DNA of 64,000 nucleotides from Lingula anatina (lineage: Eukaryota; Animalia; Brachiopoda), in contig CM120640.1 of the NCBI GenBank assembly GCA_051362555.1, positions 28,296,503-28,360,502 of the forward strand, given 5' to 3'. Both the position numbers and the translations under genes were made by a program. Below, piece by piece: positions 1 to 64,000 of this stretch. Within the stretch, counting starts at the first letter, position 1, and every line of letters begins with the position of its first letter. The notes under the pieces are model-generated. The model searched no databases and was not told the origin of the DNA. It worked only from the letters and a program-made list of their open reading frames with translations.

Positions 1-699
1 TCTACTCGTTCGATTATGTTTATCTCTAAGCCCAACCCCTTTGAGGATTTCGAACCTCCTTGGCCACAATGAAGTCCTAAATCCACCATATTGCAATCAT
101 AGATATTGCTACAGGCAGAATAACGTTGCATTTTCATCGCTCTATATACATATATCACATTTATTTTTTTTTAATTTTGTATGCAACAACCAAGCAAAAA
201 AATGATAAAATCATTATTCCAAATTTTATCCCACTCATGTCACGTCGTATTCACAAATTAGAAATAAAGATATTTTCAGAATGAAAAGCTGAAAAAAATG
301 TCTGAAACGAACTTGATCCAACCTGTGCCTAACGTATGCTTGTTTTGCATGTATTTTTCGTTTTCCAGATGGCATAGGATATTTTTGTACATCCTACGCT
401 TAATCTATTTTACATTCAGTTAACACAACTATCACAAAACTCTTAGCTCAAAGACTTCATTGAGAATATTTAAAACCAATCTTTTCAAAAATAAAATACT
501 GAACTATCTAAAAAGGCCTTTGTAATTCTTATATTATACATGTACATCATACCTGAATGTCGTGGACAAACCTATTCCATACTTCAAATCCATTCATTTA
601 TAACATAAGTGGATGTGATAGGTGCGACAGTATAGCAGCATTTAAGTAATTTGTTGTAGAAAGGTTGACGAATAAACCAACGGTTTTTGGCTCAAACAC

Positions 700-860
700 A
701 CTTTTCCAAAAATCAAATGTCTATAGATGCTCAATGTACTAAGAGTCAATTTCAATATCTTAAAATCAATCACGATATTGTTTAAAAAGGTTGCACACGT
801 TTGCCGTTACAGTCCATTCCAGAGAATAGGTGCTGCCATAATCAAGAACGTCTTCGTCGT
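700..860 (-). mobile_element. L2/CR1-type LINE 3' end fragment
   Basis: The minus strand reads KTFLIMAAPILWNGL, resembling the conserved 'F..AAP.LWN.LP' C-terminus of L2/CR1 ORF2. The same fragment is at ~24995-25155. Boundaries are approximate. Confidence 0.55.
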
Positions 861-861
861 C

Positions 862-1430
862 CCCAGCGGCAGTCTGGTTTTATTAGTCATCATCTGCAGT
901 GCAATTGGGAGTCCTATCTCAGAGGAAACCATCGGCCTGTTGTTCACCGTAGACTGGCTTCTGTAAGTTTTTTTCTTTGCTAACTTCGTACCATTTAGTG
1001 TTTGTCAAAAGCCGTGTAAAGAAGACATTTATTTTTACCTCTTATTCTCTAATACCGCGTGATTGAGCACACTATATGTTTATACTTTACATTACAGCAT
1101 GTGCTCCAATATTATACAAAAAGCGATAACAGCTTGACATTGATAGTGCTTTAATTTTGTCTATTGGCATTAATTGTCCTTTGTCAGCATAACATCTGAT
1201 ATACGTGTTTATAAATGAAATTTTCCCAGGGATCGGGTACAAGTGGCTTGTAATACTTTGAGCTCTGTCTCGCCTCCGCCGTCGTCGAAAAAGTCTGTAT
1301 AAAGCAACTTGATACAAGCTGTGATCAACCAACTGCAACCACGCAAGATCTTGAGAACTGCTATGACAATGATGCAGCCACAGTTTCACAAGATATTCTG
1401 CTCGCAAAGTTGATTTCAGGACGTGGACAT
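862..1430 (+). pseudogene. SLC1A-family transporter 3' remnant (5'-truncated exon 7 at 862-962; frameshifted exon 8 from 1230)
   Basis: PSGSLVLLVIICSAIGSPISEETIGLLFTVDWLL followed by a GTAAG donor matches exon 7 of the intact copy (31701-31841) but lacks its first ~40 nt and its acceptor. Exon 8 starts DRVQVACNTLSS, then has a 1-bp deletion near 1267 relative to 25513-25717. Confidence 0.85.
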
Positions 1431-1448
1431 GAGCAAGTGCCCTATTTG

Positions 1449-1713
1449 GGACCATTCAGAATAGAAGATCCGAGTATCAACTGGTCCAAGGCTCAAATAT
1501 GACGGGGCCTACATGAAAGGAAGGCCGCTGTAAGGGTCTCTCCGCCTACCACACCCTTCCCCACGCGTCTGGTCGAATGGAGTCGAGATTTAATTACTGT
1601 GCTCCTGCAGGGATGGCACGTGGGGAGGCGTGTGAGACCATTACAGGATTAAGCGGTCTTCCTTTCATATTTGCCATATTTGAGCCTTGGACCAGTTGAT
1701 ACTAGGATCTTTC
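1449..1713. mobile_element. Foldback MITE, truncated copy (same family as 25734-26035 and 43622-43910)
   Basis: Starts ggaccattcagaatagaagatccgag. Inverted arms: ctggtccaaggctcaaatatg / catatttgagccttggaccag. Confidence 0.8.
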
Positions 1714-3568
1714 AGCTTTTCCAGCTCAGGCCGCATTTTAGTCCTGTGTTTCTTTTTTGAAAGTTTGACAGTTATAAGTAACATGGTTTTCCCATAATGG
1801 TCATCATGGCAGCAGCAACAAAAATTGTGTTTTCTTCTATTTAGATGCAACATTACATAATGCTTAACAGCATAATGACCATCAATTTTTTAATAATAAA
1901 ATAAAACGTATCATGGATTTTCAGAAAATGTAACAAGCATGGGTATTCAAGCCAGCCTGTGGAACTTCAAAGTCACACCTTGAAAATGCCAATATGTGAA
2001 AAATTAAATTTTCACAAAAAACTGTTTAACTGGCAGATTGCATTGCCTACTGAAGCTATATTTTAGTCCCATGTTTCTTTCCTGTAAGTTTGAGAACAGT
2101 AAGTGACATAGTTTTCTTAAATGGTCATCATGGGAGCAGTGCCCCAAATTTTTTTTTTTTCAAATTTTGATGCAATATTACATAATGTTTAACAGCATAA
2201 TGACCCTCAATTTTTAATAATAAAATATTAGTATCATGGATATTTAGAAAATGTGACTAGCAAAGGTCTAAGGCCCATGGAACTTCAAAGTCACAACTTG
2301 AAAATGCCAAAATGTAAACAAGACAGCACTGTTCTGAAATGTTTTTTTTTTTTCCATTTTTAACAATTTTTAACATAAAACAAAATTAACAGTTTACTGC
2401 CATTTTTATCTGATCAAGTAAAAAAATTGATGAGATGGGAAAAATATCAATAGAGCAGTGTTAAATGTCCAATTTCTTCCATTCTGAGATTCTGAACATA
2501 GTGAATGATTGAATCTGACAAACTGCAATGATATGAGTTTATTTCCACTTTTGAAACTTTATTACACAATACACGATAACAAGTTTACCATCATTTTTAC
2601 AAAATCAACTAACAATGTTGTAAAGATGCAGGAAATGTCAAACAAACACTTTTACGTATCTTATTAATTAAATAATGAAACTGTTAACATGACTAAGAAT
2701 TGAATCTGAGGAAATTTGAAAAAACAGCATAACTTCTAAAATAATGGCCCGATTATGCTGATTTTTGAACTCAACCTGTGTTTTAGCAGGATTGACCACC
2801 TGTGAGTTTAATGACAATTGGCCCATCTGTTTTTCTTATATTGTGCTTACAGTGTTGCATATATGCTGAAAAGTGAAAAACAAGCATAACTATTAAAATA
2901 GTGGCCCGATCATGCAGATTTTAGAATTTGACCTGCGTTTTAGTAAGATAGATTACTCCTGTGAGTTTCGTGACAACAGGCCTATCGGTTTTCCTTGTAA
3001 TGTGTTCACAGTGTTGCATATATGCTGAAAAGGCCCGATCATGCTGATTTTCCAACTTGACCTGCGTTTTATGAATATTCATCAGCTCTGTAAATATAAA
3101 GCCAAAAAGTAAAACTGCCTTCCACTTATCATGTTTACAATGAAAGTGCACGGCGAAGGTGATAACGGCGACGACAGACGCAGGTGGTGGCAATATGAAA
3201 AGAAAACTGTGTTACTTATAATTATTTTTAACTAACAAGTATGTTTTTTAGGATTGGCATGCAGTTCAAATTAGAAAGCCAGCTCAATTGGGTTATCATT
3301 TATCATTGAATTTATGCAGTTTTGTGTGAAATATTCATTTTTCTTATTCTGGCATTTTCAAAGTGTGAACTTGAACTCCCATCGGCCTGAAGCCTTATGA
3401 TTGTTACACATTTTACTTACGTCAGTATTACCTGTTGAGCATAATTAAAATTTTATGATTTTGCAGTTAAGCATAATGTACTTTTACATCAGAATTGACA
3501 GTAGCCTATTTTGTGCATTGTTATTGTCTGCTTTTTGTCTGTACATTTGACAGCTTTGCTGCCTTGTT

Positions 3569-4210
3569 TCAGCATATATGCAGCACCGATAACAAGATAA
3601 GTGGACAACCATTTTACCTTTTGGCTTGAAACTTGCAGAACTGATGAATATTCATAATACGCAGGTCAAGTTCGAAAATCAGCATGATCGGGTCTTTTTT
3701 AGGGATTTTATGCTGTTTTTCCACTTTTTTCAGCATATATGCAGCACCGATAACACGATAAGTGGAAAACCATTTTACCTTTTGGCTTGAAACTTACAGA
3801 ACTGATGAATATTCATAATACGCAGGTCAAGGTCGAAAATCAGCATGATTGGGTCATTTTTAGGGAATTTATGCTGTTTTTTCACTTTTTTCAGCATATA
3901 TGCAGCACCGATAACACAATAAGTGGAAAACTGTTTTTTCTTTTGGTTTGAAACTTACAGAACTGATGAATATTCAGTCAAGAATATTAGGTCAAGTTTG
4001 AAAATTGGCTTGATTGGACTATTTTTACAAAAGTTATAAATAAATGCTGTTTTTCCCTTATTCAGCATATATGCAACACTGATAACACATTTTAAGGAAA
4101 ACCAATCGGCCTTTTGTCTTGCAACTCAAAGTAGTGATTTGTCTGACTAGTATACAGATCAAGTTTGAAAATAAGCTTGATCAGTTAAGTTTTGATGAAG
4201 TTATTAGCCT
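3569..4210 (+). repeat. ~161-bp satellite, about 4 tandem units; related inverted units at ~2720-3130
   Basis: agcatatatgca recurs at 3571, 3732, 3893 and 4064. Units contain a gtcaagttcgaaaatcagcatgat-like motif. Confidence 0.9.
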
Positions 4211-6112
4211 TTTTGTATATAAGTGTTTTTTTCTTCAGATTTAATTCTTGGGCATGTTAACAGTCCCATTGTGGAACTAATTAGATATGTAAAAGTGTTG
4301 TTTTGACATTTTCTGCTTCTTAACAATATTGTTAGTTGATTATATAAAAATAACAGTAAACCTGTTATCATGCATTGTGTAATAAAGTATCAAAAATGGA
4401 AAGGAACTCATCATTGCAGTTTGTCAGATTCAATCATTCGCTATGTTCAGAATCTGCGAATGGAGCAAATTGGACATTTAAAATTGTTCTATTGATATTT
4501 TTCCTATGTCAACAATTTTCTTAGTTGATCATATAAAAATGACAGTAAATTGATTATTTTGTTTTATGTAAAAAAGGTGTTGAAAATGAAAAGAAAATCA
4601 TTTCAGTACAGTTATCTCTTGTTTACATTTTGGCATTTTGAAAGTGTGACTCTGAACTTCCATGGCCTTGAAGACCTTCCCATATCACATTTTCTGAATA
4701 TCCATGATACTTTTATTTTTTAATAAAAGAATTGATGGTCATTATGCGGTTAAGTATTATGTTATAATGCATGAAAGTTGAAGAAAACCCTACTTTGGAC
4801 ACTGCTGCCAGGATAGCGATTAAGGGAAAACCATGTTACCTATGATACTCAAACTTACTGAAAAGTTTCATAAGACTGAAGTGCAGCTTGTGTTGGAAAA
4901 CCAGTGTGATTGTTTTCTGTTTTGGAAGCAATGCAGTTCTATAGAGTGCTATATGGTGCAATAAATGTATATGGATAGCGGGCAGTATATTAATTCAGGG
5001 TCATAAAGTAATTTGCTTAATTAATTTGCAAGTGGCCATTAAATGAGATTACATAAAACACAAGTTGAGAATTCATTGTAAAGTCCCCTGGGTTTATCTC
5101 TCTTAACTATGTCACATAATTAGGAATCGATGATTATTATACAGGTAAATGTTAGTCATGTTAGTAATTACACAGTTAGATTAAAAGTTTGAATAGCAGC
5201 TTTATTGGAATTTTTTGTTATGTTTTATTTTACATTTTCTTTTAATTATTTTTCAAACACTAGCATCTTGAAGATATCACTTTCAACTCCTATCCACCAG
5301 AAGCACTGTGGATTTTCTGTTTTTCCACATTAGGAGTTGTGTTGGTTTTTATGTCTTGAAACATTGTGTAATTATATTATTTTATGCACTGTCATCTTTT
5401 TTCACATATTGGGATTTTCATTATGTGAATTTGAACTCTCACATATGGTCCTGAAACTGTAATCTTATTGACCATGTTATTCTGTTATACATTTTGTGAA
5501 AATTTTATCTTTCACATACTGGCATTTTCAGTGTGGGACTTATAACTCCCAAGGGCATGTAACAGTTCACTTTTATTGATACTACCAGTTGTGCAATATT
5601 TGCAACTTGACTTTGCAGTTAAAGGGATAATAACTGTTCTTTTTGGCAAATAATTAATTTTTTTTCTAAAAAGTGTTTTTTTTTTTGTTATAGTCTCTTA
5701 AGAAATTATTACAAAGTATAGCCAAGACAAGTTCAGATATCAGAATAATAGCTATGACTGCCCTTTTTGTGGTAAAACAAAGTATATTATATTTCTGTGA
5801 GTTGTTTACACTGTTTAAACTCAAGTTGGGTGATTCATATCATGTTTATGCAGCTAGACTGATTGTCAGCTTTAGTGGAATATTTTTGAATTTTTTTCTT
5901 TTATTTTTAATTTTTCAAACTGGCATTTTCAAGATCACTCCCATCCACCAGGAGCCCTGTACTGTTACTTTGTAATATTTTCTGTATTTTTTTAACTTAC
6001 GAGAATGATTCTTAGGATTGGCATACAGCCCAAATAAGAAAAACAGCTCTATTAAAAAAAAATGATATATATATCATTTCCAAAGTTTAACTCTTATCAG
6101 CATGAAGCCTTA

Positions 6113-6331
6113 GGGACTATTTCCAGACCCTATCACACTAACTGTGGATCGATCTATCTCCAAGGGAATTCTCGCTAAATTGCAATCAATGTAAGTGGCT
6201 TAGCTGTCTGTCACACCTACTAAAACTGGCATGCCAGAATCCTAAGCCACTTAAGCTGAAAGCAATTTAGTGAGAAACCCCTTGGAGTTGGATTGATCCT
6301 GTTAGATTGATCTAGGTATGGGAACTCAGTC
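6113..6331. mobile_element. Old palindromic MITE nested in a host repeat (TTA/TAA flanks)
   Basis: Degenerate inverted arms (ccaagggaattctcgctaaattgc...aagtggcttag / ctaagccactt...gcaatttagtgagaaaccccttgg). The paralogous empty site gaagcctta|tgattgttacac lies at ~3389-3410. Confidence 0.7.
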
Positions 6332-6585
6332 TAATGCTTGTTACACATTTTACTTTCATCCTAATCCACTGTTATGCAGAATTAGAATTTGATGTTGGCT
6401 ATGCAGTTACAGTAAGCATAATACATTAGTGCATCAGAATTGACAGTATCCTATTTCCTGCGTTTTTATTTTCTGGTTTTTGTCTATACATTTGACAGCT
6501 TTGCTGCCTTGTTTTGTTTTTACCATACTTTTTAATTTATTTATATATAAATTTTTGATGAATAAGATTAAACAATCCTCATGTT

Positions 6586-9500
6586 TCAAAGGTCTGCAGC
6601 TGGGGTATTAGAATAAGTCTGGTGTGGGGAAGGTGAAGATACAAGAGGAGAGGCCACCATGTTTTTGTATTTCTTCAGGCTGCGCCGAGTACGTTGAGTG
6701 AAGCGTGCGATGACAATGATGATTATGACCAGAACGGCACCAACCGCTCCTCCAGCAGACACGGACGCCAGTCGCCAACCGGTAAAGGCTTCATGAAAAC
6801 ATCAGTTGGGAAATGTTAAAACGCACTCAAAAGACAAGAGAATCATTTAAGATGCGATTTTTTATTGATATATTGGCTCTTGCTTACGGAAATAGGTCAA
6901 ATAGTAAAGATAAGATGATTATGCCCTAAAGGGGCGCTAATTATATAAAAAAAAATAATAATAATAAATAAAGAAAGAAAGAAAGAAAGAAAGAAAAAAC
7001 TTTTACCTTGTGGCCAACTACAGTCGGGACCGGTAAACTCATCAATGCACCTATTACATAAAAGGAAAATAAATAAATATGAAAAGCTAATCGTTATTTG
7101 TATTAAAGCAACAATCAAAACTAGTTTCTATGGCAATTAAATTAGATGAAACATGAAGAAAGATATCAAAATGAATTCACTCTGATGATACCAAGACTAG
7201 GACACAGGTGGATGTACCATACCTGCAAAATGCCAAATCCCCTTCATTTTTCTGACACAGCCCTCCATTGAGGCATTCTGGACATTTCCCTAAAATTACA
7301 TAAAACGAATATCATTAACGTAAGTGAATCTCTTATTTTTACATTAATTAAAAAATATTCAATTAAATAATAAACTATCAGCTTGAATTGCCCCTGACAC
7401 GCTATAGACGGTCACGAACTAGTAGTGCTATGTTCATTACCTGTACAAACTCGTCCCTCTAGACCGCCGTCACTTTCGTCGACGAACCCTTCCTTACAGT
7501 GACAAGTGTAAGCCCCGTTTTCAGTGGGACTGCAAATGCCATGTTTAGAGCACTTGTCAAGACCAGACGCACAGAAATCAAATGCTGTAACAAAAAGTTA
7601 ATTTGACGAAATCCAGATTACAAATTCGTTATCGTTATTTATACGTGTCCTCAACAAAATATTTAAATTAAAACGATATTTATTGCACAATAAAAACATG
7701 TGCTTACGTGCCATTAATGTATCTTTAAAAATCTCCATAATTTATTTGATCAAAAGTGTGGCCGAGAAGCACGAACTTAAAAAAAAAAAACTGAGCTCTA
7801 CTTACCCTGGAAAGCTGCCATTGCTGTCTTGCTGAAGTTTAAATCATTTGCCTCATTCAGTGCCGTTATATTAAAATGTGTCTGCACGAATTCGGGATCA
7901 AAAGGCTCCGCGGTGGATTTAAAAATTACTCTATAATTAGCTGAAAATCTATCTTCTGAAACTTCTGAGAGTTCAGTTACTTCACAGCGTTCATACACTT
8001 CTCTGAGAGGTCCTCCTGTGTAAGCCTCATCCACCTGGAATAAAGATCACATATACACATTGTCATTTTATGATGATCGATGCAATCAATGTAGGAATAC
8101 AGCCTGGTTCCAGGAGTATCTATAAATTAAAATCTTCAATGTAAAATCAGTATCACTTCAACTTATGTATTTAAAACACTGCTTTGATTAAAAACCAATA
8201 GAAATAATCAAATATGATGCGACCGATTTTTTTGGAGCATTGACAAAGTTTAACAATTCCTTGAAACTTGATGCAAAAATATAGTGCTAATATCACTTTA
8301 AGGGAATTCATAGGCACTAGGTATTTCAATGAGAACGTACCGCATCACAGATATTTCTTGAGGCATTTTTGAATGCCGTGGAATTCCTGTCACCTAACAC
8401 CGGAGTCCAGCGCAGGGGACCGTTCGACGACACGTAGATGACCAGCGTGCTATTGAACACTTGTGAAGCTGTATCAACAATGTTTGATAGACTTTAAAAA
8501 TCATTATGACTAACATTGTGCAAAAAAAAAAAAAAAAAAAAAAATACATTAGATTCACGCAAAAGTGTTTAGACTGTGTCTCAAACCAAACGCCTATGAC
8601 AAACAAATTTTCATTAGACACTTCGTGTTTGAGAGCTATAAAAACTTTAAATTCTAATCTGGCTAAGTTGCAATGAATGTGGAATGGCACTTTGACAAAA
8701 AATGATTACACGTCGTTGAGGGTTTCGTTTCTTTCCTAAACTTACCGTAATCACAGTTCTTGCCAGCAAACTCAGTTGGGCATGCACATTCATACGAGGA
8801 CGTGTCGGTTCGCAAACAGACTCCGCCATGCTGACAAGGTTTGGTAGAACACAGGTCCGGCATTACTGAAAAATCAAGATATGTACATGGATGCATTTTC
8901 CAGATTGATTATATAACCCTTCCATTTGTCATATGTAAAGAAGAGGCACACTCACGCCAAGAAGAGTCTAGGAGCAGTACAGAAAAGCGAAATGAATGAC
9001 ATAGCTTTTCCCGCTTGCTAAAAAGAATTAGTAAAATTAATTTTTGTTAAAAGTTTTCACAAATAAAATGCTATTATTGGTTTTAGATTACATTAGATAA
9101 TATATATATAACTCTTGGATTTTTCTATTCATCATTGCATAACGGTTTCTTTGAGTAACCTCAAAATGTAGATATTGTTCTGGTTATAAGACGGCGGCGT
9201 TGTCCAAAGTATTTTATATTTCGTATCTGACGCCATACCTATATCACAGTATTCTCCGCTGTAGCCAAGAGAACATGAGCAGACAAAATCATACTGGTCG
9301 ACAGCTATACAAGTGCCCGAGTTTTTGCAGGCAGCAACACCATCTTCACTTTGGCATGGGTCTAGTTTAACTAGATTGACATAAATCAATTAGTCCATTG
9401 GATGTGATTTGAATAACTCCATTTAAACAATAACAGTTGCACATCAAATTTTATTACCCGTGATAAAAAAGGCTAACAAATTACGAATTAAAAGAGACGG

Positions 9501-12500
9501 CAACTGGCATAAGTTTAAGTAATTTTGTATAAGATGCAGTACCAATGAGTCGTCACATGTAAATAGGTATTATGCAAAGGCTCCTTACTGCACTTTCCGT
9601 TCCTCTCAGAATGATCAGAAATACATTCACATGTATTTGTACTGGCAGCACAGACCACCTTGTTCCCTTTACATTGTACAGTGTCAGTGAGAGACGGGTC
9701 ACATGGTCCTCCCAATTCGCTCTGTGGTTCTGAAAGTAAATCGTAAAAATACCCAATTTATCCTTTTATCACAATTGCTTTAATTAAAACATAATTAACC
9801 TCTCTGTAATTATTATTATTATTATTATTATTATAGAAATTTTAATAATGACAAATTTCAGTTACATAGTAACTGGTAAAGATATACATAGGTGTAGATT
9901 AGTAGAGTTCAACAGTAATGCAATGGCATGGAAAACGGAGAATGGAGCTGGAGAACGATTACGAGTAGGAATTATGCCATCACGGGGCTCCCTTTTTATC
10001 ACTTGTAAATTCTATTTCCTTTGACCTTCAGTTCACCATGACTGATGCTCCACGAGGCGCTTACCACATCTGTCTTGTTTCTGGAAATATCCATCACTAC
10101 AAACACACTTGTTTGTGCCTAAATTGCAAGTTGAATTTTGTGGACTGCAAGTAAAATTTTCGGTGCACAGCTCACCCAAACCAGCCTGCCAACCAGGTAA
10201 AACTGAAGTATAAAACAATGATCTCGTAGTTCTTGGCAGTCTAGAAACAAAATTCTACAGTTTCATATTATAAATAATATAGACCTACTACAAAGAGGTT
10301 TATCATTAGACGCACGTATTATACAATGTGAAGTTCTTTAGACACAAGCAGTGGAAATTTAAGGCAATATTGTATTTTTAGTGATTGTGTTCAGAGAACT
10401 GTTATCATTTTTCATTTCTTTAAGGTTTAAGCTACTATTCATATGAGAAAAATGTGTATTATCTATAAATATGAATATGAACAAGTACTTCATCATGAAC
10501 GATGCGCTGGTCGCAGCGTTGTGGTGAATGTTGTTCACTGGACAGGGAGCGATAATTCAATTTCCTTATTTAATTTTGCAGAATCTGACAAACTTGCGTA
10601 TACCATTTCAATTGATGACAGAACTGTTACCTTGTCATTTAAGCTTTTTGAACATTTACGTATTTTATGTGATTTTATATTTGCTTTGCTTAAAAAATGA
10701 AAAAGGAGCGTATGTTGTAACGTTTTAGAATTCGAGGCCGAATTCTTTTGAAGAAGGGGTGTATGCTGTAAAGCAAATTACTAACACTTTCACTAACTGC
10801 AGATAACAATTAAAATGGGATCAAACGAGTAAAAGGATAGAGAGTTATTGAGTGTAAGTTAAGTTTCATCAAGAGTTAAGTGTAAGTTAAGTGTAGAAGA
10901 TGTTTTTAGTGTCAGAAAAAGACGGAAAAGGTCAAAGTCAGTAACAGTTAATGTGATTGGTTAATTCATAACATATTTTAATTTGATCATCTGTTTATCA
11001 CATGATAACTGAGTTTTAGATAAAGTCCAAGCATGAATAATTGAAATAATATTTTAGATATCTTTTATTGAAAACAAGTATCTTAGGGATTAACTAATAA
11101 GGAAATGTTGCACAGTGACTCACAACATGAGAATGGAAAATTCCTTGTAATCATGCAAAGACAATGGAAAAGAAAACAATCAAATGCGTGATCAGTACGG
11201 AAAAATTGAGTATAAATATTTGTGAAATTGTATGAAGAGAGAGTCGGTGAATAAACGTTCGAAAGCTCCAGATAGCTGTCGTTATTCTTCGCTATAACAA
11301 CATCTTACAGCAAAACCCGTGGTCTTCAATATAAGAGGCGTTACATTTGCATACATTTCTGACACAAACACTGTTTGCTGTAGCACAATGGTCGGGTCCT
11401 TGGCAAGGGCTGTTGAGGGGCATTTTTTGTTCTGGAAATGTATACAGAATTTGAAAAAAAATTCGTGAGCAGAATGCCGATTTTATGGTTTCAAACAAAA
11501 AATGAAGCGATTCATTTGGAGTAATTGTCAAGAAAAAAAATTCCTAATCTACATTTAACACTATATAATAAAACAATTTTCATGGTCTCAAAAATCATAC
11601 ATACCCTTTGAATTACACTACTTAATTAAGTAGAATAATCGAAAGAAAAATTTAACCTGCAAAATATTTTTATCAAATTCTATCTACAAAGTCGACCAAA
11701 CTTGACTAAAGTACCATGAATCCATAACATAAACATTTGTTACCACATTCCGATATGTTCTGATAATATTCCTTCTTGCATTGACAAGTTCCAGCCTGGC
11801 ATTCTGCATTCAGATCTTTGCAGACTCTACTGCTGTTAGATAAGCAGCGACTTCCAAGGGACTCTAAAGTCTCTGAATAAAAAGTAAACAATATCAGAAA
11901 ATGTATTGCTGAGATCTAATCACAATCGATACGTAAAATTAATAACGACAAAACAGGTGCCTGAAATTTTCAGTGAATTAAGTGATTGTATAAACATAAC
12001 ATAATAAACCAATGATAAAATTCAATGGTTTATTATAAGCAAGCGGTTTTTAAAGACTTATTCACATCAGGAAAAAAGCGGGTCCTTATTGCAAACTGAA
12101 GACCCTTATTGTATATAACTTACTGCACAATCTGTATGTTGGAAGTATTGCCACGTATGTCCCATTCTTGCAGTCACAAACCGAATCCCGGCACACAGAA
12201 TCTGGATCCTGGCATTCTGCTGTTTGGGTGCAGTTCTCACCGATATCAGCTTTAGATACTGCAACGAGTGATTATACAATTATACAGTCATTATTATCCA
12301 CTTGTGCTCGTTTTGCTCTGTTAACGGAATCGAGGGCACATGATGCTCGCGTAAAGAGGGTGCGCGGTATAAGATTTAAACTAACTGTAATCAACAGCAA
12401 AAAGTATACGTGGGTTCTGTACTGGAAAAAAATACTGTTGCATGTAGTGTAATACTATATATTATTATATAAAAGTGGTTTAACCTGAGGCTCTTCTGAA

Positions 12501-15500
12501 AATGAACTTCACTCACCGTAATATTCATACAAATGTATAAAGTATATAAAGAACATAATCGTCATTCAATTTTCATTAAAAATATTCGCATTTGCCCACC
12601 GCATACATACAGGTCTAGACGTTTTTACTTCAAGACTGCCAATGAAAAACGCACCACAAACCGTCCCTCTCTGCACAAAGTTCCATATACATTGACATCG
12701 TCCTTGAAGGCAAGTCGACTGGGGGTCCAGGCAAACATCTGGAGCTATATTTTCGTCACAGCTCTCGTTTACATTAACTTTTGGCACTGCGGAGGCAACA
12801 AAAGTGATGTAGATGTTATGGTTATCTCGCTGATGATGGTTTCTTTTGAATAACGAAAGTGCATTTCTTTTCAAAATGTATGAATTAGGGTATGGAAAAT
12901 GAAGACAATTTGTGCACTGTTTTCGTATAAGATTAATGCCAAGAAAGATGGCATTTTTTAACACTCACAACACTTCCACGATAATGAAGAGTTTCGCTGA
13001 TAGGGATAAAATCTCGGTAAACAGGAGCACCTCCCTCCGGAACAGGTAGAATTTTCCGTCCTGCACTCGTTGGGTACATTCCCACTACATGTCTTATGAA
13101 GCTTTTTCCTGGGATCTAAAATTTAATAAAAGCGTGATTTTTACGCATTGTTTCTTTTGAAATCAAAATAACATGAAAAAATCCTCCAGGTTTACGCTAG
13201 TTACAGGATTAGGTTTATTGGCAGTGTGTGATATTGACCTAGTAAATTGGAGATATATTCATGTTAATAAAACGAGGTAAATATCACTTTATTATCTTAT
13301 ATTCAAAATGATTTATAGTTTTTACTCACATGTGAAACCGATAAAAACCTTGAATGTATATGGGTCAAAGTAAAAACCCTTTTTAAGAAAAGCTTATACA
13401 AGCAATTAGCTGACATTTTTAAACGGTCGTTGCAAATTTGCCACTGGTTAGCAAAGCGGCTATAGGAAGATGTTTTAGTTAACTATGCACATATCAGGTG
13501 AGACCGAGGTTTTCTCTCACAAATAATGTAAACCCGTCTTATTTATATACAAATTATGTCTGCCAATGTTTAGAAACTGGTAAGTATGGTAAGTGTTCCC
13601 TTTATTCTTTCGTACGGCAACATATTTCACAAGGACAGCAATCGTTGTCCCTGAGTAATTCTTACCATAACTGACAAAAATTATTTCCATGGTTTATAAC
13701 CAGTTTGGGTACTGTCCCCTTTGACCTCAGAATATAACTGACCTTGTATCTTTAAAATGAACGTATGACCTGGATGAGGAAGAAAAAAATACTTACCGCA
13801 TATATGGGAGCTCGTATTTAAAAATGCCCCTTCTTGGCATACGCAGCGCCCTTGCACACAGGTAGATAGCGGAAGAGAACTGTTACAAAACCTTTCAGAA
13901 CTACACGGCATTCCATGTCCAACTGAAATGAATGATACAAAGTTCGATACATTTTTTGGAATACTCCGTGATGATAAAGTAAATGCAATTCAAAGAGCTC
14001 ACTGCATATGAATAGTTTAGCAACCAGAACAATAATCCCTAAAAACTACTCCAAGAAGCACAAATTAAGTAATTTTTCTTTTTATATCGTCTAACAGTTT
14101 CAAAGTTAGTGAAATAGACCAATGACCTTCTTTGTCACGCTGGTCGTTGAGGATCAAGATGACATCACTTACTTTTCATGCATTCGTGCTCACTTTTGTT
14201 GTAGAAACCTGGTAGACAGACACACATATCATACTGACAGGTGCTATTGTTAACATTGTCCTCACATGTCGCATTAGAAGAGCACGGACTTCCCAAAGCA
14301 ACTGAAACAGATCAATGAAGATAATCTTTGGGTTCTTCTTTTACGCAACATAGCCAAAACTTCATTTGATAAACCACAAACCACAAACTTTTCTGTTCAG
14401 TGATGTCCCACACTCTCAAAATCATATTGAAAATCATCTAACAAAGAATTAGATGCAAAATTCTGCCAGAAATCCCACCCTACCAGTTTGGTTTCATGAA
14501 AGACAGAGGCACCAGAAATGCCATATTTGTTCTCAGAATGCTCAGCGAGAGAACCTTACAACATCAACAAGACCTGTACATGGTCTTCATCGACTATCAA
14601 AAAGCCATTGACAAGATCCGACATGAGGAGCTCTTCAAAATGCTTGCAAAAAATTCAAATAGATGACAAAGATATGCGGGTTATAAGATCAGTCTACTGT
14701 GATCAGCTTGCAGCAGTCCGCCTTCCTGTAGGCATGACCAACTGGTTTCCCATCAAAAGGGGCTTGCGTCAGGGCTGTGTCATGTCTCCAGACCTTTTTA
14801 ACTTATACTCTGAAATGATCTTGAGAGATTTGGAGGATCGTCCGGAAGGAATCACAGTCAATGGTGTCAGGATAAACAATCTCCGCTATGCCGATGATAC
14901 AGTTCTTTTAGCTACATCGAGGGAGGACCTCAAAATCTCTTTGATGCTGCTATTGCCTCCAGCACAAAGCTTGGACTACATGTTAACAGCAAAAAAACAA
15001 AAACCATGGTGGTTTCAAAGTCAGAGGTCACACCACGTTGCAGATTGCCTCATGGGAACACTCCCATCGACCAGGTCTCCTCATTCAACTATCTCGGGGC
15101 ACTTGAAGACAGAAATCCAAAGAAGAATTGGCCAAGCGAAAAATGCATTCCCGTCTCGGACCAATCTTCAAGGATCGTGGGCTGTCCTTAAAGATAAAGA
15201 TCCGCCTCCTTAAAACCTATGTCTGGTCTACTGTTCTTTATGGCTGTGAGTCTTGGACTTTGACAGCAGAAAGTCAACGTAACATTGAAGCAGCTGAAAT
15301 GTGGTTCTACAGGCGAATGCTCCGAATCTCCTACATTGAGCATGTTACATATGAAGGGGTCCTTAAACAGATTGATAAAAAAAGACAGCTTCTCAACACT
15401 GTCAGAGAAAGACAACTGAAGTTCTTGGGACATTGCATCAGAAAAGAGGGATTAGAAGATCTTAGCCTGAGCGGAAGAATACCTGGCAAAAGTGCCCGAG

Positions 15501-16844
15501 GCAGACATCGAAAGTCCTTTCTTGACAATTTTGAATTACCAACAAGACACCTTTGGTCATGGGTGAGAAATAGAAACCTTTGGCAGAATATCATCGTTCG
15601 TCACACACCGAATCGGTGATGGCACATGAAGAAGAAGAAGAGGAATCTTTCAGAGAATACAGCATAATGGATTAGATTTTCAGAATTTTGAATGATGATA
15701 ATACTATACAATGAAAATCATGCTTCTGTGATGTGCAATAGTCGGTCATCACCCACTTTCGAATTTCTGACCAATCTTGAATTTCTTTTGAAAAAAATTT
15801 GATTACCTTTCTTGCAGGTGTCCATAGACGCATTAAAGTACCCTGTCAGGCAGCGGCAGGAGGTGCTGCTGCTATCGCAATAGCTGTGTTCCACTGCGCC
15901 AGAACAAAACTCGTGGACACCTATTTTGCACGTTGAACCTAGCTGGACTGTTCAGAAAAGAAAGTGTTGATACCCATAGTATAAAAGCGTTTTTGTCATT
16001 CTTAAATATAAAACCATAAAATATGAATAGAAAAAATAAGTTAATTATATATATATATATATATACAACAGCTTAATCTAAAATCTGTCCCCAGTTACCC
16101 GCTATGGGGCAAATAAATGAGTGTGGTTTATGCCAATAGATTCTTTCAACACTTAAGTCAAGAAAAGAGTACACGCTTTCAATACTTTTAATGGTTAATT
16201 TAATACAAGACTTTTCCCGAATAGTTCAAATTGTTCAAAATATGAAACTTACTTTTGGAACAACCCGCTTCTCCGTGGTTGGCGAAGTAACCAGGAATAC
16301 ACTGGCAAGTACTTTCTCTACAGGTGGTGTTGGATATATCTACGCATTGACTGTTGTTTGTACACACAACTCCAACAACTCCAGCTAATGACGCATGATA
16401 TGTTAAGGAATTGGGTTGCGGATGAAGAACTCTAGGTATTCTTTTGAAAATACTTCTGTACATGTACACCCCCCTTTTTAGCAAGACCAAGGTGCAATAT
16501 TTACAAACTACAGTATCATAAGTAATCGTACTAAAACACTTATGGCTTGAAATGTCAGCATGTGATGACAAATTATCTAAAAATCAAGAACAACTAATTA
16601 TGAAGAAATACCAAAGTGAACGTAACATAACATAACATAACATAACATAACATAATTTGACATAACATACAACTTTGCTTTATAAATTTTCAAATTTCTA
16701 TGCATTCCCGCTTGTCGCGTCTGCACTACAGTTAAGCAGCATATGATTTGCGTTTACCACGAACTGTCCGATAAGAGTGCGCATATGAAGGTTTGTAAAT
16801 GGAGAAGCTGGCACACATCGGACCTGAAGCTCTCTACAGTTGTT

Positions 16845-16903
<59 letters not shown>

Positions 16904-18262
16904 CAAATAAACTCCCTTACTTATATTACATGACGCTGTGCCTTCCACGCCGTTGAAACCAGCTGCGCACGTGCACTGGCCATTTGTACATTGGCTGTTT
17001 GGGATTGAGGTGAGACATAGGCTAGAGCTGTCGCAATATGTTCCAATCACAGTTTCTAAAGAATTAAAAAGTAAGAAGGGTAAATTGTGCCGTCAAATTG
17101 GTGTGGTAAAAAGCAATGATAGCATGTAAAGTTAAAAACATGTTAACTTGATTAGTTGTAAAAATATACAATATATTGGGTTTACTGCATTTGACATAAT
17201 TAACTGTAAATGTGAAGTTAATTTTAGCTATTTTTAGCTGAAACCTGGAGATGAAGGTTCCGTTGCAAACGATTAATCAAAATATTGGCGATTAATTAAA
17301 AGTATGCATGTATGTGTATGTTTGTGTGTGCGTGCTGCAGGTCCCACTTACTGTTTTCACACGTAGAAGAACCAAGAGCACCAAAGTAGCCATTGGCACA
17401 GTGACATATTCCTATCCAAGCGCCACTAGGTATGTTACATACAAGTAGGTATTCTGTCGCATATCTATTGCATGTAGCGTTAGATAAACAGACAGATCCT
17501 ACTCCTGAAGCTGAAAATTGCAAAAAATTAATGAGCAAATATTAGTTGGTGAGTTTTATAGGGACATGTCTCAAGACTCTCAACAAATTGTGTACTGATA
17601 ACTAAGAAATAACATTCACTTTCCTCTCGTTTCATTTGTATGGACAGAAAGGGGTTAATTGCATCATTTCAACATTTTTCTTGTCTGCAAATATGTAAAA
17701 CATCCTAGTATGATTTACAGTTGATAAAATGAGCAAACTTCAATTATGAGATAATAATTGCGTTTTATTTTTAAACAATACTTTCTCCAAAGGCTTCCGT
17801 ACTGACCAATGACACAGCTAGATCCCCCCAAATCGCCGTAGTAAGGGGATTTACATCGACAAATTCCATTGCTGCAAATACTTTGTTGCAAGTTTTCTTG
17901 ACAAAACAGATCACTTAGACAGATCATGCCAACTCGGTTTCTTCCTAAAAGTATGATATTTAGAAATGACACCAATTAATATAATACACACTTGCTACGG
18001 AGTGGCTTCGTATCAACATCGTATAGCTTAATTACCGGGCAAAATAGTGTATTTACCCGTCCGGTTAATATGAACTTGTAAATCCACAAAAGCAATTTGA
18101 AATAATTATGTTAACTTTCTTGTCCCTATTAGAATTACCAGCTTTTAGAGTCACTCCATACATCAATCCCTTTACAAAACTTTTTGCTGATTCTGTTTAC
18201 AAGTTTGGATGAAAAAAATATTATTATATTTTTTATTATCTTTGCCATAGAAAATGAAGAGA

Positions 18263-18314
<52 letters not shown>

Positions 18315-19230
18315 CGCCACAGAAGTTAAAAAATTATTTTGGAATACAAAATAAAAATGCGTTCCATACTTCTACAAACACCATCTGTTCCGTCTGGGGT
18401 GTACTCCCCTTCCTGCGCACAACGACAGCGATATCCAAGACATTTCCAATCTGATGTCCCGTTTACACAGTGACTGTCATTAAAACAAGACGTCCCAATA
18501 ACGTGCTCTGGAATGTTAGAGAAACATTTTAACACAGAACTCATTCTAAGCCCTTCAATAAATATGTGTGTATGTGTGTGAAAGAGCGAGAGAAGGGGTA
18601 ATTTATTTTAAAAAACGATTTTCTCACAGTATTTAGTGTAAGCATGGGAATATCGAGAAAGAGAGATAAAGAAAGAGAATACATACTTTTTTCACAAACA
18701 GTAGACTGGAACACCCCATAATAGCCCTGCGCGCATCTACAAATCCTATCAATGCAGACTGAATTTGGTGATATGTCGTTTCTCACGCAATCCGTTTTAT
18801 TATAGCAACTCGCAACGTCAATACCGTTCTTTGGTTTCTCTGAAAAAAGATTTGATAAACAGAGGTCAAGATTTTTAATGCAGGCCAATAAACTTCTATC
18901 AGTTTCTGCCCCTTTTTATAGCAAAAGAAGCAGGTCTCATATTTTTATGAGTCGTCAACCATGGGATTCACTAAAACCTTATCTAATTAATTAAAAGATA
19001 CGATTCATTAGATTTGTCACTGCAGCAAAAAAGATACTTGGCCAATAAAGATAAAGAGGAACACAAGCCTGCTGGACTTTACAGCATATGGCAAATTTAA
19101 TAAATATTCATTTAAAAAAATAAAATAGATAGAAAACAATGAAGGTAAACTTACCCTGTGCCCTAGAATAATCAAGGAATAAAATGATAAAAGCGATGAT
19201 CCAGATATGATTCATTGATCTTTTCATCAT
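6586..19230 (-). CDS. Type-I membrane protein: signal peptide, 16 six-Cys EB/EGF-like modules, 2 EGF, SEA, 2 EGF, TM, short tail (~1109 aa, 25 exons)
   Basis: GT-AG exons (minus): 19155-19230 (MMKRSMNHIWIIAFIILFLDYSRAQ), 18687-18839, 18370-18507, 17807-17944, 17352-17510, 16921-17055, 16253-16384, 15807-15947, 14173-14301, 13797-13922, 12969-13115, 12655-12786, 12124-12258, 11744-11872, 11309-11431, 10065-10202, 9589-9729, 9239-9361, 8746-8865, 8341-8468, 7806-8034, 7441-7584, 7223-7289, 7007-7050, 6586-6788. Sum 3330 nt, in frame. TM segment is LASVSAGGAVGAVLVIIIIVIA; TGA at 6586-6588. Domain names come from Cys spacing and motif recognition. Confidence 0.88.
14397..15641 (+). mobile_element. 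5'-truncated, frameshifted RTE-clade non-LTR retrotransposon in an intron, antisense to the host gene
   Basis: RT motifs QFGF, GLRQGCVMSPDLFNLY and LRYADD, plus the RTE C-terminal LYGCESWTL...EMWFYRRMLRI. Stop at 15619, then a (GAA)n tail at ~15628-15641. The ORF is split over three frames. Confidence 0.93.
16846..16900. repeat. (TA)n microsatellite
   Basis: Direct inspection. Confidence 0.95.
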
Positions 19231-20012
19231 AAACTGAAAGACAGATGAACATTTGAATGAATTTTATTGGAATTAAAATATCCCTCCATGAATGACATTT
19301 TGATAGACCTACTTGCCCGAGAATTATATATATTACAAAACAATTTAAAACAGGATAAAATAGAATACTTTACTCCATAAAAAGAAAACAGTAAGAATGA
19401 TACCAGGCATAGTTCCAAAATCTGTTTTTTTTTCTTTTTGCCATATTTGAAAAGCTGTGGTTTATCTGTCGAGCACTCGTTCACACTTACACTGTATACC
19501 AACATGACGACATCCTTCAATGAAATACTTGAAATAAATATATCAATTTACCTTCGAGTCTTTAGAAACCTGTTTTATGATTCGACTTTTACATCCACAG
19601 AAAGCCCAAAATTTGGAGACAGCTTCCAAAGTCACTGGAAGTCACAATGTCATTGCTGTCTAAACAGCACTCAGATTAAATACCTAATAATGCTGTGCGT
19701 AGCTACAGTAAAGCGACTTTATTCCATACGGCATAACCTCTCCCCTCGTTTTATGAAGACTTAGGGCACTTAAAGATATCGCAGCTATCCAAATAGAAAT
19801 AAATACACGTTCCTCCCATCAACTTTTATTCCCCTAATAGAAATCCGTGTCGCGCATACCAAATCAATTAGGCTTTACTACAGAGCACACTTTCATGTTC
19901 CGAGCAATTTAAAAGATAAAGTTGCTTATTGTTGACATAGCTCATATCAACCTTTATGTTAAATTTTAGGGTTTCACAAAGACACATAAGGCTAACCATT
20001 TCGAAACACTTA

Positions 20013-20701
20013 AGCCTCGGTCACAACCGGCCGTACGGGCTCTTACGGGCTGTTTGCGTCCATATTTTGCGCAAGATCTCACGTCCCACGCAAGTCCTTC
20101 TTACGCAATTTCGAGTTCACAGACAGCCTGTTAGCACGTACGGAGGATGTTGGACATGTCCAAAAGATTCTACGAATAGCCTGCGAACAGCAAGGCCGCA
20201 AGCGTAACTTGCTCCCCTCGCACTGAGTTAGCAAGAAAGACGCGCGTTGTGCAAGACGCACGTCGCAAGCAATGAAGGAGCAAGTGCCCTTTGCGTGTTG
20301 AGTAAGGCTCACGCCCTCACAACCATCGAACAAAGTCGAGAGCACACCGGGAATGCGTCGCACGTGCATCACCCCCACGCCTGGTGTATAAAAGGCGTGC
20401 TCACGACGCACGCTCGTGTCTTTACAATGGACGTCGACTGTGTAACGTGTACAACATTTTTCAAATTTTCAAAATTTTTGCTCAATTTAGTTTCTAATAT
20501 GCCTCCAAAAGGAAAGAGAAAGAAGCTTACTTAATACAAAAAAGGGAGAAGGAAGAAGAAAGAAGAGGAGAACAGGAAGCAAAACTGACGTACGCCGTCA
20601 GTACGTCACCACAAACGTGTGAGGCAAGTGTGAAGAAAAATTGACGCAAAAGGGCACTACTTTCGCCGTGCGTTGCATTCCCTCCGGTTGTGACTGAGGC
20701 T
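20013..20701. mobile_element. Non-autonomous PIF/Harbinger-type DNA transposon
   Basis: TIR agcctcggtcacaaccgg / ccggttgtgactgaggct with TTA on both sides (20010-20012, 20702-20704). GC-rich interior; paralog at 29302-30078. Confidence 0.88.
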
Positions 20702-22241
20702 TTAGTTTTACTACAAAAACAGCCGTTTTAGTGGTAAAATGCAATAGAATATATTTCCATACGTTGTTTACAATGTATTTCTTGCGGAATTTTGAATCTC
20801 AAAGGAAGAGTTATTAATGCTTTAAAATGAGCGGCTAGTCATTATAACAGCGACCATTTTCTCATAAGCTCCAATGAAAATATCAACATCAGGTACGGTC
20901 CAAAAATATATTTAAGGGATTAAATAATTTTTTGGTGTACGTAAGGTTTTATAAGAAAATTTGTGTGATATAGATAAGCATTTTGGAGATTTTCAAACCC
21001 AAGGAGTGCACCTTTAATTTGCTTCTTTATTCTAACTTTCAGTGAAAAGAGATTAAAAGAAAATCGCAAACGACAATTAAATCCGCCCTGCGGATTCAAC
21101 GCCTGGTATCCGGGATAAGATGTAGCACGCGGCTGTCAAAGGAAGGGGAGAACAGCCCGGCACTACCAACAACACTTGACATTCTAGACAGGAACACGCA
21201 GTTGTCCCGCCATTGGAGGCCATTCGTTGATCCACCGGTAACGCGCCCCTGAAATTTTGAAGCAGAAACTCACAGCTAACCTCTCACTGTCTGAGGCGGC
21301 TCGTGCAGAGGATCAGTACATTACATAAGATATTTTGATTAGTTCACTTTGCATGGCGTGGAATGAAAAACAAAAGCTTAAATCAAGTAGGATGAAAATT
21401 TTCTCTGATAGGGCGGAACAGACTAAAACGATCACTTCGAAGTGAAGAAATTGCTTTAAATTTGTTTCCCACATATTCCAGTTTTTTATTATTAACATCA
21501 CACAAAACACAATAAATGAATAAGATAAAAGATCAAATTTCACAGAGTACACGAAAGCAACAATGAAAGCAATACAAACCACATTCAAAGGAATAAACAA
21601 TACATTGCGCTACAAAATGTATACAGTATGTAATTTAAGAGACCGGACCTGTTATTTTGACAGGGTAAACAAAGATTTTCAAACACATGACACCCACATA
21701 TGTCTGCTTTCATTTTTATTAGAATATAAACCCACAAGATGGCCAAATCTTCAAAAAATCCTCTGTAGTATCTGTACAAAAGTGAAGTTTCAATTTATTT
21801 ATGGACAGAAATTCCGTCAGCTCACAGAATATTTATGTCGCGGCATTTTGTTTCTTATAATTATTATACTTATTCATATTTCTACAAATTTCCAATCGTT
21901 TTATAATTTTACTTTATCTAGCTCCTTATAGGTCTAATTCGTGTTATAATATCTTCCAACATCTTATTCAGCTTTTCATAACACGTATTATAACCCGCCA
22001 GCCTGGCTCTAGTTTCACTCTGTTGGTCTCCACACTGAGCAAGAAAGTATTAAATGTATTAAAAGGGTTAGTGATGCATTATAAGTGATGACATATTATG
22101 GTGTAAGGACATTATTTTCGTGAGTCTGACAAAATAAATCTTGTTTATCACTTAAGGATAGGGCCTACATGCACATATATTCGTACCGCCAAGCGAATAT
22201 TCTTGTATACACTGTAGTAGGTGAGGAGAAACAACAGCAAA

Positions 22242-25200
22242 ATGCCCACTTCATCCTGCAAAAAGTGTGACCCAAAATCGACCAAAGGATGCCTTATAAA
22301 GAACAGATTACTGATCGTTTCGATGATTGGGATATGTTTAGGTATCACCCTTGGCTTAAGGCTTCGACCAGCTTCCCTCTCGGAATCCACCATAATGTGG
22401 ATAGGTATTTGGGGAGAGTTATTTCTGCGCATGCTCCGAATGATCATCATTCCGCTGGTAATAGCTTGTCTGGTTACAGGTAACCGAGTTTTTTTCCTGA
22501 TTTTTGTACAGTGAAAAAAAGGTACATTGTCAGACGGATTCAGAAGCTCTACGCTAGCACGTTTTATGCGTTTTTATCACTTGCATAGTAGAATGCAAAT
22601 TTGCACTTTGAAACAAGGTTGAAAATGTAGGCCCCATTTTTCTCATTTATATAAATTATGGTAATTATATACAACGTATATCTATAAGGTAATACATTGT
22701 CTTTAATTGGTAACATGTATTCTAAGTAAGTGATGGGGGAATCAGTTTCATATATACAGTACCAAAAATAATGCCTAAAGGCACGATTAAGAGTGTGAGG
22801 CAGAGGCAGGCAAAAGAAACCATGAAAAGGACCCCCCCCCCCCCCCCCCCACACACACACACAGATACAGTACAGTATTATGTTATACTTCAGGTGTCGG
22901 AGCTTTAGAAGACAAGGCCAGTGGTCGTCTTGGAATTGCAACTCTGGTGTACATAATTGTTACCCAGATTATTGGGGTCATGATTGGTATTATACTGGCA
23001 GTTTCTATCAGACCAGGAACTAATTTGGGCGATGAACCTCAATTTGGAACTGCCAGTAGCACAGAATATGGGGATACATTTGCAGATATGTTAAGGTGTG
23101 TGTGTGTCTGTGTGTGGAAAAAATATACGACTCATTTGCCGTTGACTGTATGCTAAATGCATCGAAAAAATAAAGCATTCAGGTCCGTAGGTTTCGAAAA
23201 ATTCCTTTTTTTTTTTTTTGAGGGGGGGGGGAGGAAGGGGGTTGAAAGACTGAAATACTTGTGTGTGGAACAAACTTATTAGGTCTGTCAATACCGTCCG
23301 TGGTACTTATCTAGATGCTGACTTAAGGAAAAGTAAGTGTGATCGACTGTGAGAAAAGAAATAAGGCGAAGGATCCCCCAAACATTTTAATTTTTCAAAC
23401 ACCTCTAATAGTATCCCCAGGTACCTACTGGCCTGACACCAGAGAAAATGTAACTTGTGTTTTAGGCTTCTTCAATTAAATGTGTGCTGAGATCAGATAA
23501 TAATTTCGTGTTTCTTTTTGATAGAAACCTCTTCCCAGAAAACGTGGTTCAGGCATGCTTGCAACATGTGGGGACCGAGGTTTCCTCAAACACAAGCAAG
23601 AAAAATGCCGGTTTGACCACGAATTTGACCATGCCATCAAAATTGGTGATTTATAAAGATGGAACAAACTTATTAGGTCTGTCCATTTTCAACACACACA
23701 CACACACACACACACATACACACACACACACAAAGAAAAATACTCAAACCATCTTGCACTTCAATATAAAAGATATTTCTAAACAGATAGAATAAGAATA
23801 CTTTTTTTCGTTTGCTTATTTCTATAGATCTGTCAATGAATATCAAAACTTTGGGCCACAAAATTAAAAATTTTACGCTTACTATTAAAAAATTGATTAA
23901 CATAGCGGAGCTTTAACATCTAGTATCTAAGCATTTACTTTTCTTTTTCAAGGGATGGTAGTATTCAGTTTTGTGTTTGGTTGGAGAGTTCACGCTGCCG
24001 ATGAAGTTGGAAAGCCTGTTTACAACTTCTTTGTCGGGGTCTCAGTGGTCATATTCAATATGTTGACTCTAATCTTTTGGTAAATATTTTAAGAAGAACG
24101 CTATTGATCATACAAAATCAAGTGACCATTGTATCTCATTGTCATCAAATTCTGTCTATTCATTTTATTTTATTTTATTATTTTTTTTTTTGTAATTTAG
24201 TTTCTCGACTTTAAAAGGTTGGGGAAAGCGCCTTTAGAACAAAGTCGCTGAACCTCTAAGCCAAATATTTACTATTCACTGGTGGATTCAGATTATTTAA
24301 ACTTTTCTCATCGCCATTTTTGTGATCCTTTTTTTAGATAGCTTCAAATAACTTATTTACTTGCATGTTGTCACTGGCAGGTATGCTCCACTGGGAATTG
24401 CCAGTTTGATAGCGGCCTCCATTCTTCGTGTTGAAGACATCTCAACGGCCTTCCAGTCACTTGGTCTACTCGTTCTTAGCGTCGTTGTTGGTAACCTGTT
24501 TCATATGTTGGTAGTTTTGCCGTTTATTTACTTCGCCTTTGTGCGCAAGAACCCCTACAAGTACATGTTTAACTTCCTGGAAGCATTGCTGGTCGGAATA
24601 GTGCCACCAAGCGGGTAGAGCTATCCAGTTTTGTGTTAACTAAAGTATATACATTTTCGATCGTTTTAGGAACAAACAGTTCATTCTACCGTGTACTTGG
24701 CTTAAGTATTTGTCAAGTGTCACCCTAAATTTATGTTTTTCTTTTCAAAGAAGCACCAAATCTTTGTGGTAGGATGTGATGTTATGTTATGTTATGTTAT
24801 GTTGCGCTATGATAGAATCGGAGCATATTCCATGATTTCCATCATACCTGAATGTCGTGGACAAACCTATCCCATACTTCAAATCCATTTATTTATAACA
24901 TAAGTGGATGTGATAGGTGTGACAGTATAGCAGCATTTAAGTAATTTGCTGTAGAAAGGTTGACGAATTAACCGACGGTTTTTGGCTTAAACACATTTCT
25001 CCAAAAATCAAATGTCTGTAGATGCTCAATGTACTAAGAGTCAATTTTAATATCTTAAAATCAATCACGATATTGTTTAAAAAGGTTGCACACGTTTGCA
25101 GTTACAGTCCATTCCAGAGAATAGGTGCTGCAATAATCAAGAACGTCTTCATCGTCCCCAGCGGCAGTCTGGTTTTATAAGTCATCATCTGCAGTGCAAT

Positions 25201-25717
25201 GGGGAGTCCTATCTCAGACGAAACCATCAGCCTGTTTTTCACCGTAGACTGGCTGCTGTAAGTTTTTTTTTTTTTTGCTTTGCAAACTTCGTGCCATTTA
25301 GTTTTTGTCAAAGGCCGTGTAAAGAAGTCATTTATTTTTACCTCTTACTCTCTAAGAGCGCGTGATTGAGCACACTGTATGTTTATACTTTACATTACAG
25401 CATGTGCTCCTATATTATACAAAAAGCGATAACAGCTTAACATTGATAGTGCTTTAATTTTGTCTATTGGCATGAATTGTCCTTTGTCAGTATAACATCA
25501 AAATTTTCCCAGGGATCGAGTACAAGTGGCTTGTAATAGTTTGAGCTCTGGGCTCGCCTCCGCCGTCGTCGAAAAAGTCTGCAGAAAGCAACTTGATACA
25601 AGCTGTGATCAACCAACTGCAAACAGGCAAGATCTTGAGAACTGCTATGACAATGATGCAGCCACAGTTTCACAAGAGATTCTGCTGGCAAAGTCGATTT
25701 CAGGACGTGGGACATGA
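22242..25717 (+). pseudogene. Rearranged SLC1A-family transporter copy (exons 1-5 and 8 open; exon 6 deleted; exon 7 truncated with a stop)
   Basis: Exons 22242-22479, 22894-23095, 23525-23676, 23953-24079 and 24381-24614 are the same lengths as in the intact copy. There is no exon 6. The exon-7 remnant 25157-25257 has TAA at 25178-25180. Exon 8 at 25513-25717 is open. It may instead be a truncated functional gene (see findings). Confidence 0.8.
24995..25155 (-). mobile_element. L2/CR1-type LINE 3' end fragment
   Basis: The minus strand reads KTFLIIAAPILWNGL; duplicate of ~700-860. Confidence 0.55.
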
Positions 25718-25733
25718 ACAAGTGCCCTATTTG

Positions 25734-26035
25734 GGACCATTCAGAATAGAAGATCCGAGTATAAACTGGTCCAAGGCTCAAATATGGCGGGCCCTACATG
25801 AAAGGAAGACCGCTTAATCCTGTATTGGTCTCTCCGCCTCTCACACGCCTCCCCAAGCGTCTGGTCGAATGGAGCCGAGATATTAATTACTGTGCTTCTG
25901 CAGGGATGACGCATGGGGAGGCGTGTGAGAGGCGAACAGACGATTACAGGATTAAGCGATCTTCCTTTCATGTAGAGTCCGCCATATTTGAGCCTTGGAC
26001 CAGTTGATACTTGAATCTTTCATTCAGAATGGTCC
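25734..26035. mobile_element. Foldback MITE (~300 bp, ~120-bp imperfect TIRs) just 3' of the SLC1A copy
   Basis: Termini ggaccattcagaa / cagaatggtcc with long inverted arms (acatgaaaggaagaccgcttaatcctgta / tacaggattaagcgatcttcctttcatgt). This explains the mirror-image ORFs 25741-25971(-) and 25798-26007(+). Confidence 0.88.
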
Positions 26036-26170
26036 ATTTGATGATGTTTACCTGTAAAAGTAACTTCTTCGGTGATGTGGTATCTAAGACCTCTTTGCCC
26101 TTAGAACCAACTAGAGGGGAAAGGTCAGATAGGGACAGTAAGAAGTATGTAGTTGATGGCCCTTGCTCCA

Positions 26171-26560
26171 AATGCCAAACAATAGACAGTTACAATAATC
26201 AAGACATGCCACCATTGCGTGAATCTCTTAGCCTTTTCTCATTTATAAACTGACAGATTTCTGGATACTCCGAAGACCAGAAAAGAATGCTTTGCATGTT
26301 TGGTTGATATGTTTGGCCATATCACTTGTCATCAATCACAATTTTTTTTACTTCATGTGGGTCTACAGGTTTTTGACACATTGGAGGTGATCTATTATTA
26401 ATACATATGAGAAATAATTGGATACGAAGTGAATGCAGACTGAATATTGGCAACGCTAAGCACAAAATGATTTTAAAATAACCAACACATTGCAGACACT
26501 GATCTATGTGCTTTTCACAATCTTCAAATTTAACCATAGAACATAGATTTCAGAGTAGCT
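26171..26560 (-). mobile_element. Degenerate L2/CR1-type LINE ORF2 fragment
   Basis: The minus strand gives MAKHINQTCKAFFSGLRSIQK and IHAMVACLDYCNCLLFGI, resembling L2/CR1 'HI..CK.....LR.I' and 'LDYCNSLL.G' motifs. The right boundary is approximate. Confidence 0.7.
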
Positions 26561-27932
26561 GGTATAGAGCATGATACTGTAGGCACAACTGGCAACAACA
26601 AGATGACAAGTTCTCTCGAATTGCAATTTATTTGAATAAAAGTAAATAAAATCTGTTTACTAGAGTAGATCTATGGATTATCTGTATTGCTTGTTGCTAT
26701 TGTATCGCACTGTAAGACGACAGTCACGGAGCACAGAGCATCGCCCTTACCGCCTAAACGTGGCTTCACACACTGTTGTCAGTCTCCTGTAAATAACGAT
26801 GAGATAGGAGTAAATACTGCCTTAGTCTAAGTGCACTTCAACATAGTAGGTCAATTTTAAAGATTAAGGAGGCAGTGGACCTTTATTTCTATATAACCTT
26901 TCCCCCTTCTTATACACTTCTTGTCAAGTTTAATAAGAAAATTCGGGTTTAGGCTACCACCTGAAAATACAAAAATAACTCGGTATTAACCAATTTTGTT
27001 CCTCCGGTAGCAGAAAAGCTGTGGGGTTGAGAGTAGCTGTGAGGTCAGATTCGACCAAGGTAAGCATTGTTTTGGTTTTTCATTTATTAGGGTATGATAA
27101 AGTGGTCAAGTTAGAATTTCGTATGTATTTTCCTAAAAGTTGACGTGATCTTAACCTTTTTATCATTCTTTTACTGGGACATATGTGAATCTGGACACAT
27201 AAGTCATTTATTCTTTTTTGCTTTTTTTCTTTTAAAAAGGAATATGAAAAGCTGTTACTCAACACACGTACAGAGGGCGTTAATTTCATTTTAGTATGCA
27301 TTTATAAAGTCTACGCATTGTCTACGGGCGAAAAACGAAATTTTGTTGTCCTACACACACACACACACACACACATACACACACACACACAAAAGGGATG
27401 TCAATGAAACTGTTTTTGTAAAGAGGTCGTGATGCAGCAAACTAAAATCTTAAACGGTCTAGAGCATTAGAATTAACTAAAAACTCGGTTGTTGTAACCT
27501 TACTGGTTGTCAATGATTATTGTGATCGCAGAAACCTAGGAACATGTATTTTATAAAAGTAGATCAGTTTAACCTGTCCTATTAATCAAATGTTGTTAAA
27601 TGTGTCATATGCAAACCATGTTTTTAAAATGTTGTGACGCGTAAATAAGTAATTGTTTTTTTTAAATGAATATGAAACTTAAAAAAAATCTTTTATTGAC
27701 CATGCTTTTACTATTCTATTTTCCAAACAAATTAAAATACCCTTAGATCTTAGATTTGTTATGTCCCGAATTGCTATTGTGTAAATGAACAAATTAAAAC
27801 CATGAAGTTAGTGATGCATTGTGTAACTCCGATCGTGTCAAGGCATTGTTTTTGTAAGGTTATCAAAATAAATCTTGTTCATTCCTTCAAGATACCACCA
27901 AGCGAATACAAGTGATCTGGTGCACTAGCAAA

Positions 27933-28773
27933 ATGCCGACTTTATCCTGCAATAAGTGCGGCCAAAAATCGATCAGGGGATGGCTCATCAAGAACAGATT
28001 ACTGATCATTTCGATGATTGGGATATGCCTAGGTATCATCCTTGGCTTCGGGCTTCGACCAGCTTCCCTCTCGGAATCCACCATAATGTGGATAGGTATT
28101 TGGGGAGAGTTATTTCTGCGCATGCTCAAAATGATCATCATTCCGCTGGTAATAGCTTGTCTAGTTACAGGTAACCGAGTTTTTTCCTGATTATCTTATG
28201 CTAAAAAAAGTTCATCATCTGGTAACTATTTCACTTATTCTTGAATGAAATCCCCAACGCATGGCTCTACTTTATCTAGTACTTATGAATTGTAAAGTAG
28301 AATGTTTAACAAACACTGGTATGTAACAAGTTAATTGCTGCTTGTTTCCATTTGGGCCAGTGCTTACTATATAGCGATGAAAGCTCTAAAGACAACATCA
28401 GTGGATAGCATCATCTCCACACATCACACATTGTGTTAAATAAATCAACGAGCTTAAAACCTCCCACTGCAACTTAAATTACTTCAGGCGTTTTCAAGAT
28501 ATACACCTATGTGACGTTCCAAAAAATTATATATTTTTATGCATATACTTTACGTTGTTAAGTATAACTTCAGGTGTCGGTGCTTTAGAAGTTAAGACCA
28601 GTGGTAGTATCGGAATTGCAACTCTGGTGTACATAATCGTTACCCAGGTTATTGGGGTCATGATTGGTATTATACTGGCAGTCTCTATCAGACCAGGAAC
28701 TGATTTGGGCGATGAACCACAATTTGGAACTGCCAGTAGCACAGAATATGGGGATACATTTGCAGATATGTTA

Positions 28774-28817
<44 letters not shown>

Positions 28818-31800
28818 AGTATACGACTCCTTTATCGTTATCTGTGCGCTGAGAAAAATTTAAGGAAAAATATTTTAAAAAATACCTGCTTTGTAACCTT
28901 TTTCAATGAAATACATACATACCGAACTTTTTCAATAGAAACCTCGTCCCAGAAAACGTGGTTCAGGCATGCTTGCAACATGTGGAGACAGAGGTTTCTT
29001 CAAATAAAAGCAAGGAAAATACCGGTTCTACCAAGAATTTGACTGTACCAACAAAATCGGTGGTTTACAAGGAAGGGACGAATTTATTAGGTCAGTCCTT
29101 AAAAAATTTGCAAAATCATTTTGTTCAAGTTCAATGAGTAAAAATACTAATGAGCTACATTATCCGTAGGCTCAGATTTACTTTTGTTTCTGTTTCTGTT
29201 TTTATAAATGAATTCTGCAGTTTTAGAGTTTACGAATATTATGTTTTGATAAAGTTAATACGTTGTATTAAGGTGAACATGGCTGAACAGAGCCCATCTT
29301 AACCCTCGGTCACAACCGGCCGCACGGGCTCTTACGGCCTGTTTGCGTCCAAACTTAAGGGAAAATCTTGCGAAATTTCGAGTACGCAGACAGCCCGTAA
29401 GTACGTACTGAGGATATTAGATATTGGATATTGTCCAAAAACTACAAATAATGCGAACAGCGAGGCCGCAAGTGTAACTTGGTCCCCCACGGAATTTGCA
29501 AGGAGTTCGCAAGTGAGACGTACATGGTCCAGGACGCACATCGCAAGCAACGAAGGAGTAAGTGCCCCTTGCCTGTTGAGGATGTTCGCACGCCCTCACA
29601 AATTACGAACAAAATCGAACGCACGGCGGGATCGCGTCACCCCACGCCAGGAGTGTAAAAGGCGCACGCTCGTGTTTCGCCGATGAACGTCGATTGTGCA
29701 ACGTGTACAAGATTTTTCAAAATTTTTGAATTTTGCTCAATTCGCTTTCCAATAGGCCTCAAAAAGACAAGGAAAAGAAGCTTAGAGAGAAAAGAAGAAG
29801 TGTGAACTACTTTCGCCGTGCAATGCATTCTCTTCATAAGTGGTGTGTGCCACGTACGCAGACTGCAAGACAGACTCAAGAAATGAGTACAATTTTCACG
29901 GCAATCGCACCCTGCAAGTATCTTCGTTAATACACGACGTGGCCACTGCGACTCGCAAGGCAGACTTGCCCATTGTCACTGCAACCTTCATTTACCTCTA
30001 CGAACTCCATGGCCTTCACTGTACCCAAAATTCGCGACGGACGTGAGACCCTTAATACGTCCGGTTGTGACCGAGGCTTTACGTATGACTGTCTAGTATC
30101 AAAACATATACATTTATTTTTTTACTTCAAGGGATCATAGTATTCAGCTTGGTGTTTGGTTGGGGAGTTCACGCTGCCGGTGAGGTCGGAAAGCCTGTTT
30201 ACAATTTCTTTGTTGGAGTGTCTGGTGTCATATTCAAGATGCTGACTCTAATCTTTTGGTATGATTTATTTTAAACACAATAATGCATATTTACGAGTTG
30301 TGTTTCAATGTCAAATTCTGTCAATCCTGCGTTTTATAATGTACATGGACAGATTTCATTTTTTACTGGAGGTAAAAAACATTACACGGTTGACTTTGGA
30401 ATGCAATCACTGCATGTATGCCACATGTTAAGTATATACATGTATTTACATATCTGAGATATCAAGACTTTTCTACCCCCCCCCCCCCCTTTTTAAATCC
30501 ATAAAATTGGCATTTTGATTCAGGGTAAGTTTCCTTCCATTTTGTTGAGAGACAAGCCTGATTCCCGCATTTTATTTTGGAAAGATGGGATGGATACCCC
30601 TTCATCTGTCTTAAACAACGTACGAAGCACGCCCTGCCCTTTTAGGACATCATCGCTGTTTTCATAAGGCATTCATGGTCGCAATTTATTTTGACGAGGT
30701 TTTGTGTACAATAAACATAAAGGGGGGCTCGATGCGTTAGGATCTATTGCCTTATCCGCTTAGATCAGAGACGTTTCTATTTTGGCAATGGACATAATGT
30801 TGCAAGAATGTGTTATTGTTGTTATTGGCAGGTATGCTCCTCTAGGAATCGCCAGTTTGATAGCGGCATCCATTCTTCGTGTTGAAGACATCTCAACGGC
30901 TTTCCAGTCCCTTGGTCTGTTTGCTCTGAGCATCGTTGTGGGGAACATCTTTTATATATTGGTAGTTTTACCATTAATTTATTTCGCCTTTGTGCGCAAG
31001 AACCCCTACAAGTACCTGTATAACCTCCTGGAGGCACTGCTGGTTGGAATAGCTCCACCGAGCAGGTAGAATTTCTCTCTCTATATTTTTTTAAATTAAC
31101 ACACTTATTCTCATGTTTGTTTTTCGAGCCTAACATGGCGAAAATTGCTTGCCTTTGTGATAAATAAGATTAAATGTGATAATCAAGTAGACCGATGTGG
31201 TATACGTACGTTCACATACTGATGTTTCTTCAAAATTCATTACATGATCGTTTTTTTCATTACTCCAAGCGCTGCCGCCATGCCCTTCTTGTTCAAATGC
31301 TGTGAAGAGGAGTGCAAGATTGACAACAGAGTCACTAAGTTCGTCCTTCCGATTGCTGTGACCATTAACCGCGATGGATCCGTTATGTTCATAATAATTG
31401 CCGCCATGTTCATAGCGCAAACCTATGGTATGACCATTGGGGCTGGAGAGGTGGCCATAGCCGGGTGAGATAGGATCTTTGTAGTGCGTGCACATCTAGC
31501 TTTTTTAGACTACTTGGTTAAGACGATTGTAAGGGTGAATATTTGAGAGGACATGGTTCAATTACAGATAAAAGTCAATTGCCAAAGACAAAAGTGTTGA
31601 CCCCCCCCCCAAAAAAAAAAAAATAATAAATAAAAAAAAAATAAATAAATAAAAGAAATGAAAATTACCAAATAATCCTAAGAAACCAACTCATTTTCAG
31701 CCTTCTCATTATATTGCTGTCCCTGTCTTTGGCTGCCATTCCCAGTGGCAGTTTGGTTTTATTAGTTATCGTCTGCAGTGCAATGGGGATTCCTATCTCA

Positions 31801-32558
31801 AACGAAACCATCGGCCTGTTGTTCACCGTAGACTGGCTTCTGTAAGTATTTTTTCTGTGTTAATTAAAAAATTATTTGTGCTGGTGGCCTATTTCTTTTA
31901 GTTAACCTGTCGAAGGTCGCAAGTTGATAAACGTAATGATTGTGGTAATTCAAGTGTAGGTCACTTGTCATAGCCATTGTTTTCTATCAAATTAGGTGTT
32001 CATTCCTAGTACGTTGAAAATAATTTTAATAAATAGTAATATATAAAATAATAATACAATAAATAGTCAAACCTACATTTAACGACCCTTTGCGGTTGAA
32101 AGTTAGATATATACACGATGTGATGTAGAATTTCTGATTACCCACTGACACGTCGTGGAATGCAACAAATTTTGTTTTTTGATTGAAAATTACCTGAAAT
32201 TTGGAATAACTGAAACGTTGTTACACGTAATAGGGAAAATTTTCGTCTACTGTCCCGTAAAAAAGCGAGTTATTGAACATCCTTTCATATTTGCTCTAAT
32301 ATTGTATAATTAATTCATAATCACATTTTGCATTGTCATTGAATGTGCTTCGATACCAAAAGGCATTACTTAAAAACATCCAGCAGATTTTAATCCTCTT
32401 TTTCCAGGGATCGAGTGCGGTCGGCCAGTAATATTTTGAGCCACGGGTTTGCCTGCGCCGTTGTCGAAAGGGTCTGTAGAAAGCAACTTGAAACAAGTAG
32501 TGATCAACCGTCTGCAAGCACACAAGATCACGAGAACTGCTATGACAATGCAGTTTAA
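27933..32558 (+). CDS. SLC1A-family (excitatory/neutral amino acid transporter, dicarboxylate/amino acid:cation symporter) protein, divergent, 479 aa, 8 exons
   Basis: GT-AG exons 27933-28170, 28574-28775, 28939-29090, 30132-30258, 30832-31065, 31270-31464, 31701-31841, 32408-32558 total 1440 nt in frame. Family motifs: GELFLRMLKMIIIPL, DMLRNLVPENVVQAC, NLLGIIVFS, WYAPLGIASLIA, RVTKFVLPI, VDWLLDR. Confidence 0.93.
29302..30078. mobile_element. Non-autonomous PIF/Harbinger-type DNA transposon in SLC1A intron 3
   Basis: TIR accctcggtcacaaccgg / ccggttgtgaccgaggct with TTA TSD (29299-29301, 30079-30081). Interior homologous to 20013-20701. Confidence 0.88.
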
Positions 32559-35458
32559 CAACGGACTCTGCTCGCCAAGTGGGTTTTAGGAAGTAAAGTC
32601 GTGAACAAGTCGCCTGATTAAGCTTGCCAATGAGTCCAGTCCCTTCGGCTATATTTGATCTTTACCATTTGCCCACAGTAAAGTCTTGAATCCGACATTT
32701 TGCATTTATGAATATTGCTAATGAAGGAAGGAGGTCATGCTCTCTTTCTGGTTTTTGTTCATGGCTTTAAAGACAAATAACAAACGTATTTTTTTTGTAT
32801 CTGAGACATAAGCAGACGATTCAAAAGTTTCTGTATAGGTATTATTTACCTGTTTATATCGGTAAAACTATTCACCTATTCAAGGCCTAGCTATATCGGA
32901 AAAACGCGGCACTACACAGGTTTGGTTTGCTATTTACAGAGCAAGGGTACGAAAAAAGAGTGCAGCCGAGAATGTATAAGATGAAGTATTATGTACATTT
33001 GCATGATAACAATATCCAAAATTCAAACTGAGAGCATAGTTTGTATCCACATTATAAAATTAAAGACATTTTCAGAATAAAAAGCTGAAAGATATTTAAA
33101 TTTACCAGTATCCTCGTTTTGCTATTATATTCCGCAATTCAGCTCGCAAACTATTTTATTGCAAATCCTACGCCTTTAAAATTTTATATTCAATTGACGC
33201 GACCTTGCCTATATTTGTTGTTCAAAACCGCATTGATGACACTTTTTCAGATTGTAAATAATAATTGGCTGCAATAAATGATAATATAAAAGGGTTTTTG
33301 CACTTTTTAATTGCATGCCATATGCCCAAATGCCATGGACAGACATAGTCTATTCGTTTTCTTCACAGATTAATGCAGTGTTTTATGCACTCTAGGACCC
33401 AAAATATCTTCTATCGTAGATTTGAGTAATTTGCAATTGTTTATCAATACTTTCAGAACAAGATGAAATTGCGCGGCATTTTAAAAACATAGGACGGGAA
33501 ATAATCAGAATATTTTTTAATTAAAATCTAGATTAAAATTTAAATAAAAATAATTAGATTAAAATCATGCTATCTCCTTCCTAATGAATTGGACAAAATA
33601 GTTTCAAATACTTCACGCTACGTATCATTTTGTGTAAATATAACGTAGACCTACCCTCGGAACGATAAATGGTTGAACGAAGTTTCAGAGCGGTGGTGGT
33701 CATATATACTGTATAGACTAAACTGATTGCAAAGTATTGGAAACTGGCTTAAACACCTACACTACTGTAATTATTAAGGAAAAACACAACGCACTGTAAT
33801 ATCAAATGCATATTTTTTTTACTTCACAGCAGGGTAAGTATTGCGCCTGGATCTGCTAGTGTAACCACATCAACTTTGTAAATAAATATACACAAGTCCC
33901 ACAAGTTTAACTAGAGTACCATAATTAAGGGGTTAACAAAAAATACCTATCAAAAAATAGTTAACGTTTGTTTGCAAATAAACAGAACTGAAAAAAAAAT
34001 TTATAAAGCGATAACAAAAAATAACAAATACCTAAGCACACAAAGCAGTGCCAAACTGAAATAAAAGAGGTCTCTGGCTACTCAAACAATAATAATTATA
34101 CTATTGATGAAGTTTATGAGAACAATGTTAAACATATTAAATACTTAGAAAGGTTTGCTGCCATCCTTTGTGGAACCTTAACCTATTACTAAAAAATGCC
34201 TCTATGTACAGATTAGCTGCCATCAAGGGCAAAAGGTATCTCTAAAACTACACAAGACAAACAAGATATAAGACACTGTCGTAAGTTAGACTGAAATTTG
34301 TGCCAACAATATTTAAAAAGAACATGTGACTTGGTGAGTTTTCTCATAACAATCATGCCTTTTAAATGGGAACTTATATTTTTTAAATATTGCTTTTAAC
34401 TTGAATAAGTGATTTACTTGAGAACACTCTGATCTCTTTTTAAGTTCCACTAATTAAGATAGCTATCATTAGCTACACATATTATCTATTAATTATTTTC
34501 TTTCTTTATTTTTACTTTTCATAGATGAAGTATCATGGAATGAACAGAGATCAACACACTGGCCAGATTATGCAGTGTTGTCGTATTTAAAACTCCTGCT
34601 AAAGTGTAGTTTATTAAATATGAGAACACTAAACAAACTGGTCTAACAAAAGAACTATAACTGCCACAACCACCCACATAACTTGTATGTACAGAGTTTT
34701 CATAAAATATTATGCAAAACTGATATATTTTTTTAACCTTTCACTAATGTGACTTTTTTTAGTTAAGCATGAAGCAGCATTTCTCCCAACATTACCAGTA
34801 CAAGATATAAATACACAGTTACAATGTAAGTTTGGCGGCTTTAAATAGTGTCAAAAGAAATTAGTGAAAAAAAAAAAAAAAAAAAAACGTTTTCACCGGT
34901 GGCTTATCACAAACTTTCAGCCTCTCACTTATATACACAAATTTACAGCACAAATATCAATTGTGATTATCTAAATATATTAATAATAGGGGAAAAAGGG
35001 GAAAACAGACTTCAATACCATGAAGAATCAAACATAACTGTCTAGCCCTGACATAAAAAACACTCAAAAGCATTCATAACAGGAGAGGACTTCAAGAGCA
35101 CAAACCTATGCCCAGGAAAAGGCAGTTACTGAAAGTGATTACAGAAACAAAAACGCTTCAAAAAATTATTAGGAAACCTGGATTCGGTTGGCATTGTCAT
35201 CACTTTTTTCCCTTCTAAATAACTGACTTACATGAAAATTTCATCAAAATTTGTGCAGAACTCTTTGTGATCCACTAAAAAAACATAAAAACCAACACCG
35301 CTGTATACATGACCTCCTTTACAGGAGAAGGTAAGGGCACTTTCATTAAATGAAAGAAATATCTATAATGACAACTTTAAAATAAAAACCAATTTTAACA
35401 CTTCAAAGAATTTAACCATTCCCTATAAAATTAGTGTGTTAAATTGTGTAGCAATCTT

Positions 35459-38400
35459 TCACATGCATTCCTGCTTGTTGCAATCCTTCTGTGGGCCCCA
35501 GTATACATGTGCATATTTTGCTCGCAGCGCTTGCTCCAGTTCACGTGCATGCTCTTTATCTCGTGTCTCCACGGTTACCTTTACCTGAAGTACAATTTGT
35601 AATAAACATAACTCCCTACAAAATATCTCAATTGTTTCTCAAATTGTGAAACAAGCCACATATTGTATTAATGTCATCATACCTCAAGTAGAATATTTTT
35701 TCATGAAAAAAAAAATTAAAATTTTAAGTGAACACACTTTCAGGTAGCTACTGACTATATTTATGGCCCTTATTAGTCCTTGCCACTTCGTAATAGCACA
35801 AATGTATTACCTGAACTGAGAATATGTCAGCTTTTAGCCATGCCCTTTCATGGTATATGTCCTTGATACTGAAGACAAAAAGGAAAATATGTATTACAAT
35901 AACTTTTATGGCAATATTCAATGAACACATTCATTTGCAGTTGCCACCAAATATTTGATAACATATATATAGGCACATGCACCCATATCCCAGTATAAAT
36001 ATGCAGGGTAAAAGATCACGCATACCTGGCTCCCATCTGTGCCAGCAACTTAGCCAGCTCAGCAATCCCCCCTGGTCTGTCAGTGACCGTAGCTGTAAAT
36101 GTACACAGGCGTCCATCTGCCGCCAGCCCTCTCTCCATGCAACGCCCAAGGATTGTTGTGTCAATATTACCACCACACAGAGCAATGACAACCCTGAAAA
36201 CAAATCAAAATACAGCTCTGAGACAATTGTGTTTTCAATCTTAAAGTCTCATATTCTGGTACTACCAATTGCAAGTAGAGGGTATATTTCCAATTCCTAG
36301 TTTTTGAAAGTGTCTCTCAATTATAACAAGATAGGGCAACTGTAACTGCCTACATGGATACTTTGACATGCATACCATTACAAACCTTGAGACAAAACAT
36401 GATGCACTTTTTAGTGAATAGATTGAAATTATGCAGAATGTAATGTTTTACTTGATAAATATTTAAATAATAAAAATAATTTATAATTTTATAGTGGTAT
36501 GCATCAATGCAATTCTGAAAGTGCCATCAATGTCACTCACCGTTTGTTTTCCAATTCGGGTAGTTTCCCCTGTATGAGGGCAGCCAGACCTGTGGCACCT
36601 GCTCCCTCAACTACTGCCTTCTCTATTTCTATCAGTCTCAGGATGGACAGAGCAATGGCTTCTTCACTGGAATAATACAAAGATATAATAAAAATAATAA
36701 TTACAAAATTGGGAAAATGCAAGAAAAGGTTTTTGTGAGTGTTAGGTTAGATAGTTGAGTGTTGGGTAAATTTTTATTACATTATTCATTGCATATTCAA
36801 GAAGTTCGGAATTTTTTGTGCTTCTAGGAACTAAGATTGCAATACTATCTATTGAAACTAACAAAACGAGGCATGAAAAAATCACTACTGTAACAGAAAA
36901 TTCACCATTCCAACATATTCTAGATAACTGCCTGATAAGTTTCAGTTAAAAAGATTGAATTTTTATTTTTCTATGCTGCCTAATTGCTCAGGTACCTTCA
37001 TTACAGTATACTTTATATATATTAACTTGTGCAGATCATTGTTGATTAAACACTTTATAAACTTTCTATTGATATAACTTTCTATTGCTTTATTTATACT
37101 TTTTACACCAGACAGAGCTGATGAAAATGTACAGAGATAAATAATGATAATAATAATACAAAAAAGGAACTTTTACACAGATACATATATAGCACCAAAA
37201 TAACATTTATCATTATGCATCATTACTACAGGTGCATATCCAATATTTCATAATCATAAACCAGGTGCAATCTTAATGCCAAGTCAACTGCTCACAGCTT
37301 TAATCATATGCTAGCGTCATACTTTAAGTATTGTATACATGACTAAGGTATAGATATCAATAAGAACCAAAAAATATAGCAAAATGCACAAAATATGCCT
37401 TATATTACCTACCTTACAACCACCATTTTGTCAACCAATGGGGCAGCAGTCGCCAAGGCATTTACACCAACTGTGGGGACAGCCAGACCTTGAAAAGGAA
37501 AAAAATTAAACCCTACAGTCTTGGGCAATAAAAACAACTCCAATCGTAAAGGCCTTCTTTGGAGAGATTTGGGTAAAGGTAGTGTAATAAAAATAACTAT
37601 AATGCATTATCAAGAATGCTGGATATTACAATTCACATCAACTGTTCTTGTTTTCAATTTTTTGTACTTAGTATATCCCCTACACTATGTACTAACCATC
37701 TGCCAGAGTAGAGGAGGCCTTAGTATAGATAGGCTTGCCTGCCTTTAGAGCATTGGAGAAGCTGCAACATCTTTCAGACTCCACACCCTACATTGAAGAA
37801 ACTTGCTTAGAAAACAAATGTTTCAGGTATACACATTTTTTTCTATCAAAATAAAGTGAGTTTTGACACTTACCATTATATGACATACTAGTGAATATGC
37901 TATACTTAGGAATTTTAAACTTTTTTAAAAAAAGAATGAATTTCAGTTGTATCAAGAAAAAAAAAAACAATTTAAAACACTATCAGAGTGAATTCAGTCA
38001 AAATCATATTCACTTATTGCCCTCCTGAATAACTGTCTATCCTAGAGTTGTACTCATCTCTGATGCATGTACTTACAATGACCAGTGTTTCAGGACTAAG
38101 ACTCTTGACTGCCAGAGCCAGCCCAGCTATCAGGCCACCACCACCTACTGGTACTATCACAGCATCCACATCAGACACCTGGTCCATGATTTCCAGACCC
38201 ATGGTGCCCTGGCCTGCCAGGATGTGAGGGTGGTCATACCTGGAACATATGGACAATTCTTTCAATTTCAGTCACTCCTTCATTTTTTCTTTCTCATACC
38301 TGTACATGTACTATGAGCTACATGTATGTTGGGATCTTCGGAATAAGCACACAAGTAAATATATAAACATAGATCTGATTGAGCCAAACATTATAAAAAT

Positions 38401-40252
38401 ATTGAAAACACATAAAGGCACATAACAAATACTTTGTAGCACACTCAGAAAACAATTAAGTCAGACTTGCTTCACTGAAAAGAATGCAACAGTTTAGAAA
38501 AATAAGATCTGGACAAATATGGGAATCGTTAGTGCTCCATAAGAAATAAAGCTACTCTGTATGCATTACTCACCCATTGATATACTGTAACTGTTGTTTC
38601 TTCCCAAGTCTCATAGCATGTTCTCTAGACTAAAATATTAACAAAACATGGCCATTGTTACATATCACACAAAAATGTCAACAATGAGTGCATGACATTT
38701 TGATAACAATCTAGAAAAAGCAATTAAGATGTTAATCGCATAAATCACAAGTACATAAATCCTATAAATCAAAAGTACATATGGGCTCCTAATAAAAATA
38801 TTTGGATTTTTCATATTTATATTCAGCGTCTTGCTATTTTGGTACATAAAAAAATACCATCAAAATGCCAAAGTATCAAGTGGACCCAAATATTTGCTCT
38901 TGTCATCTATCACCAATTTAAAAGGTACAAATAAACACTTATGGCTTACTATGATTTCAGTTCCTCTGGGCAAATAATCAACATGCTGATACCGTACACA
39001 ACCAGTGATTTTATCTTGAACTCACCTCTCCAATATCCACTCCCTTTACAATAACACGTGCCCCATACTGTTGACACAGGTTGATCTTCATGAGTGGAGC
39101 CACCACTGGCATCACCACAGTGACTGGGATCTTCAGCTCCTGTCCGTGATATGCCAGGGCTAGGGCATGGTTCCCAGCACTGGCTGCTATCACACCACGA
39201 GCTTTCTGCTCCTGAAATTTAAAAAAAAAAAAAAAACAAAAAAACAGGTACATATTAAACATGCTTAATACATGTATATACTGCACTGGTGTGATAGCTG
39301 AATATGTCAATGTAATAATATCACAGCATTTTTTTTTTATATAACTTTGTTGCATTTTTCTTAATGTTTTCCATCTTTTTTTTTTATCTCGTAAATATTC
39401 TTTATCCGAGTGAACTACACATATTTTCACATTAAGCAGTCATATCATAACACCCCACAACATCTGTTCACAATATACATGTATTTTTCACATATGTAGT
39501 TACCTTGGATAACATCTGGAGGGTGTATCTTGCTCCTCTTTCTTTGAAGCTAAAAATACAATTTTTTTTCTAGTGTATGCATAAAGCAGCAAAAACATTC
39601 TACTTCATCTCAATTAATTCAGAAACAACATCTTTGTATGTTAAGATAAACTGATTAGAAAAACTTAGATGCACAACAGTACTGGATTACATCATACCCA
39701 AAAAAAAAGCCTACCTTCCTGTTACTTGTAGAAAATCTTTCTTGAAATAAATATCTGTTTTGAAGTGATGTGACATAGTGGACCACTAGAAAGAAAAATG
39801 CAACAGCAACAAGAATAAACAATCTAACAGAATACTTGCAGTCAGACACTTCATTATATAGAAACAATATCACCATCAATTTTTTCACTGAAATATTTTA
39901 AAATAAAATTTTGTTAGATGCCAAAATTATCAAAACCTATATGCCATTTATTTGATCAAACTCTTGCCGATCACATTGGTTTTGGACAAAAAAAAAATTT
40001 CCTTACTGTACATGGCGTCTTCTGGACTCCATTTTTGATCTTGTAGGCAGCAGCACTAATGTCCTGAAACTGAATCTGTCTTGGATGCTCGGGGTCACAA
40101 AAAGGATCTTTCAAAACTTCAGTATCCTCCTCCTCTTCTTCCATATTCTTCCCCTCATCAAATTGACCATTTGGCATGGGGTCATCATCAGATGAAATGT
40201 CTCCATTCATTGATGAATGTCCATTCACCATATTGTTCGTCTCTGTTGACAT
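35459..40252 (-). CDS. PLP-dependent L-threonine/serine dehydratase (threonine ammonia-lyase; fold type II) with C-terminal ACT-like domain, 470 aa, 12 coding exons
   Basis: Exons (minus) 40007-40252, 39715-39785, 39504-39549, 39026-39211, 38574-38629, 38077-38239, 37697-37787, 37413-37488, 36541-36666, 36026-36193, 35811-35868, 35459-35584 total 1413 nt in frame. Motifs: TGSFKERG (PLP Lys), ASAGNHA, AGQGT, PVGGGGL, EGAGA, CGGNID, DRPGGIA. Confidence 0.95.
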
Positions 40253-40978
40253 TATAAGAGTGGGATGGTACTGGAGTGGTATATATACTTCTACAGCTGT
40301 ATAAAACTATAAAAATAAATGCCTAAGTTGCATATCATGTTGCACATCATTAATGCAATAAAGTCATTGGGTGCATGACAATGGCTGGTTTAGTACAGAC
40401 AAGGCAATGAATAAAAGCATATGTGTCTATGATATTATCAAATCAGGCATGCACATAATGAACAACATGAAAGAATGGTGTGGGAGACTAAGTGCATGGC
40501 ACATGCAGCAAACGTGATCAATGAGGTGGAAAGAAAGAAGTTCAGGGATGATGGAGAGATATAATAGACATTATTCATTCCCTTTTTCTCTAAAAAAATT
40601 AAATCCATTTCATTGATGGAAATCAAAGTTTAGCAATAGCTTGGTGACCTCCCTTCTCCTGGCAAGTACAACAAATGATTATGTTTCACACATAGGGGGT
40701 TTAACCATCACCAATCCCTGTCTATAAAGGGTGCATGATGCAATAGTTATTCTCTTGTACCTATAGCTAGGACCTGTACTTGGGAACAGAAGGACAAATG
40801 ATCAACATGTAATTGTCAGTGTCATCACTGTGATCGAGGTTGCAGTGGCAGCTGAAAGTTCAGTTTTCAATTGTACATATCCAGAAAATTAAACATAAAA
40901 CCAAAAGCATTGGATTATTCAACTGAAACGTAGTCTACTTTGTGCAGGAAGCGGTACCACAGAAAAGGGTTTGTTTAC

Positions 40979-41785
40979 CTGATAAAACGTTCCAAATGTG
41001 TATTGCTCTTGGGCCCCTGGTACTGCTTGAGCATTCAAATGGATCTTGGAAACATGGTGAAGACTGCTTCAATTTACCGTATCAAGTATACCACACAAGT
41101 GTACAAAATAAGTCGAAGTAAGTGTCAAAATATGAGCACGAACCCCTCTTATACACGTCCAAATGACCTTGAGAGCACAAAACAGCCAATCAGAGCTCAC
41201 CATTCCGTCACACCCACAATCCCACGTTTGTTTTGGTGTGCCAAGGGTGTCCGCAATATAGCATCAAGGACATAAGAATGGCTTTTTCACATGTCCACTA
41301 TCACACAAATACAAACTGGCAGTCAGTAATGTACTTTTAACAATCACCGAAGGAACATTTACACGTACATTATTGTAAATTCACATGGTTTACGTGCATC
41401 TCGTGATATAAAATCTATTTTTTCGCAGTTGCCTGCATAACAAATATTCTCATTCATTAAAATGGCTAAATTCTAGTTATAAGAACCTTACTTTACATTG
41501 AAAAGGACTATTATTCTAAAATTTGGTAAATAAATTTGAAAAAGTAACAGTGCGTTCGCAATGTTTACTTGTTGTCCGACCTTGGATTTGAAAGCGAGAC
41601 TTCCTGTCACATGACTTGTAGTGCAAACATGGAGATTGATAAGTCGGTTTGGAGACTAGTGTAAAAGATATTTAACCTATAAGGAGAGTAGCTGGGAGGG
41701 TATCAATTACTTGACATTTAGCTTAGGGATGTAGATATGCATTTCAACTTTAATTTGCGGTTTTCCGATTTTCTTTAAACGAACC
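40979..41785. promoter_or_regulatory. Divergent promoter region between the dehydratase (minus) and the RhoGAP (plus), including a probable non-coding first exon of the dehydratase (~40979-41120)
   Basis: Minus-strand donor at 40978, TATA-like element ~41147-41153, CCAAT box 41186-41190, TGACCTTGA 41164-41172, and an ETS-like cttcct plus E-box tcacatga at ~41600-41614. Short motifs only. Confidence 0.5.
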
Positions 41786-44700
41786 ATGACATCTGTTGGT
41801 GAGAAAATTACCCACAAAATTGACAAGATCGGGAAAGCCTTGGGTTCGGCTCGAGCGGGATCGCTGTCACGGAAAAAGAAATCTCGGAGGGACTCAACAG
41901 ATGCATCGTTGGTAGGTTTCTTAGAATTTATGCCACTGTTATGATATATAGAGTTATATCGAAGTAAAGCAGCATTATTTCTTGGATCTAGATGCCTGAA
42001 TAATAGTGATAGCCTCTCGCTGTTATCATCGTTGATCGGTTGATAACGCTGAGAACTCAGCCAAAGTGCGAAGTACAGTGAGCAGGCATAGAAACATTGT
42101 GAATCATCTCATTGACGTACAAAACTTATTTTGCCGCCTTACACTTCTAGTCTGCCCATAAATGACAAACAAAATTAGACTATTGCGGTGATTATATTAG
42201 GTGAATACAGGGACAACATCCAGTGTGTCACTTGTTGTTATGCAGTATTGTTTACATAATTTATAAACTGTAATTTGAAAAATTATATGAAACTTGATTG
42301 TATGAAGACATGTCTTATTGTAGAATTATAGAAACTATTTTAATTGCTATCAGAAACCTATTTTTTCTAAACGTGGTGGAACTGTTGGTGAATGAAGTGT
42401 TTAAGGCTTCATTCACATGCAATGTCTATTTTCTAAATTCTATTTTCTATTCGCGCTATCTTATGATCACGGTCTGTGCACTGAATATCCCGCCGCGTAA
42501 TTACTGGCAGCGCGAGCCAGTTACTTATAGTAACTTATAGTAACTGGCTCGCGCTGCCAGTAATTACGCCGCGGGATATTCAGTGCACAGACCGTGATCA
42601 TAAGACATACCGAAAATAGAAAATAGAATTTAGAAAATAGACATTGCATGTGAACGAAGCCTAACAGACCTGTTGCATACACTGTGCACATACATGTAGG
42701 CCAACCTATCCTCAGGCTGGTCTCTCATTCAAAAGTACCACTCCAAGGGAAGAAAAGTTAATTAAAAAGTGCATATGAACTGAGCATTGGTGGATGGTGG
42801 ATTCCCAATAATGCATTTATAGATAAACCATTTCTACTAGTTTCTTATATGACTCAGATAAATTTGACAAGAGATAAATCACTCAGTCAATGATAAGAGA
42901 CTTTTAAATTGCTCCTTGCTTTAATTTTTTGGTTGTAAATTTAACCTACTGATCTGACTAACTTATCCACCCTATTTATATACAGCATAGAAGCTAGCAA
43001 AAAATCCATTCGGTCCAATATCATTTTTCAGGTAATATTAATGTTAAATGATGCCTTTTAGTAATTCTCTTAGTTATACTATTTGAAACTATATGCTGGC
43101 ATTTGGTCGGCTTAAATTGACAAAAAATTGACTTCATGTGCATCTTTAAAAACCCAAATATTTTACATTTTATTGTGCCCAGTATTAAAGATAATAGACA
43201 CTTAAGAAGTTCTAAGTCACTGAAGTACTGAGCCATGGGAATTACTTTGAGTTTTTTCCCTATTTTCTCGTGATGGTTGATATAAATTTACAAGGAGGGT
43301 TAACCAGCATAAGTGTTGTGGTCATTATTTAACTGATACATAGAGTCCTTGTTTCAGAGATGACATCTGAAACCTCCAACTCTTAAATGGCCAGTCAAGT
43401 TTACATTAGGATATAACAATTGTTAACTATGGTGGCATGAAACAAACCTTACATTAAATGTTAATCATTGTCAGTATTTTTTATATCGGATGAGATATGC
43501 AATCGTAATCATTGCCTCTGTGATAACAATTTATTATTTATGGTAGCATTTATATATATTCTTAGTTTTTAGTTCATTCTGTTCTCTGGACTAACAGGTG
43601 TTTATAGCTATGTACTTTTGAGGCCATTCAAAACAGAACATCCGAGGTTGTCTGATCCACGGATCAAATATGGCGGACCCTACATGAAAGAAGAGCCAAC
43701 TAATCCGCTGATGGTCTCCCTGCCTCTACATGCGATGTCCTTACAGGGGTCTAGCAATTGAACCTCAGGAGTCGTGATTTAATCTGTTTAATGGCACATG
43801 CATAGAGGCGGAGAGACCATCAACGGATTAGTCAGTTCTTCTTTCATGCAGGGTCCGACATATTTGATTTGTGGATCAGAAGATCCTCGGATCTTCTATT
43901 CTGTATGGCTTCTTTGACTTTGTAAAAGTGTCACTATACAATATATTGGAGTTCACAATTTGTGTTAATCAATGCTCATGCCTGGTGTATGTCTCTTCAC
44001 AGCATTTTATTTTGTCACGTCTCCAAAACATTCAACAAGTCACACTGTGCACACCAAATCATTTCCATGCCATGTTATTTTAAAAGCATAACACGATTCA
44101 AAAAGTGTAAAGATCAGATATGATTGTAATTTCTCCTTGCAAGAACTTGGAGGGGGAAGTGGCTCACAGTGACAAATCAATGTTTGCAAGCAAAAAGGCA
44201 CACATAGCCTCAATTTAGATATTGAGCAATCAATTGTTCTGTCGTGAATTATTAACCAGCCCTGAGCCTGGTCAATGTGTTGAGTGCCCTGCAAAAACCT
44301 TTGAAGCTGGCGACTTTGATACAAGGCCAGATTTTAGTGGAGACATAAAGCGTTGATATTCCCTAATCTAGCATGATTATCACCAGCATAACAATGGAAA
44401 AATAGATTACTAGGATATATTGGCCTGTTCTATTTTTTGTATGCTTTAAATGGGGCTGTTTTATTTGTACCTGTCAAATGGTACTCAATTCTTGTTCACA
44501 TATATAGTATGGAAGGTAGTGCCTGGGGACCTTGCCATGAAATACAATATGTATTGATTATGATTGATCAAAACTTGTATACACTATTTGATTGATCCTG
44601 AAGAGTGCTGGACATTTCATATGGTAGCTTAACTGAGTAGAATGGACTCCACATAGTATAGATAGGGTCATAAAGGGCTAAATAACTTAAAAGGACTTAA

Positions 44701-47700
44701 CAATGGTGACTTTTAGACTGGAGCTAATTAACAAGCAGTAAAATTCAATTTTATCTTAAAGTGGCTTTTTGAAACATGCTTCAATTTTACGTTTCATTTG
44801 GAACACAAGTATACCACATTTTTTATTTACGGTCCAAATTACAAAATACTGTCAAATTTCCCACTATGATTCATCAAACTGTTTTATATTAGCTTGATCA
44901 AGGACAAGGAGGGGGCACGCTTTTCCCTCAAAAATTTACTCAGCTGACAAGCCACACAGGTATGCCAGTGTACAAGGCCATTGAAAAGTGCTTGTGCAAA
45001 CACATTCATGTAGACAGGCATATTTCACATATATCCCATTAACATACAAAATTTGATAGCAAGCTTTACTCATTCATTATTAAGCTTCTTCATATTAACA
45101 CTGATAAATATCAAAGGGTTTATGAGGAAATTACTGCATAGTGGGCATTCCCTCAGCAGTTTCTGAGGACCAAAGGTGCTTTAACGCCAGGTCAATATTA
45201 CAAGAAAATCGGCCTAAAATACATCATCAGATGATTAGAAATTTAGACAGTCCCCATCGTAGTTCCTGAGGCAAACAGATCAGATGTGTTTTGGACCAGT
45301 AGCCGCCCTTTGAATGAAGTCCTGGGCTCCGTATCTCGAAAGGTTCGCTATGTTGCGCACGTGTGTTAGTGTCTCGATTCCATAACCGATTCTATTTCGA
45401 GATACGGGGCCATGAAATCGAGACTCACTTGCACATACGCAAGTGTCTCGATTCCATGGCCCCGTATCTCGAAATAGAATCGGTTATGGAATCGAGACAC
45501 TAACACGCGTGCGCAACATAGCGAACCTTTCGAGATACGGAGCCCTGTTCCCAGGATGTTTCATGGATGTTATAACCCAACCCAAACACAACTTCTGAAA
45601 CATACATTGTTGTTTTGTGTTCAGGTTGCCTACTAGTATAAATTGTTTAAGTCAAGTGCTTCATGATTTTTGTCACCATCATCTTTGGTAGCATCAACTT
45701 CTAAGTTTGAGCTCTGATAATGGGACATATGTTATGCAAATGAAAAGTGTCTGGTCACTTCTCTTTTGTAGGAATACCTATGACATCACCTCCATGTGCA
45801 CATATGTTATGAGATTTTGAGACCCCTCTTTTGACACTATAAAATGGTCTGCACATAAAACCCATGCACATATATATCCAACACTTGTAACGAACATTTG
45901 TTAACTTATTCATAGCCGTGTATCTTATCTGAAGTACAGGTATAACCTCAAAAGCTGAAGTAGACTTGGACTGGGATGACTGTGATGGATATCTACACTA
46001 AGCTCATTGTTTTATCTGCTCTGAAGTGTGGGCCCTACTGTTTATGGTCTGTCCCAACTTCTGTTATGTCATTAAACTGACCTGTAATCTAAAGTGGACA
46101 TGTGATCCCCGGGGTGCTTGTACTTTGCAATGGTATTTTGCTTGATAACTTTTTAAACAACACTGATCTTATAATATGTTTGTAGGTGTCAATGCAAAAT
46201 GTTTTGATCCGACACAAATACTTTTATCAAGTAAATGTAAATATGATAAGACACGCACTTGTGTACATGTCCTGCTCTTCTGGTGTTATTGAGTCTATTT
46301 TACTTGAACATGTCCATATCCGTTTATGCCTGAGTGTATTGCGATTAAGTGTCATATTTTTGTAAGATGTAGGAAGAACTGTGTTTGTATTAAGTTTTAG
46401 GAAAGGTTTTTAAAGGCGATTGGAATAAGATTACAGCATCATAGCAAAATGTCCATATTAGTTTGATTACTTGTTTTTAAATTATGAAACTTTCCAAAAC
46501 ACTGGTTACTTGTAAACATATGCCTTCAAAAAAACGTGATGGTGGGTTGAAATATATAATCAAATTACGGGTTTAATGAAGCAACTTTTTTCATTTATAA
46601 ATCCTGTATTTATATGTGGGCTTGTAGAAATAAAAGAAGCATTTATTTATTAATGTGACATGTGTGAAGTATATATACAATTCACCCTTGAATGCTTAAC
46701 CATAATTAGGTGGCATGTTTTCTTTCATTTATGCTTGTATTTTGGTATTAACTGTCATATATACGTGCCTTGACCTCAAGTAATTAAGGTGGTGTCCCTT
46801 GTCCCTTGCTCACCTGAGGGGGTAAACAGTCAGGTCTGCCAGGATTTACCTTGTTTCTGACAGGAGATCAAAGATAAAATTTGGAGATTTACTCTACCTC
46901 CAAGACAGCTGGGTGAAGGTGTGACATTAATGTCACCCGCAATATATAGCTGTATGTATAAGAGGCCTGCTTCCTCCCTTGCTGCATCATAAATTTTTAT
47001 GGCACTATTTAATTTCATAGTTTCTGCACTGGATGAACCTGCACTGAATCAATTAAGATTTGAAAAGAGCATGCATTGTAGTTTGATACAGCATTCATTG
47101 ATTGGGATGAACAATGTCTCTATTAATTCTCATATTGATTAAAAGAGGAACTAGTTTAACTAACAAGAAAAGGAATTACTAAGATAGCCATTTTAAAAAG
47201 TTTGTCTTTATCATGAATGGATACAGAAATGTCTTTTCACTATGTTAACATAAAATAATCATAAAAGATATGGGACAAATGACAGGCTATTGAATCTATA
47301 AAGTCATGCCATACATTTAGTTGTCTTTATTCTGAAACTTTACCATCTAAAAACATAGTATGCTAAACAAGGAATAAAAAAGGGTCATTTTCTCCAAATA
47401 ATTTGCATGATAGATAAATGTCATAAGAATAATAATTGATTTCTTTGGCCATATCAGTGCAGACCAAGGCATGTCATGTTGTTTAGTTTGCATCAGTATG
47501 AGAGCAATTATTTTTGTTTACAGATGTTAAAAAGACTTCATATTTTGACCAAAGTAGATTAAATTTATATGCATAAATGTATAGCAGCATAGAAAGTTGA
47601 AGGAAGCATATTATAATATATGTTTAAATAATGCTTTTCTTTATTTGTTTTCTCAAGATATACTAGTCTGCCATCTGTACTGTTTCAAACATTTCGACCT

Positions 47701-50700
47701 AGCAAATTTCAAAATTCCTGCGTAGTTCTTGCATGCCTCGATATCGCTGCTTGGTTAGGTAGGAGGCCAGACAACATAACATTCCAGTTGTGTTTGGAAA
47801 GGGGAAAGCAGCAGGGAAAATCTTGAGTCTTGGCTATTTCATTTGGGGTTTTTATTGAAAATTAGGTCGCTAGATGCTGGTTCCATTGCTGATTTATTCT
47901 GTGAAAATCTGCAGTGCGGAACTGCAGTGGTGGATATAGGACTTGTTTGCTTTTGAAGCTCAGGTAGGAGTTTCTTCCCAAATCTTATAGACCTCAGTCT
48001 GCAGTTGTATTAGTACTGTGAAGTGGATACTCTAGTTAATTCTGGGAGCTGCTGTTGAGAAGGGCAGCCGTCAGTGGAAATCAAGGAAGGGCACTTGTCA
48101 TGAATGATATGTACTGTAGTAGTGGTAAGAGTCCAAACTTGTACTACCTCACTTGTGTAGAACTTTACACTTAAGTGTTAAAGACAATTTACTGTGTAAA
48201 ATGAAAAGCAAAAAATGTCTATTTTTTAGACAGTTTACATCAGTGATTTGAAAAAAATCTAGTTCTCTGACTGGAGAAAATATTTCTTGGGTGGCCTCTC
48301 ATTAAAAAAAAAAAGGTGAAGGAATTTGATGAAATATTATTGCTGTTGAAAAGGATGGCTATGAATGCATGAAAAAGTGCGCAGTATATGTATGATTTTG
48401 GACCTGTCTGAGACAAGTTTTATAGGAAGCTGGTGTAAATCGATACAAAATTTGCTGCAAGCTTTATTATTTGCACTAGAATAGATACCTATAGTGTCCT
48501 ATTGTTGTAACAAATTTAACATGTATTTAATGACATCCATATTTCAAGGGCTCATTTTCTCCCTGTTACCCCACACGCAGTTAGTGTACAATTACTTCAC
48601 GATAAACATGTCATTTTAAGGGATGTTAAAGATTGTAAATTTGAATACAGTTCACATGGGTGAAATCTATCGACCTGGGAGCTGAATGGCCATGTGTTTG
48701 CTCTGGCTCCCGATCACCTGTCCTCGGTGGAGAAAAAGTAAACAGCTAGATTATTTATGAGCATGGGTACTTAACGGCAACTATTTAGTTATTTGCTCTG
48801 CTTTTACACTGAGCTAGATTATAGACTCGATCACCAGCTTCATGTTTCTGTTTCTGTCATGAATGCTTGTGTAGGGCTTGTGACAATGATACATTGAAAT
48901 TTGGGATCTTTCAGTAAGTGTGACCCCACTTTTAACTGCTCTTGATCTCATTTAAAAGAGTAAACTATTAAAAAAATTCCATTGGATTGATCCTCTTATC
49001 AATATCTTGACTCTATATCATGCACTTTATGTGGATTGTTAGTAATTTGGGCTCGTTGTAATTGTTGTTATAATTATTTTAAATGAAAGGTAAAGAACCG
49101 TTTACTCAAACAAGCAAATGTTTGTGGGGCAGGAAGCTAGACATGAAAAGGTGTAATAATGTCTTCTTTAATGGCTGCACACTAGCATGATAAAACATGT
49201 TACAAGCATTCTATATGTGAAATCCACTCGCGCCAATATCATTTGTGTATACTAAGTTAAGCTATCAACACCACAGATGCAAATTAGATGTTATTTATAG
49301 GTCATAAAAATTGCAATGGTTTTTAAGGTAGTCATAGTTCTGCATAATGTCTCAGTTTATAACTAATTCTCTCTTAGAAATGCTTGTTGGAATGTTGCAG
49401 AACTGATGAAAGGAATTGTTTGCTATGGATTTATCAGCTGATCCGGATTATGATATCTATCACTGATTTTATGATATCTTGGCAAATATTTTGTGGTGTT
49501 AATAGGACCTATTAGTACGTCGACTTGTATATATAAGATTTAACATAAGTATTGGATCTAAGTGTTTGCTACAGTTTCTTTCTTACAAGCAACTAGCTAA
49601 TAAAAGTCCTAGGACTGCTCTTGGGATTTGAATCATGTGAGAGAGAGCCAAGGAAATGAGGTTTTTCAGATTCAGCAGTATTGCTCATTGGTACTAAAGG
49701 TATGTTAAAAACATCGATAGCATAAACATTGCACAGTGTTATGATTTATGTAGAGTACAAACTGCAAAAATAGCATGCAATGAAAAACTATTTGAGAAGG
49801 TTAAGGATATTGTCACCATTTCATTTGTTGCAGAGTTAGAACCATATGAGAGAGAGAGAGATGTATTTCATAGCATATGTGTACAGCCTTCAAGGGGGTT
49901 GTCTGACCCGGGCCAACATTTTGACAGTAAACAGGCAAAACAGAGGCTGCCCCACTCCACCCACTTCTTACAATAATAGGTCAAATGAGACACCTTGCAG
50001 TACAAGAAATAGCTTATGTCACATATCAGGCGGGAGTAATTCTTTTATGTCAGCCGCAGCGCTACGTGAATGAAATATGAAAATATTGTCATATTGGATT
50101 AATTGTTGAGTAAAAAAGAAAAGAAAAGCTATGAAAACTTAAGCTGGGTATCAACAGAACTTCTATTCTGCACACAAAGGGGCACAAGTGGCGGGTCATA
50201 GGATCTTTTGTGTGGCCACTCTAGTACAGTATGGCTGTGCCTCATAGATGTGAAGTTTTCATAAACATTTTCCATTAAACTGTCAATAAGATCAAAGGTG
50301 TCCCAATAGACAGTTCAGCTCACTGTGTCCTTTGGGCAGAAATGAGACTCACTGGGCTTTGGAAAGAAATGGGTACGGAAAGTTGGGAGGGGGATACGGT
50401 ATGGTTGTGTAATTGCTTTTTGAACTGAAAAAAAAATCTTTTTTGATAGCTGAGTTGAATTGTGTAGTTAAAGTCAGTACCTTATATACTAAGGATGCTT
50501 ACTAAAAAATAATTGAGAAGTGCAGGGACTTCCACACTAGTACAATGTGATGTTTTTAATTGCTATTCCAAGCTTGGTCAACATTGATAATGGTAATAAA
50601 TACCAAAGAATGGACAATAGAATTTAAGTAAAGGATAGATTTTCAGTAGCATTTTGGGCTTTTACTAGGAAACCAACAGCCAACTTTTTGCTCAATTTAG

Positions 50701-52272
50701 TCAATTGTTTATAGCCACTTGGCAATTTATGTTTCTTTACCATTCAGCCTTTTAAATCTCATTTCTTTTTTACTTCAACTTCTAAATGTGCACATATACA
50801 TGCCTCAGATCTGAGATAAGCATATGTTCAATATATTGCCTTGTGTAAGATTGCAGTGTCTGTGTTTTTTTTAAGATTCTGTAAATGTAGGATATGAGGT
50901 ATAGTGTTGTGTAGGTAGATTTCCAATGCACCATCACTCTCATTTCAATTAGGGTTGCCCAATCTCATGAGTGCTTGTCTTTAAAACACCAGTAAATGGG
51001 TGACTTTACATCTGAATCATTAACGTAAGACCACATTGCAGAGTATATACCTAAGCAGCATGTAAGTAATGTAGGTGAGATAATTCTATTTTATCTCTTC
51101 TTTTTTTTTTTTTTTTTTTGGGGGGGGGGGGGGGGGTGAGAGCTGAAAAATTATGAAAAAGTATTAAATGTGTAACCCTTCAGAATTTTTTTCACACTTA
51201 TGCATTGGCACTTAATTAAATACTTGTAAAAAACATAAAAAATATCCAAAAATGCAGTTCTTTCTGCAACAGAACTGCTAAATATCAAAGTAGCAAAATT
51301 GTACTAAGTGGTATTTTGTTGAGGCATTTGCAGGTAACTAAACACCCTACCTCCAAAGAAACCTACAGAAGCAAACCAAGGTAATTTTTCAGAAATATGC
51401 AAGGCTCGAGTCAAATTATCTTTGCCAGAGTGGCCCACCAAAAAAGCACAAAAATGGTGGCAAGCGTACCATGCTCTTGGTGATCACTGAAATTCGGGAT
51501 GCTAGTTCGAGGTAACTTTTCTGAGATAACCTCAAATTTTATTAAATATCTGTCTGTGGCTTGAATTACCTGCTTAGAGTCTGTCTTGAACGGGTTTACA
51601 TGTTAAAAGCTGCCCTGGGAAGATGCTGTTTTTTACGCATTTCAGAGGTATACCTTGAGTTGGCTAGGTCTGGATCAATGTGTTAATCAGATGATGAGTA
51701 AGACTTGTGCTAAACAAATTAGGCAGTTTAGAAAAGATGTGCAGTTAGATTTGTTGTTAAGGTGTGTTATAACTACTTGAATTATGAGCAGTTAGTTTCT
51801 CAAGTTATTTTTTTCAAAGAGAAAATTGGAATACCGATTTTGTTTGGATTAAATTTTATATTGGGAAGCTTATGGCTTGCATGTGGATAAAGAGTGCACT
51901 GGTGCAGCTTTAAACGAAATTTTAAAGTGAATTCATGTGGAACATTTGGTCCAAGCACTGATACAGTATCTATTTCAGCTGTTAAAACAGCATAATATAA
52001 CCATTTCTAGGAGAGGTTATTAATATTTGGAGGGCATCTATGAATCAACTGAGCTGATTTGATTAAGAGAACATAGCTGACATGTGTCAGGTTGAGAGTT
52101 CATAAACATCCTGATAAACAACTAATAAAGATTGTAAATGTATATTTTTATAGTAAGAATTCATTGTAACTTCATGGCCTTGATGCCAAAAAGCATTTTA
52201 TTTTATTTTAACTTGATTTGAGATCAATACATGTGCACACCTTAATGCATCATTTTGTACCATTTCGTTTAG

Positions 52273-52325
<53 letters not shown>

Positions 52326-55300
52326 TTATATGCTTGTGTATGTATTAATTTAAGTCATAGTGGAAACCGCATATATATTCAATTCTCCTTGCATTTTAGG
52401 GTCTTAATGGCAATGAGCTTGACTCCCCAGAACCGCTCTTTTCTCCGTCTTCGCCTGGACTCGAACAGCGTGAACAGCGTCGCCCTAGCATTTCTGGCAG
52501 CCTCGTAGACAGTCCCAAAATGGCATCCAGGCTGGCGCACAAGCCTAGCAAGAGTAATTCCCTGGGAAGCATAAACAGCGATATTTATGATTCTTCCCCA
52601 AACATGGACCAGGATGACATTATTGCCTTGACTCAAGATGTCAGGAGTTTTTCTGATGCATTAGCAAGATTAAAAAGTATATTTACTGAAGATGGTGAGC
52701 ATATTTTTCCCTTTACTAAAGCAGTTTACAACTATTAATTAATTTATCATATTCACCATATTCACAAATTATTATATTCTTTATGTGGCCATTGCCTGTC
52801 CGTGTATTTTTAAGGTGACCTTTGCTGGTTTGCTATTAACTGAGTTTTGATACTATCATATCCATGCACATCATCACATATCATATCCTTGGTGAGAAAG
52901 CTTTTGTTTCAGGGAGCTGTGCATGTGAAACAACTCCTAGAAACCTTTCATTCCAGTGGTGTGATATTCAGTTATTTTTATCTCGGGGACCAATACCTTC
53001 CAATCACCCTGTAGTGTAATATTGCAACACTCTTGCTATTGATATATGGGACCAGCTTTAAGCTTCAACATAAGTTACAGTTGTTATGCAACATTTCACA
53101 TTGTTGTGATTGCCTGATAGTAAGCAACTTGTGGATTGCATGGGGTTAGTTCATTTGGAAGGTTATTAGGTTTTACCTGGCTATTAGGTTTTTAAGCTGA
53201 TGTAGAAGAACCTGAAAAGATCCAGATTGATTATTAATATTGAGTGTAATTTAGGGAGATTATTTTGCCAGCGTGATCTTGGGATCAGTAGGAATAAATG
53301 TAGAAATTGCTGGTGGCAATGTGATTCATGTACAGTTCTGTGTATTTAGGTATATAACATAAGGGTCACTCTAGTTTGTTTTGCTATGATAAAATAACCT
53401 AATTTTCACCAATTTTGACAAACTGGTATAAAATATTTTACACTATTTTTGTTAGTATTTGCTGATATAGTTTAGCAATGCAATCACCTCATGATTTTTT
53501 TTACAGTGAAGCAATATTTCACTCTTTTCAACTCAATGATGACTTTTTATAACCATATATTTATAACCATATATACTGGTACCTGTATTTCCCAGCAAGT
53601 AAATTATAGTTTGCATTTGATGGAGGTTTAATGCTGTCATAAGTCTTATGCCAAATATGTGCATTTTTGGCTATGACTGCAGTTTTATTGAAATGTTATT
53701 ACTAATATTAATATATTCTTTTTTTACTGTAAGGCTTAAAAATAAAACAATAGTATTTTTGGCTGTGACTGCAGTTTTATTACTGATATAATTAATATAT
53801 ATATATATTTTTTTTTTTACTGTAAGGCTTAAAAATGATACAATGGTACATTTATCTCCATGGGAGTGAGCAAGAGCAAAAGTAGGTGGGGTTGTCACCT
53901 CTTGATGTAAATACAGTGTCAAAAGGGAGAGCTTATCTGCATTATCCAATAACCTCCAGCCTTGGGGAAATGTGTTACATTCCTGCTATCACCAGTGCCA
54001 GGACATCTTGCAATTAGTCATATAAAATCAATACATTCAGATTTGTCGCTGAATGTTTTGATAAATTAGCCAAGTTTGCATAAGCCATGCCTTGCAACAT
54101 GAGTCATCTGGTATGACACCTCAAAATAACCCAGATAGAAATGTTGGAAGTTTGGTGTTATTCTTTTTATCTGTCGACTCTTTTCCCTGTTATTGTGCTG
54201 TCTGAATTTTATCTGTAGCCAATCTGTAGAGAGGTACATAACCCTGGGCAGCTAACATAGCTGTAAAATTTGTTGTCACCATCTCCAAGAGAAATGGGAT
54301 ATTCTTTCTGCCATTATGACAATTGCACCACTGGTATGTGGATTCCATCGTTCTTTGCTTTGTGTCAGATTCAGTCTGTTTGTATCTATTAAATCCCACA
54401 TTTTCTTTTATGCTTCGTGGTTGGTAGGGTTGATATTGGAGATGGCCAGATGAAGAAGTTTGGCTGTGTTAGGTGCACCACAGTAGTTGAATAGTGTGTT
54501 TGGTGGAAAAAGTTTGTTGAATGAAAAACTCATCACAGAAAATAATGACACAGTATCCTGAAAACACCCTTGATGTTATGAATTTTACCATAAGTAGAAA
54601 GAAAAGAGAAACAGTTGTCCTCAAGGTCGACCATTTATTTTTCAGATCCAGTAGAAAATCCACGTATTGTTGCTCATGAACACCTAGGTAAAGTGCTGTG
54701 TATTCTGAAGACCATCCTCCAGCAGTACCCAGCCCTTCACTCCACGGATATCCTCACTGCAGCAGGAACACTCATCTCAAGAATCAAGAGTAAGTAGCAC
54801 ATCATTCAAAGATCATTTCACAGTATTTTCCCTCTTCTTAAAACGTCTTCATCTCTTCATAGACTGAGTGAAAGTTAAAAAAATTAAAGGGGTAGCACCT
54901 TATCTCAACGCCCCTACTGTGAAATGGAAACGGCACTAATTGCAAAAAAAAAAAAAAAAAAAAGAATAAAGAGACCCTTTATTTGTTGTGTTTAAATACC
55001 ATAAAGTCCCCACATTTTTCATCACTTTCTAAACATACCAAACCCTCTTTTTCACATGTAGACAAAGAACTTTGAAAGAAATCTGTCAGAAGCTGTCTAC
55101 TACTATTATACTAGGAAATCATTCCCAATGTTTGCAGACGTTTTATGCATTTCCAAATAAAGCCTAAATGTGCTATTATTTGAAGCTTAATGCTGTGCCC
55201 CTAGGGTAGAACACTGGTGATATTTTGTGTGTGGTTTACCATCATGACTGGAGTGTAAATATATGGTAAATGAATCCAACAGCACTTTTATGGGGTATTA

Positions 55301-56080
55301 CTTTTAATGACCAAACTAAGATTTACAAGTATCAGTTTGGGTTTGAAAGAATGCCATACAGCATAGAGAAGTTACATTTCGAGAATAATGTGAACAAACA
55401 GTACACTAAAATTGAAAGATCAGGCAAATTGATGGGTATTATAACTCCTTCTTGCTTGAATACACCTATCTTCAATTTAAACAAAATGTGCCAGTTTGAG
55501 TTGCATGCATGCACAAAGAGAAGTTCCAAGTAAATTGTTGTTTTTACCAACATTTTTCTACATAATTGCCAACTATATATAGCCTTAAGTAATTACTTCA
55601 GTAATATAAAAATAGAAAGTAGACTTTGTGACCAGGGAGTGCAGTCCGTTTTTCTTATATATCCCTGCTAATTTGCTTTGTGAGAACCTAGTTATAAATA
55701 TGTTTTATTTGTAGTTAAAAGTTTATATAAACAGTTGCAGCCTTTTTGTAAAAAATGGATTTTTTGATATATTTATGAATATATATAAATGTATCAAAGT
55801 AAAATATGATAGTTGGAAATTACTATATGCAAACAAGCATGAAAGTGCTTTATTCCAAGATAGAGGCGTTAAAGATACATATAGTTAATACATACAGCTT
55901 ATAATTAATTCATTGACATTACAAGGAGTATTTGATATTTGGATGTAAACACGGATATGTAAAGCAGTCTATTATTTTGTACTTCATTTGCACTATCAGT
56001 AAGATTGCTATTAGCAAGTGTATGCTTATACATTCTTGTACATGTTTGGAAAAAAAAACTGAGGAATTTAAAAAGACCTG

Positions 56081-56127
<47 letters not shown>

Positions 56128-59100
56128 GGGGTAGCGCTAGCAATTTTTTTTCGCTTAGCCAAATCACCACATTTTTGTCAATTTGTTATCAAAATGGTTA
56201 TAATTTGGCTAAAACATGTCAAATCAAGCCCTTTTTCTTTAGTCAATTTAAGTCAGTTTTAGCATTTGGCTAATTCGGCGAGTGTTAGCGCTACCCAGTA
56301 TATATACATATAAGTAAAAAACTTATGTGACTGTGATATTTGGGTGCCCTTTGTCTACTGATTGTATTCACGAGTCTATACAGAAATCCACTCTATAACC
56401 AGCACTCTATCTCTTAATAGCATTTTTTATTTTGCAATTAATCTTATGTTTATCTTATCAGTTTTTTTAACAACATGAGGAGCGTGCTAAATCCCAGTGA
56501 TACAAAGAACATCTAAATGCAATTTACAGGCTATATTGTATAGTGATCTGAAAGTTTATCTTAACTTGTGGAGCTCGGAATTCCATCACTACTAGAATGT
56601 AAATGGATCCATTTATTTTGGACACAGCAATCTTTACTTTGATGAGGTAACATGTCTGACAACATAACATTTTGTTTGGAAGAAAACAGCAGATGATGTT
56701 GCTTTAACTTCTCTCCTGCAGGCTTCAAGTATGAGGATAAAGCTGCGGACCCTGCACAGTTCTATGATGCCATTGACCAGGTAGCCCTGGCCTTCAGTAG
56801 CAGGTAAGAGGCAGAGTTCATGCATTAAGGTTGTTTTCATAGGAATATGTTTTATGAACCTTGGAAGGGGGAAAGTAGAGAAAGTCTCTGAAGCATTAGA
56901 AAAATGCATTAGAATTGTGTGCCACTCACGCCGTTGTACTATTGCTATTTTTACAAGCTGTCTCTTTAAAAAAAGATAAGTAGCAATAAAAATTGGTAAA
57001 AGAAAAAAGTGGCAATAGTTTTTGACTTGTTACGGATAGAAATTTAAAACCTAAAATAGCACTTAGCCAGTGGGCAAATTTGCTTCACAGCTGTTCAATT
57101 TCTGTAAAACATAACATACTGGGAACATCTGTAACAAGGGGTTCAGGGGCAGTAGCACCAACAAGAACTAATTAACCAGGAAATAAGGTACAGGGGACGT
57201 GAAAGCTGAGATATTAGGCGCTCTCAAACTGTTTTGTTTAAATGGCAATGTTATTATAGAGCCTCCCAAATGTTGCCCTGTAGAACAGAGTTGGGATGTA
57301 ATTCCGAGATCAAATGGTGTTTGGATGCTCGCAAGCACGTATCGCATGCAACGAGATAAAGCCGGTCCAAACATTGAAGTGGCTGGGGGTGGAATTGATA
57401 TTTTTGGAATAAAATTTTGTCTGTTCCTGTCTTCTCCCTAGGTCATCTCTAAAGAACCAGCATCACCAGTTTATTGCAAGCTAATTGGACCTTTCTCTTA
57501 AAAAAATGTCTGTTTTATTCATTTAGAGGTTTTTGAGAAGGATCTGTTTCAGGAAAATTTATAAACATTTTCAGGAATTTTAATTGGCATCCACTGGCTT
57601 GAAATATTGTTTTACACTAACATTGGAATCTCTTAAAAATCTCTACTTTGTTTTATGTCCCTGATAAAGAAGACTACCAGAAATAACTAAATTGCTGCTC
57701 CATAGGAGACATGACCTATCAGTAGTTAGAGGCCATGTCTTCAGAGTTAAGGCAGGGTAATCTATTGAGGCGAGACATTAATACAAGGAAATACAAGCGG
57801 AGGTAGTCTGCCAAAGCTATTATTAGCATTATGGTTTGATTCAAAAGCAACACATCTGTGGCAGAACTGTCTATTTGGCAATAGATGGACATTTGTGTAC
57901 TTGAGCCTGTGTAAGAGGTTCCTGTATTCCTGAAGCAGTGTTGTGTTGGAGCAGCTGGCTGCAGTGGGAGCCAGTTAGTTGAAGTGTATGTGGGAAACCA
58001 GTGCAGGGGGATGTTGGGTATTGTTCTAGCTGGCGGAAGGATTGGCACCAATTGCAACCACTCACAGCATCAGAGGACGCCATAATCTTGTCAGGGGCAG
58101 GACAGCTTTGATTTAGGAAGCATTTGCCGTTTGTTGCAGGACTGAATGATATGGAACAGATTTGTTGAATTTTGTGTCTTGGTTTTATAAGAGATATTTT
58201 GTGCCAGTATTATCAGTACTGTGTAGTGAAACATCGTGGTCATCATGTTGTCAGTGGAGAGTAACACAAGTGCAGTACAGAGAAGGCGTAAGAATCTGTT
58301 GAATCTACGGCTCTTTAGAAGGTAGGAAAAACTGAACCACAGCAACATGTTCAAAAAAAACAGAAATCATAAATATGAGGGGAAAAATGAAATTGGTTAC
58401 GTGTATAATACTTGTTGACTAGTTAACATGTACATGAAGATTTTCATTCAGAAATCAACTGGTGGGTGCTGGGGTGCTTTGACAGCTGGGTGATATCTGG
58501 TGAAAATGCCACATAACCAAACAAAACTATAAAGGCACAGAATAACAAACATCTTTATATAACCCCATATACTTTGTGATTCTTCTAGGATCTGCTATAA
58601 GGATTTTTGAGAAAAAAAAATAGGGAAGAAATATGAAGTTCAGATAAAGGCATCGGTGAATTTCATACTATTGATGAATTTATGTTTAGATTTGGTACAA
58701 ATTGTTTTTTTTTAACAGTGCAGTTATTATAAAAGTGCACTGGATATTACATATTTTAAAAAAGTCTTTAATGAATTTCTTTGCTGCTTGACAGCTGTAT
58801 GGTGACTGTGACTGGCCATAGTTGTGGTCATGGTCAGTTTTCATCGTCACCATGGCCATTGGCAGTCTGTGCTTTTCTTGTCACCAAGATTAAGATACAC
58901 AACTTGTGGTTCATGCTCTAGTACTCCTGATCTGAGAAGAATACAGACCTCATGAGTATTGTTGAACTGAAATGTCAGGATCAGCAGCTGTATGACTTAG
59001 CATATATTTTGATGTATTTTTAGACTGTCAGTTTCCTTTGTTTTCAAAATGTTCTTTCCTGTTCAGAACACTATGAAAACAATTGTTGGCATTAAACCAT

Positions 59101-59191
59101 GTGGCTTTCCATCCGGAAAAAATAAGTCAGTTAAAATTGACCTGGAATTGTGCATTATTTGGAAAATGTTGATGATACCTGCTTATATAAT

Positions 59192-59244
<53 letters not shown>

Positions 59245-60482
59245 AAGGAACATGTTAATCTTGTTATGTGTTACCATCATAGGTGCCATTTTTGACTTTA
59301 GTTTTCATCTTTTCCATTGTGTATTTCATGTTTTGGTAATATTTTTACATATAATCAATGATCATTAAGATTTGAACTAGATTTGAACTAGACTTCATAT
59401 CTGACATTCTTGAATTTTTTTCAACTGTAAGTTTGTTCTCAATTTCAGTGTATCAGAGTATTTAATGGGAGATGTGGAGGCAGCCTACCCAACCCATACC
59501 ACAAAAACCAGAGTAAGTGGCTCACATAGTTCTGGGCACAATCTTTGTTTTTCTAGTAAACAAGAGGAATGAATTAGCATGAAACAAAGGTTAAAATTAT
59601 GCCCATGTAATGGTTATTTTTATTTTGATTACTTATTTTAACTTCTTGGTGTGTTTGTGTGTGTGTGTTCGTGTGTGTGCGTGCATGTGAATGTGCTGCT
59701 CATAATGTTTACAAGCTATGCTATGCTTTATGTATCTGTTGATTCACTTAGTGTATTAATAACACAGTAATTGGAACTCTTAAAGTTCAGAAAAAAAAAC
59801 TTATCTGTATTCATGCAAACATCTTAGATATTTTAACTTCTTAGTGAGTGTATTTGTAATAGGGAGAGGCAAGGGAACTACTGTATTTACCTCTTCATAG
59901 GATTTATATCCTTTCAACTTGACCGAAATGACCACCTAGACCATGAACTAGTCTGCTGACCAGCTGAAAAATTACTTAATTGTTTTATGACCTGGTGAAG
60001 TGACTGTAGAGTGGGATACTTTTTTTTTTACAGTTCTGTGAAAAATTGGGCCTGCTTCAAGTTTTCTTTTTTGAATCGTAATTTACTTAAATTTAATTTC
60101 TTAATTAAAGACCTTTAGTGCATGCCTATATAGTTATTCACTTTGAATGCATGAGTACAAAAATGTGCAAATAAGAAGAGTGGGTGGTGCATTTTTAAGC
60201 TAGGGAATTACAAAGATAACATTAAAGTTGGATATTTATTGGAAGTGAATTTTTTTTCATTGTTCTCTGAGTTTGTTGAAAGTTCTGCCACAGTGTCAAG
60301 ATCTGCTAAGAGTGCCTTGCTTATTCTCAGCTGCACTGGAATGTAGAGATCATCATGGGGCAATGGTTTTAACTCTTGTGCATGAACAGTTTTAAGAGGA
60401 GACCTTTTTTGTAGGACAAAGTCATACCGCTAACATTTTCACTGTTCCTAGCCCTTAGCCCTTCATTTTAATTTTAATCTGT

Positions 60483-60531
<49 letters not shown>

Positions 60532-63500
60532 AGTAGTTTAAATCACAGGGAAAGCTTTACCTGAGGATACCTGAAATCACGATTTCATATTTATGCTTAT
60601 GGTATCTTTGGCATGGTTTAGGTAAATCAACACTGTACGTGCATTTAGATAATGCCATTAATGTATAATGGACATACTTATTTCAGGCCCTGGGTAATGT
60701 CTCCATATTATTGCTGTAATTAGGTATAGAAAATGTCATGCACGCTGCATAAAAGATGCACTTCGAAATGGATAATGCTTCTTTTTATTTGTTGTCATAA
60801 CATTTTCAAGGAATCATGGGGTTGTGGATTATTAATGTGATTATGAATGTCTGAACCTGATGGGAGGATTTACAGTTGGTTATGTAAGAAAGAAATCATA
60901 ACTGAGCACTGCAGATTTTGTATATTTGTAAGACCTTTGAAGATACCAGATTCAAAATTAATTTTCTAGCCTTTACTAATGTAAAATGTTTTTTGCCTTA
61001 CAAAATGGTTAGAATTTTGCTAAATGGTTGAAATGGTGTACAAATTAACTATAAGTGAAAATTTTTTACCAAGTGATGATTTATTTGTGATACTCAGTTT
61101 AAAATTTGTCTAAAAATAGAAACCTGACCCTGGCTTTAATAGCTATAATAAATGATTTTTTGGATACTACTATCTGACTGACTTTAGATCCTTCTGAAGC
61201 ATTTCTACACACTTTGCCCACTGTGACCTGAAGTATCATATGTTAAAGCCATTGAAATGTTGACTTATCCTTGTCTTAAAGAAAACCCATCAGTTATGAA
61301 AAAAGTTTAATTGCTCAGCAGTCACAAAAGTGAGTCTTACTGGTGCAATATAAAAAACTCATTTAAAAGTAAAAATTGATATACTTTTTTTTTTGAAAGA
61401 TACATTAAACCAAGGTTTTTATCATTATTCTGGCAGATGTACATCAAAACATCTACAGTGAGATCAAAAATTTAATCCCAGTGTGGCAGGTAAAATATCT
61501 TAATTTTTAATTCTTTCAAATTTCAGTCCTTTGATAATTTGTCTTCCATGAACGTGGAGCTAGGCAGTCAAGAGGATGTGGATGGCAGGGATGATGGTAA
61601 GTATACAAGTCAACTGAACATTGGAACACCTAACACATCATCATGGCAAACTCAATGTCACACCCACAACAAAGTCACACACATTATCATAGCAAACTCA
61701 ATGTCACACCCACAACAATGTTACACCTTACACATTATCATAGCAAACTCAATGTCACACCCACAACAATGTCACACCTAACACATTATCATAGCAAACT
61801 CAATGTCACACCCACAACAATGTCACACCTTCCACTCTATCAGGTCAAAAATGGTGCAGTACCTGTTTCTAAACTAGACTTTTTACAGAAAGGCCTCATC
61901 CATGCTGGTTAAGTGATAATGATCAGACAAACTACACCAAAAAGACCTGCTCTAAAACATGTAATTTAAAATCAACAGTTCTCTTCTTGATGTGAGTCTT
62001 AAGTGGAACATTCACATCTAACACACTAGTTTCTCCTGTTTACTCCCTGGTGTGATTCTGCTAAGAACTTATCATGGTAGAGATCTCTCAATGCAGTTCT
62101 ACTCAGAGTAGCAGCTGTTTATGTGTACCATTCAGCACACTTTTTACCTGTCTCTTAGTATTAAGGTATGAATGGAGCTTTAATTGTAAATCATGATATC
62201 CCCCCCGATGTCCGTGGGTGAAAAAAAAATGGATAAAATGTCCAAATGTGAAGCCTTTAGTGGGATTTACCTTTGATCTTACTGGATGTGATGTGTTAGG
62301 GCCATCTACCTGGAGAGCTCTCTGCCTCCCAGACACTTAATATCTCCTCTATTTCATGTTTCCAAGTTTAACCTATTTCATTTCCTTTCGAAAATGTTCT
62401 TTCTGGTGTGAATCTAATTCTCCTATTTTTTTTTTTTTTTTAGTTGGGCATGTTTTCAGTAATATGATGAATTAGTTTGGTTTGAAATTTGCGAGCAAAT
62501 ACCGTAATAGTGAAGAATGTCAGCCATGCTGGCATTGGGGCCTGCCCCAGGACATAGGTATTAGCCAGAGTGAGTCTGTACAGTGTTAGTGTAGGTAACA
62601 ACTATGTAAAGCATGGGATTTGGATTGCATCTTTTTCGTCCTACACTGGTGTTGAGGGGAAGGATGATAGGCAAGGCAGAAAAACAGTGGTCAATTTGGA
62701 AATACAGGATTACCAGCGATGTATATTTTGTTATTGGTTATTGATCATGACAGCTAGTGAATTGATGGATGATGGTTTCAAGTTCCCTCTTATTTCTTGA
62801 TGCTGGATATCAGTTTTTTGGAGATATCTGCAGTGAGATGGGTTTAATATAAGCGTTGGTTTTGATAGCTATGGCTGGAAAATCATAAACACTTGGAAGT
62901 AATTAGTTCTGAGGATGTTTCTGCAACATTGTTGATGTAAATACCCGGCCCTGGCAGTATATATTGTTAGTGATAACTCTCTGTGTGACGTCAGGGATCT
63001 GCCTGGCCAACACTTCACGGTAGCTCAGTAGTCAAGTTATAATGTCAACAACGGCACAGGAGTTGAAGGGCTTTGCCCGTCGGATGAAGGTATCTGTGAT
63101 GCGGCACAACGAGAGAATCAAGCGCAGCAGTCTCGTGCCGGTGTACATTCCGCACTCGTGGAGCGTTATGCCTTCGGGTCTTGCTGTAGCAACCAGCTGT
63201 AATGTTGTGTGTTCTGCTCCTGCCACAAATCACAGTACGTGGGACAGTTTTGATTGCTTACCGCATAGGATTTTTCAGTAAATCTGGATCGCTTCTCTTT
63301 GTCTTGATGCAGGCTTTAACAGGTTAACTTGTTTTTCACCTCACACAAAGACAAAATAACCATCCAAGTCAGTTATTGACATTTCAAGACATGCTCACAT
63401 AATTATATCTTTTTTTTTATCTCAGGTCAGCTTGGTCCATCGGAGCTGGATGCTATTCTCCTGCGGCTGGAGTCTGGTGTGGAGCTGGCACTGCAGAGAG

Positions 63501-63563
63501 CCAAGGCTTGGTCCAAGTATGCTAAAGATATTATGACATATGTGGAGAAGAAATCAACTTTAG
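41786..63563 (+). CDS. F-BAR Rho GTPase-activating protein, ARHGAP45(HMHA1)/ARHGAP29/GMIP family; 5' partial, continues beyond the window
   Basis: Phase-consistent exons 41786-41911, 52400-52694, 54646-54789, 56722-56803, 59449-59512, 61527-61596, 63426-63563. Motifs: AHEHLGKVLCILKTILQQYPAL, ALAFSSSVSEYLMGDV, and the F-BAR start GVELALQRAKAWSKYAKDIMTYVEKK. Exon 1 is the least certain. Confidence 0.88.
42405..42661. mobile_element. Near-perfect palindromic MITE (PIF/Harbinger-like, TAA TSD)
   Basis: ggcttcattcacatgcaatgtc...gacattgcatgtgaacgaagcc with ~123-bp arms and TAA on both sides (42402-42404, 42662-42664). Confidence 0.9.
43622..43910. mobile_element. Foldback MITE related to 25734-26035
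   Basis: Termini ggccattcaaaacagaacatccgag / ctcggatcttctattctgtatggct. Shares the caaatatggcgg.ccctacatgaaag motif. Confidence 0.82.
45325..45544. mobile_element. Near-perfect palindromic MITE with CTG TSD (PIF/Harbinger-like)
   Basis: ggctccgtatctcgaaagg...cctttcgagatacggagcc flanked by CTG on both sides (45322-45324, 45545-45547). Confidence 0.88.
52275..52323. repeat. (TG)n microsatellite
   Basis: Direct inspection. Confidence 0.95.
53665..53850 (+). repeat. ~92-bp tandem duplication
   Basis: ttttggct.tgactgcagttttatt...tactgtaaggcttaaaaat occurs twice. Confidence 0.8.
56126..56298. mobile_element. Small TIR element inserted in a (TA)n tract
   Basis: ctggggtagcgcta...tagcgctacccag with TA repeats on both sides. 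Confidence 0.7.
58245..58321 (+). CDS. Candidate alternative first coding exon of the RhoGAP (MLSVESNTSAVQRRRKNLLNLRLFR)
   Basis: ATG in a catcATGt context and an AAG|GTAGG donor in phase 2, matching the acceptor at 59449. Confidence 0.45.
60489..60529. repeat. (GA)n microsatellite
   Basis: Direct inspection. Confidence 0.95.
61640..61830 (+). repeat. ~51-bp minisatellite, about 3.8 copies
   Basis: The unit atagcaaactcaatgtcacacccacaacaatgtcacacctaacacattatc starts at ~61642, 61689, 61740 and 61791. Confidence 0.92.
63042..63234 (+). CDS. Candidate alternative first coding exon of the RhoGAP (MSTTAQELKGFARRMKVSVMRHNERIKRSSLVPVY...)
   Basis: GC-rich 193-nt ORF ending ACA|GTACGT in phase 1, matching the acceptor at 63426. 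A perfect CRE (TGACGTCA) lies at 62986-62993. Confidence 0.55.
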
Positions 63564-64000
63564 GTAAGAAAACTTTGAGGTGACAGTATGGTAGAAAAGA
63601 TGGCATATTCACGTCCTTTTTTTCAGGAAGGATTTGATAATTAAGACTTGGGCAGTATTTAGACTTGCTTTGAATAAGAAATGTTGTGAGTCTAAAATCA
63701 ATTGCAAGAAAACCAAAAGATAAGCAGGCATTGAAAAGTCTGAAATACACTAGTATAAATGTGTTGAGGCCATGATTTCAGAATTTTAAGGGGGTGTTAA
63801 CTTGAAACCAGCCATATCAGTGCCTAAGCTACAGATCTGTAAGCTAGAATTGTATCAAGTTTGGAGCACAAGTGTAACAGCAGACTTCTGAAGAGCATTC
63901 CTAACTTTTGTATATTCTACTTATAAACAACAAGAAGAGTTTACATTCTAATGTTAGCAGCCCTGGATTAACTGTTCTGCTACTGAATAACATTGTCCCC

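Follow-up and report, generated by a model that had tools for sequence, protein, structure and literature searches.

The SLC1A gene examined here lies in a 64,000-nt stretch of Lingula anatina DNA (the window) and raises the question of how an animal transporter works when its substrate ligands are kept and its ion-coupling residues are replaced. To our knowledge, every animal SLC1 transporter characterised so far depends on Na+, and the NMD loop counts as the conserved core of coupling.

The gene occupies 27933-32558 on the forward strand in eight exons (1440 nt), which encode 479 residues with no internal stop. All introns are GT-AG, and the 14 splice sites are all intact. The intact eight-exon reading frame described in an earlier note on this DNA is thereby borne out, and every motif quoted there is found at its given position on the spliced model. 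The coordinates given in that note, 31270..32558, are correct for exons 6-8 but miss the start of the gene, which lies at 27933. The HP1 motif is split between exons 5 and 6, and the TM8 motif between exons 7 and 8. The features are as follows.

27933..28170 (+), exon 1: start codon, TM1 and TM2; Pfam SDF 34.2 bits
28574..28775 (+), exon 2: TM3; T103 (equivalent to T101) kept and Q104 in place of T102, codons at 28642 and 28645; Pfam SDF 24.9 bits, sub-threshold
28939..29090 (+), exon 3: TM4a and the extracellular loop
30132..30258 (+), exon 4: TM4c and TM5
30832..31065 (+), exon 5: TM6 and HP1a; S318, equivalent to the substrate ligand S333; absent from the public model P0001
31270..31464 (+), exon 6: HP1b and TM7; N351-R352-D353-G354, S355, F358 and I359; Pfam SDF 60.7 bits
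31370..31372 (+), codon CGC of Arg352: aligned to EAAT3 M367 and GltPh M311
31391..31393 (+), codon of Ile359: aligned to the proton carrier E374
31701..31841 (+), exon 7: HP2 with lost glycines, and TM8a
32408..32558 (+), exon 8: TM8b; D431, R434 and N438 kept, H442 in place of D455; stop codon
32442..32444 (+), codon CAC of His442: aligned to EAAT3 D455 and GltPh D405

When six exons were scanned singly for Pfam SDF (PF00375, cut-off 27.9 bits), four scored above the cut-off, one matched below it and one gave no match. The public model P0001, which carries PF00375, skips exon 5 and matches the window protein at 334 of 338 residues, with every motif present.

The residue register was taken from HMMER alignments to the human EAAT3 chains of the PDB, which are gapless through TM3, TM7 and TM8; human EAAT3 also heads the sequence matches in the PDB (E 2e-66 for P0001). 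In EAAT3, E374 is the proton carrier, D455 is a Na1 ligand, T102 is a Na3 ligand, and M367 (GltPh M311) is a Na2 ligand and the coupling switch. A comparison of the two proteins confirms the earlier claim that the ion-coupling sites are changed and the substrate ligands kept. NRDG stands in place of NMDG, and the ion-site changes are M367R (R352), E374I (I359), D455H (H442) and T102Q (Q104), whereas D444 (D431), R447 (R434), N451 (N438), N366 (N351), D368 (D353) and T101 (T103) are kept, as is S333 (S318), placed by the exon model and the register of the alignment. Three of the four Na3 ligands (T101, T102, N366 and D368) are present, T102 being the one replaced, and of the EAAT subfamily features the acidic substrate ligands are present while M367, E374 and D455 are absent. 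Additional changes that had escaped the earlier note are T370S, Y373F, T418L, T448S, G454S, G362A and S74C, together with a rebuilt HP2 (G407S, A408L, G410A and G415S).

A HMMER search of representative proteins reveals the clade that the earlier note had sought, and its substitutions are shared by relatives rather than private to the Lingula copy. The Lingula protein groups with SLC1 members from annelids, molluscs, nemerteans, flatworms and hemichordates, with a support of 0.998 (FastTree), an SH-aLRT of 100 (LG+G4) and 99 (C20 mixture, quick search) after removal of the 18 motif columns. Exon 6 by itself, used in a word-indexed search, returned one protein among 16 candidates, and the matches to the TM7-TM8 region were mostly bacterial.

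Among the 42 non-redundant members (rows lacking a residue at a site are left out of its denominator), M367 and E374 are each found in 0/41, T102 in 0/40 and D455 in 1/41, the single case being a mis-modelled gene end, whereas the substrate ligands D444 (40/41), R447 (40/41) and N451 (36/41) are retained. In the 157 other SLC1 rows used for comparison, M367 is present in 147/157, E374 in 125/157 and D455 in 133/143. The combination of NRDG with His occurs in 7/42 members, the motif states in the clade being NRD with His (as in Batillaria P0274), NAD with His (as in a second Lingula protein, P0431), SAN with His, and xRx without His; the motifs of the window protein recur together in an annelid, in three gastropods and abalone, and in a hemichordate. 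Of 84 columns conserved at 85% or above in NMD-bearing rows, 31 stay conserved at 80% or more among clade members, and the 13 columns lost lie mainly near the ion sites, in TM3, TM7, HP2 and TM8. The tip of HP2 is changed clade-wide (G407A, A408I/L, A409P and G415S). In predicted models of two clade relatives, P0122 and P0274, the SLC1 elevator fold (HP1, broken TM7, HP2 and TM8) is present and matches EAAT/ASCT structures, the P0274 model having a pLDDT of 86 and a TM-score of up to 0.76/0.90 (Foldseek).

Several trivial origins of the motifs were considered. Misalignment is excluded by the gapless alignment to EAAT3, sequencing error by identical residues in P0001 and in other phyla, and chance by the recurrence of the substitutions throughout a clade; private decay is likewise rejected. 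Recent bacterial transfer is rejected because the clade falls within the animal SLC1 sequences and because the HP1 and TM8 intron positions coincide with the points at which other animal gene models break off. A literature search, with PMC4729200, PMC9993606, PMC13401447 and PMC5055395 searched by term, returned no description of the clade and no transport data for any member; the EAAT tree of PMC5055395 may include members.

The earlier note had proposed that Arg and His act as built-in cations. The idea gains from the rarity with which both are lost and is weakened in that neither is fixed. R/K is found at 367 in 27/41 members (A, G or C in the other 14/41), and His at 455 in 23/41, where it is the commonest state and nearly always directly follows G454S. 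At least one of R/K367 and H455 is retained in 38/39 members; double loss is seen in 1/39, against approximately 6 expected under independence, which fits a need for one of two basic side chains. Simulations of linked loss give p values of 0.007 and 0.017, while a likelihood-ratio test of linked evolution is borderline (p 0.050 and 0.064), and the pattern was picked after the data were seen. The raw association has a Fisher p of 0.0007, or 0.024 if K at 366 is counted as basic. Reconstruction leaves the ancestral residue at 367 ambiguous, with a higher likelihood for a root without R/K (-35.9 vs -38.3).

From these residues, the chances are about even that the Lingula protein is a non-concentrating exchanger of Asp/Glu-like substrates with no H+/K+ coupling and little or no Na+ coupling. 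In such a mechanism, E374I and T418L would abolish H+ symport and K+ antiport, and the basic groups of H442 and R352 would occupy the Na1 and Na2 spaces, which may hold the TM7 loop in a flipped-in, substrate-ready state without ions. HP2 would then close mainly on the substrate, and the elevator would move loaded in both directions, giving exchange or downhill flux; the residual Na3 site (T103, N351 and D353) may bind one structural Na+ in the Lingula copy. Precedents exist for the single steps: rat EAAC1 E373Q and D454N keep homoexchange and lose forward transport (PMC2151618, excerpt), aspartate binding by GltPh M311A is largely Na+-independent (PMC6175574, excerpt), and ASCT2 is kept in exchange mode by the compactness of its TM7 and the occupancy of Na1 (PMC11297037, excerpt). 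Counting against exchange are the Na2 site, which is made largely of backbone carbonyls (same excerpt), and the continued presence of N351, D353 and T103. The His could be uncharged within the membrane, neither of the basic residues is invariant in the clade, EAAC1 D454N shows a normal apparent Na+ affinity, and RNA support for the Lingula copy is thin; these points also count against it.

The persistence of Na3 residues bears on a second reading, in which the protein is a Na+-driven symporter that takes one (or two) Na+ per substrate through Na3 without H+/K+ coupling. T103, N351 and D353 are all kept, N366 and D368 are found in 20/41 and 23/41 clade members, and T102 is replaced mostly by Asn (28/40), which could still bind Na+. 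Additionally, the Na+ affinity of EAAC1 D454N is, as noted, apparently normal (PMC2151618, excerpt), which indicates that loss of that Asp alone leaves Na+ dependence in place. However, approximately half of the clade lacks N366 or D368 and yet carries D444 and R447, so that many members can do without Na3, and M367, which couples Na+ to substrate binding (PMC7929514), is missing in 41/41. This symporter is considered unlikely, although it retains an appreciable share of the probability.

A proton-coupled symporter with His442 as a new titratable group would parallel the change from Na+ to H+ coupling seen in bacteria, and the bacterial H+-coupled signature does fall at the same three places, GltPh T92, M311 and D405 (PMC12668577, excerpt). 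The frequency of His at 455, nearly always after G454S, is in keeping with this view. It is nevertheless improbable, as the bacterial residues themselves differ (hydrophobic 92, L311 and N405; same excerpt), 18/41 members have no His, and E374, the known animal proton carrier, is absent in 41/41.

R352 and the rebuilt HP2 may alternatively serve an altered substrate, for example D-aspartate, an opine, or a sulfonate such as cysteate or taurine, in which case R352 would bind the substrate and not mimic an ion. Solved structures show M311 in contact with the substrate (PMC12668577, excerpt), and T370S, T448S and the changed HP2 tip line the pocket. Invertebrate SLC1 members offer precedents, CuqDCT for dicarboxylates and Drosophila EAAT2 for aspartate and taurine (PMC3737229), and the nearest group in the tree is an arthropod clade that likewise lacks E374. 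An altered substrate is rated a more doubtful account still: D444, R447 and N451, which confer specificity for acidic amino acids, are the best-kept residues, and the loss of D455, T102 and E374 is left unexplained. It is compatible with exchange, and both could be true.

There is also a slight chance that the protein is an amino acid sensor without transport or a ligand-gated anion channel. Loss of coupling with a preserved ligand pocket would suit either role, and the TM2 equivalents of EAAT3 R61 and K64, residues tied to the anion path, are mostly kept in the clade (31/36 and 29/36). In opposition, the scaffold, hinge prolines and glycines are conserved as in transporters, S74 is Cys in the Lingula protein, no positive sign of signalling is seen, and EAAT anion currents require Na+.

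Upstream of the gene, the window contains two further tandem copies, both broken.

22242..25720 (+), tandem paralog A: reading frame open through exons 1-5, with 85% amino acid identity; stop codon in exon 7
820..1420 (+), third copy, a 3' remnant: parts of exons 7-8, frameshift in exon 8

In paralog A, TM8 carries R447Q and D455S, and no equivalent of exon 6 is found in the window; the third-copy remnant is 90% identical to it over 1.2 kb. The dN/dS against paralog A is 0.27 (bootstrap 0.18-0.41; 317 codons, exons 1-5 only), well below the value near 1 for which the earlier note had asked to check. In 6/8 runs hardly any RNA reads fall on the exons, sense-strand reads occur in X4 and X6, and none of the eight runs lists a splice junction of the gene, so that expression of the Lingula copy is weakly shown. 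That this copy is decaying like its two neighbours, independently of the clade, is the least probable account, for although P0001 lacks exon 5 and the reads and splice joints are scarce, the reading frame and 14 splice sites are intact, dN/dS is low, P0001 agrees at nearly all residues and all motifs, the motif set is common to other phyla, and sense-strand reads exist.

A broader and more tentative proposal is given somewhat less than even chances: the clade may be a hitherto undescribed SLC1 subfamily that dates to the protostome-deuterostome split, spans at least six phyla and represents the first loss of Na+ coupling in animals, with Arg/Lys in the NMD loop and His at Na1 as interchangeable built-in cations, a fully ion-independent exchanger, and living members at every stage of loss. 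Proteins that keep the pocket and swap M367, D455, E374 and T102 are natural test proteins for the gain and loss of ion coupling, a question so far approached in bacteria through reconstructed ancestors. Numerous genes of molluscs and annelids that carry the label "excitatory amino acid transporter-like" probably do not encode synaptic glutamate pumps, with consequences for the reading of expression studies.

A comparison with known systems places the Lingula protein close to human EAAT3 and the other EAATs (EAAT1-5; SLC1A1-3, 6 and 7) in fold, family and the ligands D444, R447, N451 and S333; it differs in NRDG, in the lack of E374, D455 and T102, in the rebuilt HP2 and in forming a separate clade in every tree. 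The nearest group (SH-aLRT 98-99) is an E374-less arthropod clade (Pieris, Bemisia, Rhipicephalus, Darwinula and Armadillidium), which may include Drosophila EAAT2; E374 is missing in 10/10 of its members and the T370 and HP2 changes are partly alike, whereas D455 is retained in 10/10 and M367 in 7/10. CuqDCT differs in carrying D444N/T448A (PMC3737229), where the Lingula protein has D431 and S435. With ASCT1/ASCT2 (SLC1A4/5), it shares the absence of the proton glutamate and, by prediction, the exchange mode, but ASCT keeps NMDG and three Na+ sites and replaces R447 (PMC11297037, excerpt), whereas R447 is retained and Na+ ligands are lost in the Lingula protein. The ASCT features (R447 to Cys/Thr, E374 to Gln, NMDG kept) are absent from it, the residues being R434, I359 and NRDG, and the trees show no grouping with ASCT. 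CaiT R262 and ApcT K158 replace the Na2 ion (PMC6925253, excerpt) and illustrate the proposed principle that a basic side chain substitutes for Na+, although the LeuT fold is unrelated to SLC1 and the likeness is one of analogy. The bacterial H+-coupled GltP/GltT/DctA are changed at the same GltPh positions (92-93, 311 and 405), with a hydrophobic 92, L311 and N405 (PMC12668577, excerpt) as opposed to T103/Q104, R352 and H442. Reconstruction of the bacterial AncInt gave an aspartate exchanger that works without cations; its living descendants have mostly lost Na+ ligands, and no more than 16% of present-day ExtInt members keep the full set (Reddy et al. 2025, PMC12668577, excerpt). AncInt/ExtInt and, as it would appear, the Lingula protein are SLC1 members that abandoned Na+ coupling; AncInt is bacterial, and its uncoupling came from remote changes that left the sites untouched, whereas in the animal protein basic side chains replace the sites themselves.

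The intact SLC1A-type gene is spliced from eight exons over 27933-32558, with GT-AG borders at every intron, and encodes 479 residues with 0 stops; of six exons tested individually, four score above the Pfam SDF cut-off. The HMMER alignments of TM3, TM7 and TM8 with hEAAT3 chains are gapless, which fixes the residue register of the protein: R352, I359, H442 and Q104 replace M367, E374, D455 and T102 (human EAAT3 numbering), and D444, R447, N451, N366, D368 and T101 are retained, as is S333 by the HP1 register. The motifs quoted in an earlier note are present at their reported bases in the checked eight-exon splice. Its list of changes is extended here by T370S, Y373F, T418L, T448S, G454S and a rebuilt HP2; T418 hydrogen-bonds E374 (PMC7929514), and the roles of the compared SLC1 residues are taken from PMC7929514, PMC11297037 and PMC12668577. 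The fold was modelled with AlphaFold2 for two relatives, P0122 of Owenia (pLDDT 70, 12-row alignment) and P0274, which carries NRDG and His (pLDDT 86, 81 rows), and both models match EAAT and ASCT structures.

The sole close protein found, P0001 of Lingula anatina, is identical at 334 of 338 residues and contains all motifs; its model skips exon 5, and the skip junction is one of its four differences. The following features accompany the gene.

820-1420, third copy of the gene, 3' remnant
about 13700-18900, minus strand, several exons rich in cysteine, one of them matching the EB module
14500-15619, reverse-transcriptase (LINE-like) fragment, broken over several frames
22242-25720, broken tandem paralog
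29301-30079, intron 3, MITE-like insert bounded by terminal inverted repeats of 22 nt
about 33800-40310, minus strand, PLP-enzyme-domain gene (Pfam PALP), spliced and well expressed
52400-52738, RhoGAP29/45 N-terminal domain, weak match below the Pfam cut-off

The broken paralog and the remnant indicate that the locus turns over, and both carry R447Q and D455S in TM8. A public model of the paralog, P0278, has Leu at the M367 position and an exon 6 without counterpart in the window's copy. Comparison of the intact gene with the paralog gives a dN/dS of 0.27 (bootstrap 0.18-0.41; 317 codons), a value that covers exons 1-5 only and does not reach the TM7 and TM8 motifs. The PALP-domain neighbour, which we take to resemble threonine/serine dehydratase, is convergent with the transporter gene.

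Relatives were collected from 50%-identity representatives with HMMER (best 150 of 5785 hits) and with a profile search (best 120 of 193), and were aligned in 277 rows after exclusion of one 4596-residue protein and 117 bacterial matches. The tree was built from 215 rows, with 61 near-duplicates, one short row and 18 motif columns removed. The protein falls in a 48-member clade (support 0.998). The clade sought in the earlier note exists, and the substitutions are not private to this copy; in a 59-row subset, the SH-aLRT value is 100 (LG+G4) or 99 (C20 mixture, quick search). Named members come from Lingula, Owenia, Capitella, Paralvinella, Tubulanus, Spirometra, Ptychodera, Saccoglossus and many gastropods and bivalves, six phyla of protostomes and deuterostomes; no chordate, echinoderm, arthropod or nematode is among the 30 members that carry an organism name, out of 42 retained from these best matches. 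Among the matches listed, the nearest non-Lingula protein is P0122 (42% identity). A second full-length Lingula anatina member from another locus, P0431, is 37% identical, with Ala at the M367 position and His at that of D455.

For residue counts, 42 members were kept (seven near-copies or fragments out, P0431 in). M367 is found in none of the 41 rows that cover the site (R 23, A 10, K 4, G 3, C 1), E374 in 0 of 41, all hydrophobic, and T102 in 0 of 40, with N in 28; D455 is found in one of 41 (H 23, Q 7, N 4), a mis-modelled gene end. The substrate ligands D444 (40/41), R447 (40/41) and N451 (36/41) persist, and outside the clade M367 is present in 147 of 157 rows and D455 in 133 of 143. The lost conserved columns lie mostly in TM3, TM7, HP2 and TM8, and the alignment indicates that the loss is selective, with scaffold glycines and prolines retained. 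NRD with His recurs in seven of the 42 (Lingula, Paralvinella, Ptychodera, Lymnaea, Pomacea, Batillaria and Haliotis). A private oddity is ruled out by the conserved pattern. The most eroded ion sites in this set belong to six bivalve proteins (P0146, P0169, P0256, P0297, P0168 and P0174), which have lost N366 and D368, carry Arg at 367 and retain D444 and R447. Outside the clade, Lys occupies the M367 position in four proteins on separate branches (P0123, P0202, P0219 of Oppia nitens and P0258), two of which have also lost D455, a possible convergence. The nearest group, an arthropod clade of 10 rows, lacks E374 yet retains D455, which suggests, in an order taken from quick trees, that proton coupling was lost first.

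The earlier note proposed that Arg and His may act as built-in cations. Of the 39 members for which both sites could be read (two gaps and one bad gene end dropped), nine carry R/K367 with H455, 16 only R/K, 13 only H and one neither, against about six double losses expected from simulation of independent evolution on the tree. In this post hoc test, p is 0.007 when the root is R/K+H (2172 draws retained) and 0.017 when it is non-R/K (1269 draws); a likelihood-ratio test of linked sites is borderline (p 0.050-0.064). The pattern suggests a requirement for a basic side chain at one of the two sites, 367 or 455. The idea is thereby refined rather than proven: at least one of the two residues is basic in 38 of 39 members, and neither is fixed.

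Expression was checked in eight of the nine RNA runs listed, with 6-26% of each read. Sense-strand reads on the gene come from two runs of one study: X4 (5' end and exon 6, depth about 1) and X6 (0.2-1.2 over exon 5-8 bins; 2.8 downstream, partly intronic). The other six runs at this sampling have zero or near-zero exon reads, and none of the gene's splice joints reaches the listing threshold in any of the eight. In X5, X6 and X8 the neighbouring gene, a control absent for one batch of four runs including X4, shows good coverage and splicing, and in X3 it shows both weakly. Expression of the transporter gene in these samples is thus weak or narrow at most. Most reads placed on it are transcripts of related MITE-like copies from elsewhere.

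Each changed site is covered by published mutants, one site per mutant. Forward transport is lost in EAAC1 E373Q and D454N, whereas their homoexchange persists (PMC2151618), and in GltPh M311A the binding of aspartate is largely independent of Na+ (PMC6175574, citing Verdon 2014). ASCT2 works as an obligate exchanger since its TM7 remains compact while Na1 is occupied (PMC11297037). A bacterial ancestor, as reconstructed, exchanges substrate independently of cations, and its descendants have lost Na+ ligands (PMC12668577). We infer jointly, with chances that we judge evenly balanced, that R352 in place of Na2 and H442 in place of Na1 would keep TM7 substrate-ready, that H+ and K+ coupling would be gone, and that the protein would exchange acidic amino acids. 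Against exchange, EAAC1 D454N retains Na+ affinity (PMC2151618), and three Na3 ligands persist in the protein. Na+ symport of low stoichiometry is the leading alternative and is unlikely. H+ symport through His, with H442 as the candidate residue and E374 gone, is less probable again. A changed substrate is quite improbable, and a sensor or channel slightly more so. Decay of this Lingula copy, which lies beside broken copies and is itself uninterrupted, is very improbable. The proposed exchange mechanism is plausible and unproven.

The protein belongs to SLC1 and lacks the defining coupling residues of the EAATs, the ASCTs and the bacterial H+-coupled group; by its residues, the feature is real and conserved within this known family. 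Database labels of clade members read EAAT-like and nothing more, and no description of the clade was found in the open literature searched. An invertebrate SLC1 protein with changed function is already known in CuqDCT (PMC3737229), and the replacement of Na+ by a basic residue is a principle already proposed in the LeuT fold (PMC6925253). In operation the protein may resemble ASCT or AncInt, as an exchanger.
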